Shown: positions 1 through 38,208 of the stretch, piece by piece | How the letters are laid out: every line of letters starts with the position of its first letter | Position numbering within the stretch: the stretch's first letter is position 1 | Notes under the pieces: model-generated | Database searches by the model: none | What the model was told of the DNA's origin: nothing | The model's input: only the letters and a program-made list of their open reading frames with translations | DNA from: a virus | Lineage: Duplodnaviria > Heunggongvirae > Uroviricota > Caudoviricetes | Direction: 5' to 3' (one strand) | DNA length: 38,208 nt | Virus record (IMG/VR): IMGVR_UViG_3300029705_000040 | Coordinates: 1-38,208 of that record | Position numbers and translations under genes: made by a program

Positions 1-2
1 GG

Positions 3-602
3 GGGGGGGCAATAACCCCTGATGAACCTGATGAACCTACTGTAGCAGAGGTGTCTGATTTAACCGAAGTTTCTGCACTTGAGGATGGCACTTCTTTTAT
101 CTTCTCTGGAGAATGCTATGTAGTTGCTGTTAAGGGTAATTATGCATTATTGTGCGATGCTACTGGTTATGCTACAGTTTATATGAATGGTGGGTTACCA
201 GAAGAGTTTACTACTTAGGGATAGGTTATAACAGATTTTACTGGTACTGTTAAACTATACCATGATGGAGTGCAGTTAACAAACATTAATGATATCGGTT
301 ATGATGATTATTTAGTTGAAGTAAATCCTTACGAAATAGCTACAATATAGGATGCTCCAGGTTACTATATCGTTAAAGGTATATCAATAGAAGAGTATGA
401 TGATACTTATTACATTGCAAATCTTGATGGTGAGCCACTGCTGTATATTCCTAGAGAGGATAATTATGAGATAGCGCCAGGTCTTACCTATGATATTGTT
501 TTCGCTCAAATGTATTATAGTTCTAGATATTCTTATCCACTTAGCATAAACTCGAATCAAATTTATCTAGAGTCTATTACAGAATGTGAAGGGATAGAAT
601 AA
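3..602 (+). CDS. 3' part of a surface/virion protein (Pro/acidic linker then OB-fold-like beta domain), open only with TAG read-through; 5' truncated at a poly-G run
   Basis: Frame 3 reads GGAITPDEPDEPTVAEVSDL...EGIE to TAA 600-602, with TAG at 216, 222 and 348 and no TAA/TGA before the end. The fold assignment is inference. Confidence 0.75.
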
Positions 603-691
603 AATTGGTGTTTTTTAACGGTATATATAAATGAACAAAGATTGCTTGGCCAAGCAAAATAAAATAATTAGAAATAAGGAAATTTTTATTA

Positions 692-1567
692 ATGGATACA
701 ATTAATACTGAAAATGTTATGGAACTTAATTTTGTAGATGATTCTGTTGAAGTAAGACAAAACTTGCTTTTAACTAACGCTAGAGCTAGATATGCTAATT
801 ATAGAAATTGTAGATGTCAAGGCATTGTTTGGCAACCCAGTGATACAACAGATGATGAGGGAAATGCTCTAGTTCCTGAGTTTGAAAATTGCACCTTTAC
901 AGCATGCTCATTCCTTGAACTTCCTGAAACTGCTGTAATTAGATTCTATGGTGTAAATACTTTCTATAATTGTCATTTTGGTCCTGATCAAACTGTAGTT
1001 ATTGATAGCAATTGCGAATTCTATAACTGCCAAAATGTTAATATTAAATTTGCTGAGGCTAAAGCATATAAGCTTAATGTTATCGGTGGTAACATCGCAT
1101 TCCCTCAAATCACTTCTACAGCTGTTGCAGGTACTTATCCTCTCGAACTCCAAATGACTGGAGGTAAGTTAACTCTTCCTTCTGTTGTTGTTTATGGTGA
1201 TTGGGTACTTAATCTTACTAATGTTAATGTTGTAAGCTCAGCAGCTACTTGCGCATTTACTAGCATGACTATGACTGGTTGCAAATTCCAGGGTGTAGAT
1301 AACCTTTATGCAGATAGAGTAGTTGGTTCAAGTCTTGCATTTAGCGGAACTTCTGCTTCTAATATTACTTTGCAAGGTGGTTCAGTAATTGGTAATACTA
1401 TTGAAAATAAAACTGCAGATGGCACGATGCTAACAGCAAAAACTGGTGTTACTTTCAATTGCTCAATTGACGTCGCTAACCGCGTAAATATGGCTAACAG
1501 AACTATGACTACAGGCTCAAGCGCTAAAACTGTAGAACATAACTACAATGGAGCTGAAACTCTTTAA
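692..1567 (+). CDS. Probable beta-helix (pectin-lyase-like) virion-associated protein
   Basis: 291 aa, rich in N/T/G/V/C beta-strand repeats (FENCTFTACSF, NTFYNCHFG); AAGGA RBS upstream. Confidence 0.55.
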   Translation: MDTINTENVMELNFVDDSVEVRQNLLLTNARARYANYRNCRCQGIVWQPSDTTDDEGNALVPEFENCTFTACSFLELPETAVIRFYGVNTFYNCHFGPDQTVVIDSNCEFYNCQNVNIKFAEAKAYKLNVIGGNIAFPQITSTAVAGTYPLELQMTGGKLTLPSVVVYGDWVLNLTNVNVVSSAATCAFTSMTMTGCKFQGVDNLYADRVVGSSLAFSGTSASNITLQGGSVIGNTIENKTADGTMLTAKTGVTFNCSIDVANRVNMANRTMTTGSSAKTVEHNYNGAETL

Positions 1568-1604
1568 TTCCCATAACAATTCTTAAAATAAATAATTAAA
1601 ATAG

Positions 1605-1633
1605 TTGATCTTTTCCTTTATTTATATTATAAT
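1605..1633 (+). promoter_or_regulatory. sigma70/sigmaA-type phage promoter, AG-TTGATC-N17-TATAAT
   Basis: TTGATC 1605-10, 17-nt spacer, TATAAT 1628-33; one of 11 copies in the window. Confidence 0.85.
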
Positions 1634-1667
1634 ATAATTGTAAATAAAGGAAGAGGTCATTTTTATT

Positions 1668-2822
1668 ATGAAATACACAATCCATAAAGATTTAGTAGCA
1701 ATGTTCGAAGAAAAGATGAAAAAATTTGCATCTAAATTCGAAAAATATGGTACCTGCGAATATCTTAAATCTAAGCCTTATGTGTGCTTAAACGAAAATA
1801 GTCCTAGATATCTTTATGAGTTAGTAGATATTGATGTAAATGCTTCTTATAAAGTTGGTGATTATTCTTTTGTAGCATCTCTCGAATGGGTAGAAGAAGC
1901 TCAAGAAAATCTTATTAAGAAAATTTCTGAGGATATTTATGTTCCTGAAATTTATAAGACTCGCAGAGAATGCGATCATTGCAACACTAAGCGCTACAGA
2001 AAATCTACAATTATTTTGAAAAATAATGAAACCGATGATTATATCCAGGTAGGTAAAAGTTGTGTAAAAGATTACACTGGTGTAGATTTGGGTAGATACG
2101 CTGCTTATTTGTCTTTCTTCGATGACCTTGAGCAATATTTGCAAGAATGTGAAAAAGACAATATCACCAGAATTAAGCCCATGTATAAGGTGAGCTATAT
2201 TTTGGAGCAAGCTGCAGAAGAAGTTAGACATCATGGTTATATCAGCAAGAGCAAGTCCTGGGAATTAGAGACTGATAGCACTTCTAGTAGAGTGTTTATG
2301 ATGATTACTAATTATATAGACTACTATACTGGCAAGAAAACTTATGAAACATATAAAGAAATATCTAAAGAAGCAAAAGAAACTGTAGAAAATGTGTATT
2401 CTTTCTATAGAGATCTTGATTCGTCTGATGATTATGTAAATAATATTAAAACTATTCTTAAGACTGATTATGTTGGCGCAGATAAAATTGGGTTAGTTGT
2501 TTCTGCTATTGGTACAAAACTTCGCATTGAAAATCAGAATAAAGAAAAAGAGCAAAAAGCTCAGTCAAATTATGTTGGCGAAGTTGGGCAAAAAATCACA
2601 TTTAAGGCTATACCTGAATGCGTATATTCTGGAAGTAGCCAATTTGGTTGGGTATATATTTATAAAATGAAAGTCGGTAATGATGAGATTGTTTGGACAA
2701 CCAGCAAAGATTTAGCTCCAGATACTGAGCTCGAATTTACAGCGACTGTTAAAGCCCATGAGGAATATAGAGGTTGTAAGCAAACAGAAATCACGAGAGC
2801 GAGAACAAAAATTGCTTTATAA
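1668..2822 (+). CDS. Conserved phage protein with CxxC zinc site and C-terminal OB-fold-like domain
   Basis: 384 aa; CDHC motif, QVGKSCVKDYTG, C-terminal YVGEVGQKITF...VKAHEEYRGCKQTEITR. Confidence 0.6.
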   Translation: MKYTIHKDLVAMFEEKMKKFASKFEKYGTCEYLKSKPYVCLNENSPRYLYELVDIDVNASYKVGDYSFVASLEWVEEAQENLIKKISEDIYVPEIYKTRRECDHCNTKRYRKSTIILKNNETDDYIQVGKSCVKDYTGVDLGRYAAYLSFFDDLEQYLQECEKDNITRIKPMYKVSYILEQAAEEVRHHGYISKSKSWELETDSTSSRVFMMITNYIDYYTGKKTYETYKEISKEAKETVENVYSFYRDLDSSDDYVNNIKTILKTDYVGADKIGLVVSAIGTKLRIENQNKEKEQKAQSNYVGEVGQKITFKAIPECVYSGSSQFGWVYIYKMKVGNDEIVWTTSKDLAPDTELEFTATVKAHEEYRGCKQTEITRARTKIAL

Positions 2823-2837
2823 TATAAAATAGTAAAT

Positions 2838-2869
2838 AAATAAGCTCAGATAAAATTCTGAGCTTATTT
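2838..2869 (+). terminator. Intrinsic terminator-like hairpin
   Basis: AAATAAGCTCAGA-6 nt-TCTGAGCTTATTT followed by T. Confidence 0.75.
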
Positions 2870-2871
2870 TC

Positions 2872-3093
2872 ATGTATAGATATATAGAGGACAAACTTAT
2901 GGATACACCTTCTATTTCATTTAAAATTGGTGAAAAAATTAAGAATAAAAGTGGCGAAATTATATACATATGCGACATTGTATATTCGATGGTAGAAAAA
3001 GGCTGGTTAGTAATATACTACGAGTTAGATAAGCAAGATAAAATTCAAAAAATGAACACTATGTCTTTAGATCTTTTTAGCATGGGGTTGTGA
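2872..3093 (+). CDS. Hypothetical protein
   Basis: 73 aa ORF in the gene strand. Confidence 0.6.
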   Translation: MYRYIEDKLMDTPSISFKIGEKIKNKSGEIIYICDIVYSMVEKGWLVIYYELDKQDKIQKMNTMSLDLFSMGL

Positions 3094-3096
3094 TAT

Positions 3097-3642
3097 ATGG
3101 ATAGTAAGGAATTATGGCACCAGTATAATTTATCTTATGATGACCAACTCAACTTCCTAAAAAATAAATACGGATTACCTCAAGGAAATTATTTTCTTAC
3201 TGAGAGTTGCAAATCTACAAATAACAAAATAAAAAGAGCTAAAGAAGGACTTTACGTGCATCATGATTATGAGTGGAATCCAAATGACTGGACATGTCAT
3301 AGCTTAAGCACTCAAGAATTAGCCTTAAAATACCCTTTCGAATATCAATTAAGTGATCATCTAACATACTGTAACATGTTAGAGCATTTAATGTTGCATA
3401 TGAAAATTTATAGATTAAGACGCGATTATCTAGGTGGACCAATTTTTACAGATGGGGTACAAAATTTCTTGATACCACAAATAAATGATATTTATCAGAC
3501 TAGAAAATATAAGCAAGAATGGCTTATAGCAACAAAAGAAGCTATAGTAGAAAATTATAATGATTATATTGAGCTGATAAAAATTCATGCAGAAGATAGT
3601 GATCAAGATGTTGTAGATCTATATGGTTTATCTTTAAGATAA
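3097..3642 (+). CDS. HNH-like nuclease family protein
   Basis: GLYVHHDYE...HLTYCNMLEHLMLH His/Asn pattern. Confidence 0.5.
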   Translation: MDSKELWHQYNLSYDDQLNFLKNKYGLPQGNYFLTESCKSTNNKIKRAKEGLYVHHDYEWNPNDWTCHSLSTQELALKYPFEYQLSDHLTYCNMLEHLMLHMKIYRLRRDYLGGPIFTDGVQNFLIPQINDIYQTRKYKQEWLIATKEAIVENYNDYIELIKIHAEDSDQDVVDLYGLSLR

Positions 3643-3715
3643 TGTATAACAAACTATGTGTGGATAAACTATTTACTTAAGAATAGTTAGTCCTTTTCCA
3701 TATAGAGGGAGTAAT

Positions 3716-4975
3716 ATGTTTATAGTAAAAAGAAGCGGTAAGCGTGAAAAATTTGACAAAGAAAAAATAAAAATTGTTTTAGAAAAAGCTAATGAAACAG
3801 TTTTAGAAGAGTATCGAATATCTAAAACTATAATAAACAATATAGCTGAGAAGATCGAGAAGCTAGCAGAAGAAAATGCAACTATGTTTACTATAGATGA
3901 TATCCAGGATGCAGTGGAAGATTATCTCATTAAAATAAATAAATATGAGTTAGCTAAATCATATATAAAACATAGATATACGAAAGAATTAGCTAGAGAT
4001 AAATATTCTAAGATGATGGATGCTATTGCGAATAAAGTAGCATGCAAAGATATCCAAAATCAAAATGCTAACTTAGATGAAAAATCTTTTGGTGGTAGAA
4101 TTGGTGAAACATCATCTTTAATAATGAAACAGTTTGCTTTAGATTATTGTGTATCACCCAAAACTAGAGAGAATCATCTCAATAATGAGGTTTATATACA
4201 TGACCTCGATTCTTATGCTGTTGGAAGTCATAACTGTTTAAGTATTCCTTTTGATAAGCTATTAGCTAAAGGCTTTAATACTAGACAAACTGATGTTAGA
4301 CCTGCAAATAGTGTTAATACAGCCATGCAGTTAGTTGCTGTTATATTCCAATTACAAAGTTTACAACAATTCGGTGGAGTAAGTGCAACACATCTAGATT
4401 GGACGATGGTTCCATATGTGAGAAAATCTTTTGCAAAACATTTTAAAGATGGTATGGAAGAATTACCTTTCAAGTGGTGGAAATTGTTTAAGGATACTAG
4501 AAACTATCAACCACCAAAAGAATTACCTTTCGATGATGCTACTATAAACTTAAAAAGATTTAGAAGAGTTTATAGATATGCTATGAAAATGACTAAAAAA
4601 GAAACCCATCAAGCAGTAGAAGCTTTATATCATAACTTAAATACATTGCAAAGTAGATCTGGCTGCCAACTTCCTTTCACCAGCATTAATTTAGGAACAT
4701 GTACGCAAGAAGAAGGGCGGTTAGTCAGTAAAGAAATTCTTACTGTGTGTAGACAGGGTTTAGGTAAGTTTCATAAAACATCTATCTTCCCATGTGTTAT
4801 ATTTCAATGCATGAAGGGTGTTAACCGTAAAAAGGGTGATCCTAATTATGATTTATTTAGGCTAGCATTAAAATCAACTGCTGAGAGATTATACCCCAAC
4901 TATGCTAATGTAGATTGGAGTGGTAATGCTGGATATGATCCAAAAGATCCTAAAACATATTTTTCAACGATGGGT
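3716..4975 (+). CDS. nrdD: Anaerobic (class III) ribonucleotide reductase, exon 1, with N-terminal ATP cone
   Basis: MFIVKRSGKREKFDKEKI ATP cone; YIHDLD, NCL, QFGG, SGCQLPFTSINLG; exon ends ...YFSTMG at T4975. Confidence 0.93.
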
Positions 4976-6039
4976 AAGCGTAAACTACAGCTCATCTAAA
5001 ATCTTTTGAACCTCGCTCGAGGGTGTTTAATATTACTAAATGGGTAGAACCTTAAATATTTTTAATTAAAGGTTATGCTAAATTTATTGATAATATTTTG
5101 CTAACGGTTAGGTCCAGACATCCTGGATGAGACCGTGCTAAGCGGGTGAGGATAGATTTGGTTATATACAAAATAACATGTTTAAAAAATAATAAAATTT
5201 ATATAGGTCAAACAAAAAATACATCTAGAAGACGTTTCGAACATCATGTTAAAGGTGCCTTAACAAATGATTTAGATACGCATTTAGCTAGAGCTATAAG
5301 AAAATATGGTCCAGAAAACTTTATTTTAGAAGATATAGATTTTGCTGAAAATCAAGAAGATTTAACTGAAAAAGAGTATTATTGGATAAATTTTTATGAA
5401 AGCTTTAAGCCAGATATTGGTTATAATGAGACAAATAATAAAAATAAATGCGGCGGAAATACATATAAATTTAAAAGTATTGAAGAAATGCAGAAAATAA
5501 AACGTAAAATCTCAAAAGCAAATTCTGGTTCTAAAAATGGTATGTCAAAAGGTGTTAAATGTAAAAACACAAAAAGCGGAGAAGAATTTCATTTTGGTTC
5601 GACCGCGGAATGTGCTAGGTTTTTTGGTACATATGTAACTGGTTTTATAAGAAAACGCTGTTGTGGTTACAATTACCTATATAAAAATACCTGGGCTTTT
5701 GCTTGGGAAGATGATCAATTTCTTTTAGAATATGAGAATTTTGATCCATCTACTAGAAAAGGAATAAAAGTTTAGCTTTTAAATTTAGAAACAAAAGAGG
5801 TATATACTTTTAATAGTAAAAGTAAAGCAGCAAAATTTCTAAATGTTGAGTTAGCAATTATTAAACATGATATTATTGTAAATAATTATAGAATATCTAT
5901 TCTCAACTGAAAGTGTATCGACTATTCCTGATGAGTTTAAGGAAGTAGGATTGGAGATAAGCACCAATCCGAAGCGGAAGACTACTTATAATAAAAGTAG
6001 AAGATATAGTCAGTGCTAACAGTAATGTTAGATAAAATG
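4976..6039 (+). mobile_element. Group I intron (1064 nt) in nrdD
   Basis: Exon ends in U; GATGGGT pairs with the internal guide GCTCATC giving a U.G pair at the splice site; S element AAGATATAGTC 6001-6011; terminal G6039; splicing restores STMG|CRTANG in frame. Confidence 0.92.
5146..5910 (+). CDS. Intron-encoded GIY-YIG homing endonuclease with NUMOD/IENR-like DNA-binding repeats (254 aa with TAG 5773-75 read as Gln)
   Basis: IYKIT...IYIGQT motif; read-through adds a second repeat (KGIKVQLLNLETKEVYTFNSKSKAAKFLN) matching the first (KGVKCKNTKSGEEFHFGSTAECARFFG); TGA 5908-10. Confidence 0.88.
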
Positions 6040-7014
6040 TGTAGAACAGCGAATGGTTATGATATAAACGGCTTTGCTCAACTAAAAGACGGTAGAGGAA
6101 ACATAGCACCTACTACTATAATTCTTCCAACATTAGCTATGGAAGCAGAGAAAGATGTTAAGAAATTTATGCGCCTTTTGAGAATTAAGTTAGAAGAAGC
6201 GAAAGATTCTTTAATTGATAGATTCGAATGGATTTCAAGTCAATCATCAGATTCTGCAAAATTTATGTATGAAAATGGAACTATGGAAGGTTACATTCCG
6301 AAAGAAGGAATTAGATCAGCATTAAAACATGGTACTTTAGCTATCGGTATGTTAGGTATGGCTGAGACTTTAGAATTATTAGTTGGTTGTAATCATACTA
6401 AACCAGAAGGAATGAAACTAGCAAAGAGAATTTGTTCCTTATATAAACAAAAATGTGCTGAGTATAAAGAAACATATAAGCTTAATTTTGGCGTATATTA
6501 CACACCAGCTGAGAATCTTTGTTATACTGCAATGAATAAATTTGTAGAAGCTTATGGTGTTATTCCTAAAGTTTCAGATCATGAGTATTTTACAAATTCT
6601 ATCCACGTACCAGTTTGGGAAGAAATAGATGCTTTTGAAAAAATAAGAATTGAAAGTGAGCTTACTGGATATAGTTCAGCTGGTTGTATAACATATACTG
6701 AGTTAGATGCATCTGTAGCAAAAAACATAGATGCTTTAGAAGATTTAGTTAATTTTGCTATGGATCATGATATCCCGTACTATGCGATTAATGTACCGGT
6801 AGATCAATGTATGAGTTGTGGCTATCAAGCAGAAATTACAGAAGATATTTGTCCTAAATGCGGTAGTACAAAAATACAGCGATTGAGACGTGTGACAGGT
6901 TATTTGACAGGTTCCTATAAAGATTCTTTCAATTATGGTAAGCAGAAAGAAACCGAAGCTAGGGTAAAACATACAGGTATTTCTGTATTAAAAGATAGCG
7001 AGGATAATGCTTAA
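6040..7014 (+). CDS. nrdD: Class III ribonucleotide reductase, exon 2
   Basis: CRTANG, GRGN, TPAENL, YFTNSIHVP, CxxC-CxxC zinc site, glycyl-radical motif RRVTGYL. Confidence 0.93.
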   Translation, partial: CRTANGYDINGFAQLKDGRGNIAPTTIILPTLAMEAEKDVKKFMRLLRIKLEEAKDSLIDRFEWISSQSSDSAKFMYENGTMEGYIPKEGIRSALKHGTLAIGMLGMAETLELLVGCNHTKPEGMKLAKRICSLYKQKCAEYKETYKLNFGVYYTPAENLCYTAMNKFVEAYGVIPKVSDHEYFTNSIHVPVWEEIDAFEKIRIESELTGYSSAGCITYTELDASVAKNIDALEDLVNFAMDHDIPYYAINVPVDQCMSCGYQAEITEDICPKCGSTKIQRLRRVTGYLTGSYKDSFNYGKQKETEARVKHTGISVLKDSEDNA

Positions 7015-7481
7015 TGAATATTTGTGACATTACGACCTGTGATGTTTGCAATGGTGAGGGTATTGGTGTAGTTCTTTGGATATCTGGTTGTGATGTCCAA
7101 TGTCCAGGTTGTCATAATAAAGAAACCTGGGATCCAAATTTCGGTAAGCCTTTTGATGAAAATGCTAAACAAAAATTATTTTCAGAGTTAGAAAGACCTG
7201 AAATAAAACGGTTAACACTTTCTGGTGGTCACCCACTTATGCCGTGCAACTTTATAGCTGTCAAAAATTTACTAGAAGAAGTCAGAGAAAAATTTCCTAA
7301 AATTATTATTTGGTTATATACTGGATACACTTATGAGAGTCTATCTGTAGAGCAGTTAGAAATGATACACTCTTGCGTAGATGTATTAGTAGATGGACCA
7401 TTTATAGAAGAGGAAAAAGATATATCCTTAGAGTTTAGAGGCTCTAGAAATCAAAATATAATAAGAATAACTGGAAAGTAA
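7014..7481 (+). CDS. nrdG: Anaerobic RNR activating enzyme (radical SAM)
   Basis: GCDVQCPGCHN (CxxxCxxC), LTLSGGHPL, DVLVDGPF, RGSRNQ; directly follows nrdD. Confidence 0.93.
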   Translation: MNICDITTCDVCNGEGIGVVLWISGCDVQCPGCHNKETWDPNFGKPFDENAKQKLFSELERPEIKRLTLSGGHPLMPCNFIAVKNLLEEVREKFPKIIIWLYTGYTYESLSVEQLEMIHSCVDVLVDGPFIEEEKDISLEFRGSRNQNIIRITGK

Positions 7482-7486
7482 TTTTT

Positions 7487-7510
7487 AAGACCCCTGCATT
7501 TAGGGGTCTT
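7487..7510 (+). terminator. Intrinsic terminator
   Basis: AAGACCCCT-GCATTT-AGGGGTCTT followed by a T run. Confidence 0.85.
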
Positions 7511-7545
7511 TTATTTTGTATAATATTATGTGGAGGACTATTTAA

Positions 7546-7944
7546 GTGGATAAATATTACGATGATTCTATGCGAATGGATGATTTAGAAACTGAAATGA
7601 CAAATAGAGAGCTTAAAGAATATATAGATAGAAAAATAAGCGATGCTTGCCAAATGTCTTTAGCGCATGATTCGGATATATTACCTGGGTTTACCATGAC
7701 AACTAGCTCAGATAAAGACGCCGGAGATGATAGTCAAGATAACATAGAATGCATAGATTATATTTTAGATAAAAACTTAAATTACTGTTTAGGTAATGCT
7801 ATACAGTATATAAGTAAATGCGATCTTTCAAATAATGCTTCTATTGATGCTAAATATAAAGCGATTGAAAATTTAAGAAAAGCTATTGAGTACTTAAATA
7901 CAGAAATAGAGAGAATTGATAGATCTACGGTAAAAAATAGTTGA
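7546..7944 (+). CDS. DUF3310-like phage protein
   Basis: IECIDYI...YCLGNAIQYI...ENLRKAIEYL pattern. Confidence 0.65.
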   Translation: MDKYYDDSMRMDDLETEMTNRELKEYIDRKISDACQMSLAHDSDILPGFTMTTSSDKDAGDDSQDNIECIDYILDKNLNYCLGNAIQYISKCDLSNNASIDAKYKAIENLRKAIEYLNTEIERIDRSTVKNS

Positions 7945-7969
7945 AATTACTTATAATAAATTATATAAT
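7941..7969 (+). promoter_or_regulatory. Phage promoter AG-TTGAAA-N17-TATAAT
   Basis: -35 overlaps the TGA stop of the upstream gene; TATAAT 7964-69. Confidence 0.75.
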
Positions 7970-7988
7970 ATAAGCAAGAGGTACATAT

Positions 7989-8570
7989 ATGTTAGAAGAA
8001 AAAACAAATATTACATATGAGCAATATCAAAAAGATTTTGTTGCTGGCGATCAATTTGTTATGTGGAACGATTTCTCAAATCAACCTGTGCGTTGTGATA
8101 ATAGATTTTATTGGGAGCAACATTCTGTTTATAATCTTATGAAACCAGTTATCCACCGTTGGTTATTTAGCTATAATATACCAGAAGATCAGATTTTTGG
8201 AAGATATGGGTTAGTCGATGACCTTATACCGTATCAACGCCAATACAACTTGCTCATGAACAGTTATACTAATCTGTTAGTTAGATTTACTAGCCCACTT
8301 TTATTAGTAGAAGATGGCTCTGTAGATTGCGATGAGTTATCAGAAGAAGGCTTAGCACCTGGAAAAATTATAGTGTATAGACAGGGCGGAAACCAACCTG
8401 AAATATTATCAACTGTTAGTAGCAATGACTTAGCAGCTATAAGAAAAGCTTGCGAAGAAGCAAAAGATAATTTCTATTCTGCAGTTTATCGAGCAGAAGA
8501 GATATTGAGCTCAAAAAGAAATATTGCTCAAGAAGATAATAATCTAAATATAGAGGTAATAGATGAGTAA
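7989..8570 (+). CDS. Protein resembling an internal fragment of a P22-type portal protein
   Basis: LVDDLIPYQRQYN...LLVEDGSVDCDELSEEGLAPGKIIVYRQGGNQP recalls portal sequences of Clostridial phages; only 193 aa. Confidence 0.5.
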   Translation: MLEEKTNITYEQYQKDFVAGDQFVMWNDFSNQPVRCDNRFYWEQHSVYNLMKPVIHRWLFSYNIPEDQIFGRYGLVDDLIPYQRQYNLLMNSYTNLLVRFTSPLLLVEDGSVDCDELSEEGLAPGKIIVYRQGGNQPEILSTVSSNDLAAIRKACEEAKDNFYSAVYRAEEILSSKRNIAQEDNNLNIEVIDE

Positions 8571-9960
8571 AATTATTATTGTAGGCGGAGGTCCAGCAGG
8601 TCTGTTTACCGCATTAGAACTAATTAAAAACAACTTTGGGGGTCAAATTACCATTTTCGAAAAGGGTAAGTTAGTTCAGAATAGACATTGTCCTAAAGAT
8701 AAGATGAAAAAATGTGTTAACTGTAATCCATGCAACATCACTACAGGTATTAGTGGTGCAGGAGCTTTTTCTGATGGTAAGTTATCTTTAAGTCCGGAAG
8801 TTGGTGGAGATTTTCCTGAACTTATTGGCTACGATAAAGTAGAAGAATTGATCAAATATACTGATAATATCTATTTGGATTTTGGTGCTAGCGAAACTAT
8901 AGAAGGTTTAAATTTAGATAATCCAGAAGTTACTGAGATTAGAAGAAGAGCGATTAAAGCTGGTTTGAAACTGGTGGATTGTCCAGTGCGGCATTTAGGT
9001 ACAGAAGAAGCTCATAAAGTTTACTATAATATCCAACAATATCTTATTGAGAATGGTGTTGAGATTATAGATCGAGTTGAAGTAGACGATTTGATTATTG
9101 AAAACAATAGATGTGTAGGTGTAATTACCGATAAACGCTTTATCACCGAGACTAAACATTATGCTGATAAGGTAATTGTAGCTACAGGTCGAAGAGGGGC
9201 AGCGTGGTTAGAAGAATGCTGCAGAAAACATAATATTGCACACTTACCAGGTACTGTAGATATTGGTGTCCGTGTTGAGTGTAGAAATGAAATTATGGAA
9301 ACTATCAATAAAAATTTATATGAAGGAAAATTGATTGGTTACCCTAATCCATTTAGAAATAAAGTAAGAACTTTCTGTCAAAATCCAGGTGGGTTTGTTG
9401 CTCAAGAAAATTATGACGAAGGTTTAGCAGTAGTAAACGGCCATTCTTTTAAAAATACTAAATCAACAAATACTAATCTAGCGATTCTCTGCTCACACAA
9501 TTTTACTACACCATTTAATCAACCTATCGAATATGCTAAGATGGTAGGTCAGCTGACAAATATGCTCGGTGATGGACACATTTTGGTGCAAAGATTTGGT
9601 GATATTCTCAATGGTAAGCGAACCTGGCAAAAAGAATTAAATAGAAGTAATGTTAAACCCACTCTTCCTGATGCTATTGCTGGTGATATTACTGCTGCGA
9701 TGCCTTATAGAGCCATGACTAACATTATAAACTTTATTAAACAGTTAGATGAGGTTGTTCCAGGTTTTGCGAGTGATGAGACTCTCTTATACAGTCCAGA
9801 ATTAAAGTTTTACAGTAATAAAGTAGAGATGGATAAAAACTTAAATACATCGGTTATCGGTCTACACTGTTTAGGTGACAGCAGTGGTTGGACTAGAGGT
9901 CTTATGATGGCATCGGTTATGGGTGTTTATTGTGCAAGAAAACTTTTGGGAAACAATTAA
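8563..9960 (+). CDS. FAD-dependent oxidoreductase (COG2509-like)
   Basis: IIIVGGGPAG dinucleotide-binding motif, GAGAFSDGKL, ATGRRG, VRTFCQNPGG, C-terminal GDSSGWTRGL. Confidence 0.85.
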   Translation: MSKIIIVGGGPAGLFTALELIKNNFGGQITIFEKGKLVQNRHCPKDKMKKCVNCNPCNITTGISGAGAFSDGKLSLSPEVGGDFPELIGYDKVEELIKYTDNIYLDFGASETIEGLNLDNPEVTEIRRRAIKAGLKLVDCPVRHLGTEEAHKVYYNIQQYLIENGVEIIDRVEVDDLIIENNRCVGVITDKRFITETKHYADKVIVATGRRGAAWLEECCRKHNIAHLPGTVDIGVRVECRNEIMETINKNLYEGKLIGYPNPFRNKVRTFCQNPGGFVAQENYDEGLAVVNGHSFKNTKSTNTNLAILCSHNFTTPFNQPIEYAKMVGQLTNMLGDGHILVQRFGDILNGKRTWQKELNRSNVKPTLPDAIAGDITAAMPYRAMTNIINFIKQLDEVVPGFASDETLLYSPELKFYSNKVEMDKNLNTSVIGLHCLGDSSGWTRGLMMASVMGVYCARKLLGNN

Positions 9961-9962
9961 TT

Positions 9963-10493
9963 ATGGAAAACTTAGAAGAAGATTTTAATGTGCTTGAAGA
10001 TTTAGAAACACCAGAAGAACATGAACGCTTTTTACTGGAGATGGCTAATGTTCGGGGAAAATCTGTTAAGGTTGAAGACATTGATTTTTCTTTTTATATC
10101 TCCACAAAAGGTGATATTCAGCACGCTATAAGAATTAAGATTTGTTGGAATAGAGAGCGTATGCAATTAAATACCACTGGTATCCTCCAGTTACATGGTG
10201 ATTATGAATACTTCAATAGTCCTAATAGCAACTACAAACCAAAAAAGTACGAAGTAGAAACTGTTAGATATTTTGGTAAAAAATATAAAGTTCTATTTGC
10301 TGCTGTGTGGGAAGATAAGTTAGATGCATCTGACCTTGCTGCATACTTTACTGGGTATATAAGCTGGCAAGAACTTATGAAAAGTTTCATGGATATAGAT
10401 GAAGAAGTTCTTGAAGTAATAGCTAATTGTAGGGGTTTGAAGGATTTAGAATTTGCAGTACGTAAAAACAACGCTTTTAATATGAACGATTGA
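9963..10493 (+). CDS. Hypothetical phage protein (LLEMAN motif)
   Basis: ORF 9930-10493; ATG 9963 just after the previous stop is the likelier start. Confidence 0.7.
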   Translation: MENLEEDFNVLEDLETPEEHERFLLEMANVRGKSVKVEDIDFSFYISTKGDIQHAIRIKICWNRERMQLNTTGILQLHGDYEYFNSPNSNYKPKKYEVETVRYFGKKYKVLFAAVWEDKLDASDLAAYFTGYISWQELMKSFMDIDEEVLEVIANCRGLKDLEFAVRKNNAFNMND

Positions 10494-10501
10494 GGTGAAC
10501 T

Positions 10502-10870
10502 ATGTTTGAAGATATTATATTAAAAACTGAACAGCATCTAATTTTTGTAGATCCTAACTGGACCTTCTTTTGGATTTTTGTTGTAGGCATCTCCATTTTA
10601 GGCTTTTTATCATTTGTGTTCGCATTCAAAAATCTTTTTTTGAAGAAAATGAATATGCTTTTAACAAGTTTAGGCTGCACTGTTATGATGAGTCTAATAA
10701 TCTGTGTATTAGGTTATTTTATTGCAACAGTTCCATATGTAGGTACCCCACACTATGAAAATTACTACCATGTAGAAGCAGAAAAATTTTATGTCTATGA
10801 AGAAAGAGATGAGTACGAGATTGTTCGACAGGAAGATAAAATATTAGTTGTAAGAGAGAAAACAGATTGA
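10502..10870 (+). CDS. Two-TM membrane protein, paralog of 25818 and 26209
   Basis: Two hydrophobic helices, then the C-terminal motif YEIVRQEDKILVVREK. Confidence 0.7.
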   Translation: MFEDIILKTEQHLIFVDPNWTFFWIFVVGISILGFLSFVFAFKNLFLKKMNMLLTSLGCTVMMSLIICVLGYFIATVPYVGTPHYENYYHVEAEKFYVYEERDEYEIVRQEDKILVVREKTD

Positions 10871-11409
10871 TGTTTTTAGATTATAATCTTATAGATAAAA
10901 ATATAGAAGAAAAATCTGGAATATACATCTTTTACAGAGAGTAGGAAGGTTTTAAGTTCGCTTATGTTGGCTAGTCTATAAATTGTAGAAATAGAATAAT
11001 TTAGCATCTCAAGGGCTACGATCAGCATATAGATTTAAGTATTCGTAAACATGGATTGTATTCCGAAGAAAATCTAACTGGATATAAAGTAACTATAGCT
11101 GAATATTGCAATGAAGATGTATTAGATGAAAAAGAATTATTCTATTGCAAAAAATGGGCTAATGAAGGATATCAACTTAGAAACACTACTAGCGGAAGTT
11201 AGGGTCCAGGAAAGTTTGGTATAAACCCTAATAAATCCAGTAAGGGTTATCGAGATGGAGTTGCTTATGGTTATAAAAAAGCACAAAAAGAAATAAAACA
11301 TCTTTTTGAAAAGCATTTAGAGGTATCGATAAAGGGTAAGCCTAATAAAAATAAACAAAAAGCTTTAGATAAATTTAATACATTTATAGATAATACCACA
11401 GGAAATTAA
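10870..11409 (+). CDS. Free-standing GIY-YIG nuclease (179 aa), absent from the ORF track because of 4 in-frame TAG
   Basis: ATG overlaps the upstream TGA; SGIYIF...YVG[TAG]S...RII[TAG]HLKGYDQHID...RNTTSGS[TAG]G; TAG at 10942, 10972, 11002, 11200; TAA 11407-09. Confidence 0.88.
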
Positions 11410-11422
11410 GAACCTGTGGTAT
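11393..11422 (+). terminator. Intrinsic terminator
   Basis: ATACCACAGG-10 nt-CCTGTGGTAT followed by TTTT. Confidence 0.8.
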
Positions 11423-11428
11423 TTTTAG

Positions 11429-11457
11429 TTGATTTATTTTTAAATTTATTATATAAT
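11429..11457 (+). promoter_or_regulatory. Phage promoter AG-TTGATT-N17-TATAAT
   Basis: Exact 17-nt spacer. Confidence 0.85.
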
Positions 11458-11489
11458 ATATTTGCGAATAAAATATTAAGGGTTTAATA

Positions 11490-11672
11490 ATGAAAAACAA
11501 AATTGTACTCAAAATACCTAAAATAGATATTAAAAAAGAAACACCTGAACAAAGACTTGAGCGAGTACGTCATGGTAATGTTTTGAGAACCAGGGTTGTT
11601 CCTAATAAGAAAAAGCTTACAAATAAGCAACAGAGACAGAGTGATAGCAGAGAGATTAAAGATTATGTCTAA
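11490..11672 (+). CDS. Small basic protein
   Basis: 60 aa, K/R-rich, first gene after the promoter. Confidence 0.7.
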   Translation: MKNKIVLKIPKIDIKKETPEQRLERVRHGNVLRTRVVPNKKKLTNKQQRQSDSREIKDYV

Positions 11673-11832
11673 AAAGAAAGAGCCTATATATGAGCCAAAA
11701 GCTGAAAATGATTGGGACGAATATGCAAATTGGAAATATTTTAATTGCATAAAATGTGGTGGTAGAGTTGGTAAGTATTCTTACCCACTTCGTTGCCCTC
11801 ACTGTAGTGTAAAACTTAAAGAAAGAACTTGA
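11665..11832 (+). CDS. Small zinc-ribbon protein
   Basis: CIKC...CPHC; ATG 11665 overlaps the previous stop region. Confidence 0.65.
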   Translation: MSKKKEPIYEPKAENDWDEYANWKYFNCIKCGGRVGKYSYPLRCPHCSVKLKERT

Positions 11833-11840
11833 GGTGAAAT

Positions 11841-12002
11841 ATGAAAGACTTAAATGTTGGCGATTTAGTTGTTGTACCTGGGTGTAGATTTGGTACAATA
11901 AAGGCTATTTCCAGTACCCATGCAATTGTTGAAATTGAAATTACTGAATATAATGATGTTATTGAGGAAACATATCCTTTAGATAATATAGCGAAGGTGT
12001 AA
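11841..12002 (+). CDS. Small KOW/SH3-like protein (53 aa, not in ORF track)
   Basis: GAGGTG RBS; MKDLNVGDLVVVPGCRFGTIKAI... Confidence 0.65.
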   Translation: MKDLNVGDLVVVPGCRFGTIKAISSTHAIVEIEITEYNDVIEETYPLDNIAKV

Positions 12003-12004
12003 TT

Positions 12005-12448
12005 ATGAGAATAATCAAGTCAACAGAAACTCAAACCAAAATTTTATATGAAAGCTTTGATGGTAAGACTTTTGATACTGAACACAGATGCAAACTGCAC
12101 GAAGCTAAGGATATTTATGAAACATACGTGCAAGAGTTAGTGTTTATGGATAATATTTATGATACATTTAAGTGTAATGATCCAGATGATTGGTATTATA
12201 TAATTTATTATCTTAGATTTAATTTATGTAGCAGCTTTAATATCTATGAGAAGGACTTTTCAAAATACGCAGGTAAGCAATTGATCGTAGAATATGATTC
12301 TGGAGAAGATTGGGATTTATGCAATCTGATTTGTGCTGATACGTTTATTAAGAATTTAGAAGAAACAATTTCTGAAACTCAAAACAGCATTGATAAGCTC
12401 AAATTTTTATCGAAGCTTCCACCCCTAGTCTCTAGCAAGGAATGGTAA
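12005..12448 (+). CDS. Hypothetical protein
   Basis: 147 aa, translationally coupled. Confidence 0.7.
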   Translation: MRIIKSTETQTKILYESFDGKTFDTEHRCKLHEAKDIYETYVQELVFMDNIYDTFKCNDPDDWYYIIYYLRFNLCSSFNIYEKDFSKYAGKQLIVEYDSGEDWDLCNLICADTFIKNLEETISETQNSIDKLKFLSKLPPLVSSKEW

Positions 12449-12696
12449 TTATGACAAGAATAGATGTTGTAGATATTTATAAAACGATTAAAGATGAGCT
12501 TTCTATTTATCCAGATGTTTGGGATGAAAAATGTTGGGAATTAGCTTGCACAATTCATGCTAAATATAAAAATGAGCGAGTTAACCCTAAATATAATTCT
12601 ACTACAGATGGAATAAAAAGATATGAGTGCGCAGTTTGTGGAAAAGAAGTCACTGGCTGCGATTATTGTCCAAGATGTGGTGTAAGATTAATTTAA
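12442..12696 (+). CDS. Zinc-ribbon protein
   Basis: CAVC...CPRC at the C-terminus. Confidence 0.7.
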   Translation: MVIMTRIDVVDIYKTIKDELSIYPDVWDEKCWELACTIHAKYKNERVNPKYNSTTDGIKRYECAVCGKEVTGCDYCPRCGVRLI

Positions 12697-12712
12697 TAAA
12701 ATGGGGTTAAAC

Positions 12713-12871
12713 ATGAGTAGAGAAGAAATGTTAGGAATATTAATCGCTGTAGGTATAATGATTGCATGCATACCTATTAGAATGTTTGCAGATTGGCTTT
12801 TTGAGAGGTGGGTATGCAAAGATTGTAACTGCAAGGGTTGCTGTGAGAAAAGAAATATTGAGGATAAATAA
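12713..12871 (+). CDS. Small membrane protein with Cys-rich tail (52 aa, not in ORF track)
   Basis: One TM helix then CKDCNCKGCC. Confidence 0.55.
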   Translation: MSREEMLGILIAVGIMIACIPIRMFADWLFERWVCKDCNCKGCCEKRNIEDK

Positions 12872-12874
12872 ATT

Positions 12875-13075
12875 ATGTTAAACACTAAGTTATCAGATAG
12901 TGAAAAAGAATCTTTATTGAAACATTTGTTAACATATGTCAGTCTCGAAGAGCAAAAGATAAATGGTGATTATAGCTATATAATTCATTTTAATAAAGAT
13001 CAGTTTATTCCTTTTGATTATGCGCAACTTATAAAGAAAGCAATTCTAAATATACAAAATAATGTGATTATGTGA
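12875..13075 (+). CDS. Hypothetical protein
   Basis: 66 aa ORF. Confidence 0.6.
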   Translation: MLNTKLSDSEKESLLKHLLTYVSLEEQKINGDYSYIIHFNKDQFIPFDYAQLIKKAILNIQNNVIM

Positions 13076-13089
13076 GGTGATATACGATT

Positions 13090-13983
13090 ATGCTTAGTAT
13101 TAGAAAAGGTTGTTTTGAAACGAATTCAAGCTCAATGCATTCTATTTGTATTGCTAAAGAATTTAGAAATGGCTACGACGATTGGGATTTAACTTTAGGT
13201 AATGGTTATAATGTAGATAAAAAAACTAATACATTCCATCTACTTCAATTTTCTAGTGATGATTCCGAATTTCATAGAGCTCCATTTAGGATTTTAGATA
13301 GACCAATTGATAAATTGCGTTATTTGGTAGGGTTATTTGTTAGATATAATTATCATAAGGATAGAAAAGGATCTGAAGCTTTCGAGTATTATATCGAACC
13401 AGAAGCTAAAGATAAATTTGACGCGCTCATTAAAAAAGCGACTGGATGTGAGAATGTGCAATATTATCACGAAGGATTTGCTGGTGAGAAAAATTATCCA
13501 GATACGTCTTTAACAAATGATAGCGGCGAAAATGTTTATGCATTTATAAAGAGAAAAAATTTATCTTTCGAAGATGTTGTTTTTGATCCTAGAATTACAA
13601 TTCAGGTAGATGGGGATGAATATCAAGTGTTTAAGAAGCTGTTTGATAATAATCTTATCGATAGAAATGCTATTGAGGACATATCAAGTGGTTTCGAGTT
13701 CTGGTATGATGAAAATATCTATGTAGATGTTAAACGTCTCGCATGCAGAAAACATGATTGCTATGATAACATGACATATTTTGATTATATATGGGATAAT
13801 ATGCAGGGGAAGACGCTTATTGAGTTATATGCTAGGGAAGCTTGTTCTGAAACTGCTTGGAGAAAATTGCGGAAAATCGCCGATCAATTTAATATTAAAA
13901 AGTTCTCTGGGGTGAGTGGGGTGCATGATAAACATTTTCTTGAAAAATATTTCCCTGATATTGAGGTAAGTTATGTTAAATGA
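13090..13983 (+). CDS. Phage protein of the R-x-x-x-FETNSSS-x-H family
   Basis: MLSIRKGCFETNSSSMHSICI; paralog at 26608. Confidence 0.75.
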   Translation: MLSIRKGCFETNSSSMHSICIAKEFRNGYDDWDLTLGNGYNVDKKTNTFHLLQFSSDDSEFHRAPFRILDRPIDKLRYLVGLFVRYNYHKDRKGSEAFEYYIEPEAKDKFDALIKKATGCENVQYYHEGFAGEKNYPDTSLTNDSGENVYAFIKRKNLSFEDVVFDPRITIQVDGDEYQVFKKLFDNNLIDRNAIEDISSGFEFWYDENIYVDVKRLACRKHDCYDNMTYFDYIWDNMQGKTLIELYAREACSETAWRKLRKIADQFNIKKFSGVSGVHDKHFLEKYFPDIEVSYVK

Positions 13984-14263
13984 CGCTAAAATTGGCCAAG
14001 CTGTTTTATTTCCCAATGTTTATGGTGAGACATACTCAACAAAGTATTCTTATAGATATGGAAATGTTATGGCTGGTTTTGTGACTGATATTGAATACAT
14101 AGAAGCTAGAAAGCTTTATTTATATACGATTGGTACTATTAATCCTATGGATAACACAAAAGTTGTTTATAGAACACTCGGGGAACATCGTTTATATGCC
14201 ATTAATGATTATGAAAATTGTTTTGCAGAAGTGAAGAGACTAGCTCAAAAAGTGGAGAATTAA
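13973..14263 (+). CDS. Hypothetical protein
   Basis: 96 aa, overlapping start and stop. Confidence 0.7.
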   Translation: MLNDAKIGQAVLFPNVYGETYSTKYSYRYGNVMAGFVTDIEYIEARKLYLYTIGTINPMDNTKVVYRTLGEHRLYAINDYENCFAEVKRLAQKVEN

Positions 14264-14267
14264 TTAT

Positions 14268-15014
14268 ATGGATAATGTAAAATTTGAGCCTTACGAAATC
14301 GAAGAATACCTCAAAAATAACGCTGAGTATAAAATTACTAGTTTAATACTTGCTAATCAAGCTAAAACATTAACTTATGGTCATATTCTTAATTATATTT
14401 ATGCTTTAAAGTGTGAGTTGGCTGGTGCAGATAGCAAAATCAATCAGTTAGAAGAAATCGTAGCTGACCAAAAAAGACAAATTAATGGCTATGTATCTGA
14501 TCAAGAAGTTTATATTAGCGGGTATCAAGGAATACAAAAAGAAAATGAACAACTGAAAGTCGAAGTTAAAAGATTGACTGAACAGTCTGGTAAACATGTT
14601 ATTGAAAGCGACCATTGGAAGAGTATGCATGATGTACTAGCAGAGAGTTATACTAAGTTGAAAAATGATTTTGATAATCTTGAAGAAAAGTATCGTTTAT
14701 ACAAAGATGCAAATAATGTGATTAAGGAAAAAGCTGCTAAGCTACAAAAAGAAAATATTGAGTTGAGAAGCGAAAATGCTAGAAAAGATTTGCAATTACA
14801 ATTTCAAACAGTTGAAGCAGATATCGCAAATGCTTTAACTCAAAAACTTAGATTTTTTATTAGAGATGTTCTGATAGAAGCAGATAAAAAAGCTGAGGAA
14901 ATCGGCGACTGTGATGAGACTGAGCGTGTCGTATATTTCACTATTGCTGATTATAAACTGGCTGAGTTAGCTAAAAAATTTACTATAGATCTGGATTTAA
15001 AAGATGAACGATAA
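14268..15014 (+). CDS. Coiled-coil protein
   Basis: Long E/K/Q/L heptad stretch. Confidence 0.7.
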   Translation: MDNVKFEPYEIEEYLKNNAEYKITSLILANQAKTLTYGHILNYIYALKCELAGADSKINQLEEIVADQKRQINGYVSDQEVYISGYQGIQKENEQLKVEVKRLTEQSGKHVIESDHWKSMHDVLAESYTKLKNDFDNLEEKYRLYKDANNVIKEKAAKLQKENIELRSENARKDLQLQFQTVEADIANALTQKLRFFIRDVLIEADKKAEEIGDCDETERVVYFTIADYKLAELAKKFTIDLDLKDER

Positions 15015-15291
15015 AGTATTATTTGACGCATTACCTATAGATGAGAAATTTAAAAAATTATTTGATCAGTATAAGCGAGAAATTCAAGAAAAAGTCCTTT
15101 ACGATGTTTTAATAAGATTTTATTTCGCTGATTGGACTAGAGCTTGCGATTATGAAAATATGACTGCGGAAGAAGTTGTAAACGCTGCAATGGAAGTCTG
15201 TCATAAGATTGAAAAAGACTATAATTATGATGTGGATGATGATATTCTTCCAAGCCCATTTTCTGGACCTTATTATGATGTTGAGGACTAA
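15004..15291 (+). CDS. Hypothetical protein
   Basis: 95 aa. Confidence 0.7.
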   Translation: MNDKVLFDALPIDEKFKKLFDQYKREIQEKVLYDVLIRFYFADWTRACDYENMTAEEVVNAAMEVCHKIEKDYNYDVDDDILPSPFSGPYYDVED

Positions 15292-15293
15292 AT

Positions 15294-15497
15294 ATGAAAT
15301 GTATATTAACAGATAATATTAGATATAAAGTATGTCCACATTGTGATACTATTTTCATATATGACCAGGAATTTAATACGTATAATGTATTTGATGATAA
15401 AGGAAACGCAACTCTCATGGTTGAGTGTCCTGAGTGTAGAAAGTCATCAAAAGATGAGTTTTCAGAAAGTCTTATGAGGAGAATCAATAACACATGA
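15294..15497 (+). CDS. Small zinc-ribbon protein
   Basis: CPHC...CPEC. Confidence 0.7.
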   Translation: MKCILTDNIRYKVCPHCDTIFIYDQEFNTYNVFDDKGNATLMVECPECRKSSKDEFSESLMRRINNT

Positions 15498-16276
15498 TTA
15501 AAGACGAATTGGGTGATAGAATCAAATCAAACTATGAAAATAGAGCTAAAACATATTTATTGAGACGTACACCAGTTATCGTTAGAATTGATGTACGAGC
15601 GTTTCACACTTTAACTAAAAAATTTGAAAAGCCGTTTGATACTATCTTTGGTATGGCTATGCAGATGACTTTAGAAGATATTTGCAAGGAAACACCTGGT
15701 GTTGTTTTTGGTTATGTACAAAGTGATGAAATCTCTATTTTATTGCAAGATTATGCTACTAAACAAACAGAAGCATTTTTTGATTACGCTGTGCAAAAGA
15801 TAAGCTCAGTTATGGCTGGTGTAGCTACTATGTACTTTAATAGAAATTTTCAAAAATTAATTGTGCAGCAAGCAAAATTAGGTATCGATCCATTGAAATA
15901 TCTCGATAAAAATCTTAATCCACTTATGGGTAGCTTCGATGCTAGATGTTTTAACATTCCTAAAGAAGAAGTTTGCAATTATTTTATTTGGCGTCAAAAT
16001 GATGCAAGTAAAAATAGTGTGCAGATGCTAGCTAGGTCGCTTTTTTCACATAAGGATTTGCAAGGTTTAAATCTTTCTCAATTGCAAGATAAAATGATGC
16101 TTGAGAAAGATGTTAATTGGAACGATTTAGAGATTTGGAAAAAACGCGGTGCATGCTGTGTTAGAGACTCTGAAACTAGAAAATGGTTTATTGATAGAGC
16201 TATTCCTATTTTTACAGAAGATAGAGATTATGTAGATAAATTTGTTTATTTAACAGCTTATCAAGAAGAAAATTAA
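15494..16276 (+). CDS. thg1: tRNA-His guanylyltransferase Thg1-like protein
   Basis: VRIDVRAFHTLT, YVQSDEISILL, SFDAR, NYFIWRQNDASKNS, VNWNDLEIWKKRG. Confidence 0.9.
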   Translation: MIKDELGDRIKSNYENRAKTYLLRRTPVIVRIDVRAFHTLTKKFEKPFDTIFGMAMQMTLEDICKETPGVVFGYVQSDEISILLQDYATKQTEAFFDYAVQKISSVMAGVATMYFNRNFQKLIVQQAKLGIDPLKYLDKNLNPLMGSFDARCFNIPKEEVCNYFIWRQNDASKNSVQMLARSLFSHKDLQGLNLSQLQDKMMLEKDVNWNDLEIWKKRGACCVRDSETRKWFIDRAIPIFTEDRDYVDKFVYLTAYQEEN

Positions 16277-16284
16277 TATAAAAT

Positions 16285-16315
16285 AAAGTATACAGTACAT
16301 ATTCCTGTATACTTT
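16285..16315 (+). terminator. Intrinsic terminator
   Basis: AAAGTATACAG-9 nt-CTGTATACTTT. Confidence 0.75.
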
Positions 16316-16335
16316 TATGATATTGGAGGCTTATT

Positions 16336-16728
16336 ATGAGTGATTATGAAAGAAATAAAGCATTAAGATTACCCCTTGAAAAATATGGTTATGAGGAAGA
16401 TCCATATAAAATTGAGAGCGAAAATCCTGCTGCTTTTAATAGAAGATATGGGGTAGATGAGAAGTTTTTTGAGGTTGTAGGAACAGATAATGGAAAGCAT
16501 TACTTAGATTATGTTCTTGAAAGCGACTATGGTGCTGACGCAGGTGATTTTGCTAAATCTAGAGCTCTATCAAAAAGAGAGAAAGATAAGTATTTAGGAA
16601 CATTCCAACAACTTATTCCAAACGTAAATATGGATGATGTGCGTTTAGTCGAATACTGTTGGTATAATTGTAGTGAGCCAATGGATATTTATAATGAAAC
16701 AACAGATCCATTTTACAAGGAAATATAA
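16336..16728 (+). CDS. Hypothetical protein
   Basis: 130 aa; GGAGG RBS. Confidence 0.75.
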   Translation: MSDYERNKALRLPLEKYGYEEDPYKIESENPAAFNRRYGVDEKFFEVVGTDNGKHYLDYVLESDYGADAGDFAKSRALSKREKDKYLGTFQQLIPNVNMDDVRLVEYCWYNCSEPMDIYNETTDPFYKEI

Positions 16729-16730
16729 GT

Positions 16731-17024
16731 ATGGAAAAATACTACAAAGCTAAGCCATCAGCTCTTCCATTCGTAGAAGAAGTTAAAGGGGAGTTATACA
16801 CAAACGCTATAAAAGATAGTGATGGGACCTTAGTTAGTACTGGCGAGTATTATTTGAGAAATTATTACACTACATTTGATGCGGATAATTTAGAAATAAT
16901 GATAAACTACGTAGATTATAGAGTGGATGAAAGTACCTTAGAAGAGGTTCCAGAACAGATTATAGATTTATCAGATTATAATCCGATGTACGAAGCAGGT
17001 AAATATTATGTTAGGAAACATTAA
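16731..17024 (+). CDS. Hypothetical protein (YopX-like region)
   Basis: 97 aa; family resemblance is weak. Confidence 0.6.
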   Translation: MEKYYKAKPSALPFVEEVKGELYTNAIKDSDGTLVSTGEYYLRNYYTTFDADNLEIMINYVDYRVDESTLEEVPEQIIDLSDYNPMYEAGKYYVRKH

Positions 17025-17703
17025 TTTATTTGAAATTTGTAAAGAGTATTATCCTGGATTAAATTTAGATAATCTAGATTATAAGATTGAAAAATTTGGT
17101 GATTTAGAGCGAATTGAAATTTGGTTAAATGATCACTCACCTATATATTGCTTATGTGATAGAAATTATATGCATTGGTATGGTGATCATGGCTCATTTT
17201 CTTTTGATTGCACCTGGAAACCTAGCGTAAGAAATCTTCCATACAACTCGCCTAGCTATATGTTTGAGAAACTTGATCAAACAGCTATTTTGGGAGCTGG
17301 AAAAGAATTTAACGCTACGAAAGCTAGAAAAGCTATTTTAGATCACTTATTTAATAGCAGTTGGTGGGAAGAGGAAGTATTAGAAGAAGATAAGCCAGTA
17401 ATAAAAGATTTGTTCGAGTGTGATTATATTTATTATAACAGTATTTGGGGTTTAGAGACTCAAAAAGAATATAATCAAGATATGTTAGAACAAATCGCAG
17501 CTGTTTTAGACTCATCATCAGACCAGTTTGATTTAATTAATCGATTGAGAGACCTTGATGACGCTAATCCATTGTTTGATGATGACTATTCTTTATACTA
17601 TGCTGGGGAAGTTATCTCACCACATTTTTATCTTATCTTTTATGCGTTAAGTGTAGTAGCAGATTTAGAAATAAAGAAGGAAGAAAAGAGTGAAAGTAAC
17701 TGA
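17008..17703 (+). CDS. Hypothetical protein
   Basis: 231 aa. Confidence 0.75.
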   Translation: MLGNINLFEICKEYYPGLNLDNLDYKIEKFGDLERIEIWLNDHSPIYCLCDRNYMHWYGDHGSFSFDCTWKPSVRNLPYNSPSYMFEKLDQTAILGAGKEFNATKARKAILDHLFNSSWWEEEVLEEDKPVIKDLFECDYIYYNSIWGLETQKEYNQDMLEQIAAVLDSSSDQFDLINRLRDLDDANPLFDDDYSLYYAGEVISPHFYLIFYALSVVADLEIKKEEKSESN

Positions 17704-17857
17704 AAATACTACAGTAAAAGAAATTCACGATATTTGCTTGAAACATCAAAAACAAAATAGAGATTGCGAATCATGTCCTATCTATAGATTTTGTATGCAA
17801 ATGACTATTAGTTACCCTAGTGGTTGGAAATTGGAGGTGGAACATGCTGAAAAGTAA
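17690..17857 (+). CDS. Small Cys-cluster protein (55 aa, not in ORF track)
   Basis: GTG start; C...CESCPIYRFC. Confidence 0.6.
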   Translation: MKVTENTTVKEIHDICLKHQKQNRDCESCPIYRFCMQMTISYPSGWKLEVEHAEK

Positions 17858-18245
17858 TGCATTAAAAATATTAGCTTTATAGAACATCGCTAGTGCGCAA
17901 AATAATAATGCTTCGGCCACTAGAGGTTTAGCTAGAGAGCAAAGCAAAACAAATGAGTTATTGCAAGAGCAGTTAGAAGTAAAAGATCGAGTAGATATAT
18001 CTATGCGAGAATATCAAGATCTTAAACATATAGAATCTTGCTTTCATGCTTATAGAGATATATTTAGTAATATACTAGCTAAAACTGATTTGAAACCAGA
18101 AGAACTTGCTACTGCTATGAAAAAAGAAGTGTCAGTTAGCTTCGATGAAAATCCAGCTGATTTAAGCATGCGATTACATATAGCATTAAACTTAGATATA
18201 CCAATATTTAGAATGCGAGAACTTTTAGAGAAAAATCGATTATGA
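17844..18245 (+). CDS. Hypothetical protein, 133 aa with TAG 17880-82 read through
   Basis: GGAGGTG RBS before ATG 17844, in frame with the ORF track fragment 17961-18245. Confidence 0.75.
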
Positions 18246-18652
18246 AAAAAGAAGAATTTGTTACAAATTTTGCAGTAGGCGATAAATTAATATCTGTTGG
18301 TTTAGATGATTATGGTCAATGTTATTTTATAGAGTGGGCGGAAGATGGTGAAATAAAAGAAGAATCGTGCGGCTCTTATAATACTGATTATAAAGGTTAT
18401 ATCGAATATAGATTTGGTGAACCAGCTGAACATTGCAAATATTATCCTAAAGAAAATATCTTTAATGGTGAAATTCCACAATTGAAAGATTGTGATAATC
18501 GTGGTACGTTTGGTTGGTGTGATAACTGTAAATATAATGATGTTAAATGGTATTCGCATAAACTGTTAGTAGAGTTAGGAATTATAGATAGAAGAGGAAA
18601 TATTTTAGAGCCATTTCAAGACTATTTGGAGAAATGTGATGACGAATCGTGA
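18242..18652 (+). CDS. Hypothetical Cys-containing protein
   Basis: 136 aa. Confidence 0.7.
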   Translation: MKKEEFVTNFAVGDKLISVGLDDYGQCYFIEWAEDGEIKEESCGSYNTDYKGYIEYRFGEPAEHCKYYPKENIFNGEIPQLKDCDNRGTFGWCDNCKYNDVKWYSHKLLVELGIIDRRGNILEPFQDYLEKCDDES

Positions 18653-18881
18653 GTACTTAAATACATTAGATAATAAAAATTTTGCTTTAGTTGTAGATAA
18701 TATAATGTTTCAATGCTTGAGTGAGGTGTTACTCATGAAAGCATCTAAATTACAGTCAGATAGAGACCCACTTAAAAAGTTTGAAGAAGAAGCTAAAGAA
18801 GCTGGATTTACTGATTTAGATAATCTAGGTATATTTAAGTTTTATAAGTGGTTAGAAGAGAAATATAATGAAAGTAATTAA
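18636..18881 (+). CDS. Hypothetical protein
   Basis: 81 aa. Confidence 0.65.
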   Translation: MMTNREYLNTLDNKNFALVVDNIMFQCLSEVLLMKASKLQSDRDPLKKFEEEAKEAGFTDLDNLGIFKFYKWLEEKYNESN

Positions 18882-19185
18882 GCACGGAAATAAGCATGTT
18901 GTACATAAGGAAAGAGCGACCTGTGAAATTTGTGATTGTGTGTTTGAGTTTACTCAAGCAGATTGTGAACCTAAGAATAAACTTATTGATAAAGAATCGA
19001 ATAAAGAGCTTGATATAACTAGTTTATTTTTAGGTGCTTTAACCTCAAAAGCTAATTATGGTGCTATCAAAACATTTTGTGTGACATGTCCAGAATGCAA
19101 AAGCAAATTTGATTTAAGAGAAGATATATTTATAGATTTAACGGAGGAATGGGAAAAACATGATAGCACAAAAACTGAAAAATAA
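18868..19185 (+). CDS. Zinc-ribbon protein
   Basis: CEIC...CPEC. Confidence 0.7.
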   Translation: MKVIKHGNKHVVHKERATCEICDCVFEFTQADCEPKNKLIDKESNKELDITSLFLGALTSKANYGAIKTFCVTCPECKSKFDLREDIFIDLTEEWEKHDSTKTEK

Positions 19186-19801
19186 TTACATAGCAATTGG
19201 TCAAAACACAACTTTGAGAGATGATGCTTTAGAAGTTATTTATGAGTTGAGGGTTGGGGAATTTTATCGATTAAGTAAAGCTACAAATGATTGGGTAGAG
19301 CGTTTAGCAGATAAGCGCGATATTATGTTTGTTAAATATGATGATGAAAATGCTAAAATCTGCAAAGAATTTGATAAAATACTATCTAGAAGGAAATTGT
19401 TTGTTGAAAAGCAAGAAGCTAGATTTAGCGAAGAAGAAGCATTGCAAGAAGAAATTTCTGACGCATTAGCAACTAAAGCTGATAAGCCAGTAAAGAAACC
19501 TTCTTATCCATCACTTATGATTGGAACATCTAGATTGCTTAGAATTCCTAGCAAACAAATCATAAAAATTTGTAAAAGAAAGGGTAAGTCTGATAATTAT
19601 AATAAACAAAACTCTGTATGTATTAGTAATGAGTGTAGAGAGATTTTCTTCTCAGATGTTAAGAAAACCGAGCATTTCAAGACTTCGCATCTTTATGAGC
19701 TGTTAAATAGCAATGAAGATGCTAATATCTATAATAAATGGGATGCACACATTACAAAAATTTATGAAGCTGGATTGGAGGCGATTGATGGTAATTCATA
19801 A
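19160..19801 (+). CDS. Hypothetical protein
   Basis: 213 aa. Confidence 0.7.
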   Translation: MIAQKLKNNYIAIGQNTTLRDDALEVIYELRVGEFYRLSKATNDWVERLADKRDIMFVKYDDENAKICKEFDKILSRRKLFVEKQEARFSEEEALQEEISDALATKADKPVKKPSYPSLMIGTSRLLRIPSKQIIKICKRKGKSDNYNKQNSVCISNECREIFFSDVKKTEHFKTSHLYELLNSNEDANIYNKWDAHITKIYEAGLEAIDGNS

Positions 19802-19823
19802 GTAGGATTGTTATATTGAGGAC

Positions 19824-20450
19824 ATGTATGGTGATAAGCTTACCCCAGAAATGGGTGTTAAAGCTATGAAAGCTATTGAGAAAAAAGGAAGAAATTGCTA
19901 TCGTAGTACAGATCTTATTACAGAAGATAGTTACATAAAATTTCTAAAAATGATAATGAAACGCGGTCATTACTCAGTTATCGAGCATTGCTCAGTGTCT
20001 GCTTTTATAACTACAAATAAAGCTATTGAAACAGAAACTGTTAGACATAGACTCGCTTCATACTCAATTTCAAGCACACGTTATTGTAATTTTAGTAAAG
20101 ATAAATATGGTAATGAAATCCATGTTGTAGAACCATTTGAAGGACTCAGTGAAGACGAAGATTGGTTAGCAGCAGTAGAAGCTTCAGAAAAAGCTTATTT
20201 GAAATTGCTTGAAAAAGGATACACCACAGATAAAGTTAGAGGTGTTCTCCCACTTGATGTTAAATCAGATATTTGGATGACCACAAATTTGAAAAACTGG
20301 CGTCATTATTTTGAAATGCGTTGTACTCAATCTGCACATTTTCAGATTAGAGAAATCGCTAAAAAGCTTTTGACTCAATTCTATGAAGTATTTCCTGTTA
20401 TCTTCGAAGATCAGTATGAAAAATTTATAACCTGTGATGAGGATAAATAA
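19824..20450 (+). CDS. thyX: Flavin-dependent thymidylate synthase
   Basis: GHYSVIEH, VRHRLASYSISSTRYCNF (RHRx7SxR), RGVLP, N-LKNWRHYFEMR, AHFQIR. Confidence 0.9.
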   Translation: MYGDKLTPEMGVKAMKAIEKKGRNCYRSTDLITEDSYIKFLKMIMKRGHYSVIEHCSVSAFITTNKAIETETVRHRLASYSISSTRYCNFSKDKYGNEIHVVEPFEGLSEDEDWLAAVEASEKAYLKLLEKGYTTDKVRGVLPLDVKSDIWMTTNLKNWRHYFEMRCTQSAHFQIREIAKKLLTQFYEVFPVIFEDQYEKFITCDEDK

Positions 20451-20451
20451 T

Positions 20452-20868
20452 ATGGCTTATATAAACGATTATGATGTAGAAAAGATTTTATCTATAATAG
20501 AAGAAGCTAAAACTAGAAATTATCCAGAGCATGTGTTACGTTATGATTTAGATAATTATGTAAGTGAAATTTTACATAGATACGATGATTATGAGTATAC
20601 ACAACAAGATATTGATAATGCTAATGATGAGTCTTACGATCAAGGTAAAGAAGACGGCTATTCGGAAGGATATGATGATGGTGAGAAATCAGGTAAAGCA
20701 GAAGGGTTTCATAACTGTCTTGAACGTTTAGCCAGCTTTATTCAATATTTTAAGCTTGAGTATGGTGATAATGAGCAATTTAACTCAAAAGAAATTCGAA
20801 CCAAATTAATTGAATTGTTATGCGAGCTTGACGAAGATGCTGAAATAAACATTGAGGAATTAGAATGA
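20452..20868 (+). CDS. Hypothetical protein with GxxxG repeat helix
   Basis: YDQGKEDGYSEGYDDGEKSGKAEG; ATG 20452 after GAGGA. Confidence 0.65.
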   Translation: MAYINDYDVEKILSIIEEAKTRNYPEHVLRYDLDNYVSEILHRYDDYEYTQQDIDNANDESYDQGKEDGYSEGYDDGEKSGKAEGFHNCLERLASFIQYFKLEYGDNEQFNSKEIRTKLIELLCELDEDAEINIEELE

Positions 20869-21020
20869 GTTATTTTGTAGTAATAGAAGAAATGAGAATA
20901 GTAGAAGTTAATGCACCATCTGAGGAAGCTGCTCTAGCTCAAGTTAAAAATCAATTAGACGCTGCTAATCCCAGAAATACAGCTAAACTTTCTATAGCTA
21001 AAGAAGTGATAATTGAGTAA
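20865..21020 (+). CDS. Small hypothetical protein (51 aa, not in ORF track)
   Basis: ATGA overlap; VEVNAPSEEAALAQV. Confidence 0.6.
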   Translation: MSYFVVIEEMRIVEVNAPSEEAALAQVKNQLDAANPRNTAKLSIAKEVIIE

Positions 21021-21157
21021 TAGCTATTTTTATCTTTTATTCCTATAAATCTCTATATAAATCTTTCATAAAAATATATTTATTAACAAATATGTTAAAA
21101 TAAATTTATTAAAGAAAAAATAAAGCGAGAATAATAAAAGATCAGCTATAAAAACAG

Positions 21158-21186
21158 TTGATCTTTTTTCTTTTTTATTATATAAT
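21158..21186 (+). promoter_or_regulatory. Phage promoter AG-TTGATC-N17-TATAAT inside an inverted repeat
   Basis: AAAAGATCAGCT...AGTTGATCTTTT hairpin overlaps the -35 element. Confidence 0.85.
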
Positions 21187-21219
21187 ATATTTATAAATTT
21201 GATATGAGGTTTTTATTTT

Positions 21220-21552
21220 ATGGAAGATAAAATTGAAAAACTTAAAACAGCACTTTGTACAGCAAAAGCTGTCGCATCATTTTTTAAAGATGAGCTTGAT
21301 GATGGTACAGCTAACTTCGATCATCCGCTTTTATTTAAGCCTGATGGAATGACAAAAAAGCAAATTTTAGAAGCTTTTGAAAAAGCGCTTATCCGTTGTG
21401 AAATCGAAACCATTGGAATTTGGAAAAATTGGATACACATCTATGGTGTTGTAGATGGTCAAGGAAATCGAAGAACAACTATGGCTGAAAAATTCTCAGA
21501 AGCTTTAGAGAAGCAAGGATTTAAATCTTGCGTATATTATCAGATGGATTGA
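21220..21552 (+). CDS. Hypothetical protein
   Basis: 110 aa; GAGG RBS. Confidence 0.75.
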   Translation: MEDKIEKLKTALCTAKAVASFFKDELDDGTANFDHPLLFKPDGMTKKQILEAFEKALIRCEIETIGIWKNWIHIYGVVDGQGNRRTTMAEKFSEALEKQGFKSCVYYQMD

Positions 21553-21560
21553 GGTGAAAT

Positions 21561-21755
21561 ATGAAAAAAGTTTACATAGTGACTGTACAGCATGCTAATT
21601 ATACATGGGAAAAAGTTTCTCAAGAAGGTTATGATTCTTTGATAAAAGCTCAAAAATTTATAGAATCTAGATCTGATAAGCCTGAAAAATTTACTGATTT
21701 TAATTATAAAAGTGACTCAAATATTTATCGAATTTATGAGATTTCTGTGGTGTAA
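21561..21755 (+). CDS. Hypothetical protein
   Basis: 64 aa; GAGGTG RBS. Confidence 0.75.
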   Translation: MKKVYIVTVQHANYTWEKVSQEGYDSLIKAQKFIESRSDKPEKFTDFNYKSDSNIYRIYEISVV

Positions 21756-21759
21756 ATAG

Positions 21760-21788
21760 TTGATCTTTTTCTTGAAATATATTATAAT
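21760..21788 (+). promoter_or_regulatory. Phage promoter AG-TTGATC-N17-TATAAT
   Basis: Exact 17-nt spacer. Confidence 0.85.
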
Positions 21789-21820
21789 ATAAGTGTAAAT
21801 AAAAGAAAGAGGTGTTAAAT

Positions 21821-22285
21821 ATGAAACTTGAAACATTACTTGAAAAGCTTGATTCTTATAAAGCTGGATCTTTCATCAATCTCGCATGGGAAAGGGAAGT
21901 TTCTAGCGCAAAAGCTAAAAAAGCCGGTATAAAGATAAGCAAGAAATCTGCTGGTCTTATTCGTACCGATGTTAATTACTCTGCTCTCGCAGCTGTTCAA
22001 GGTATTGAGCGTGGCGAAAAAGAATCATGGTTTGAGCATTATAGAAAAGGTCTTTTGCAATCTAAAAAAGATTCTTCTAAAAAATATTTGCAAGCGTTTC
22101 CGGTTCCTGGTAAGAAAATCTCTTCTATTATGGTAGTAGATACTGGATCTGAAGTGTATGAATGTGATGCTGAAAAGCTTTATGCTGATGGTCTTATCAC
22201 TAAAGCTGCTTTAGGAAGCAAGACTGGAACTGATACTTTTATCGTTAGCGTAGAAAATATTACATCTTTTGGAGGTAACGAGTAA
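21821..22285 (+). CDS. Hypothetical protein
   Basis: ATG 21821 after GAGGTG, in frame with ORF 21812. Confidence 0.75.
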   Translation: MKLETLLEKLDSYKAGSFINLAWEREVSSAKAKKAGIKISKKSAGLIRTDVNYSALAAVQGIERGEKESWFEHYRKGLLQSKKDSSKKYLQAFPVPGKKISSIMVVDTGSEVYECDAEKLYADGLITKAALGSKTGTDTFIVSVENITSFGGNE

Positions 22286-22479
22286 TGAAAGTTAAACAAA
22301 TCACTGGTCTTATTGATTATCCTGATGATGTGCAGGTGACGCTTTATGATTACACTAAATCAGATGTAGTGTATGTAGGTTTGGAAGAAAATATTCCAGA
22401 ATATTATTTAGATGAAGAAATTCTCGGAATTGAGATTCCTAGCAAAAATGAAATCATGTTAAATATTAAAACAAAATAA
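22285..22479 (+). CDS. Hypothetical protein
   Basis: 64 aa; TAATG coupling. Confidence 0.7.
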   Translation: MKVKQITGLIDYPDDVQVTLYDYTKSDVVYVGLEENIPEYYLDEEILGIEIPSKNEIMLNIKTK

Positions 22480-22504
22480 ATTAAAATATTGAGAGGTATA
22501 TATT

Positions 22505-22903
22505 ATGTCAAATCGAACTGTTGTTGTTGCTCCTTATGCTGTTTCTGGTGGCGCTTTTGGCTTTACGCCGGTGTTGAAGAAAAAGAAGCCTAATTTTGGT
22601 GGTATGTTCATTATTAATGGTAAGCAAGTTTATATCACCAAAGTTATCTACAATGATCCAGCTACTGTTGTATTCTGGTCTGATGGAAAGAAAACCACTG
22701 CTAAATGCGATAAAGCAGATACATATAACAAAGAAGTTGGTCTTATGCTTTGTGTTATGAAGCGCATGGTTGGCGGTGAGCAAGTCTCTATGCTTTTCAA
22801 AGATTGGGTAACCGAAGATAAAGTTATCGATCTCAAGAAAGTGCGCGAAAATCAAAAAGTAAAGGTAGAAGCGAAAGAAGAAGTTAAAGAGCAAAACGCA
22901 TGA
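22505..22903 (+). CDS. Conserved phage protein (VIYNDPATVVFWSDG motif)
   Basis: Motif typical of a widespread uncharacterised phage family. Confidence 0.75.
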   Translation: MSNRTVVVAPYAVSGGAFGFTPVLKKKKPNFGGMFIINGKQVYITKVIYNDPATVVFWSDGKKTTAKCDKADTYNKEVGLMLCVMKRMVGGEQVSMLFKDWVTEDKVIDLKKVRENQKVKVEAKEEVKEQNA

Positions 22904-23154
22904 AAGTAACAGAAGTAAAAACATATACTTGCGAATACTGTGGTTTAACATTAGTTAATGAGGAAATGATGGCTTTTCACGAAGAAATTTGCCCTGAAAA
23001 TCCTCAGAACCAACCTTGCAGTAAATGCCGTAGATGTGAAATTAATGGTTTTACTGGTGATGCTAAATGCTCTAAAAATATGGATATGGAAGGAATTGGC
23101 GGTAAAGTCTTATGCTTCTTCTACCAAAAAGGACAACCAGAAATACATATTTAA
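22900..23154 (+). CDS. Zinc-finger protein
   Basis: CEYC...HEEIC and CSKC...C. Confidence 0.7.
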   Translation: MKVTEVKTYTCEYCGLTLVNEEMMAFHEEICPENPQNQPCSKCRRCEINGFTGDAKCSKNMDMEGIGGKVLCFFYQKGQPEIHI

Positions 23155-23166
23155 TAGAATAAAAAT

Positions 23167-23201
23167 AAGAGCAGTATAGCGTAAAATAGTATACTGCTCT
23201 T
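23167..23201 (+). terminator. Intrinsic terminator
   Basis: AAGAGCAGTATA-11 nt-TATACTGCTCTT followed by TT. Confidence 0.85.
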
Positions 23202-23221
23202 TTCTTTGAGGAAAAACTCTT

Positions 23222-23665
23222 ATGGAACAAATAAGTTCAAGAAAACCTGTAGCTAGAAAAGAATATTGCTGTGATTATTGTAGAGATAAAATTAAAAAGG
23301 GACAGCGTTATTATAGAAGCTTTTGGAAAGATGATGTAGCTTATGAGTGGATAGCTCATCTAGAATGTCAATTTATAGTTAATGAGCTCTGGGATTATTA
23401 TGATCCAGATTATGGTGTTGACTCAGAAAATTTTGGAGAAATGTGTCATGATTTCTGTCAGAATTTTATTTGCCCTGCTTGCGAATATTGGGATAAAGCG
23501 TATGACGAATGCAGCGAAGATAAATGCTACATAGAATGTTTTGATAAAATTGTAGAAACATTAAAAAAGAAATACATAAAGTATATACCAAAGCAACCTG
23601 GCGACTGGTTTGGACAATATATTTTAGTAGATAGAGAGAAGGTGATTGAAAATGTCTAGATATGA
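23222..23665 (+). CDS. Cys-rich zinc-binding protein (ARKEYCCDYC)
   Basis: The only clear + strand gene whose standard-code stop is TAG (23657-59) without a long read-through; TGA follows two codons later at 23663-65. Confidence 0.7.
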
Positions 23666-23879
23666 TAATAATAACAATTCTGGATTAGGATTACTAGATG
23701 TTGCTGAAATAGCTTGCTTTATAGTTTTCTTAGTCTTTAAATTGGTCGGTTTAATTGATTGGTCATGGTGGTGGGTAACGGCACCGCTTTGGGGTGGATT
23801 CCTGCTTAATCTATTTATTATTTTAATAGTGTTTATTGTAATGTGGATTTACATAAAGTGGGATGGAAGACATTATTAA
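23646..23879 (+). CDS. Small two-TM membrane protein
   Basis: FLVFKLVGLIDWSWWWVTAPLWGG motif. Confidence 0.75.
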   Translation: MKMSRYDNNNNSGLGLLDVAEIACFIVFLVFKLVGLIDWSWWWVTAPLWGGFLLNLFIILIVFIVMWIYIKWDGRHY

Positions 23880-23884
23880 ATTAG

Positions 23885-23913
23885 TTGATTTCTTAATTAA
23901 AAGATTATATAAT
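23885..23913 (+). promoter_or_regulatory. Phage promoter AG-TTGATT-N17-TATAAT
   Basis: Exact 17-nt spacer. Confidence 0.85.
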
Positions 23914-23948
23914 ATAAATATAAAATTTATTAAAGGTAACTTTTTATA

Positions 23949-24248
23949 ATGAAAAAATTAGTAATCACTTTGTTAGCATTTTTAACGATTTTTAGTTTTA
24001 CAGCTTGCAATAGCAATAATAAAGATTATGAGGAATATCAACCAACGCAAGGTTCAATGTTTGCCTGCATTGAGTCTTACGAAGATCCTTATTTAGGTGC
24101 AGTAACAATTCTCGTAGATAGAGAAACCAGAATTATGTATATGCATTATTGGGAAAATGCCAGTACGGATTATGGAGTTAGTGGCATTACCGTTTTATAT
24201 GATTCAGATGGCAAACCTAAAAAATATAATGGAGTGATTACAGAGTAA
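23949..24248 (+). CDS. Lipoprotein (DUF6440-like)
   Basis: MKK signal peptide, lipobox FTAC, LVDRETRIMY...GITVLYDSDGKP. Confidence 0.75.
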   Translation: MKKLVITLLAFLTIFSFTACNSNNKDYEEYQPTQGSMFACIESYEDPYLGAVTILVDRETRIMYMHYWENASTDYGVSGITVLYDSDGKPKKYNGVITE

Positions 24249-24940
24249 TGTTAAAAGTTTATTGTGATGGTGCATGTAGTGGTAATCCTGGTCCTGGTGG
24301 TTGGGCATTTGTAATTCCTAAATTCGATATTGAGATATCAGATTATGAAGAGCAAACAACAAATAATAGAATGGAAATTACTGCAGTAATGAAGGCTCTC
24401 GAATATTTATTGGAACATTTTTTCAATGAAGATAATATAGAGATAATTACTGATAGTCAATATGTTATTAATACAATGACTAAAGGGTGGCAAAAGAAAA
24501 AGAATACAGATTTATGGGATAGATTAGATAATGCTGTAGGAAAATTTAATTCTGTAACCTGGACATGGGTTAAAGGCCATGCAGATAACAAGCACAATCA
24601 ACGATGTGATGAACTTGCTGTTGCAGAATACAGGGCGTATCAAGAGAGTAAACGAACAATTAAAGAACTTGAAGAAGAAAGGGAATTAAAATGGTATGGT
24701 AAACAAATTCCATTAACCTCAACTCAAAAAATAGTTGTAGAATTTGCTCCACTTGAACAATACGATGTAGGTAAAAATCATTTTGTTAATATTCTAAAAT
24801 GCACAGCGATTGATGCTGTTTATGCAGCAGAAGCCGATAATAATGAGCTTTTATGTATTGGATCTTACTCAGAATGCCGGCAAGTATTACAAAATTACAA
24901 AAGTTTAGTAGAAGATGATTTTCGGAGGATTCCTTTTTAA
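24248..24940 (+). CDS. rnhA: Ribonuclease HI with C-terminal extension
   Basis: YCDGACSGNPGPGGW, TTNNRMEITA, TDSQY, WVKGHA, NQRCDELA. Confidence 0.92.
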   Translation: MLKVYCDGACSGNPGPGGWAFVIPKFDIEISDYEEQTTNNRMEITAVMKALEYLLEHFFNEDNIEIITDSQYVINTMTKGWQKKKNTDLWDRLDNAVGKFNSVTWTWVKGHADNKHNQRCDELAVAEYRAYQESKRTIKELEEERELKWYGKQIPLTSTQKIVVEFAPLEQYDVGKNHFVNILKCTAIDAVYAAEADNNELLCIGSYSECRQVLQNYKSLVEDDFRRIPF

Positions 24941-24942
24941 TT

Positions 24943-25383
24943 ATGATTCTTAATATTTTATTATCAGCTTTATTAGCTGCCACGCTCTTCCTAATGTCTA
25001 TGGGAATTATCTATCACGTGATACACCCGAATTATGAAGATTATCTAGAAGAAGAAACAAAAGCTGATAAAAAAGCTGACATATCTCTTATAGTAAATAT
25101 TATTCTTTTCATTGGCTTTATTTTTGCTGGAATTGGTATAAGTGATAATGGTGATAAAAAATTTGTTGCAGAATATCAAGCTCAAAAATATACTATCGAA
25201 TCTAGCCTTGAAAATGCTGATTTAACAGGTCTTGAAAGAATTGAGTTAGTAAAACTAGCCACAGAGTTAAATAAAGATTTAGCAGCTAGAAAATATAATT
25301 TCAACAAATGGTATAATGTGCATTATGATAATTCTATTTATGACAATATAGAATTTATTAATTTGGGAGGTACGCAAGAATGA
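24943..25383 (+). CDS. Two-TM membrane protein
   Basis: Two hydrophobic helices and a soluble C-terminus. Confidence 0.7.
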   Translation: MILNILLSALLAATLFLMSMGIIYHVIHPNYEDYLEEETKADKKADISLIVNIILFIGFIFAGIGISDNGDKKFVAEYQAQKYTIESSLENADLTGLERIELVKLATELNKDLAARKYNFNKWYNVHYDNSIYDNIEFINLGGTQE

Positions 25384-25814
25384 ACATCATTACCTGGGAA
25401 TGGTTTATGATAATCGGCTTAATTGTAGGTTGGTCAGGTTTTTTGATTGGTAAAATTATTTATGATAACAGTTACTCTTTAGAAACTTTAGGGACAGTTA
25501 TGGCTGTTATTTCAAGCGTAATTCTTCTTTTGTCTGTTATTCTTATGATTCCATTGACATTAGCTCAAAGTAAAGTTGAAAAAGAATATAGCAGGTATAT
25601 GGAAATTAAAACAGAATATTACGAAGCAAGAATAAATTATTTAGAAAATCCCGATGATGATTTTGCTAAAATTGCTTTAGATCTTGCTGAGCAAAAAGTC
25701 GAGTTTCAATGGAATGCTTGGTATGATACATATAAAGACGACTTAAATAATGAGTGGCACCTTTGGGGAACCAGCAGCTACGCTAAAAAGATGGATTATA
25801 TTGAGGTTAAATAA
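25380..25814 (+). CDS. Two-TM membrane protein
   Basis: Same topology as its neighbour. Confidence 0.7.
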   Translation: MNIITWEWFMIIGLIVGWSGFLIGKIIYDNSYSLETLGTVMAVISSVILLLSVILMIPLTLAQSKVEKEYSRYMEIKTEYYEARINYLENPDDDFAKIALDLAEQKVEFQWNAWYDTYKDDLNNEWHLWGTSSYAKKMDYIEVK

Positions 25815-25817
25815 ATT

Positions 25818-26201
25818 ATGTTACCTGGCGTTATAATATTAGATTCTTATCAGTATGTAAGCGAATATAGTGCATTTAAAACAGGTCCGTTTTTGTTAAC
25901 CTGCTTAGCTATATTCTTAGGTTGGATTATTCTAATTTTCGCCATATTAATCGGTTTGGATGGCAACTTTTCTAGTCTAAAAGATTCTTTTGTTTGGTTT
26001 TTTACTTTATTTGCTTCTTTTTTAATGACAATATTTATGGGAGCTCTGGTTAGTCTATGTTTTCAAGGCGATCCTATTGAGTATACCACTGTTTATAAGG
26101 TAACTACAATGGATACTGTAAATGTGAATGATTTTACTGATATGTATGAGATAATCGAAGTAGAAGGTAAAATCTATACTGTAAAGATAAGAGAAAAATA
26201 A
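25818..26201 (+). CDS. Two-TM membrane protein (paralog family with 10502 and 26209)
   Basis: C-terminal YKVTT...YEIIEVEGKIYTVKIRE. Confidence 0.7.
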   Translation: MLPGVIILDSYQYVSEYSAFKTGPFLLTCLAIFLGWIILIFAILIGLDGNFSSLKDSFVWFFTLFASFLMTIFMGALVSLCFQGDPIEYTTVYKVTTMDTVNVNDFTDMYEIIEVEGKIYTVKIREK

Positions 26202-26208
26202 ACAGGAA

Positions 26209-26604
26209 GTGTTGATAATGGAAGGTGTTATTGAGATTAGTAAAGAAGCTATATATGGTTGCTGGCAATATGCTTACATATTTGGTATTATTAGCTTTTT
26301 TATCTTTAGTTGTATTTTTACTTATACCATTATAAAGAATAAGAAATCTGGTGTTATTTATGATTGCAAGAATGTACTGCTGACTATTATTCTTTATATT
26401 TTAGGAGCTATAGCTTCATGCATGGTTGTTATTTTAGCGGACTGTTTTGGTAAATTATTAGATGAGAAGAATTGCCCCGTTTTGTATTATGAGTATACTG
26501 TTAAAATTACTGATGACGTTGATTTTGGTAAATTTAAAGATACATATAAAATATTAAGAGAAACAGAAGATAATACATATATTGTTATTTTGAAGGAAAA
26601 TTGA
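26209..26604 (+). CDS. Two-TM membrane protein (paralog family with 10502 and 25818)
   Basis: C-terminal YTVKITDDV...YKILRETEDNTYIVILKE. Confidence 0.7.
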   Translation: MLIMEGVIEISKEAIYGCWQYAYIFGIISFFIFSCIFTYTIIKNKKSGVIYDCKNVLLTIILYILGAIASCMVVILADCFGKLLDEKNCPVLYYEYTVKITDDVDFGKFKDTYKILRETEDNTYIVILKEN

Positions 26605-26607
26605 TCT

Positions 26608-27111
26608 ATGTTTAGTGTTAGAAAAAATACGTTTGAAACAAATAGCTCTAGTACGCATTGCTTATGTTATGAAAAATCTGTAGAGCTCAAATCTGAAGAT
26701 CTAGAAAAATTAAAAGAAGCTTATATAATTAAACCATATACGCAAGAAGAAATAGATGATGTTATGGAAATTACATCTATAAAAGATAAGTTAAGATATT
26801 TCTACACTTTGTACATACAGGCTAATCATACTAGCAATAAATTTATGAGAAAGCTAAAAAATATTGTACCAAATGTTATTTTTAGTGAAGAATTTCCAGA
26901 TGAGACTTATATTCTTGAAGATGGGGACAGCTTTATGGAAGGTGGTTACTTTGCTACAGCAGAATATGAGATATTAACAGATGACTTGCTCACTAAACTT
27001 TTATTATATGGAAAAATCTATTTTGGTGATAGAGATAGAGAATCTTATTCGGATAAAGTATATGGCATCGAGCATAGTGATGCTTATTTTTCCATGGTTT
27101 GGAGCGGTTAA
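26608..27111 (+). CDS. Phage protein of the FETNSSS family
   Basis: MFSVRKNTFETNSSSTHCLC. Confidence 0.75.
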   Translation: MFSVRKNTFETNSSSTHCLCYEKSVELKSEDLEKLKEAYIIKPYTQEEIDDVMEITSIKDKLRYFYTLYIQANHTSNKFMRKLKNIVPNVIFSEEFPDETYILEDGDSFMEGGYFATAEYEILTDDLLTKLLLYGKIYFGDRDRESYSDKVYGIEHSDAYFSMVWSG

Positions 27112-27230
27112 TTTATTTATTTTATAAAATTACAGACTTAAATTATAAATTATATCAGCAAAACAATAAAAAATCAAAAACAGATAACTGTATATAATAG
27201 AGAAGATAATCAAATCTTCTCTATTTTTAT

Positions 27231-27321
27231 TGCCCCTTAGGTTAATGGTAAACCGCCGGTCTCTAAAACCGTTATACTCTCTGAAAGGGTAATCTGGGTT
27301 CGAATCCCAGAGGGGTAGCCA
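27231..27321 (+). tRNA. Amber suppressor tRNA (anticodon CUA) with long variable arm
   Basis: Acceptor TGCCCCT/AGGGGTA, G73, CCA; D stem GGTT/AACC; loop CT-CTA-AA (27263-65); ~20-nt variable hairpin; T arm CTGGG-TTCGAAT-CCCAG. Confidence 0.88.
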
Positions 27322-27325
27322 ATAC

Positions 27326-27403
27326 TGGGGATTAGCATAACGGCTATTGTGCGGCGGACTCTAAATCCGTTTTGAGCTGGGTCGGCACCAGCATCCCCCG
27401 CCA
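27326..27403 (+). tRNA. Amber suppressor tRNA (anticodon CUA), tRNA-Gln-derived
   Basis: Acceptor TGGGGAT/ATCCCCC, G73, CCA; anticodon arm GCGGA-CT CTA AA-TCCGT (27361-63), close to Firmicute tRNA-Gln ACGGA-CT TTG AC-TCCGT; atypical T loop GTCGGCA. Confidence 0.88.
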
Positions 27404-27438
27404 ACTTAAAAATAATTAACTTTCCGGAGGCTCTTATT

Positions 27439-27906
27439 TTGAAACTATTTAGAAATTTCAAACTTTGTAGAGAAACTAGAAAAGAAATAAAGCAAGCAGA
27501 AAAAGAAAAGAAAAGATGTGCAAAAAAATATTCTGATTGGAAAGATGATGAGTATAACTGCGGTCCACTTAAATTTATTTGGGGATTAAAATCTTACGAT
27601 GACCTATCTTCTTGCGATGTTAATTTTTATTCTATGAACGATATAGATGTATATTTCAATAGGGATACTCAAAAATATATTTTAGGTATTGAAACTATCT
27701 TTAAGTTTGAAAGTCAAGATCATAGAATAAAATATCTAGAAAGATTATTAAAAGCATTTAAAGAATATATGAGTGGTAAATTTGATAGTACTTTTGACCC
27801 ACACAACTTATATTTATATAATGATGGTAATTTTTTTCAAGCAAGTAGTTTGACAGAGCTTTATTATAAATTTGAAATATTTGTGACTGGTTATAGTCAA
27901 CTTTAA
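27439..27906 (+). CDS. Hypothetical protein
   Basis: 155 aa; TTG start after GGAGG. Confidence 0.7.
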   Translation: MKLFRNFKLCRETRKEIKQAEKEKKRCAKKYSDWKDDEYNCGPLKFIWGLKSYDDLSSCDVNFYSMNDIDVYFNRDTQKYILGIETIFKFESQDHRIKYLERLLKAFKEYMSGKFDSTFDPHNLYLYNDGNFFQASSLTELYYKFEIFVTGYSQL

Positions 27907-28008
27907 TTCTTTAGAGGTAAGCTTATTAAATTTAATCTTTAAGTTAGATTTAGTACAAAAGCTATGCTAAATTAAATAGATAATCTTTAATATGCTTAAA
28001 ATATTTAT

Positions 28009-28380
28009 ATGAGAACATTTGAGTATTTTTTCACTAGACAAGCAGTTGGAGAGTTAGAAGTAGAAGATATGGGTAATTGCTGTATCGAAGCCACTAACGA
28101 TCAAGGTATGCTTTATTATTTAGTAACTGATACGAAATTAGGCTAGACTAGAATTTTTGAGTATGGTCCAGCTATACCTGATTTTGATGAGTTACCAAAA
28201 AGTGTTTATTGCGCTTTTTCTAGAATAGAATATGATGAGCGTAAACTTACAAAAAAGATTTCAGAATTTCTTAATAGTCCTACTCGAGAGATTACGCAAG
28301 CTTTCGAAGTTGATAGAGATATTTGTTTCTCTAATTGTAAATGTATAAATGACTATATGGAAAATAAAGAAAACTTTTAA
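28009..28380 (+). CDS. Hypothetical protein, 123 aa with TAG 28144-46 read through (not in ORF track)
   Basis: MRTFEYFFTRQ...KLG[TAG]TRIFEYG...KENF, TAA 28378-80. Confidence 0.75.
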
Positions 28381-28394
28381 GGGTTATAAATTAT

Positions 28395-28598
28395 ATGGCT
28401 AAACAGTATATTAAAGATTTTTACGGTCGAGTAATAGGATCTTTGGAAGAATTATCAAACGGAGATATTATTGCTAAAGACTTTCATGGTAGAGTAAAAG
28501 GTAAATACAGAAAATCAGATAACACAACTAGAGATTTTCATGGTAGAGTTGTTGCTAAAGGAAATCAAGTTGGAATGTTAATAACATCTGATAGATAA
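28395..28598 (+). CDS. Small protein with three (K/R)DF(Y/H)GRV repeats
   Basis: KDFYGRV, KDFHGRV, RDFHGRV. Confidence 0.8.
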   Translation: MAKQYIKDFYGRVIGSLEELSNGDIIAKDFHGRVKGKYRKSDNTTRDFHGRVVAKGNQVGMLITSDR

Positions 28599-28649
28599 AA
28601 TCAGGGGAGAATCTATTAGCTACCCCGTTAATGAGGAATTTATAAAGAC

Positions 28650-31010
28650 ATGGCTGGAAATAATGTAATACAGATACTCAGGGGTACTAGAGATGAGATC
28701 GCTTCTAACAAAAATAAAGATGTGATGCTCAACGAAGGTTAGCTTCTTTATAATCTTACAGATAATTATCTTACCTGTGGTGGTGAAAATGGTAGTAAGT
28801 TAACTAGCCTACCAGTAACTACTAGAAGTATGTCAGGTCATTATGATGATTAGATAATGGGAATATTGCCATCTAATTGCCTTGATGGATCTGTTGATAA
28901 ATACAGAGTGGGCCCAGTAGTAACACCAACTAGAGTAGAGTATGATGAGAATGGCGATCCTATAAAAACTTATTATGACTCAAAATTTGAAATAGATTCT
29001 GCTTTAGGATCAAAAATTATCTTAGGCTCAGATTTTATTAAGTTATCTTTAAGTGATGGTAAACATGTAACACTAAATTCTTCAGGTTTTTCATCATCAA
29101 GTGGATCATCTGCTAGCTCAGTAAACGCAACAGATTTATCAGCATCTTCTGCAAATATTGGTGGAGCACTTACTTCGAGAAGCATAAGTGTTGGTGGAAC
29201 TAAGACTTATTTATCCGCTAACGGTAATGCTGTAACTTTAAGAAATGCTAAAAAGATTCTATTAGATGGTGAAAATGGTACTATAGAGCAAAAAGCAAGC
29301 AGCATAACTCAAGAAGCCATAGTATTAGATTCTAAAGTTGCTGTTATTAATTTCAATTCGCAAGTAGAGATTGGAACTACTGCTGCTAGATTAAATCTAA
29401 AATTCGCTAAACCAACTAATATAGATGGGAATATTAATTTTACTGGAAAAGTAACATCATCTTACACACCTAGAGATGAGAATGATGTAGTAAGACTTAA
29501 AGATTTAGGTGTTAATATAGATTAGTTGCAAGATTCTATCGATGGAATTGTTATTCCAGATAAATCTTCTTCATCTGCAGTAAGTGATTCTGTAGTTGTA
29601 ACTGAGTCAGATTTAGATGATCAATATTCTGTTATTATAAGTACTGCTGGTGAAAAATCAGCTTTATCAGCTACACCTAAAAATTTAGTATCTATAAATC
29701 CTAAAAATGGTAGAATGACTGCTGGTAGATATACTGTGAGCACAGCAGATCAGCAAGTTGAAAGAGATAATGCACACGGTATAAATTTAAATAACTCTGA
29801 TGCAATAAACGCTCATGCTATACACTTTAATAACACTGGAAATTATGGTTTAACATTCTCTAGTAAGAATGATCGCTTTTATGTAGATAGAGGCACTGCT
29901 TTTATCTAGACTAAAAATGATAAAAATGAAACTATAACTAAAACACTTCTTACTCAAGAAGGTGGTGATATAACAACCCTTAATATATAGAATGATTTTA
30001 CCGTTGGCGGTAAATTGACTGTTAATGGAAGCTTTCAACCAAATAAACTAGTTATAGCTGGTGCTAATTAGCATGTGCGTGATGGTGCTAAATCTTATGG
30101 TTTCTATGCAAATAATTCTGATATTGATGGTGTATATAATATAAGGTTTGAGACACATGCAGATAACCCAGATCAAGGTATCTTATTCTAGAATCGTGAT
30201 TTTGATAATCAATATTATAGATTAGCAGCTGAGACATCAAATACAGGACCTAAGTTATATTTAAGTACTGTAAAGTATGATGAAAGTGGTAAAAAAGTTA
30301 TTGGTGTTGGAACTAATGATTCTCATGTAAAATACGAAGTTATAACATCTAAAGGTGGATAGACTATAGGTGATGGAACTACCACAAACAATCTTTAGAT
30401 GTTTACAGTAAACGGTCACCAAACAGTAACAAAGACCTTAACAGCAAACAAAGCTTCTTTAACAGATTTATCTGTTAGCGGCGGTGCTGTAAGCATTAAG
30501 AATAAAAGCAATAAAACAGGTGAAATAGTCTTAACAGATGGAAGTGTTACTGCTAAAACTATAACTGCTACTGATACTATAAAATCTAATAAAAATATAA
30601 TAGCCAGCGGTGATATTACAGGTAACGTATTGCAGACTAGTGGTTCTCATAATGTAGTTATCGATGGTAATACAGGTAATATTTCCGGTGCTTATCTAGA
30701 TGGTACAGCAAATTATGCTAAACACTTAGCGCCTGGAGCCGTTAAATTAGGCCTTCTTCCTGAAGGCACCTATACAGGTAACGATCCAAACACTTTGTAT
30801 ATTTTAGTATGTAAATCTAGCGATGGCAAATCGAATTGCACATTTAAGTCTAAGTATGCTTATGATTATTGCTATATAAGAATATCTTCCGATGATGATC
30901 ACAACAAAGAGGACGCTGGAAGCATGAGTGCTGGAACTGAGTTAAAAATACATAATGATACAAATGATGATTGGATACATACTTGGTTGTATGTATACAC
31001 TAAAAATTAA
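28650..31010 (+). CDS. Tail fibre / receptor-binding protein (786 aa) with Mtd_N-like N-terminus; one gene with 9 in-frame TAG
   Basis: GAGGA RBS, ATG 28650; TAG at 28740, 28851, 29523, 29907, 29988, 30069, 30189, 30360, 30396; joins track fragments 28857, 29526 and 30399 in one frame; IQILRG...EG-LLYNLT N-terminus; beta-helix-like body; DVVRLKDL motif. Confidence 0.85.
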
Positions 31011-31047
31011 AAAAAAAATAAAAATTTATATATAGGAGTAAAAATCT

Positions 31048-32387
31048 ATGAGTAATAACAAATCTATTTAGTTACTCAGGGGCTCAGATACTAGTATCAA
31101 AGCCTCAACAGACACTTTGCTCCCCGGTCAACCTCTCTACAACTTGACTACAAAAGAGTTTTACGTAGGGGGGGGGGCAACACCACTATTAAAAGTCTTA
31201 CAGGTATAACAGCCAATAAGACAAAAAATGCTCTAACATTTAGCTCGGCAGGCTCTGGAGCATCTAGTGGAACAACTTTTGATGGAAGCACAGCAAGAAC
31301 TATAAGTTACAACACAATTGGTGCTGCTGCAGCTTCTGATGTGCAATATGCTATAAATAAAGATAATTATTTGGTAATCTATACAAATAAAAATTCTCAA
31401 TCAACTAGCAATATCGTTTATACTAATTATCCAGTATACACAATTACTTTTAACGCTGGGAGTAATGGTACCTGCTCAACATCAAGCAAATAGACTGTTT
31501 TAGGTTATTTATCAAGCACACCTAGTGTAACAGCTAATTCTGGTTATACATTTAAGGGTTGGTATACATCAAGCAGCGGTGGTACTCAAGTAACTACTAG
31601 CTATAAGTTTACAGGTAATGCAACTGTTTATGCTCAGTATACAGCAGCATCTACAACAACATATAAAGCTACATTCTATACAGATGGTGGATCTGTTTCA
31701 CCTAGTTATGTATCAGCTAATTCTAGCAACTATTTAGATGCTTCTACCTTACCTATACCAACAAAATCTGGTTATGCGTTTGGTGGTTGGTACCTTGATG
31801 CTTCTTATTATAACCAATTTACTTCTAGAACATTAACTAGCGATATAACTCTATATGCGTACTGGATTGATTCTAGCAGTTACGATTGGTTTGGTCCAGT
31901 AAATCCTTCTGGTGGATTTGTAGCGTTGAGAAAACCTATAGATGCGTCCGATGATTATTATGCGTTCGCACCAGTTTTAAATGATGAGTATGATAGTCCA
32001 GCTAACTACATAGCATATGGTCAGTGGCAAGAAGAAAATCAACAGCTATATTTTAATCCGGAAGATGCATTTACTGATGCAGATACATGGTCTGGTGAAA
32101 TCTATATCGGTGTTCAGAGTGAACAAGGTATCTTCATACCTGCAAATTGTGTTAACAGTTCATGCCTTCCAGATACTAACTATAATTTAAATGATGGAAA
32201 TACTAATTATGACAATGGTTGGGCTACCCTTGAGTTTGAACATCTTCCTGGTGTTATTTGTCCAGCAGATGAGGGTATTGCTGAAATTACAGGTGTTGCC
32301 GCTACTACAATTGTTATAGATAGAAATTCTATGTGTGCTGGCGATTGCGGCGGTGATGGTAGTGAAATATGGCACGATATATCTTAA
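31048..32387 (+). CDS. Tail fibre/adhesin with Mtd_N-like N-terminus and two Listeria-Bacteroides (InlB B-type) repeats; frameshifted at a G10 tract (446 aa if G11)
   Basis: AGGAG RBS, ATG 31048; TAG at 31069 and 31491; GYTFKGWYT...TVYAQY and GYAFGGWY...TLYAYW repeats; with G10 (31168-77) the start frame stops at TAA about 30 nt downstream. Confidence 0.8.
31168..31177 (+). repeat. Poly-G tract (G10) in the coding sequence
   Basis: GTA GGGGGGGGGG CAAC in an AT-rich genome. Confidence 0.9.
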
Positions 32388-32397
32388 TTTAATTTAT

Positions 32398-32427
32398 AAA
32401 GACTTTAGATTTATTTCTAAAGTCTTT
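32398..32427 (+). terminator. Intrinsic terminator after the fibre genes
   Basis: AAAGACTTTAGA-6 nt-TCTAAAGTCTTT followed by T-rich run. Confidence 0.85.
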
Positions 32428-32436
32428 TCTTTTTAG

Positions 32437-32465
32437 TTGATTTATAAATGAAAATATTATATAAT
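32437..32465 (+). promoter_or_regulatory. Phage promoter AG-TTGATT-N17-TATAAT
   Basis: Exact 17-nt spacer. Confidence 0.85.
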
Positions 32466-32528
32466 TATAATGTAGATAAGAAATCTAATCTCATTTATAC
32501 ATAACTAAATATAAGTGAGGTATTTATA

Positions 32529-32771
32529 ATGGAACAAATTAACCCTAAGTATGAGATTGGAACAAAAATTATCTACAAACAAAAGAAATATGCTATTGCT
32601 GATCATGTATATTATAAAAGTAATGATACATGGTACTATTGGTTGAGAGGTGTTATCAAAAAATCTAGACTAGGAATACCCGAATGGATTTATATAAATG
32701 ACGCTAAACAAATTTTAATAAATAGGATTGATTCTGATACTTCTATTAAAATAATTTCAGAAACAGCATAA
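32529..32771 (+). CDS. Hypothetical protein
   Basis: 80 aa; GAGG RBS. Confidence 0.7.
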   Translation: MEQINPKYEIGTKIIYKQKKYAIADHVYYKSNDTWYYWLRGVIKKSRLGIPEWIYINDAKQILINRIDSDTSIKIISETA

Positions 32772-32777
32772 AATTAG

Positions 32778-32806
32778 TTGATTTATTAATTAATTTATTA
32801 TATAAT
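32778..32806 (+). promoter_or_regulatory. Phage promoter AG-TTGATT-N17-TATAAT
   Basis: Exact 17-nt spacer. Confidence 0.85.
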
Positions 32807-32838
32807 ATAAGTGTAGATTAAAGATGGAGTGATAGTAT

Positions 32839-33027
32839 ATGGAAAAGCTTGATCATTTCGAACTTATGTTAGTAAAAGGTTGTGTAGTATCTGAAATCAG
32901 ACAGCTCGAAGAATTAAATGCTGAAATTGATAGCAAAAAATCACCATCAACTATAGATTTAGTTAACTATGCTTATAATAAAGAATATATTGAAAAATAT
33001 CAAAAAATTATTCAAAAATTAAGTTAA
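32839..33027 (+). CDS. Hypothetical protein
   Basis: 62 aa; GGAG RBS. Confidence 0.7.
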   Translation: MEKLDHFELMLVKGCVVSEIRQLEELNAEIDSKKSPSTIDLVNYAYNKEYIEKYQKIIQKLS

Positions 33028-33033
33028 AAACAG

Positions 33034-33062
33034 TTGATTAAATAATCAAAATATTATATAAT
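33034..33062 (+). promoter_or_regulatory. Phage promoter AG-TTGATT-N17-TATAAT upstream of the ncRNA/tRNA block
   Basis: Exact 17-nt spacer. Confidence 0.85.
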
Positions 33063-33097
33063 ATATAATGTAAATAGAAGTTATAGAGGTCATTGAT

Positions 33098-33268
33098 ATG
33101 GATAAAAAGCAAATGTTAAAAGACGGTTTGAAAAAGAAAACAGTGTATTTACTTGTTGGAAAAGATATCAATGGAAAAGAGCATTTCACAGTAATAGAAG
33201 ATTTAGAAATGGCTAAGCTTTATAAAACTAGTGAAAATGTTCGACCTATAACGATGTTTATGAAATAA
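33098..33268 (+). CDS. Small hypothetical protein (56 aa, not in ORF track)
   Basis: GAGG RBS; MDKKQMLKDGL...ITMFMK. Confidence 0.65.
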   Translation: MDKKQMLKDGLKKKTVYLLVGKDINGKEHFTVIEDLEMAKLYKTSENVRPITMFMK

Positions 33269-33274
33269 GCTAAA

Positions 33275-34325
33275 TAAACGGTGCCACGAAGCCAAAGCGT
33301 TCGCGATATAGATGTTATTAAATCTCTCAAAAACGGATCTGGGAAGAAAGCAGCTGTGGTAAATGGAATGAGATAAACAGCCGTTATTAAAACTCAAATA
33401 TAATCAATGACGCCTCGGAAAGACGAGCATTAACTGGTTGGGTAGTTAGGTCATCATCTCTCAACTTGAAATGACCAGATTTGTTTATATTTGAGTAACA
33501 ATTTAATTGAACACTGTAGTTTAACAGCAGCAAGTCGTAAACACCTCATCTAGAAAGGGGAGAAGTGGTTTCGGTAGATGGTAAGTGCAATTCACCACTA
33601 GTTAGTTCAATTAACAATAAAAACCTAGGTATTCAAAACGTAGAGTAAAATCCGCGTGGAGGAAGGTCAGACATTTCTAATTCAAGTGCACAAAGGATTA
33701 GAAGTGAGTTGTTGTCAGGACATTTAGTTATTAGTCCTATCCGTATGAGACAATGAGGTTATCCCCGAAGGATAACTGACGGTGAAAAAGTTGAGTAGAC
33801 CTTTAATCGAAAGATGAAATAACTGCTTATATATAATATTGTACTGAAGTTCACAAATCGATTCTCAGCAAAATGTGTATCTGAAAGATGGTAAATTGTG
33901 ATAGTACACTACTTCGGCGAGTACAATATTTTGGTGCGGAATAAAGAGTTGATTTACATGTCCGCGAAAGTCAACCACCTTTAGAAATTAGTCGTGTAAG
34001 GCATTATACGGCGCGTAGTAATTATTGATGTGGTAGGTCCGTTGAAAGATTACGGCACCCATCAAGCGGGGCGTGTATGAATGATATAGTCGCTAAGCCC
34101 CGCGGCGACATAATTAATGTAACGGTCAATAAATACTAATTGTTAACCGTGGTTAGTTGCAGAGAGGATAGATGCTCAGTGGAATAGTTGTGAAATATCA
34201 ATTCTACCTCTTCAGAGTTTAATTAAGGACTGACGTTACTTTTGGAAACGACACAAAGGCGTACAGACTAAACCAACGAGAAGGGTTTATCCGTAACTGG
34301 ACAACACGTTAGAAATTGTCCGTAT
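33275..34325 (+). ncRNA. Candidate large ornate ncRNA (GOLLD/ROOL-like); boundaries approximate
   Basis: About 1 kb with no plausible ORF and higher GC; perfect long-range stems 33392-402/33486-96, 33503-12/33605-14, 33835-45/33920-30; GAAA-capped hairpins; abuts the tRNA array. Confidence 0.65.
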
Positions 34326-34329
34326 ATAC

Positions 34330-34405
34330 TCCAGGGTGTTAGCAATGGTAGCTGGCGAGGTTCATACCCTCGAGGTTGTGAGTTCGAGTCTCACCCCTGG
34401 GCCCA
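34330..34405 (+). tRNA. tRNA with CAU anticodon (Met or Ile2), atypical C73
   Basis: CGAGG-TT CAT AC-CCTCG; T arm GTGAG-TTCGAGT-CTCAC; encoded CCA. Confidence 0.8.
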
Positions 34406-34408
34406 AAT

Positions 34409-34486
34409 CACTTACTCGACTAACTGGTAAGTCGTCCGCTTGAGCGCTGCGGAGGTTAGAGGGTTCAAGTCCCCTGTAAGTGGCCA
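34409..34486 (+). tRNA. tRNA-like gene with 9-nt anticodon loop (TTGAGCGCT); identity unassigned
   Basis: Acceptor CACTTAC/GTAAGTG, G73, CCA; D stem GACT/AGTC; stem TCCGC/GCGGA. Confidence 0.7.
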
Positions 34487-34655
34487 TTTAAGGTAAGGCC
34501 TTCTCTAACAGGTAGACTTTAAATTAGTTAGAGTCAAGCGTTTCTCGATATCGTATAAAGAATCGAGCTTTAATTTGTTATCTTAATACGCTTGTTGGTT
34601 CGTATTTATTTAACTTAATCTATGTATTGTTTAACTGGATAATACATAGATACAT

Positions 34656-34738
34656 GGGTAGCATGGCGAAATCTAGAAGACGCGAGGGTCGCTCCCTTAC
34701 CGAAAGGTGTGTAGGTGCAAGTCCTGCTGTGCCCACCA
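34656..34738 (+). tRNA. Leu-type class II tRNA-like gene with 5-nt anticodon loop (TCGCT)
   Basis: GCG/CGC D stem, GAGGG/CCCTT stem, variable arm ACC-GAAA-GGT, T loop TGCAAGT, A73-CCA; bulged G in the acceptor stem. Confidence 0.65.
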
Positions 34739-34803
34739 TCAGATTTATAATCTGAAACCTCTTTTTATTTACACATTAATGGTAGTATTTTCTACCATTA
34801 TAT

Positions 34804-34873
34804 CTATGGATAGTCTAGCGGATAAGACGCTGGTTAAGAGCCAGTATCGCAGGTTCGAATCCTGCTCTATAGC
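34804..34873 (+). tRNA. tRNA-like gene with shortened anticodon arm (loop TAAGA), C73, no CCA
   Basis: Acceptor CTATGGA/TCTATAG; D stem GTCT/AGAC; T arm GCAGG-TTCGAAT-CCTGC. Confidence 0.65.
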
Positions 34874-35151
34874 ACGCTTATAACAGGTTGTAAAGGCCTA
34901 ACAACTTTAGAGGTAAGATGGCTGATTGAAAAAGATCAGCATACGTATCCTGAGTGCCCTTCGATTCGGTTCGACTCCAAACATTCGCATCGGAATAGCG
35001 AGAGGGTAGGTCACGAGAGTCGTAAGATAGTTCGAGTCTATCCCTCAAGTTTATCTTTTTACAATTACTAAATATGTGCTAAAATTATTGTATAATATAT
35101 TATATGATATAAGGAAACATATTTATGAGTGAGAAAAAAGATTAGAAATTA

Positions 35152-36006
35152 TTGAAAAAATATCTTCTTAAAAATGTTGAAAATGGATATGTACCATCAC
35201 CGGAAGATACTAGAGACTACACAATTAAAAATGTTGCTTTAGAAGAAACAGATGAAATACCTGAAACTTACATAAAGAAGGGTATGAAAGTACTTAGTCA
35301 AGGTAATGTTGGAAGTTGCGTTGCTCATGCTTGTGCCACTGCTATGGGGTATGGTGAGTTAGCTGGTGGTTTTGAAACTGCTCATGATTTCAGTAGAGGT
35401 TATATCTATGGTAATAGAGGTCCTGCTGATTCGCAAAGTGAAGGTATGTATATACGTCAAGCATTAAAACAGTTAAATAAATGTGGTGATGTTGAGTATA
35501 TAGATTTTCCGCTAAATGCTAAATATCCAGTAGTTAAAGCAGAAATAGAGAAGAATAAAGATGCTTTAGCTGAAAAAGCAGCTCAATTTAAAATAGTAAA
35601 TTACTTTAGATGCTATAGTGATGAGGAAGTTAAGAAGACTCTTCTAGCTCAAGGTGCCGTAGTTATAGGTATTCCTGTATATAGCTCATTTAAAGCGGAA
35701 TGTCCATTACCTGATGCTGATGATAAACGCACTGGTGGTCACGCTATGGTTGTTGTTGGTTGGGATGAAACAGGCTGGATTATACAAAATAGTTGGTCTA
35801 GCAGTTGGGGTAAGCAAGGATTTATGCATTTACCATACGATTATCCTATTGATGAGTTATGGGGAATAACAGTCAATAAAAATGTTCCACAACCTGAACA
35901 AAAATCAGCTACAGATAGAATTGTTGCTTTCCTCGCTTTCTATATTAAGTATCTATTAAGAGAAATTAAAAGATTTTTTTTACAAAAAATAAGTAAAAAT
36001 AGTTGA
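35152..36006 (+). CDS. Papain-like (C1A) cysteine peptidase
   Basis: SQGNVGSCVAHA (Gln/Cys), GGHAMVVVG (His), IQNSW (Asn), WGKQG. Confidence 0.88.
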   Translation: MKKYLLKNVENGYVPSPEDTRDYTIKNVALEETDEIPETYIKKGMKVLSQGNVGSCVAHACATAMGYGELAGGFETAHDFSRGYIYGNRGPADSQSEGMYIRQALKQLNKCGDVEYIDFPLNAKYPVVKAEIEKNKDALAEKAAQFKIVNYFRCYSDEEVKKTLLAQGAVVIGIPVYSSFKAECPLPDADDKRTGGHAMVVVGWDETGWIIQNSWSSSWGKQGFMHLPYDYPIDELWGITVNKNVPQPEQKSATDRIVAFLAFYIKYLLREIKRFFLQKISKNS

Positions 36007-36031
36007 TCTTTTGTATTAAATAATATATAAT
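36003..36031 (+). promoter_or_regulatory. Phage promoter AG-TTGATC-N17-TATAAT driving the second RNA block
   Basis: -35 overlaps the peptidase TGA stop. Confidence 0.85.
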
Positions 36032-36148
36032 ATAAATGTAAATTAAATATTTGAGTAGTGAGTATAAAGCTTTATTAAATAAGCTACACGTACAAATATG
36101 CTTACTAGTAGGTCCGTACAACCGAAAAAGCATATGTAGCAGGAATTA

Positions 36149-36221
36149 GGTGATCTGGTGTAATCAGGCAGCATGCTGGGCGGGACGCCCGGAGGAGCCG
36201 TTCAAATCGTGCAAGTCGCTG
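36149..36221 (+). tRNA. Degenerate tRNA-like gene (loop CGGGACG, no U33)
   Basis: Stem CTGGG/CCCGG, T loop TTCAAAT, imperfect acceptor stem, no CCA. Confidence 0.45.
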
Positions 36222-36393
36222 AATAAAAAGAGAAATTCCTTAAAATTGTTTAATAAGAAAAATATGCGTAAAATATTAATAGCAAGATAGTCACTTAAAA
36301 TTTAGATAATAGCAAGACTGTGAGTAATATGATGTACACATAAATCTCACCGCATATCCTAAAGATGAAAGTTCTTTAGCTCAAATATTATAT

Positions 36394-36482
36394 CACTGGA
36401 GGTTCGCTATAGGTAAGCGGAGCGTGCTGTGCACGTGAGTTGGTAGTAACAACTCTTATCGGTTCGAGTCCGATTCCGGTGC
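36394..36482 (+). tRNA. Class II-shaped tRNA-like gene, possible His identity (GUG in loop, C73), no encoded G-1 or CCA
   Basis: Acceptor CACTGGA/TCCGGTG; 6-bp D stem; loop CTGTG(CA); variable arm GAGTTG/CAACTC; T arm ATCGG-TTCGAGT-CCGAT. Confidence 0.6.
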
Positions 36483-36546
36483 AAACTGATATAGCCCGAC
36501 GGGGCTTGAGATTATGTTGACGCTGTGGAATTAGACACAGATGCAT

Positions 36547-36683
36547 CGGAACCTAGCTCAACCAGGTGAGAGCCCCGGTCTTACGTAGAGAAAGGAATCA
36601 GTTAGTTCAATTCTAACCCCTACGACCATAAACCGGAAGCCCTAGCAAGGTAAATCTGAGTTCGATTCTCAGGGTTCCGACCA
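36547..36683 (+). tRNA. Interrupted tRNA carrying a 45-nt mini-tRNA insert (36584-36628) in its anticodon loop
   Basis: Perfect acceptor CGGAACC/GGTTCCG, A73-CCA; D stem GCTC/GAGC; anticodon stem CCGGT/ACCGG flanks the insert; T arm CTGAG-TTCGATT-CTCAG. Confidence 0.8.
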
Positions 36684-36687
36684 AGAT

Positions 36688-36763
36688 GGGCCATTAGCGC
36701 AATGGTTAGAGCTCCCCGCTCATAACGGGGCGGTTCTCGGTTCGAGTCCGAGGTGGCCCACCA
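36688..36763 (+). tRNA. tRNA-Ile2 (CAU, lysidine type) or tRNA-Met
   Basis: Canonical 76 nt: GGGCCAT/GTGGCCC, CCCCG-CT CAT AA-CGGGG, A73-CCA; acceptor resembles bacterial Ile2. Confidence 0.88.
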
Positions 36764-36784
36764 CTTTTATTTGTAGGTGTTAGC

Positions 36785-37012
36785 ATGAAGAAAAACAATG
36801 AGTATAATCTTTTTAATGAAATTTTATACATGATTGATAATTGGTGTGATGATTCGATTAGCTTTATCAATAGAAATGATTTTATTGTGCAAGTACATAA
36901 TCAATGGTCAAGATATCAAGCCTATCCGAGAATGGTTTCGATTTCAAAAAAGAGTATTATAGTTGTTTGGTCAAACGAATTTAGAGATAAATATTTAAGA
37001 AACAAAAATTAA
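36785..37012 (+). CDS. Hypothetical protein
   Basis: 75 aa. Confidence 0.65.
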   Translation: MKKNNEYNLFNEILYMIDNWCDDSISFINRNDFIVQVHNQWSRYQAYPRMVSISKKSIIVVWSNEFRDKYLRNKN

Positions 37013-37021
37013 GGTGTAGTT

Positions 37022-37342
37022 ATGTTTCAAAATGTTGTTGTAGGATACCCTATCGTAGATCCTAAAGAACTCATTGCTTTAGACGATCAAGATTGGGAAT
37101 CAGAAAAACAGAATACATTATTTACAGATTCTAGATTTCTTCCAAATATATTAAAAGAAGCTGGTGTAGTAAAATCTACTAGTGAGGTTAGAAAAAATAA
37201 GCCTGAGTTAGTAATTACTCTAGATAAACCAGATTGTTTTATGCTTAAATATGGTAAGAAAAGAATTTATATAATAGTTGGTTTAGAAACACTCGAACAA
37301 AGAGATGCTTTAATTTTTGAGTTAGATAATAAAATTAGTTGA
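37022..37342 (+). CDS. Stand-alone protein resembling the S4-like C-terminal domain of TyrRS
   Basis: ILKEAGVVKSTSEVRK...LKYGKKRIYII. Confidence 0.6.
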   Translation: MFQNVVVGYPIVDPKELIALDDQDWESEKQNTLFTDSRFLPNILKEAGVVKSTSEVRKNKPELVITLDKPDCFMLKYGKKRIYIIVGLETLEQRDALIFELDNKIS

Positions 37343-37367
37343 TTTAATTGTTAAAAGATTATATAAT
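37339..37367 (+). promoter_or_regulatory. Phage promoter AG-TTGATT-N17-TATAAT
   Basis: -35 overlaps the TGA stop; exact 17-nt spacer. Confidence 0.85.
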
Positions 37368-37541
37368 ATAAATGTAATAAGAAGTTTTTAGATTCTATAT
37401 TATGCATTAAATTATTATAAAAACAGATAAAAATTAACGCTAAATTAAATATACTTTCCTGTATATATTATTAGTAGTTTAAAAATTTAATAATACAATA
37501 TCCTCGAGTGGTGGAATGGGTATTACATCATTCGATTAAAT

Positions 37542-37625
37542 CGCTCCGTGTCGGAACAGCAGACGAACTCGACTTAAAATCGAGCGCCCTTGAGCGTGTG
37601 GGTGCAAATCCCACCGGAGCGACCA
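37542..37625 (+). tRNA. tRNA-Leu (UAA)
   Basis: CGCTCCG/CGGAGCG, CTCGA-CT TAA AA-TCGAG, long variable arm, A73-CCA; T loop TGCAAAT. Confidence 0.88.
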
Positions 37626-37726
37626 ACAGTTCGGTAGCGAAAGAGTAATTAACTTTCGAGTAATACGCTGACCCGTAAGCGAACATTTTTATTATAAATT
37701 TCTTTTAGGTCAGGGGAGAAATATTA

Positions 37727-38208
37727 ATGTCTGAAAAGCGTAAAGTTTAGCAACCAAAAACACAATGCAATAAATGTGGTAGATTCATTACAAATGCTAA
37801 TTTTAAAAAACACTCCAATAGTTGCGATGGTATAATTAAAAATTATGCATCTAAATATGATTATATATCAAACTTGATATGTCCATTTTGTGATTGTAAA
37901 AAAGAAACTAGAAATAGCCTTATTCAACATATTGTTAGATGTCCTAAAAATCCAGATAGGAAAGATTGGGATAAATTAGGAAAATATTCAACAAAAAACC
38001 GAAGAGGATAGACTAAAGAAACTAACAATAACATTGCGTTAGTAACGCAAAAATTAGTAGAATCTTATAAAAATGGAACTAGAAAAAGCTAGCTAACCCA
38101 TGGAACTGTTACGAGTATTTATAAGGATCACAACGATCAAGAAATAGCTAAATATTTATCTTATATAAGTACTTTATCTGAGACATTACCTAAATACAAT
38201 AAAATAAA
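37727..38208 (+). CDS. Zinc-finger protein, possibly a homing endonuclease N-terminus; 3 in-frame TAG; 3' truncated
   Basis: GGAG RBS; CNKC...H...C, CPFC...H...CPKNPDR, G[TAG]TKET; TAG at 37748, 38009, 38090. Confidence 0.75.

Follow-up and report, generated by a model that had tools for sequence, protein, structure and literature searches.

Evidence that a phage reads TAG as a minor glutamine codon with two suppressor tRNAs of different design

In the uncultured phage described here, TAG is very probably a minor glutamine codon, read by two phage-encoded tRNAs with a CUA anticodon that are most likely charged by enzymes of the host. The window, that is, the whole stretch of DNA that was analysed, consists of the first 38,208 bases of an IMG/VR virus record of 164,204 bases (GC 31.7%, CheckV completeness 76%, 35 tRNA genes). 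A contig of 213,578 bases from ENA contains a 99% identical copy of the gene adjoining the suppressor tRNAs, from which we estimate the full phage genome at approximately 214 kb.

Among the 50,697 phage records of GenBank, no match was found by megablast of positions 26000-38208, nor by tblastn of a 747-aa structural protein, so that by the searches run the phage adds a lineage without relative among GenBank phages at the DNA or protein level. Viral contigs yielded no relatives via the gene upstream of the tRNAs, nor via a 457-aa late protein, and a metagenome scan for relatives returned one 6.8-kb contig. PHROGs and Pfam searches on the late proteins gave mostly no matches, and no hallmark gene was usable. 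Two relatives, L009 and L011, were found via the 155-residue protein neighbouring the tRNAs, and not via the tRNA. A third, L008, is a close relative, its late proteins being 93-98% identical to those of this phage. Five IMG/VR records with similar tRNAs do not have the 445-aa structural protein in common, and similarity of the tRNAs is therefore not kinship of the genomes.

TAG codons and the genes that contain them

With TAG taken as sense, the codon-score-filtered gene set of the record comprises 235 genes, 171 of which end in TAA and 64 in TGA. TAG could be the terminator of at most 3 of these 235; in each, it lies in the last 10 codons and is backed by a TAA or TGA. At the maximum count, the 164-kb record contains 125 in-frame TAGs in 65 genes. 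Approximately a third of the counted TAGs are close to one end of their gene (the initial 30 codons or the final 10), where a wrongly chosen start may account for them. Setting these aside leaves approximately 84 credible internal TAGs, in 42 genes. The glutamine codons of the genome then amount to 890 CAA, 236 CAG and some 84-125 TAG. TAG is a minor glutamine codon, and hardly ever a stop, in this phage. No suppressor tRNA with the anticodon TCA or TTA was found in the 164-kb record.

That TAG is a sense codon had been proposed in a preliminary description made from the letters of the window alone. Table-11 ORFs of at least 120 codons were extended past their stop to the next stop of another kind. 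Past TAG, the frame stayed open for 73 more codons (median) and scored 0.35 per codon for codon usage (0.52 for real genes), versus 15 codons and a score of 0.08 past TAA, and 7.5 codons past TGA. Extensions past TAG are thus long and coding-like beyond chance, in agreement with the proposal. In addition, 11 columns in which TAG faces TAG are shared with relatives at 70-98% identity. The expected rise in coding density was also observed, with ORF coverage going from 0.74 to 0.84, but this is a weak test, because taking TAA as sense also brings coverage to 0.81.

Eight genes of the window, all on the + strand, had been listed as open only if TAG is sense, and this held for seven of them. The frame at 3-602 runs off the start of the window and contains 3 in-frame TAGs. 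At 5146-5910, a GIY-YIG/NUMOD1 homing endonuclease gene is located between two halves of nrdD; its TAG, at codon 210, is spanned by the Pfam NUMOD1 match (residues 207-234). Another GIY-YIG homing endonuclease gene, at 10867-11409, has 4 TAGs (codons 26, 36, 46 and 112), and the GIY-YIG motif YVG[TAG]S that had been noticed is present, codon 36 being its TAG. The 141-codon frame at 17820-18245 has one TAG near its 5' end, whose inclusion hinges on the choice of start; the TAG-free start at 17961 would leave a gap of 258 bases. The 123-codon gene at 28009-28380, directly behind the motif GCTAAATTA, has its TAG at codon 46. A tail-fibre-like gene of 786 codons, at 28650-31010, contains 9 in-frame TAGs (codons 31, 68, 292, 420, 447, 474, 514, 571 and 583). 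An endonuclease-like gene, at 37727-38208 in the window and running to genome position 38494, has TAG at codons 8, 95 and 122, and has paralogues at 39741-40514 and 52925-53851.

The exception is the second fibre-like gene, at 31048-32387, which contains Listeria-Bacteroides repeats. The frame opened at 31048 has a TAG at codon 8 and stops at approximately 31207, and the remainder, to 32387, is in the frame of 31050, with one TAG in the frame 31341-32387. Beyond a sense TAG, this gene therefore requires a frameshift or a single-base error of assembly near the G-run at approximately 31170-31185. As had been described, the terminal TAG at 23657 is backed by a TGA, at 23663-23665. As for the 24 TAGs that had been claimed, our own count in the window gave 33 in 14 ORFs, approximately 20 of them beyond doubt, so the figure itself changed and its size was right. 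The homing endonuclease genes are the heaviest TAG users of this phage.

The residue at TAG

Glutamine had been put forward as the residue inserted at TAG, and this is supported by the columns of homologous proteins, by codon swaps in relatives and by the anatomy of the tRNAs. The pairs reported from the N-termini of the two fibre genes proved exact: I[TAG]LLRG faces IQ(CAG)ILRG, and G[TAG]LLYN faces GQ(CAA)PLYN. CAA occupies both paired columns in a third fibre paralogue, at genome position 90273. An exhaustive HMMER search with the 786-residue fibre protein retrieved 53 cluster representatives, nearly all of which match only the N-terminal 70 residues. Codon 31 of the fibre gene (G[TAG]LLYN) corresponds to Q in 52 of 52 aligned proteins, a figure that is safe only for the 5 genes whose codons were checked, as the search database was partly called with TAG as Q. 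At the DNA level, L128 and two paralogues within this genome have CAA in this column, and of two L129 genes one has CAG and the other CAA. The neighbouring I-Q-[IL]-LRG column is CAG in the fibre gene at 28650, and TAG in the second fibre gene and in both L129 genes. Codon 68 falls in a column that varies among homologues.

Swaps between TAG and glutamine codons occur in both directions. At TAG sites of this phage, L008 has CAG at two (in proteins 94-98% identical) and TAG at five, and at one of these positions L127, approximately 50% identical, has CAA. Conversely, CAG or CAA codons of this phage are matched by TAG in L128, L129, L009 and L011. The endonuclease homologues of L009 and L011, approximately 75% identical, exhibit TAG facing CAG and CAA facing TAG. 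One TAG of L008 lies where this phage has AAA.

All events in which TAG faces a sense codon were pooled, provided that the flanking 16 residues were at least 50% identical. The 20 events obtained comprise Q 8 times, K 3 times, N and V twice each, and W, T, L, E and A once each; S did not occur. With substitution frequencies taken from the same alignments, the log-likelihood over these 20 events was -49.6 for Gln, -72.3 for Lys and -77.9 for Glu, with Ser far below, placing Gln 23 log-likelihood units ahead of the next residue. Within the genome, paralogues are 20-33% identical, and their alignments were too noisy at TAG columns to be informative. These comparisons support a reading of TAG as glutamine in this phage.

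The suppressor tRNA pair and its extra arm

The two tandem tRNAs with a CUA anticodon that had been described were both called by ARAGORN, on the + strand and 4 bases apart. The long one (27231-27321) has 91 nt, its anticodon at 27263-27265 and a score of 56.2 bits with the Rfam tRNA model; the short one (27326-27403) has 78 nt, its anticodon at 27361-27363 and a score of 33.1 bits, the gathering score of the model being 29. Both have an encoded CCA at their end. L009 and L011 have kept the two tRNAs; the stems have changed in a compensatory way there and the CUCUAAA loop has not. A long and a short tRNA(CUA) lie close together in 7 loci, this window included. The paired tRNAs are two different designs, and both recur in relatives.

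The acceptor stem of the short tRNA (UGGGGAU/AUCCCC) is that of the phage tRNA-Gln(UUG) at genome positions 49937-50012. G2-C71, G3-C70 and G73 are present, and position 72 is a C instead of an A, which results in a U1·C72 mismatch. Its T-loop, GUCGGCA, is without the usual U54 and A58. L009 and L011 have the same T arm, and base changes in the acceptor and anticodon stems compensate each other there. The arrangement UGGGG...CCCCC-G with C72 is common to five other short phage tRNA(CUA), three of them from unrelated contigs. Our searches found no papers on the U1·C72 mismatch in such suppressor tRNAs.

The long tRNA has U1-A72, G2·U71, C3-G70 and G73, a canonical CUCUAAA loop, and a D arm of class-I type with a 4-bp stem and a 7-nt loop. 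In its L009 and L011 orthologues, substitutions in the acceptor, D and anticodon stems preserve pairing, and in an alignment of 30 sequences of the long class, 19 of 22 pairs covary. The variable arm (27273-27293, 21 nt, + strand) is a hairpin, UACUCU/AGGGUA, closing on a loop CUGAA. Within it, CUG at 27281-27283 and the A behind it match tRNA-Gln(CUG) at its anticodon and A37. The corresponding arms are UCCGG-UUCUGAC-CCGGA in L009 and UCCGC-CCCUGAA-GCGGA in L011. The stems thus diverge between relatives, while the loop keeps YUG-A, which is CUG-A in all three.

IMG/VR was scanned with a pattern in which the CUA anticodon loop and the T-loop were fixed, with 24-42 free bases between them, so that the arm itself was unselected. 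In the loci returned, ARAGORN identified 43 distinct long-arm tRNA(CUA), and 37 of these contained YUG-A in the arm (32 CUG, 5 UUG); two more had YUG without the A. Among the other long-arm tRNAs of the same loci (Ser, Leu, Tyr, others), YUG-A was present in 2 of 122 (Fisher p = 4e-28). The 37 tRNAs may share ancestry and are not a count of independent events, and it is therefore the conserved loop on diverged stems that is the telling point. RNAalifold, run on 30 long-arm tRNA(CUA), predicted the extra hairpin, with covariation at all 3 consensus pairs. None of the 37 YUG-A tRNAs has G-C or C-G at position 1:72, which is occupied by U-A, A-U, G·U or a mismatch; G73 is found in 28 of them. Long-arm tRNA-Ile(UAU) in phage loci seem to use the same trick, since in 10 of 11 the arm carries GAU, the ordinary Ile anticodon.

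In bacterial genomes, the same pattern returned approximately 20 Sec-type tRNA(CUA) of Geodermatophilaceae. These tRNA-Sec(CUA) share with the phage class a long arm and the CUA anticodon, but they have a Sec-type body with G1-C72 and no YUG-A in the arm of any copy, and can be regarded as a natural negative control. The bacterial scan gave no clue to the host of the phage. In full-text literature searches, no paper turned up that describes a variable arm resembling an anticodon.

Charging, gene layout and known recoded phages

Bacterial glutamine identity involves G73, U1-A72, G2-C71, G3-C70, G10, U34, U35, G36, A37 and U38; G36 contributes to both binding and recognition, with losses of activity of up to 10^5-fold (PMC9976931). 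Amber tRNAs tend to be accepted by GlnRS via U35, both GluRS2 and the amidotransferase of the indirect pathway also recognise U1-A72, and altering 1:72 and 3:70 turns an amber tRNA-Ser into a glutamine acceptor (PMC9976931). How suppressors are charged in recoded phages is unexplained, and the host GlnRS has been guessed as the enzyme (Borges et al., 10.1101/2021.08.26.457843).

Compared with this set, both tRNAs of the phage have U1 and G73, the long one with A72 and the short one with C72. At 2:71 and 3:70 the short tRNA matches both pairs of the E. coli Gln set, and the long tRNA departs from it at both. In the anticodon, both have C34, U35, A36 and A37; G36 is absent because a CUA anticodon cannot have it.

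An RF2-like release factor or a GlnRS had been suggested as something to look for in the full genome. No match to PF00472, PF03462 or PF00749 was found in the 164 kb, approximately 76% of the genome, and the same record contained no GlnRS/GluRS-type, class IIb or PylS-type synthetase and no RF1. An RF2 or GlnRS of the phage's own is optional in code-15 phages and is present in a minority of clades. Since neither a synthetase nor a release factor gene was found in the record, we propose that the host's own enzymes are likely to load the tRNAs with glutamine. We also considered YqeY, a GatB-tail-like protein encoded at genome positions 114762-115166, as a charging helper, and rejected it: the family occurs in 6 of 27 records with a YUG-A arm versus 3 of 23 others, which establishes no link.

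The two tRNAs are most likely made as one precursor. On both, a weak or broken 1:72 pair together with G73 constitutes a glutamine-type acceptor end. In the long tRNA, the CUG-A of the arm may make up for the lost G36 determinant of the anticodon, and the host GlnRS, or the GluRS/amidotransferase route, would load this tRNA efficiently through the arm. The short tRNA would reach glutamine charging through its U1·C72 mismatch. We infer the role of the extra arm and the identity of the charging enzyme from sequence. As a tentative proposal, somewhat short of an even chance, the long suppressor would belong to a widespread class of phage tRNA(CUA) whose arm copies the anticodon stem-loop of tRNA-Gln and supplies the G36 element, with host enzymes loading glutamine, and its short partner would be charged via U1·C72.

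The features of the long tRNA also bear on other readings of the pair. Its 21-nt variable arm with a 6-bp stem and G73 are as in bacterial tRNA-Ser, and SerRS ignores the anticodon (PMC9976931); it could be a serine-type (class II) suppressor, TAG then being serine or ambiguous between serine and glutamine. We regard this as extremely unlikely, given that none of the 20 events involves serine, whose likelihood is far below that of glutamine, that the D arm is of class-I type and the weak 1:72 pair is as in tRNA-Gln, that the conserved YUG-A of the arm loop is not required for recognition by SerRS, and that the record has no SerRS-type gene. The CUG hairpin might instead be the working anticodon arm, making the molecule a tRNA-Gln(CUG) with the CUA hairpin as an insertion. 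The record has no other tRNA-Gln(CUG), and in L009 and L011 the second hairpin does have a 5-bp stem and a 7-nt loop (UUCUGAC and CCCUGAA), located 4 nt before the T arm. However, in this phage the loop is of 5 nt (CUGAA), or reaches 7 nt only if CUG is displaced by one position, stems in the long-arm class are often just 3-4 bp, and the CUA arm is canonical throughout and at the canonical distance from the D arm, so that this reading is very unlikely. A pyrrolysine system was rejected, as no PylS match was found and the TAG columns correspond to Gln. The body of tRNA-Pyl has a 6-bp anticodon stem, a 3-nt variable loop and one base between the acceptor and D stems, whereas in both tRNAs of the phage positions 8-9 are occupied by two bases and the variable region measures 5 or 21 nt; the label 'tRNA-Pyl' given by ARAGORN is merely its name for a CUA anticodon.

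It is unlikely, though less so, that only one of the two tRNAs decodes TAG, the other being a decoy for a host anticodon nuclease, a regulator or a primer. The non-decoding one could be the short tRNA, with its T-loop lacking U54 and A58 and its low tRNA score, or the long one, with its bulky arm, and the recurrence of long-plus-short pairs in 7 loci could mean a division of labour. Nevertheless, both tRNAs have a perfect 7-nt anticodon loop (U33, CUA, A37), an intact acceptor stem and an encoded CCA, and both covary across relatives as working tRNAs do. Finally, if the TAGs were true stops, the genes would be split, decaying or rescued by occasional read-through, and the tRNAs would be used otherwise. 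A few TAGs do lie next to gene ends or starts, and one fibre gene is frameshifted. Against this, the coding signal persists past TAG, nine TAGs are found in a single 786-codon fibre gene, TAG positions are conserved in relatives with intact sequence downstream, and TAG swaps with CAG and CAA; the chance that they are true stops is negligible. We retain glutamine, delivered by both tRNAs, as the most probable reading of TAG.

Upstream of the tRNAs, the block 692-27111 contains nucleotide-metabolism genes (the split NrdD, a Thg1-like gene, RNase H), and its only credible TAGs are in the two inserted homing endonuclease genes. Downstream follow a TAG-free gene (27439-27906), GCTAAATTA (27966-27974, + strand), the gene at 28009-28380, the two fibre genes and the endonuclease-like gene at 37727. 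This copy of GCTAAATTA precedes the first TAG-containing gene after the tRNAs by 43 bases. The motif has 15 copies on the + strand, approximately 10 of them just upstream of TAG-containing genes and several upstream of tRNAs; no copy precedes the suppressor pair. A terminator-like 12-bp hairpin followed by a T-run (27196-27225, + strand) ends 5 bases before the first tRNA, and a perfect TATAAT at 27193-27198 overlaps its 5' foot. Possibly, the hairpin is a terminator for upstream transcripts and the TATAAT is the promoter of the tRNA pair, for which no recognisable promoter was found beyond this lone TATAAT. The pair sits at the border between a TAG-free nucleotide-metabolism block and a TAG-using fibre block behind GCTAAATTA. 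In a published model of an early/late code switch, the supply of suppressor gates the translation of late genes (Borges et al., 10.1101/2021.08.26.457843). The layout fits this model without proving it.

The placement of this DNA with code-15 gut phages, made in the preliminary description, was right (Borges et al., 10.1101/2021.08.26.457843; Peters et al., PMC9523058). As in code-15 phages (crAss-like, Lak, Garnet; 10.1101/2021.08.26.457843, PMC9523058), tRNA-Sup(CUA) genes are present here. Also as in those gut phages, GC is low (31.7%), TAG is found in structural and fibre genes and avoided in early-type genes, the suppressor genes adjoin the recoded block, and the host is presumably of standard code. 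Unlike them, this phage has no RF2 or aminoacyl-tRNA synthetase in the 76% of the genome covered, its TAGs are densest in homing endonuclease genes, and its two suppressors are of distinct designs. The phAss-1/Phassvirus group, with genomes of 130-140 kb, approximately 40 TAG-containing ORFs and approximately 30 tRNAs, is akin to this phage in having two or three tRNA-SUP-CTA genes without a dedicated synthetase; there too, TAG was assigned to glutamine from conserved Gln columns, and the structure of the suppressor tRNAs is not described (PMC10607447). No sequence relationship of this phage to that group was found. In amber suppressors of the E. coli supE (glnV44) type and in Gln-mischarged amber tRNAs, the CUA anticodon belongs to a tRNA whose 1:72 pair is weak and which has G73, and GlnRS accepts it via U35 and the acceptor end (PMC9976931). 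Those suppressors are single-base mutants of cellular tRNAs with poor charging, whereas the U1·C72 mismatch and the CUG-A hairpin of the phage tRNAs are additional features.

That gut phages recode stop codons is already established, and a further example adds little to this. What could matter is how the suppressors are built, with the CUG-A hairpin in the variable arm and the U1·C72 mismatch, both of which are conserved and can be mutated. A portable second-site anticodon determinant would be of interest to engineers of suppressor tRNAs. If the proposed role of these features is true, it would answer how phages that recode a stop codon get their suppressors charged, and would reveal a novel means of relocating a tRNA identity element from the anticodon to another part of the molecule.

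Homing endonuclease genes and interrupted reading frames

TAG density is highest, over the whole 164-kb record (genome coordinates), in homing endonuclease genes. Eight TAG codons are found in the one at genome 104204-105286, six in each of those at genome 39741-40514 and 52925-53851, and four in that at window 10867-11409. The early region is otherwise devoid of TAG, yet the homing endonuclease genes inserted there are still TAG-dense.

A further gene of this kind, encoding a GIY-YIG/NUMOD1 homing endonuclease (window 5146-5910), separates the anaerobic ribonucleotide reductase gene nrdD (3716-7014) into two ORFs, 3716-4999 and 6013-7014. The interruption could be an intron, or nrdD could be a split gene.

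The reading frame also changes within the second fibre gene (window 31048-32387), near a run of G at about 31170-31185. Its N-terminal domain lies in the frame of 31048, which meets a stop at 31207, and its body in the frame of 31050. This change is either a programmed frameshift, the mark of a pseudogene, or a one-base assembly error.

The upstream motif and the YqeY protein

The conserved motif GCTAAATTA, which precedes TAG-using genes, is also present a short way upstream of some ordinary tRNA genes: at genome 37439 for tRNA Leu-UAA (37542), at 44058 for tRNA Trp (44127), and at 49668 for tRNA Thr-UGU (49689).

A free-standing YqeY protein, a tRNA-binding domain resembling the GatB tail, is encoded without TAG at genome 114762-115166 (locus L251; 64.8 bits). 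In a relative (L010:10509-10934), the YqeY gene directly adjoins a homologue of window gene 27439-27906. The family was found in 6 of 27 records with a decoy-arm tRNA (a long-arm phage tRNA(CUA) having Gln-type YUG-A, here CUG-A, in the variable-arm loop) versus 3 of 23 others, hence no clear link is evident.

Unusual arms in suppressor and other tRNAs

In the short suppressor tRNA(CUA), the T arm (window 27376-27392) carries the loop GUCGGCA, which lacks the canonical U54 and A58. This arm is unchanged in the relatives L009 and L011, whereas the T-loop is normal in other short tRNA(CUA) of phages.

Genomes of Geodermatophilus, Modestobacter and Blastococcus (L136, L149, L161 and about 17 further bacterial loci) contain a conserved tRNA of 96 nt that is Sec-like and has a CUA anticodon; it served as a negative control only. 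Among long-arm tRNA-Ile(UAU) genes of other phage loci, 10 of 11 have GAU in the variable-arm loop (for example L037:6110, L044:5346 and L122:4184). GAU being the ordinary Ile anticodon, its presence there parallels that of CUG in the long-arm tRNA(CUA).

What the first reader, a model, noticed from the sequence alone, without database searches (positions are those of the whole stretch)
33275..34325. About 1 kb ornate non-coding RNA heading the tRNA array (GOLLD/ROOL-like or a new class)
Seen: no credible ORF over about 1050 nt of an otherwise densely coding genome. Perfect 10-11 bp long-range helices (ACTCAAATATA/TATATTTGAGT, TTAATTGAAC/GTTCAATTAA, AATATTGTACT/AGTACAATATT) enclose sub-hairpins (GGTCAT/ATGACC, TTCTAAT/ATTAGAA, GTTATCC-CCGAA-GGATAAC, GGACAA/TTGTCC, several GAAA loops). 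It lies downstream of a strong promoter and ends at a tRNA. Established: GOLLD and ROOL are large phage-associated RNAs of unknown function found next to tRNAs. The family assignment here rests on length, context and recalled resemblance only.
Basis: partly seen in the sequence, partly recalled or inferred. Interest (0 to 1): 0.72.

Follow-up and report, generated by a model that had tools for sequence, protein, structure and literature searches.

The report
Chain of new phage structured RNAs
The 1-kb gene-free stretch ahead of this gut or rumen phage's tRNA genes is real folded RNA, but it is a chain of separate modules (one from a widespread family I found in no database or paper available to me, plus a roughly 700-base pseudoknotted RNA seen only in this phage's relatives), not GOLLD or ROOL.

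Summary
It ends at tRNA-Met.

It matches no Rfam 15 family. GOLLD (RF02032) and ROOL (RF03087) do not hit anywhere in the 164-kb contig.

Seven diverged relatives, found through the 56-aa ORF just upstream, show a composite.
- **R1 (33272-33390).** A small RNA with a near-invariant core and covarying stems. I found 62 distinct copies, nearly all in large uncultured phage or gut-MAG contigs. In all 49 copies that have a tRNA in the same locus, R1 is on the tRNA strand.
- **D2 (33392-33497).** A rarer second family.
- **D3 (33503-33614).** A stem-closed module found only in relatives.
- **Large domain (~33620-34329).** Conserved and collinear, with two H-type pseudoknots and 31 covarying pairs. 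All supported helices are local.

Relatives gain, lose and move R1, D2 and D3.

Most likely the modules are co-transcribed with the tRNAs and cut out as stable RNAs. Function is unknown, and I could obtain no expression data.

The scan flagged a look-alike 1-kb stretch in another genome (e1-5467986).

The parts
33034..33062 (+). Sigma-70-like promoter (TTGATT-17-TATAAT). It is the third copy of a repeated promoter cassette and the likely start of the transcript that carries the 56-aa ORF and the RNA chain.
   Evidence: 10/12 match. The same cassette occurs at 32437 and 32778. No terminator-like site lies between it and 34330. In relative L232 a TTGATA-17-TATAAT sits directly before the first R1 (sequence).
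33098..33268 (+). Conserved 56-aa ORF with no Pfam family. It lies directly upstream of the RNA chain in every relative recovered.
   Evidence: no Pfam hit; homologues at 65-100% identity, each followed by R1 where downstream DNA was available; no homologue next to R1 in unrelated phages.
33272..33390 (+). R1, a small structured RNA. Layout: closing stem P1; 5' core GGUGCYACGAAGC; variable hairpin(s) P3; 3' core AGCWGURGUAAAUGGA, then 8-9 nt, then AACAGCC. P2 is UGCYAC paired with GURGUA.
   Evidence: Model R1 scores 94 bits here. Across 46 distinct copies, 98.6% of cells are paired and 81 cells have changes on both sides; 0 of 500 shuffles reach this. The P2 pair switches C-G / U-A / A-U. Mutual information also finds an A-A/G-G pair in the 3' core and a C-G pair that closes P3. 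Two more copies lie in this genome at 52057-52202 and 52496-52597.
33392..33497 (+). D2, a stem-closed module of a second, rarer RNA family. Conserved pieces: AAUGAC, a CUYG-GAAAGA-CRAG hairpin, GUAGUUAGGU and ACCAGRUUUG.
   Evidence: 16-nt closing stem; z = -3.2. Homologues occur in L232 (inside the large domain), L238 and L241 (MAG contigs, about 90 nt after an R1). The closing stem, the hairpin and an inner 5-bp helix covary.
33503..33614 (+). D3, a stem-closed module with a conserved first hairpin and a variable interior.
   Evidence: perfect 10-bp closing stem. It is present in L186 and L198 and absent from the L192-L197 group. The closing stem shows an A-U to G-C change in L186.
33620..34329 (+). 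Large conserved multi-domain RNA of about 700 nt, found only in this phage lineage. It runs up to the 5' end of tRNA-Met.
   Evidence: It is collinear in window, L186, L192/193/195, L194/196/197 (L197 is cut short), L198 and, in part, L232. Of 148 pairs, 96.4% of cells are paired. 31 pairs have changes on both sides, against 11.3 +/- 2.4 in shuffles and 0-7 when partners are slid. Many invariant G-U pairs fix the + strand. No match elsewhere.
33718..33737 (+). Hairpin GGAC/GUCC inside the large domain.
   Evidence: It becomes GCAC/GUGC in seven relatives, a compensatory change.
33835..33930 (+). D5, a stem-closed peripheral module of the large domain.
   Evidence: perfect 11-bp stem. A U-A to U-G change occurs in relatives. 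In L232 this position holds a D2-type module instead.
33933..33979 (+). Pseudoknot 1. Nested helices GGUG/CACC and GUUGAU/GUCAAC are crossed by CGG/CCG.
   Evidence: Nearly invariant in 10 sequences. L198 changes G-C to A-U in the GUUGAU/GUCAAC helix.
34066..34109 (+). Pseudoknot 2 (H-type). GCGGGGC/GCCCCGC is crossed by GUCGC/GCGAC.
   Evidence: Stem 1 has three covarying versions: GCGGGGC, GCGAGGC and CCGAGGC, each with a matching partner.
34171..34259 (+). Helix GAUGCUCAGU/ACUGACGUU (34171-34180 with 34229-34237), followed by a hairpin at 34239-34259 with a conserved GAAACGACA loop.
   Evidence: Four positions of the helix covary across three sequence versions. The hairpin changes CUUUUG/CAAAGG to CUGUUG/CAACAG.
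34330..34405 (+). tRNA-Met(CAU), the first gene of a 21-kb array of 33 tRNA genes. Its 5' processing site would set the 3' end of the RNA chain.
   Evidence: (37.3 bits).

Best explanation
Window 33269-34329 is a polycistronic chain of independently folding structured RNAs at the head of the phage's tRNA operon. It is not one GOLLD/ROOL-type molecule. From 5' to 3' it holds four units.
1. R1 belongs to a widespread small-RNA family that matches no Rfam family. It sits among tRNA genes in arrays of large gut and rumen phages, in about a fifth of cases within 30 nt of one.
2. D2 belongs to a second, rarer family.
3. D3 is restricted to this lineage.
4. A block of about 700 nt, conserved and collinear, is built from local domains that include two H-type pseudoknots.

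Shown: the non-coding nature, the strand, the stems, the family memberships, and the reshuffling of modules among relatives.

Inferred: the chain is transcribed from the sigma-70-like promoter at 33034 together with the 56-aa ORF and the tRNAs. A/U-rich linkers and the host's tRNA-processing nucleases then release the modules as stable RNAs, with RNase P at 34330 setting the 3' end, as happens for phage T4's species 1 and 2 RNAs. The RNAs then act in trans during infection. The most plausible targets are the tRNA/translation machinery or host defences aimed at it.
For: Non-coding.

No known family.

R1: 79 model hits and 46 distinct sequences in the first set, with strong covariation. A looser scan gives 62 distinct copies. 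All 49 with a tRNA in the locus are on the tRNA strand; 46 lie within 1 kb and 13 within 30 nt. Tandem runs of 2-4 copies occur. R1 is present in 13 gut MAG contigs.

Modularity: L186 carries three R1 copies and no D2. The L192 group lacks D2 and D3. L198 has a variant R1 plus D3. L232 has two R1 copies and a D2-type module inside the large domain where the window has D5. D2 also follows R1 in the unrelated contigs L238 and L241.

Large domain: covariation statistics and the helix table. The only predicted helix that spans more than about 100 alignment columns is a 3-bp one with 83% pairing.

Transcription context: promoter present, no terminator.

Precedent: T4 rnaC and rnaD lie within the T4 tRNA cluster. 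That they are cut out of the tRNA transcript is from my own knowledge.
Against: So co-transcription, processing and stability are all inferred.

The 33620-34329 block is always inherited whole and in the same order, which would also fit a single functional RNA. Tertiary or pseudoknot contacts between modules would not be seen by the methods used.

The structure tested was derived from the same eight-sequence alignment, which inflates its score.

R1 has no conserved protein neighbour, so its function is a guess.
Confidence: 0.6

Rival explanations
1. One large ornate RNA. All of 33272-34329, or at least 33620-34329, works as a single GOLLD/ROOL-like molecule of a new class. R1, D2 and D3 would be its variable 5' region, and it might self-assemble into an oligomer.
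For: The architecture parallels GOLLD as described in PMC12286853: a variable 5' region, a conserved 3' region, a phage origin and a position next to tRNA-Met. The 3' block is collinear in all relatives and holds two pseudoknots and many conserved loops. D2 can sit inside the block, as in L232.
Against: GOLLD and ROOL models do not match. No long-range helix is supported. R1 and D2 exist on their own in unrelated phages and in tandem arrays. The set of modules differs between close relatives.
Confidence: 0.25
2. A cis-acting leader. R1, and perhaps the rest, would be a sensor or a self-cleaving element that controls transcription or processing of the downstream tRNAs rather than a trans-acting RNA. 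R1 would then be a new riboswitch or ribozyme class.
For: R1 has about 30 invariant nucleotides, a conserved asymmetric internal loop and a 19-nt conserved bulge, which is typical of ligand-binding or catalytic cores. It occurs in tandem copies, always upstream of and on the same strand as tRNAs or other non-coding RNA.
Against: No terminator or ribosome-binding-site sequestering hairpin follows R1. R1 often sits between two tRNAs only 3-20 nt away, like a gene rather than a leader. It resembles none of the Rfam riboswitch or ribozyme families.
Confidence: 0.1
3. R1 is a Y-RNA-like partner of a phage Ro60-like (TROVE/DUF2828) protein, like the 'handle' RNAs that this scan reported in other phages.
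For: Earlier scan notes describe handle-plus-payload RNAs in phage tRNA arrays next to DUF2828 genes. R1 also has a constant core with a variable insert. DUF2828 is present in 2 of 5 near-complete genomes that carry R1.
Against: This contig has neither TROVE nor DUF2828, and three R1-bearing genomes that are at least 95% complete have neither. No protein family recurs in more than 5 loci within 4 kb of R1. R1's core differs from the reported ACAGCAA handle. YrlA and the other Rfam families do not match.
Confidence: 0.04
4. A DNA-level element (replication origin, recombination site) or unrecognised small protein genes.
For: Perfect 10-16 bp inverted repeats. Module content varies among relatives.
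Against: Compensatory changes keep the pairing, and there are many G-U pairs specific to the + strand. There are no iterons and no G+C skew switch. No conserved ORF and no codon periodicity.
Confidence: 0.01

Closest known systems
GOLLD RNA (Rfam RF02032)
   Same: A large structured phage RNA next to tRNA genes, with a variable 5' part and a conserved 3' part with pseudoknots. One studied GOLLD lies beside a tRNA-Met (PMC12286853).
   Different: No match to the GOLLD covariance model anywhere in the contig at E<=10. The 5' part here consists of autonomous modules that also occur alone. No evidence of oligomer formation.
ROOL RNA (Rfam RF03087)
   Same: Rumen and gut phage origin, large size, proximity to tRNA islands, unknown function.
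   Different: No match at E<=1. Sequence and helices are unrelated.
Phage T4 species 1 and 2 stable RNAs (rnaC, rnaD)
   Same: Small structured RNAs of unknown function encoded within the tRNA cluster on the same strand as the tRNAs. Their co-transcription and processing with the tRNAs is from my own knowledge. This is the best functional analogy for R1, D2 and D3.
   Different: No sequence or structure relation: model R1 scores at most 6.9 bits on the T4 region (sequences).
Bacterial and phage Y RNAs (YrlA) with Ro60, and the 'ACAGCAA-handle' RNAs noted earlier in this scan
   Same: A constant core plus a variable insert, tandem copies, and a location in phage tRNA arrays.
   Different: A different conserved core. 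No Ro60-like gene in this contig or in 3 of 5 near-complete R1-bearing phage genomes. No Rfam YrlA hit.

Membership tests
GOLLD (RF02032) | Match to the family covariance model (gathering score 150 bits) | tested here: not met
   No hit at E<=10 in the 164-kb contig. None in the window or in the relatives' regions.
GOLLD (RF02032) | Phage or prophage location beside tRNA genes; variable 5' and conserved 3' region | tested here: met
   This is a resemblance in architecture only.
GOLLD (RF02032) | Homo-oligomeric nanocage | not testable with these tools
   Needs cryo-EM or SEC-MALS of the transcript.
ROOL (RF03087) | Match to the family covariance model (gathering score 99.1 bits) | tested here: not met
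   No hit at E<=1. None.
Other Rfam families (OLE, tmRNA, RNase P, group I/II introns, riboswitches, self-cleaving ribozymes, YrlA) | Any covariance-model match in 32900-35100 at E<=10 | tested here: not met
   Only tRNA matches and noise. Relatives give the same result.
R1 family (defined here) | Covarying P1, the P2 helix UGCYAC/GURGUA, and the conserved cores GGUGCYACGAAGC and AGCWGURGUAAAUGGA, then 8-9 nt, then AACAGCC | tested here: met
   94.2 bits, E = 2e-19. Pair statistics.
R1 family (defined here) | Same strand as, and close to, tRNA genes in a large phage contig | tested here: met
   49 of 49 copies on the tRNA strand. The window copy lies 940 nt upstream of tRNA-Met.
D2 family (defined here) | Closing stem, CUYG-GAAAGA-CRAG hairpin, GUAGUUAGGU loop and ACCAGRUUUG | tested here: met
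   Four distinct members with covarying stems. This is a small sample.
T4 rnaC / rnaD | Sequence or structure homology | tested here: not met
Ro60-associated Y-like RNA | Co-occurrence with a TROVE or DUF2828 gene | tested here: not met

The most novel reading that the evidence does not exclude
R1 is a new catalytic or ligand- or protein-binding RNA class that punctuates the tRNA operons of large gut phages. The roughly 700-nt pseudoknotted block is a third kind of GOLLD/ROOL-type large phage RNA that works as one particle, with D2-type modules as exchangeable peripheral domains.
Probability: 0.15. Interest if true: 0.85.

Novelty: new variant of a known kind. Interest (0 to 1): 0.62.

Why it matters
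Phage tRNA arrays are known to carry enigmatic RNAs such as T4 species 1 and 2, GOLLD and ROOL, whose roles remain unknown after decades.

This locus adds a sharply defined small RNA family. R1 has about 30 invariant nucleotides, 62 distinct copies and proven stems. It is common in large uncultured gut and rumen phages and was absent from Rfam 15 and from the papers I could search.

The locus also adds a second small family and a new large pseudoknotted RNA. It shows that such RNAs behave as exchangeable cassettes.

R1 is short and conserved enough for direct tests: self-cleavage, ligand probing, pull-downs and structure determination. That makes the question of what non-tRNA RNAs in phage tRNA operons do more tractable.

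Tried and rejected
**Searches for relatives of the whole region**
- blastn of the whole region against 50,697 GenBank phages gave no match. The 40-nt R1 core gave only noise at E>=2.
- blastn and nhmmer of 33391-34329 against all fetched loci and the rest of the genome found nothing significant. An nhmmer profile of the large domain also found nothing.
- I looked for relatives through the papain-like protease at 35152-36006. IMG/VR gave none. The protein database gave many at about 65% identity, also embedded in tRNA arrays, but none carried the RNA region.

**Pattern scans**
- Exact-pattern scans of IMG/VR with four different pieces of the region returned 0 hits. A D2 pattern also returned 0.
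- The JGI metagenome scan gave 32 hits, none related to this RNA. Sixteen of them, all with the same spacing, fall in one conserved protein-coding gene (my reading of the translation: glgC), and the rest look like chance.
- The first 14-mer scan was mostly chance matches and had to be filtered.

**Other checks**
- No Ro60/TROVE/DUF2828 link and no recurrent protein neighbour of R1.
- I first used a wrong accession for GOLLD from memory (RF01998 is a group II intron piece) and corrected it to RF02032.
- Text search for the R1 core sequences turned up only unrelated primers and a satellite-like small RNA.
- The supplements of two large structured-RNA catalogues were either not held or gave no hit. 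R1 could therefore still be an unnamed entry in the IMG/VR catalogue of PMC10690425.
- A k-turn, T-box-like or hairpin-ribozyme reading of R1 was considered by eye and dropped, because the conserved nucleotides do not fit.

Full report
**Setting.** The window is the first 38 kb of a 164-kb IMG/VR phage contig that CheckV rates 76% complete. The contig has about 31% G+C and carries two CUA suppressor tRNAs. Earlier scan notes describe it as a gut or rumen phage that reads TAG as Gln. ARAGORN finds 35 tRNA genes. Thirty-three of them form an array from 34330 to 55373, all on the + strand. The finding, 33269-34329, lies between a 56-aa ORF and the first tRNA of that array.

**Observation.** The + strand has no ORF of 50 aa or more under table 11, TAG=Q or table 4. 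G+C rises to 0.37-0.46. A sigma-70-like promoter (TTGATT-17-TATAAT, 33034-33062) lies upstream, but it precedes the 56-aa ORF rather than the RNA, and no terminator follows the ORF.

**Known families.** A scan of the window against all 4,227 Rfam 15 families at gathering thresholds finds only tRNAs. A permissive scan of 32900-35100 at E<=10 adds only noise. The same holds for four relatives. Direct searches of the whole contig with ROOL (RF03087) and GOLLD (RF02032) find nothing at E<=1 and E<=10. The GOLLD/ROOL assignment is therefore not supported.

**A repeated small RNA, R1.** A self-search showed that about 50 nt near the 5' end of the region recur at 52.1 and 52.5 kb in the same genome. 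These are three copies of an element of 100-150 nt with two constant blocks around a variable middle.

Pattern scans of IMG/VR followed by a covariance model gave 79 hits and 46 distinct sequences, almost all on phage contigs of 50-260 kb. The closing stem P1 covaries freely. The helix UGCYAC/GURGUA switches between C-G, U-A and A-U. Overall 98.6% of cells are paired, 81 cells have changes on both sides, and 0 of 500 shuffles reach this score. Mutual information also picks out an A-A/G-G pair in the 3' block and a C-G pair that closes the variable hairpin.

A looser scan gives 62 distinct copies. In all 49 that have a tRNA in the locus, R1 is on the tRNA strand. Forty-six lie within 1 kb of a tRNA and 13 within 30 nt. 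Tandem runs of two to four copies occur. R1 also occurs in 13 MAG contigs assigned to gut Clostridia, Bacteroidales and Candidatus Limenecus.

It was not detected in GenBank phages, in Rfam, or in the literature I could search. No protein family recurs next to it. A Ro60-like partner is not consistently present. T4 rnaC and rnaD are analogues in position but not homologues.

**Relatives of the locus.** The rest of the region matched nothing by blastn or nhmmer. Relatives found through the downstream protease lack it. Looking up the exact 56-aa protein and its homologues did work. It returned identical copies, one near-identical copy (L188) and five diverged groups: L186, L192/193/195, L194/196/197, L198 and L232.

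Their alignment shows that the region is modular.
- L186 keeps R1, replaces D2 with two more R1-type copies, and keeps D3.
- The L192-L197 groups lack both D2 and D3.
- L198 has a variant R1 plus D3.
- L232 has its own promoter and two R1 copies. It carries a D2-type module inside the 3' block, exactly where the window has the stem-closed module D5.

D2 also follows R1 in two unrelated MAG contigs, with covarying closing stem, hairpin and inner helix. R1, D2 and D3 are therefore self-contained cassettes.

**The 3' block.** From about 33620 to 34329 all relatives are collinear. On the eight-sequence alignment, a consensus structure with two added pseudoknots has 148 pairs and 96.4% of cells paired. 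Thirty-one pairs have changes on both sides, against 11.3 +/- 2.4 in shuffles (0 of 500 reach it) and 0-7 when partners are slid.

Clear individual cases are listed:
- GGAC/GUCC becomes GCAC/GUGC.
- Pseudoknot 2 has stem versions GCGGGGC, GCGAGGC and CCGAGGC, each with a matching partner.
- Pseudoknot 1 shows a G-C to A-U change.
- The helix at 34171-34237 has four covarying positions.

Many invariant G-U pairs fix the + strand as the RNA strand. The folding z-score is -2.69. Substitutions show no codon periodicity, and no ORF is conserved.

All supported helices span fewer than about 100 alignment columns. The single predicted long-range helix has 3 bp and is poorly kept.

The block was found nowhere else. 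Two IMG/VR pattern scans, one JGI metagenome scan (no related match) and an nhmmer profile search were all negative. Caveats apply. The structure was derived from the same small alignment it was tested on. Pattern scans see only exact conserved words. The tools may withhold near-identical records.

**Interpretation.** The evidence best fits a chain of independently folding RNAs, co-transcribed with the 56-aa ORF and the tRNAs and separated by short A/U-rich linkers. The tRNA-processing machinery would then release them, with RNase P cleavage at 34330 defining the 3' end. T4's species 1 and 2 RNAs are the precedent. About a fifth of R1 copies lie within 30 nt of a tRNA gene, and some sit between two tRNA genes. 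About half of all R1 copies are followed by 300 nt or more of further ORF-free, tRNA-free sequence.

Whether the 700-nt block works as one molecule, possibly GOLLD-like in behaviour, remains open. So does the function of every module. I could obtain no expression data.

**Earlier scan notes.** I could not fetch that sequence. The pseudoknot-like pairing it mentions is confirmed here by covariation in my own relatives.

**Verdict.** This is a real, well-supported set of structured RNAs that match no known family. It is not a GOLLD or ROOL member and not a single 1-kb RNA. The most valuable product is R1, a widespread and sharply conserved small RNA of phage tRNA operons.

Noticed in passing
G000 52057-52202 and 52496-52597 (beyond the window; loci L002, L174, L175): Two more R1 copies near the far end of the same tRNA array, with about 290 nt of further ORF-free sequence between them. 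The whole stretch 51816-52600 is non-coding.
   Followed up: partly
window 32437-32465, 32778-32806, 33034-33062: Three copies of one promoter cassette (TTGATT-17-TATAAT, with 45-80 nt of similar flanking sequence). Each precedes a small ORF of 80, 62 or 56 aa. This looks like a tandem set of early mini-genes.
   Followed up: no
window 33098-33268: The 56-aa ORF has no Pfam family and is the only gene that always accompanies the RNA chain in relatives (65-100% identity). It is a candidate RNA partner and has not been tested.
   Followed up: partly
L233 and L239 (Congzhengia sp. and Clostridia MAG contigs), about 8 nt downstream of R1: A tRNA-shaped gene with a long insert of about 60 nt after the anticodon stem region. 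ARAGORN does not call it. It is followed by an ordinary tRNA, so it is possibly an intron-bearing phage tRNA.
   Followed up: no
L186 3298-3393 and L198 705-801: A variant of R1 ('R1b') keeps the GGUGCC start and the UAAAUGGAAU...GAGAAACAGCC end but has a different middle and no obvious P2. It scores only 25-31 bits with the R1 model.
   Followed up: partly
L188 (JGI 3300022661 contig), aligned to window 33734-33740: The only three differences from the window cluster within a few bases, on and just after the 3' strand of the GGAC/GUCC hairpin, and would break it. This could be a real variant or an assembly error.
   Followed up: no
L118 3184-5615 (IMG/VR contig of 146 kb): Each of two R1 copies there is followed by about 900-1,000 nt without a tRNA. 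After the first copy a strict same-strand ORF scan finds the next ORF about 880 nt away, and only short opposite-strand ORFs were listed after either copy. This suggests other, unrelated large non-coding RNAs downstream of R1 in other phages.
   Followed up: partly
L178 and L179 (relatives found via the protease): The papain-like cysteine protease gene (window 35152-36006) is embedded in tRNA arrays in several phage lineages at about 65% identity. This is an unusual conserved passenger of tRNA arrays.
   Followed up: no

What the first reader, a model, noticed from the sequence alone, without database searches (positions are those of the whole stretch)
34409..36683. tRNA array dominated by genes with intact acceptor/T arms but broken anticodon loops
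Seen: six tRNA-shaped genes have non-canonical anticodon arms: 9-nt loop (34409), 5-nt loops (34656, 34804), no U33 (36149), 5-nt or weak 7-nt loop (36394), and a 45-nt insert (36547). Acceptor and T arms mostly stay paired, often through G.U pairs, and three of the six still encode CCA. Random decay would not spare the stems while hitting only the loop. Inference: selection for a non-decoding role, such as decoys or cleavage-proof mimics against anticodon nucleases (PrrC, RloC, VapC or PARIS type), ligands for T-box or RelA sensing, or frameshift suppression (9-nt loop).
Basis: partly seen in the sequence, partly recalled or inferred. Interest (0 to 1): 0.75.

Follow-up and report, generated by a model that had tools for sequence, protein, structure and literature searches.

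The report
Mixed odd tRNA-shaped genes in phage
The six "broken" tRNA genes at the head of this gut/rumen phage's tRNA island are not one class of decoys: one is a tRNA split by a tRNA-shaped intron, one is probably a working tRNA, three are tRNA look-alikes that cannot read codons as drawn, and one is not tRNA-shaped at all.

Summary
The window is the first 38 kb of a 164-kb TAG-recoded phage. Its tRNA island runs from 34.3 to 55.4 kb and holds 35 ARAGORN tRNAs. Four of the six elements are solid cloverleaves: 34409, 34804, 36394 and 36547. Element 34656 is marginal, and 36149 is not tRNA-shaped.

- **36547** is a long-armed tRNA(UAU) gene. Its anticodon loop holds a 45-nt acceptor/T-arm minihelix ending in A-CCA. 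Near-identical phages carry three alleles whose 7-bp stems differ completely yet still pair (6 of 7 pairs changed on both sides). Removing the minihelix leaves CUUAUAA in every allele, and a related phage has the gene uninterrupted. This scan has noted the same "tRNA-shaped intron" design in at least 57 other genomes. Devoto et al. 2019 reported similar "enigmatic" introns in Lak phages. Splicing is inferred, not shown.
- **34804** scores 48.6 bits as a tRNA and can present a normal 7-nt loop.
- **36394** keeps all 30 pairs across four variants, but its anticodon arm is a closed 6-bp/3-nt hairpin.
- **34409** (9-nt loop) and **34656** (5-nt loop) show looser constraint and are present, absent or replaced in relatives.
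- **36149** is a piece of a separate conserved, covarying structured RNA.

The decoy reading is untested. Selection on structure holds for two elements only.

The parts
34409..34485 (+). tRNA-shaped gene with a 9-nt anticodon loop (UUGAGCGCU) and encoded G-CCA, starting 3 nt after tRNA-Met
   Evidence: Sequence and fold. ARAGORN finds it only with the intron option. No Rfam tRNA hit. The 9-nt loop is kept in L112 and L119, and the gene is absent in L115/L117.
34656..34738 (+). Marginal tRNA-shaped gene: 5-nt loop UCGCU, long variable arm, A-CCA, 5 of 7 acceptor pairs
   Evidence: 18 bits. The three changes in L112 fall in the D loop and at an existing mismatch. L119 carries a different tRNA-shaped cassette at this place.
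34804..34873 (+). Probable working tRNA (anticodon AAG) with a 15-nt anticodon arm and no encoded CCA
   Evidence: ARAGORN default. Rfam tRNA 48.6 bits. The 7-nt-loop cloverleaf is 3.8 kcal/mol above the closed form. Identical in L007, L009 and L112.
36060..36235 (+).
   Evidence: RNAalifold on the window, L008, L115 and L119 gives 30 pairs, 10 with compensatory change. No tRNA or YrlA hit. It follows a promoter-like site at 36003-36031. RNA-library contigs cover 36090-36263 and 35994-36382.
36394..36482 (+). tRNA-shaped RNA with a closed 'anticodon' hairpin (GCGUGC-UGU-GCACGU), a 6-bp D stem and a second 6-bp arm with 7-nt loop GUAGUAA
   Evidence: All 120 cells pair in 4 variants. Five stem changes all preserve pairing, one of them U-A to C-G.
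36547..36583 (+). 5' exon of the long-armed tRNA(UAU): acceptor CGGAACC, D arm, anticodon stem CCGGT, loop CUUA
   Evidence: Parse table. Homologous to the intronless L003:107-196.
36584..36628 (+). 45-nt tRNA-shaped insert (minihelix): 7-bp acceptor-like stem, 10-nt linker, T arm GTTAG-TTCAATT-CTAAC, A-CCA
   Evidence: Three alleles; 6 of 7 stem pairs changed on both sides; 0 of 500 shuffles reach the observed values. Differs by 31% from L112, against 0-3% in the exons.
36629..36683 (+). 3' exon of tRNA(UAU): loop UAA, stem ACCGG, 19-nt variable region, T arm, GGTTCCG-A-CCA
34330..34405 (+). Canonical tRNA-Met(CAU), context
36688..36763 (+). Canonical tRNA-Met(CAU), context; its homologue in L108 is split after CAU by a 465-nt ORF-bearing insert
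33034..33062 (+). Promoter-like site ahead of the large ncRNA and the first tRNA group
   Evidence: 10 of 12 match; consensus match only.
36003..36031 (+). Promoter-like site ahead of the second group (36060-36763); part of a 42-nt repeat also at 37337-37377

Best explanation
The six elements are a mixed set at the start of a phage tRNA island. They lie in two transcription units behind consensus-like promoters.

1. Element 36547 is a class-II-like tRNA(UAU) gene for the common AUA codon. A 45-nt insert shaped like the top half of a tRNA splits its anticodon loop. I infer that host RNase P cuts at the insert's 5' end and a 3'-end nuclease cuts after its CCA. The phage RNA ligase would then join the 3'-OH and 5'-P halves, giving a tRNA with loop CUUAUAA.
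2. Element 34804 is probably a working tRNA(AAG) with a short anticodon stem.
3. Elements 36394, 34409 and 34656 are tRNA-shaped RNAs whose anticodon arms cannot decode as drawn. They are probably released by the usual tRNA-end processing. 36394 is kept by selection for its fold and has an unknown non-decoding role. 34409 and 34656 are fast-turnover or degenerating cassettes.
4. Element 36149 is part of a different conserved structured RNA.

Shown here: the structures, the covariation, the intronless homologue and the presence of a ligase gene. Inferred: every processing step, the aminoacylation state and any function.
For: - The window begins a 164-kb virus record with 35 tRNAs between 34.3 and 55.4 kb.
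- 36547 parse: the three insert alleles are CGTAGAG/CCCTACG, GATCGAT/ATCGACC and GCTCTCT/AGAAAGC. Each forms 6 of 7 Watson-Crick pairs and ends in A- or G-CCA. Six of 7 pairs changed on both sides, and 0 of 500 shuffles reach the observed values.
- In L115 the outer acceptor (TGAGGAC/GCCCTCA) and T stem (TCGAG/CTCGA) covary with the window's.
- Removing the insert from its first base to its CCA gives CTTATAA in all alleles, although the insert sits one base further 3' in the window allele.
- The intronless homologue L003:107-196 shares the D arm and the variable region and has loop CTTATAT.
- ATA makes up 36% of Ile codons, 26.5 per 1000 codons.
- The phage encodes a PF09414 RNA ligase with a PHA02142 OB domain.
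- The record has no group I intron, EndA or RtcB.
- Devoto et al. 2019 (PMC6784885) describe Lak-phage tRNA introns that 'may encode a tRNA'.
- 34804: 48.6 bits.
- 36394: all 120 cells pair and one change is compensatory.
- 34409 and 34656: indel, absence and replacement in relatives.
- 36149 region: 10 covarying pairs and no cloverleaf.
Against: - No RNA data cover 36547, so splicing is not shown.
- Comparative depth is thin. There are three insert alleles and four variants of 36394, all from one phage lineage. For 36394 the shuffle control is not significant (128 of 500).
- No homologues of 34409, 34656, 34804 or 36394 were found outside 96-98% relatives. Their age and constraint are therefore poorly known.
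- A recent recombination block could explain the stretches with no substitutions.
- A second tRNA-shaped gene with a 9-nt loop exists in L003. Expanded loops may therefore be functional rather than decayed.
- The more stable fold of 34804 is a closed hairpin.
Confidence: 0.62

Rival explanations
1. One reading: all six are selected, non-decoding tRNA mimics. They would act as decoys or cleavage-proof mimics for tRNA-targeting defence nucleases, or as ligands for tRNA sensors.
For: - Structural selection on 36394 and 36547.
- Three elements encode CCA.
- Closed or short anticodon hairpins recur: 36394, 34656, and the L119:564-636 cassette with a 13-nt closed arm.
- Cassettes turn over quickly among 96-98% relatives, as is typical of arms-race genes.
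- The phage carries an RNA ligase.
Against: - 36547 has an intronless homologue, and its restored loop is conserved.
- 34804 scores as a normal tRNA.
- 36149 is no cloverleaf.
- Anticodon nucleases and T-box leaders read the anticodon loop, which these RNAs lack (established knowledge of PrrC, RloC, VapC and T-box specifier pairing).
- No defence or counter-defence test was possible.
Confidence: 0.12
2. Ordinary debris: the odd genes are decaying tRNA pseudogenes and recombination scars of a fast-shuffling tRNA array.
For: - 34656 has two acceptor mismatches and no GG in its D loop.
- 34409 has a T-stem mismatch, gains a 1-nt insertion in L112 and is absent in L115/L117.
- Orphan T arms and composite elements lie elsewhere in the island: 41762, 44563-44675, 51405-51574 and 53862.
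- Arrays differ greatly between relatives.
Against: - Covariation in 36547 (outer and inner stems) and in the 36149-region RNA, and fully preserved pairing in 36394.
- No source paralogue exists for any odd gene in the genome or in 437 tRNAs of related loci.
- There are no substitutions in 34583-35047 across three relatives whose flanks differ by 2-6%.
- A phage of high coding density is unlikely to keep about 1 kb of junk.
Confidence: 0.18
3. Unusual decoders: the 9-nt-loop and 5-nt-loop genes are charged and used on the ribosome, for frameshifting, quadruplet reading or sense-codon recoding. This would extend the phage's TAG recoding.
For: - The phage already recodes TAG and carries two tRNA(CUA) genes.
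- 34409 has an intact acceptor and G-CCA, and its loop is kept in three variants.
- A second 9-nt-loop gene exists in L003.
- No tRNA-Ala is called in the island. One parse of the 34409 loop gives AGC.
Against: - 34409 lacks the G3.U70 Ala identity pair.
- Known natural frameshift suppressors have 8-nt loops (own knowledge; PMC7609411 mentions only an 8-nt case).
- Loops of 3 to 5 nt cannot present an anticodon.
- I did not look for quadruplet or shifted reading in the ORFs.
Confidence: 0.08

Closest known systems
'Enigmatic' tRNA introns of Lak megaphages (Devoto et al. 2019, Nat Microbiol, PMC6784885)
   Same: A phage tRNA gene is interrupted in the anticodon loop by a short insert that itself looks like a tRNA. 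Copies exist with and without the insert. The phage is TAG-recoded and comes from the gut.
   Different: - The host tRNA here is a long-armed tRNA(UAU) in a 164-kb phage.
- Three alleles with completely different, covarying stems occur among 97-98% identical genomes, whereas Lak introns were reported as nearly identical across cohorts.
- Splicing is unproven in both cases.
Group I self-splicing introns in bacterial tRNA anticodon loops (for example the cyanobacterial tRNA-Leu and tRNA-fMet introns, the latter carrying the PD-(D/E)XK endonuclease I-Ssp6803I; own knowledge)
   Same: The position is in the anticodon loop. The L108 relative has an insert with a PDDEXK_5 ORF in tRNA-Met.
   Different: A 45-nt insert cannot hold a ribozyme core. 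There is no RF00028 hit in the phage or in L108.
Non-decoding viral and cellular tRNA look-alikes made by tRNA-processing enzymes: phage T4 species 1 and 2 RNAs in its tRNA cluster, MHV68 vtRNAs, MALAT1 mascRNA, plant mitochondrial t-elements (own knowledge, not tested here)
   Same: Acceptor/T-arm architecture with a non-functional anticodon arm, encoded among or beside real tRNAs. This fits 36394, 34409 and 34656.
   Different: There is no sequence relation, and no processing or expression data exist for these three. The closed 6-bp/3-nt arm and 6-bp D stem of 36394 are not features of those RNAs as far as I know.
Phage tRNAs that escape anticodon nucleases through anticodon-loop substitutions (van den Berg et al. 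2023, eLife, PMC10264068; listed, abstract only read)
   Same: Phage tRNA genes with altered anticodon loops, interpreted as counter-defence.
   Different: Those are working tRNAs with 7-nt loops. Here the loops are 3, 5 or 9 nt, or are interrupted.
allo-tRNAs, including a UAU group (Mukai et al. 2017, PMC5389517)
   Same: A long variable arm combined with a UAU anticodon.
   Different: allo-tRNAs are defined by an 8/4 or 9/3 acceptor/T-stem. The 36547 family is 7/5.
YrlA, the bacterial Y-RNA-like RNA with a tRNA-like module (Rfam RF02553)
   Same: A tRNA-like module without a decoding anticodon.
   Different: No RF02553 hit at E<=10 on 33400-37800. The elements here have the normal, non-permuted strand order with free 5' and 3' acceptor ends.

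Membership tests
Canonical tRNA (Rfam RF00005) | Score at or above the 29-bit gathering threshold | tested here: not met
   Met only by 34804 (48.6 bits). 34656 scores 18 bits. 34409, 36149, 36394 and 36547 have no RF00005 hit at E<=10; 36394 hits tRNA-Sec at 17.5 bits.
Canonical tRNA (Rfam RF00005) | 5-bp anticodon stem with a 7-nt loop, U33 and purine 37 | tested here: not met
   Loops are 9 nt (34409), 5 nt (34656), 3 nt in the stable fold (36394) and interrupted (36547). 34804 can form UUAAGAG on a 4-bp stem.
Canonical tRNA (Rfam RF00005) | 7-bp acceptor stem plus T arm at tRNA spacing | tested here: met
   7/7 pairs in 34409, 34804, 36394 and 36547, against 0.03 expected by chance. Not met by 34656 (5/7) or 36149.
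tRNA-shaped (minihelix) introns of phage tRNAs | The insert lies inside the anticodon loop of an otherwise complete tRNA | tested here: met
   36584-36628 lies between CUUA and UAA of a perfect outer cloverleaf.
tRNA-shaped (minihelix) introns of phage tRNAs | The insert folds as an acceptor stem plus T arm and ends in NCCA | tested here: met
   All three alleles do so, and 6 of 7 stem pairs covary.
tRNA-shaped (minihelix) introns of phage tRNAs | An uninterrupted homologue exists, and excision restores a 7-nt loop | tested here: met
   L003:107-196 is uninterrupted (loop CTTATAT). Excision gives CTTATAA in all alleles.
tRNA-shaped (minihelix) introns of phage tRNAs | The insert is removed from the RNA and the halves are joined | not testable with these tools
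   The RNA-library contigs do not cover 36547-36683.
Group I intron | Ribozyme core detectable (RF00028), length about 200 nt or more | tested here: not met
   The insert is 45 nt. There is no RF00028 hit in the phage record or in L108.
Archaeal/eukaryal protein-spliced tRNA intron | Bulge-helix-bulge motif and an EndA-type endonuclease | tested here: not met
   By eye, a 5-bp helix is flanked by 4 and 7 unpaired bases, not 3-4-3. There is no PF01974 or RtcB in the record, which is 76% complete.
YrlA / bacterial Y RNA | Match to RF02553; tRNA-like module in permuted order on a Ro-binding stem | tested here: not met
   No hit at E<=10. Strand order is normal.
allo-tRNA | 8/4 or 9/3 acceptor/T-stem configuration | tested here: not met
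   The 36547 family and 36394 are 7/5.
Frameshift-suppressor tRNA | Expanded (8-nt) anticodon loop on a chargeable tRNA, with shifted reading shown | tested here: inconclusive
   34409 has 9 nt, not 8. Charging and decoding cannot be tested here.

The most novel reading that the evidence does not exclude
The 45-nt insert in tRNA(UAU) is a mobile, tRNA-shaped intron that ordinary tRNA-end enzymes excise: RNase P at its 5' end and a nuclease after its CCA. The phage's own RNA ligase then reseals the tRNA. This would be a splicing route not demonstrated for any tRNA. The insert's acceptor stem is under diversifying or replacement pressure, with three unrelated but pairing stems in phages that are 97-98% identical elsewhere. 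The neighbouring closed-anticodon look-alikes (36394, and the L119 cassette that shares the insert's T arm) would be free-standing relatives of the same element, acting as non-decoding RNAs.
Probability: 0.3. Interest if true: 0.8.

Novelty: new variant of a known kind. Interest (0 to 1): 0.52.

Why it matters
- Automatic tRNA finders miss or mislabel most of these genes. ARAGORN calls 36394 His. With the intron option it calls 36547 Val(UAC) and 34409 Arg, and it calls the L119 homologue of 34409 Ala. Phage tRNA inventories and codon-usage arguments built on such calls are therefore unreliable.
- The 36547 alleles give unusually clean natural covariation for a tRNA-shaped intron. They also show that its stem turns over far faster than its host gene. 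This makes the proposed RNase P plus ligase splicing route directly testable with one short transcript.
- 36394 shows that a phage maintains a tRNA-shaped RNA that cannot decode. This bears on the old question of what the non-tRNA stable RNAs in phage tRNA clusters do.

Tried and rejected
- BLAST of 33600-37700 against 50,697 phage records matched only tRNA-Met.
- Single-protein locus searches in IMG/VR found nothing.
- The profile search gave 80 loci at 26-51% protease identity. None has a homologue of the odd genes.
- Exact-pattern scans: the 34409 anticodon arm gave 7 chance hits in GC-rich coding DNA. The 36547 5' exon and the minihelix core gave nothing in IMG/VR, JGI metagenomes or GTDB genomes. 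In one search my pattern fitted only allele 2.
- No paralogue of any odd gene was found among the genome's 35 tRNAs or among 437 tRNAs of all loci.
- A covariance model of 36394 found only its training sequences in 1.5 Mb of related phage DNA. The next hit, at 34.9 bits, is an unrelated tRNA-Asn.
- RNA runs: four metatranscriptomes hold 5-9% of the sampled words. Their contigs do not cover 34409-34727 or 36483-36684, so they say nothing on expression or splicing of those genes.
- RtcB, T4 Rnl1, CCA-adding enzyme and EndA families were not found, but the record is only 76% complete. The Rnl1 control rang nowhere, so that search is uninformative.
- More distant homologues of the 106-aa neighbour gene lie outside tRNA islands.
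- I considered a diversity-generating retroelement for the hypervariable insert and rejected it. The changes are not adenine-specific, and they are paired across the stem.
Full report
**Setting.** The window is bases 1-38208 of a 164,204-base IMG/VR virus record, estimated 76% complete. The DNA is about 31% G+C and is coded almost wholly on the + strand. Late genes carry in-frame TAG; the ORF at 28650-31010 has nine. Two tRNA(CUA) genes lie at 27231-27403. ARAGORN on the whole record finds 35 tRNAs, 33 of them between 34330 and 55373, and none for Ala. The finding therefore covers the first 2.4 kb of a 21-kb tRNA island. Promoter-like sites with 10 of 12 consensus matches stand at 33034, 36003 and 37339. 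The last two lie inside a 42-nt repeat.

**Checking the six elements.** A T arm plus a 7/7 acceptor at tRNA spacing occurs five times in the 1618 non-coding bases of 34300-36799. The expectation is 0.03 in 2000 shuffles. Four of the five are odd genes: 34409, 34804, 36394 and 36547.

- 34409 is a clean cloverleaf with a 9-nt loop and G-CCA, yet Rfam's tRNA model does not report it even at E<=10 on a 501-base stretch.
- 34656 has a 5-nt loop, a long variable arm and A-CCA. Only 5 of 7 acceptor pairs form and it scores 18 bits.
- 34804 has a 15-nt anticodon arm. The other is a 4-bp stem (5 bp with G26.U44) with the ordinary loop UUAAGAG. That parse is what ARAGORN and Rfam accept, at 48.6 bits. 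Its energy is -19.7 kcal/mol, against -23.5 for the closed form.
- 36394 folds with z = -2.65 into an acceptor, a 6-bp D stem, a 6-bp hairpin with a UGU triloop, a second 6-bp arm with a 7-nt loop, and a T arm.
- 36149 has no convincing acceptor or T stem and no Rfam hit.
- 36547 is a perfect outer cloverleaf with a 45-nt insert.

**Relatives.** Public phage records and IMG/VR hold no close relative. I found relatives through the papain-like protease gene at 35125-36006 and the 106-aa gene at 37022-37342.

- Ten contigs from several samples are 100% identical to the window.
- L007, L008, L009, L108 and L112 are 97-98% identical.
- L119 is about 96% identical in shared blocks.
- L115, L116 and L117 are 72-92% identical.

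The arrays are mosaic. L115/L117 lack 34409, 34656, 34804, the protease gene and 36394. L119 lacks 34804 and the protease gene, and carries unrelated DNA in their place.

**Element 36547.** A segment-by-segment parse shows three insert alleles.

| Allele | Loci | Layout |
|---|---|---|
| 1 | window, L108, L114, L119 | CUU-A, then CGTAGAG...CCCTACG-A-CCA, then UAA |
| 2 | L008, L112 | CUU, then GATCGAT...ATCGACC-A/G-CCA, then AUAA |
| 3 | L115-L117 | CUU, then GCTCTCT...AGAAAGC-A-CCA, then AUAA |

The T arm (GTTAG-TTCAAnT-CTArC) and the linker (AnAGGAAkCA) are conserved. The 7-bp stem differs completely between alleles but always forms 6 Watson-Crick pairs plus one A.C. On the insert alignment, 6 of 7 stem pairs changed on both sides and 91.7% of cells pair, against 27-47% when partners are slid. 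None of 500 shuffles reaches the observed values. Against L112 the insert differs at 31% of positions, while the exons differ at 0-3%.

In L115 the outer acceptor and T stem also covary with the window's. Removing the insert from its first base to its CCA gives the loop CUUAUAA in every allele, although the insert sits one base further 3' in allele 1. L003:107-196, from a phage with 63% protease identity, is an uninterrupted homologue. It has the same D arm, the same 19-nt variable region and loop CUUAUAU.

ARAGORN's reading with the intron option (Val, UAC) cannot be right, because it would give a different anticodon in each allele. ATA is 36% of Ile codons in this genome.

The insert cannot be a group I intron. 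It is only 45 nt, and RF00028 has no hit. The junctions do not form a bulge-helix-bulge, and the record has no EndA or RtcB.

The insert has the features a bacterial RNase P substrate needs, namely stacked acceptor and T stems and a 3' NCCA (established knowledge). The phage encodes an ATP-dependent RNA ligase of family PF09414. From this I infer excision by tRNA-end nucleases followed by ligation. Nothing shows it, because the RNA contigs do not reach this gene.

Devoto et al. 2019 reported Lak-phage tRNA introns that 'may encode a tRNA' and called them enigmatic. Earlier notes of this scan describe the same design in at least 57 other genomes, and in this window as a separate finding. I reached the RNase P plus ligase idea before reading those notes. 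They are not independent evidence.

**Element 36394.** Four distinct variants differ at six positions. Five are in stems and all keep pairing: A-U to G.U, U.G to C-G, G-C to G.U, and a double change U-A to C-G in the second arm. The sixth is G to U in the T loop of L008. All 120 cells pair. With so little divergence the shuffle control is not significant (128 of 500).

The closed hairpin GCGUGC-UGU-GCACGU is invariant. ARAGORN's His(GTG) reading needs a stem with one mismatch and two wobbles, shifted by two bases from an all-Watson-Crick alternative. The phage also has a normal tRNA-His at 54539. An alternative parse takes the second arm as the anticodon arm (loop GUAGUAA, with U at the second and A at the sixth position) and the closed hairpin as an insert. 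It cannot be excluded.

**Elements 34409 and 34656.** The 9-nt loop of 34409 is kept in L112 and L119. However, L112 has an extra C in the 3' strand of the T stem, and L115/L117 go straight from tRNA-Met to the spacer. In L119 the spacer homologous to 34527-34660 is followed by a different tRNA-shaped gene, L119:564-636. It has a perfect acceptor, A-CCA, a 13-nt closed hairpin and the insert's T stem GTTAG/CTAAC. L003:5330-5403 is another tRNA-shaped gene with a 9-nt loop. Aberrant anticodon arms therefore recur in this phage group as exchangeable cassettes. That pattern argues against pure decay, but it does not show function.

**Element 36149.** Homologues in L115 and L119 (72% identity) share a long hairpin at 36083-36140, the hairpin at 36176-36192 and several single-stranded motifs. 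Ten of 30 predicted pairs carry compensatory changes. The loop of the supposed anticodon arm is 5, 9 or 7 nt in the three lineages. The element is part of a roughly 175-nt structured RNA that begins after the promoter-like site at 36003. RNA-library contigs cover it.

**Verdict.** The set is heterogeneous:

- one intron-split tRNA;
- one probable decoder;
- one conserved non-decoding look-alike;
- two loosely constrained look-alikes;
- one piece of another RNA.

Noticed in passing
window 33600-34320 (probably from about 33275): A G+C-rich stretch without ORFs is covered at depth 8-250 by metatranscriptome contigs in four runs of two animal-gut studies. The contigs stop at 34309-34320, just before tRNA-Met. 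There is no Rfam hit, GOLLD and ROOL included. It looks like an abundant large ncRNA heading the tRNA island, as GOLLD and ROOL do in other phages.
   Followed up: partly
L108:1394-1858 (homologue of window 36688-36763): In a 92-97% relative the tRNA-Met gene is split right after CAU by 465 nt, of which 414 nt encode a PDDEXK_5 endonuclease-like protein. There is no group I hit. About 50 non-coding bases remain, and a 6-bp pairing joins the anticodon region to the insert's 3' end.
   Followed up: partly
window 34874-35045: This structured spacer has two T-loop-like hairpins (34965, 35026). It has no substitution in L007, L009 or L112, although the flanks differ by 2-6%.
   Followed up: partly
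window 27231-27403: Two adjacent tRNA(CUA) genes, one 91 nt with a long variable arm and one 78 nt, match the in-frame TAG codons of late genes.
   Followed up: no
window 35125-36006: A papain-family (Peptidase_C1) protein gene with one in-frame TAG sits inside the tRNA island. It has more than 100 homologues on large phage-like contigs, often next to tRNAs.
   Followed up: partly
genome 41762, 44563-44675, 51405-51574, 53862 (beyond the window): Further orphan T arms with A-CCA lack an upstream acceptor partner, and there are composite tRNA-shaped elements with two T arms.
   Followed up: partly
L119:564-636 and L003:5330-5403: Other tRNA-shaped genes with aberrant anticodon arms occur in related phages: a 13-nt closed hairpin in L119 and a 9-nt loop GUAGAAGAA in L003.
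   Followed up: partly
window 36003-36048 and 37337-37377: A 42-nt repeat carries a near-consensus promoter-like site ahead of two successive RNA gene groups. A similar hexamer pair lies at 33034-33062.
   Followed up: no

What the first reader, a model, noticed from the sequence alone, without database searches (positions are those of the whole stretch)
36547..36683. Nested tRNA: a CCA-ending mini-tRNA inside the anticodon loop of another tRNA
Seen: the outer tRNA has a perfect acceptor stem (CGGAACC 36547-53 / GGTTCCG 36673-79, A-CCA), D stem, T arm, long variable arm and anticodon stem CCGGT 36575-79 / ACCGG 36632-36. Its loop is interrupted by 36584-36628, which folds as its own acceptor stem (CGTAGAG/CCCTACG, one mismatch), a 10-nt linker, a T arm GTTAG-TTCAATT-CTAAC and an ACCA end. 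The insert is therefore an armless minihelix-like tRNA. Exact removal leaves a canonical 7-nt loop CU-UAU-AA; other junctions would give UAC or CAU. The insert is too small for a group I or II intron and does not form an obvious bulge-helix-bulge. Inference: host or phage tRNA-processing enzymes (RNase P and 3' processing) could excise it, leaving halves that need ligation. That would be a new kind of tRNA intron, a switchable tRNA, or a nuclease decoy.
Basis: partly seen in the sequence, partly recalled or inferred. Interest (0 to 1): 0.9.

Follow-up and report, generated by a model that had tools for sequence, protein, structure and literature searches.

The report
tRNA-shaped mini-intron in phage tRNA
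A tRNA gene of an uncultured cattle-gut phage is split inside its anticodon by a 45-base insert shaped like the top half of a tRNA; this rare, barely described phage intron type is probably cut out by ordinary tRNA-trimming enzymes and resealed by an RNA ligase, but nobody has yet seen the splicing.

Summary
The insert has a 7-bp stem, a 10-nt linker, a canonical T arm and an ACCA tail. Removing it exactly leaves the loop CUUAUAA (anticodon UAU), the loop that intronless homologues carry in two other phages.

The arrangement is not an assembly artefact, because independent metagenome assemblies hold it. A sister strain has a second allele: its inner stem is rewritten by three compensatory pair swaps, yet it gives the same spliced product. 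That allele differs at 20 of 45 intron positions, against about 2% divergence in the flanks.

I found the same design in four other phage tRNAs (Asn twice, Lys, Gln). I also found a free-standing homologue of the minihelix in a phage intergenic region.

The record encodes an Rnl5-type RNA ligase, a PNK-like kinase and a Thg1-like enzyme. It has no RtcB, EndA, RNase Z or RNase P RNA.

The best reading is a tRNA-shaped intron: host RNase P cuts at its 5' end, an unknown cut follows CCA, and a ligase seals the exons. No RNA data covered the site.

The only published precedent I found is the 'enigmatic' Lak megaphage tRNA introns (Devoto 2019). This scan has noted the class before in at least 14 other genomes.

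The parts
36547..36583 (+). Exon 1 of the outer tRNA. It holds the acceptor 5' strand (36547-53), the D arm (36556-73), the anticodon-stem 5' strand (36575-79) and the loop bases CUUA (36580-83).
36584..36628 (+). tRNA-shaped mini-intron. Stem 5' strand 36584-90; linker AAAGGAAUCA 36591-600; T stem and loop 36601-17; stem 3' strand 36618-24; ACCA 36625-28. The boundaries may equally lie one base to the left (36583-36627); both registers give the same product.
   Evidence: A second allele is seen in L034 and run X10.
36629..36683 (+). Exon 2. It holds the loop bases UAA, the anticodon-stem 3' strand (36632-36), the 19-nt variable region (36637-55), the T arm (36656-72), the acceptor 3' strand (36673-79) and ACCA.
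   Evidence: It aligns with the intronless homologues L037:1955-2044 and L160:379-467(-).
36688..36763 (+). tRNA(CAU) lying 4 nt downstream. It probably shares a precursor transcript with the split tRNA.
15494..16276 (+). Thg1-like tRNA 5'-end repair enzyme. It is part of the phage's RNA repair kit. The Rnl5-type ligase (genome 84439-85668) and the PNK-like kinase (genome 61415-62422) lie outside the window.

Best explanation
36547-36683 is a working gene for a long-variable-arm tRNA with anticodon UAU, which reads AUA. Its anticodon is interrupted by a 45-nt intron that mimics the acceptor/T-arm half of a tRNA.

Shown:
- the architecture;
- conservation of the intron by structure rather than by sequence;
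- exact excision restores the loop of intronless homologues;
- the same design occurs in other phage tRNAs;
- the phage encodes a ligase for 3'-OH/5'-P ends.

Inferred:
- The precursor folds as two stacked tRNA-like domains.
- Host RNase P recognises the inner 12-bp acceptor/T helix with its RCCA tail and cuts at the intron's first base. This leaves exon 1 with a 3'-OH.
- A second precise cut directly after the inner CCA frees exon 2 with a 5'-phosphate. Candidates are an RNase Z/BN-type enzyme or an unidentified one.
- The two exons are still held together by the outer anticodon and acceptor stems. The nick in the anticodon is sealed by the phage Rnl5-type ligase, after end-healing by the PNK-like kinase if the ends require it.

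Likelihoods:
- About 0.65 that the insert is removed to give a functional tRNA.
- About 0.6 that, if so, RNase P makes the 5' cut.
- The 3' nuclease is unknown.

The intron behaves as a swappable, probably mobile cassette.
For: - ARAGORN calls the intron-containing tRNA.
- Splicing out [stem start..CCA] gives a canonical tRNA in all six nested cases found: Ile-UAU twice, Asn-GUU twice, Lys-UUU and Gln-UUG. Each has a 7-nt loop with U33 and R37.
- Intronless homologues with the same unusual variable arm carry the loops CUUAUAU and CUUAUAA.
- Covariation over seven elements: inner stem 47/49 cells paired, 6 of 7 positions with double changes, 0/5000 shuffles reach this; T stem 35/35 cells paired.
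- The T arm keeps G53-C61 and UUCRA, and all six elements end in RCCA.
- The bases at -1/+1 are U/G in 5 of 6 elements, the known RNase P preference. About 25 of the phage's 35 ordinary tRNAs have U at -1.
- Against the sister strain L034, the flanks differ by about 2% but 20 of 45 intron positions differ, with the structure and the spliced product unchanged.
- A free-standing homologue of the minihelix lies in an intergenic region of another phage, as expected for an autonomous processing signal.
- The ligase matches Naegleria Rnl5 at E 5.5e-29 and Pfam PF09414. The three sizeable other nested-tRNA records also have a PF09414 ligase.
- AUA makes up 31% of Ile codons in the phage.
- 45 nt is too small to self-splice, and Rfam finds no ribozyme or group I match.
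Against: - No RNA evidence: the only RNA run did not cover the site.
- In this window's allele the bases at -1/+1 are A/C (or U/A in the other register), not the favoured U/G, and the stem has an A.C mismatch.
- No known bacterial enzyme is established to cut precisely after an internal CCA in the likely hosts. CCA normally blocks RNase Z (from memory). No RNase Z-like gene is in the record.
- RNA ligases are common in large phages, so their presence is weak evidence.
- In the published Lak tRNA-Tyr intron the tRNA-like part covers only the 3' end of the intron and ends in CUA. RNase P therefore cannot define the 5' splice site in every member of the class.
- Neighbouring tRNA-like genes in this island look degenerate (36394-36482, and note e1-5456310), so decay cannot be excluded.
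- The record is only about 76% complete.
Confidence: 0.5

Rival explanations
1. It is an intron, but a different pathway removes it. A dedicated (phage or host) endonuclease recognises the tRNA-like fold and leaves 2',3'-cyclic phosphate and 5'-OH ends. These ends are healed by the PNK-like kinase/phosphatase and then sealed by the ligase, as in the T4 Pnkp/Rnl anticodon-loop repair.
For: The phage carries an AAA_33 kinase with an uncharacterised C-terminal half, a Thg1-like enzyme and a ligase. No enzyme for the cut after CCA is known. The Lak Tyr intron has a 5' extension that RNase P could not remove.
Against: No candidate endonuclease was identified. No EndA or RtcB is present. The strict RCCA tail, the 12-bp stack and the U(-1)/G(+1) bias fit RNase P better than an unknown nuclease.
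Confidence: 0.15
2. It is not spliced. A selfish mobile minihelix has landed in and inactivated a dispensable tRNA gene. The RNA is cut into halves plus a minihelix, or is not processed at all, and has no decoding role.
For: The intron allele is swapped between near-identical strains. A homologous minihelix sits outside any tRNA. Several neighbouring tRNA-like genes have defective anticodon arms. The two strains are too close for exon conservation to prove selection.
Against: All four outer stems are perfect. In six independent cases exact excision restores a 7-nt loop with U33 and R37. In L036/L037 the split gene is the only tRNA-Asn found in the stretches held. AUA is a heavily used codon. 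Random insertion would not keep the register.
Confidence: 0.15
3. The inner 45-nt CCA-ended minihelix is the real product, for example a decoy, primer or regulator. The outer tRNA serves as an expression and stabilising scaffold, much like engineered tRNA scaffolds that hold an insert in the anticodon loop.
For: The minihelix family also exists free-standing. A near-identical linker plus T arm sits in rRNA leaders of Flavobacteriaceae. The conserved GG in the linker could mimic the D-loop contact (inference).
Against: The stem sequence is free to change completely, so it has no sequence-specific target. Inner elements in different tRNAs differ widely in size and content (45-115 nt). A scaffold role does not explain why excision always rebuilds a proper anticodon loop.
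Confidence: 0.1
4. It is an assembly chimera or a chance resemblance.
For: None found.
Against: The same arrangement is in independent contigs from several studies. There were 0 hits in the reversed-sequence controls. The stems covary.
Confidence: 0.01

Closest known systems
'Enigmatic' tRNA introns of Lak megaphages (Devoto et al. 2019, Nat Microbiol, PMC6784885; text, Fig. 4 legend and Table S6 read)
   Same: These are short introns in the anticodon loops of phage tRNA genes, present or absent between related phages. One (tRNA-Thr) is said to 'itself encode a tRNA'. The Tyr intron in Table S6 carries a T arm and a 7-bp stem abutting exon 2.
   Different: The paper only notes them. It proposes no structure rule, no covariation and no mechanism. 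The Lak Tyr intron is 93 nt, has a 26-nt 5' extension and ends in CUA. Here the whole 45-nt insert is the minihelix, running from its first base to CCA. The host range also differs (Prevotella megaphages versus a 164-kb+ phage with SPbeta-like relatives).
Group I introns in bacterial and phage tRNA anticodon loops (cyanobacterial tRNA-Leu UAA, Azoarcus tRNA-Ile)
   Same: They are inserted inside the anticodon of a bacterial-type tRNA, are mobile, and show presence/absence polymorphism.
   Different: Group I introns are about 200 nt or longer, have a P1-P9 core, self-splice and end in G. This insert is 45 nt, ends in A, and has no Rfam group I match.
Archaeal/eukaryal bulge-helix-bulge tRNA introns (EndA/Sen plus RtcB or Trl1)
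   Same: They are short, protein-dependent introns in the anticodon loop, and the exons are rejoined by a ligase.
   Different: There is no BHB motif here. The insert lies at 34/35 or 35/36, not 37/38. The record has no EndA or RtcB.
tRNA-like processing signals cut by RNase P and RNase Z: minihelix model substrates of RNase P (McClain, Guerrier-Takada and Altman 1987) and mascRNA of MALAT1 (from memory)
   Same: An acceptor/T-arm mimic embedded in a longer RNA directs precise cleavage at its 5' end and near its 3' end.
   Different: Those elements mark RNA ends and are not followed by exon ligation. None sits inside a tRNA.
T4 anticodon-loop repair (Pnkp plus Rnl1) and Rnl5 ligases (Naegleria NgrRnl, PDB 5COT)
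   Same: A phage-encoded ligase seals a break in a tRNA anticodon loop. The ligase here matches NgrRnl at E 5.5e-29.
   Different: That pathway repairs damage done by host anticodon nucleases. A role in planned splicing is only inferred here.

Membership tests
tRNA-shaped (minihelix) introns of phage tRNA genes | The insert lies in the anticodon loop of an otherwise canonical tRNA. | tested here: met
   All four outer stems are perfect.
tRNA-shaped (minihelix) introns of phage tRNA genes | The insert folds as a 7-bp acceptor-like stem stacked on a 5-bp T stem with a T-loop consensus. | tested here: met
   The stem has 6 of 7 pairs. The T arm is GTTAG-TTCAATT-CTAAC with the G53-C61 pair.
tRNA-shaped (minihelix) introns of phage tRNA genes | The insert ends in NCCA directly abutting exon 2. 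| tested here: met
   ACCA at 36625-28. The same holds in all six nested cases.
tRNA-shaped (minihelix) introns of phage tRNA genes | Exact removal restores a 7-nt anticodon loop that matches intronless homologues. | tested here: met
   The spliced loop is CUUAUAA. The intronless homologues are L037:1955-2044 and L160:379-467(-).
tRNA-shaped (minihelix) introns of phage tRNA genes | The intron is removed from the RNA in vivo. | not testable with these tools
   The only RNA run (X20) had no contig over 36547-36683.
Group I intron | Conserved P3-P9 core, a terminal G, and a size of about 200 nt or more. | tested here: not met
   The insert is 45 nt and ends in A. No RF00028 match at E<=10 or at the gathering score.
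Bulge-helix-bulge intron | Two 3-nt bulges separated by a 4-bp helix at the splice sites, plus an EndA-type endonuclease. | tested here: not met
   The splice sites lie in a 4 x 7-nt internal loop. Exon bases CUUA cannot pair with the intron bases before CCA. No PF01974 match in the record.
Bacterial RNase P substrate | 12-bp acceptor/T coaxial stack, a T loop and a 3' RCCA. | tested here: met
   7 + 5 bp, UUCAAUU loop and ACCA tail.
Bacterial RNase P substrate | Favoured U(-1)/G(+1) at the cleavage site. | tested here: inconclusive
   A/C in this allele (U/A in the other register). U/G in the other five nested elements.
Bacterial RNase P substrate | Cleavage by RNase P. | not testable with these tools
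   Needs an in vitro assay.
tRNA-Ile(UAU) | Anticodon UAU, discriminator A73, class I shape, charged by IleRS. | tested here: inconclusive
   UAU and A73 are met. The 19-nt variable region is atypical for Ile. Charging cannot be tested, so the amino-acid identity is open.

The most novel reading that the evidence does not exclude
Bacteria-infecting phages use a third, undescribed route of tRNA splicing. The intron is a miniature tRNA, so the cell's own tRNA end-processing machinery excises it: RNase P at its 5' end and a CCA-respecting endonuclease at its 3' end. A phage Rnl5-type ligase then rejoins the anticodon. The intron is a swappable mobile cassette. Its relatives also serve as free-standing processing signals in phage intergenic regions, and perhaps in bacterial rRNA leaders.
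Probability: 0.35. Interest if true: 0.9.

Novelty: new variant of a known kind. Interest (0 to 1): 0.75.

Why it matters
In bacteria and their viruses, tRNA introns are known only as self-splicing group I elements. A 45-nt intron cannot splice itself, so proteins or RNase P must remove it and a ligase must rejoin the tRNA.

If that is shown, it would be a new splicing pathway built from universal tRNA-maturation enzymes. It would also give phage RNA ligases and repair kits a routine job beyond countering anticodon nucleases, and it would explain the 'enigmatic' introns reported in megaphages in 2019.

This locus is a convenient test case:
- It is the smallest version I saw.
- It has two natural alleles with rewritten stems.
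- Intronless homologues are available for comparison.

Tried and rejected
Searches that found no orthologue of this gene:
- No near or distant DNA relatives of the locus in the INPHARED phage records. Only the neighbouring tRNA-Met matched.
- Exact or IUPAC patterns from the intron and from exon 1 found nothing in IMG/VR.
- A scan with the peptidase as a single protein found no relatives.
- Twelve distant relatives reached through a 699-aa protein hold no homologue of the element.
- 80 IMG/VR loci and 32 metagenome loci reached through the peptidase profile gave no further orthologue of this Ile gene. They did give other nested tRNAs.

RNA evidence:
- The single RNA run (X20) covered only 36388-36476 and part of the tRNA-Met.
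- No joints were seen in any run. This says nothing either way about splicing.

Alignment and modelling:
- MAFFT misaligned the inner 5' strands of the six elements.
- I therefore built no covariance model and counted pairs in a hand-set register instead.
- The elements were found by a scanner that requires 6 of 7 pairs, so the share of paired cells is partly by construction. The diversity of pair types is not.

Rfam:
- On the 115-nt introns Rfam found only the outer tRNA.

Enzymes not found in the 164-kb record, which is about 76% complete:
- RtcB, an RNase Z-like metallo-beta-lactamase, EndA, a CCA-adding enzyme and RNase P RNA.

Readings rejected:
- An alanine-minihelix reading (G3:U70) does not hold. 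Position 3:70 is U-A.
- A chimeric tRNA made of the outer 5' half and the inner T arm (the weak Rfam hit) does not hold. The strands do not pair.
- The UAC (Val) and CAU junctions were set aside because they do not match the intronless homologues.

Literature:
- Searches found no description of this class beyond Devoto 2019.

Full report
**Setting**

The window is the first 38.2 kb of a 164-kb linear IMG/VR virus record that is about 76% complete. Its GC content is 32%. It carries about 37 tRNA genes between 27 and 55 kb, all on the + strand. Runs that hold the locus are animal, including bovine, gut and faeces metagenomes.

**Observation**

- ARAGORN in default mode skips the locus.
- With introns allowed it calls a 92-nt tRNA at 36547-36683 with a 45-nt intron.
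- The outer acceptor, D, anticodon and T stems are all perfect.
- The insert 36584-36628 has a 7-bp stem with one A.C mismatch, a 10-nt linker, a T arm with the G53-C61 pair and a UUCAAUU loop, and an ACCA tail.
- ARAGORN's own junction gives UAC. Removing exactly [stem start..CCA] gives the loop CUUAUAA, and the spliced sequence is called tRNA(UAU).
- The nested double cloverleaf lies 4 kcal/mol above the MFE, which is usual for tRNAs.
- A strict scanner for this architecture found no hit in more than 2 Mb of reversed control sequence.

**It is real DNA**

- A contig of run X7 spans 36300-36800 with the element unchanged.
- Run X19 has the element with two point changes.
- Run X10 and ENA contig L034 carry a second allele.
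- No run showed an intronless DNA form.

**Comparative evidence**

Homologues of the adjacent C1A peptidase led to related contigs.

*The sister allele.* L034:1726-1863 is the orthologue in a sister strain.
- The flanks differ by about 2 per 100 nt.
- 20 of the 45 intron positions differ.
- The inner stem is rewritten from CGTAGAG/CCCTACG to GATCGAT/ATCGACC, which is three double compensatory swaps.
- The T arm, the ACCA tail and the spliced loop CUUAUAA are all kept.
- A neutral rate cannot exceed that of the intergenic background, so this points to replacement of the intron cassette rather than in-place drift.

*Intronless homologues.* Copies with the same odd variable arm (..CCCU NNNN AGGUAAAUC) occur in L037:1955-2044 (loop CUUAUAU) and L160:379-467(-) (loop CUUAUAA). 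These fix the junction and show presence/absence polymorphism.

*Other nested tRNAs.* The same design occurs in four other phage tRNA genes.

| Locus | tRNA | Insert |
|---|---|---|
| L036/L037 | Asn-GUU | 63 nt |
| L024 | Asn-GUU | 56 nt |
| L049 | Lys-UUU | 115 nt |
| L079/L125 | Gln-UUG | 115 nt |

The two 115-nt inserts are homologous. The minimum-energy fold of L079's insert is a full cloverleaf-like shape with a GAAA loop; L049's minimum-energy fold recovers only the outer stem.

*Covariation.* Over seven elements:
- The inner stem pairs in 47 of 49 cells, with double changes at 6 of 7 positions (0/5000 shuffles reach this).
- The T stem pairs in 35 of 35 cells.
- All elements end in RCCA.
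- The bases at -1/+1 are U/G in five of six.
- Caveat: my scanner required 6 of 7 pairs, so the share of paired cells is partly by construction. The diversity of pair types is not.

*A free-standing homologue.* A homologue of this very minihelix (TGTAGAG, linker AUAGGAAAGCAA, the same T arm, ACCA) sits alone in a 240-nt intergenic region of another phage (L163).

*A possible bacterial relative.* A near-identical linker plus T arm, flanked by complementary strands but without CCA, lies about 190 nt upstream of the 16S rRNA in two marine Flavobacteriaceae genomes. About three chance hits were expected for that pattern. The extra matching bases and the flanking complementarity make this a lead, not a proof.

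**Enzymes**

Present in the record:
- An RNA ligase (PF09414 plus an N-terminal OB domain), closest to Naegleria Rnl5 at E 5.5e-29.
- An AAA_33 PNK-like kinase.
- A Thg1-like enzyme.

Absent from the record:
- RtcB, EndA, an RNase Z-like metallo-beta-lactamase, a CCA-adding enzyme and RNase P RNA.

Other points:
- The three sizeable other records with nested tRNAs also have a PF09414 ligase. Such ligases are common in large phages, so this is weak support.
- 30 of the 35 ordinary tRNA genes encode CCA, and about 25 have U at -1.
- AUA makes up 31% of Ile codons, so a UAU tRNA would be useful to the phage.

**Mechanism**

The insert is far too small to self-splice and has no ribozyme or group I match. 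It has no bulge-helix-bulge motif. Its conserved features are exactly those that bacterial RNase P reads, from established knowledge: a 12-bp acceptor/T stack, a T loop and RCCA.

The most likely route is as follows.
- RNase P cuts at the intron's 5' end.
- A second precise cut follows CCA.
- The exons are held by the outer stems and are sealed by the ligase. The Rnl5 type seals 3'-OH/5'-P ends (from memory), which are the ends that RNase P and RNase Z produce.

Only the anatomy is shown; every enzymatic step is inferred. The weak points are:
- There is no RNA evidence.
- The 3' nuclease is unknown.
- The window allele has a non-preferred A/C at -1/+1.
- The published Lak tRNA-Tyr intron has a tRNA-like part that covers only its 3' end and finishes in CUA.

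**Comparison with what is known**

The only published precedent I could find is Devoto et al. 2019 (PMC6784885). It reports 'enigmatic' introns in Lak megaphage tRNAs, one of which 'may encode a tRNA'. Five further literature searches found nothing more.

Earlier notes of this scan describe the same class in at least 14 other genomes. I used them as a lead to that paper and checked the paper myself.

This case adds four things:
- the smallest (45-nt) version;
- two natural alleles with rewritten stems;
- intronless homologues of an unusual long-armed UAU tRNA;
- free-standing relatives of the minihelix.

**Verdict**

The intron reading is well supported, and the mechanism is plausible but untested. 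Interest 0.75. It is a new variant of a barely described kind.

Noticed in passing
window 36394-36482: This is an 89-nt tRNA-like gene that ARAGORN calls His(GUG), with a poor anticodon stem. An alternative reading is an extra 5-bp hairpin after the D arm, followed by a good 6-bp arm with the loop GUAGUAA. A contig from an RNA library (X20) covers 36388-36476.
   Followed up: partly
window 27231-27321 and 27326-27403; ORFs 35125-36006 and 37727-38208+: There are two tRNAs with anticodon CUA. The peptidase and an HNH-like ORF have in-frame TAG codons, and a close relative's peptidase only translates with TAG=Q. Reading TAG as sense also raises ORF coverage at 120-140 kb of the genome. Together these suggest that TAG is probably reassigned in part of this phage.
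   Followed up: partly
window 37727-38208 (runs on to genome 38494): This is a 255-aa ORF, read with TAG=Q, with a near-threshold HNH_3 match (24.1 bits against a cut-off of 24.8). It lies 1 kb downstream of the split tRNA. It may be a free-standing homing endonuclease in the tRNA island.
   Followed up: partly
window 3716-7014: The anaerobic ribonucleotide reductase gene nrdD is split into two ORFs (3716-4999 and 6013-7014) by about 1 kb that holds a GIY-YIG endonuclease ORF (5146-5775). Rfam finds no group I intron there.
   Followed up: no
L163 (IMGVR_UViG_3300035498_000750), minus strand, about 961-1007: A free-standing homologue of the 45-nt minihelix, ending in ACCA, lies in a 240-nt intergenic region with no outer tRNA. 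It sits just after a TATATAT box and before three copies of a repeat of about 28 nt, followed by a scaffold-like gene.
   Followed up: partly
L165:6290-6350, L167, L174 (marine Flavobacteriaceae MAGs): A near-identical linker plus T arm (AUAGGAAAGUAA GUUAG UUCAAGU CUAAC) is flanked by complementary strands but has no CCA. It occurs in every rRNA operon leader examined, about 190 nt upstream of the 16S rRNA.
   Followed up: partly
L049:282-396 and L079:3105-3219: These two 115-nt tRNA-shaped introns sit in different tRNA genes (Lys, Gln). They share a conserved internal domain with a GAAA loop and CCUAA/UAUGG motifs that recall a tetraloop receptor. Rfam has no family for it.
   Followed up: partly
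L047:5682-5809 (=L048); L069:12007-12146: Other insert types were seen in phage tRNAs. One is a 60-nt AT-rich hairpin insert without CCA in an anticodon loop. The other is a tRNA(CUA) with an insert of about 60 nt between the D arm and the anticodon arm.
   Followed up: no
genome 44562-44673 (L002:6564-6673): This is a 110-nt tRNA-like gene (Rfam tRNA, 35 bits) with two T-arm-like hairpins and no proper 7-nt anticodon loop.
   Followed up: no
window 36637-36655; L037:1955-2044; L160:379-467(-): This is a family of phage tRNAs with anticodon UAU, a class I D arm and a conserved 19-20-nt variable region with only a 3-bp stem. Its amino-acid identity is uncertain.
   Followed up: partly
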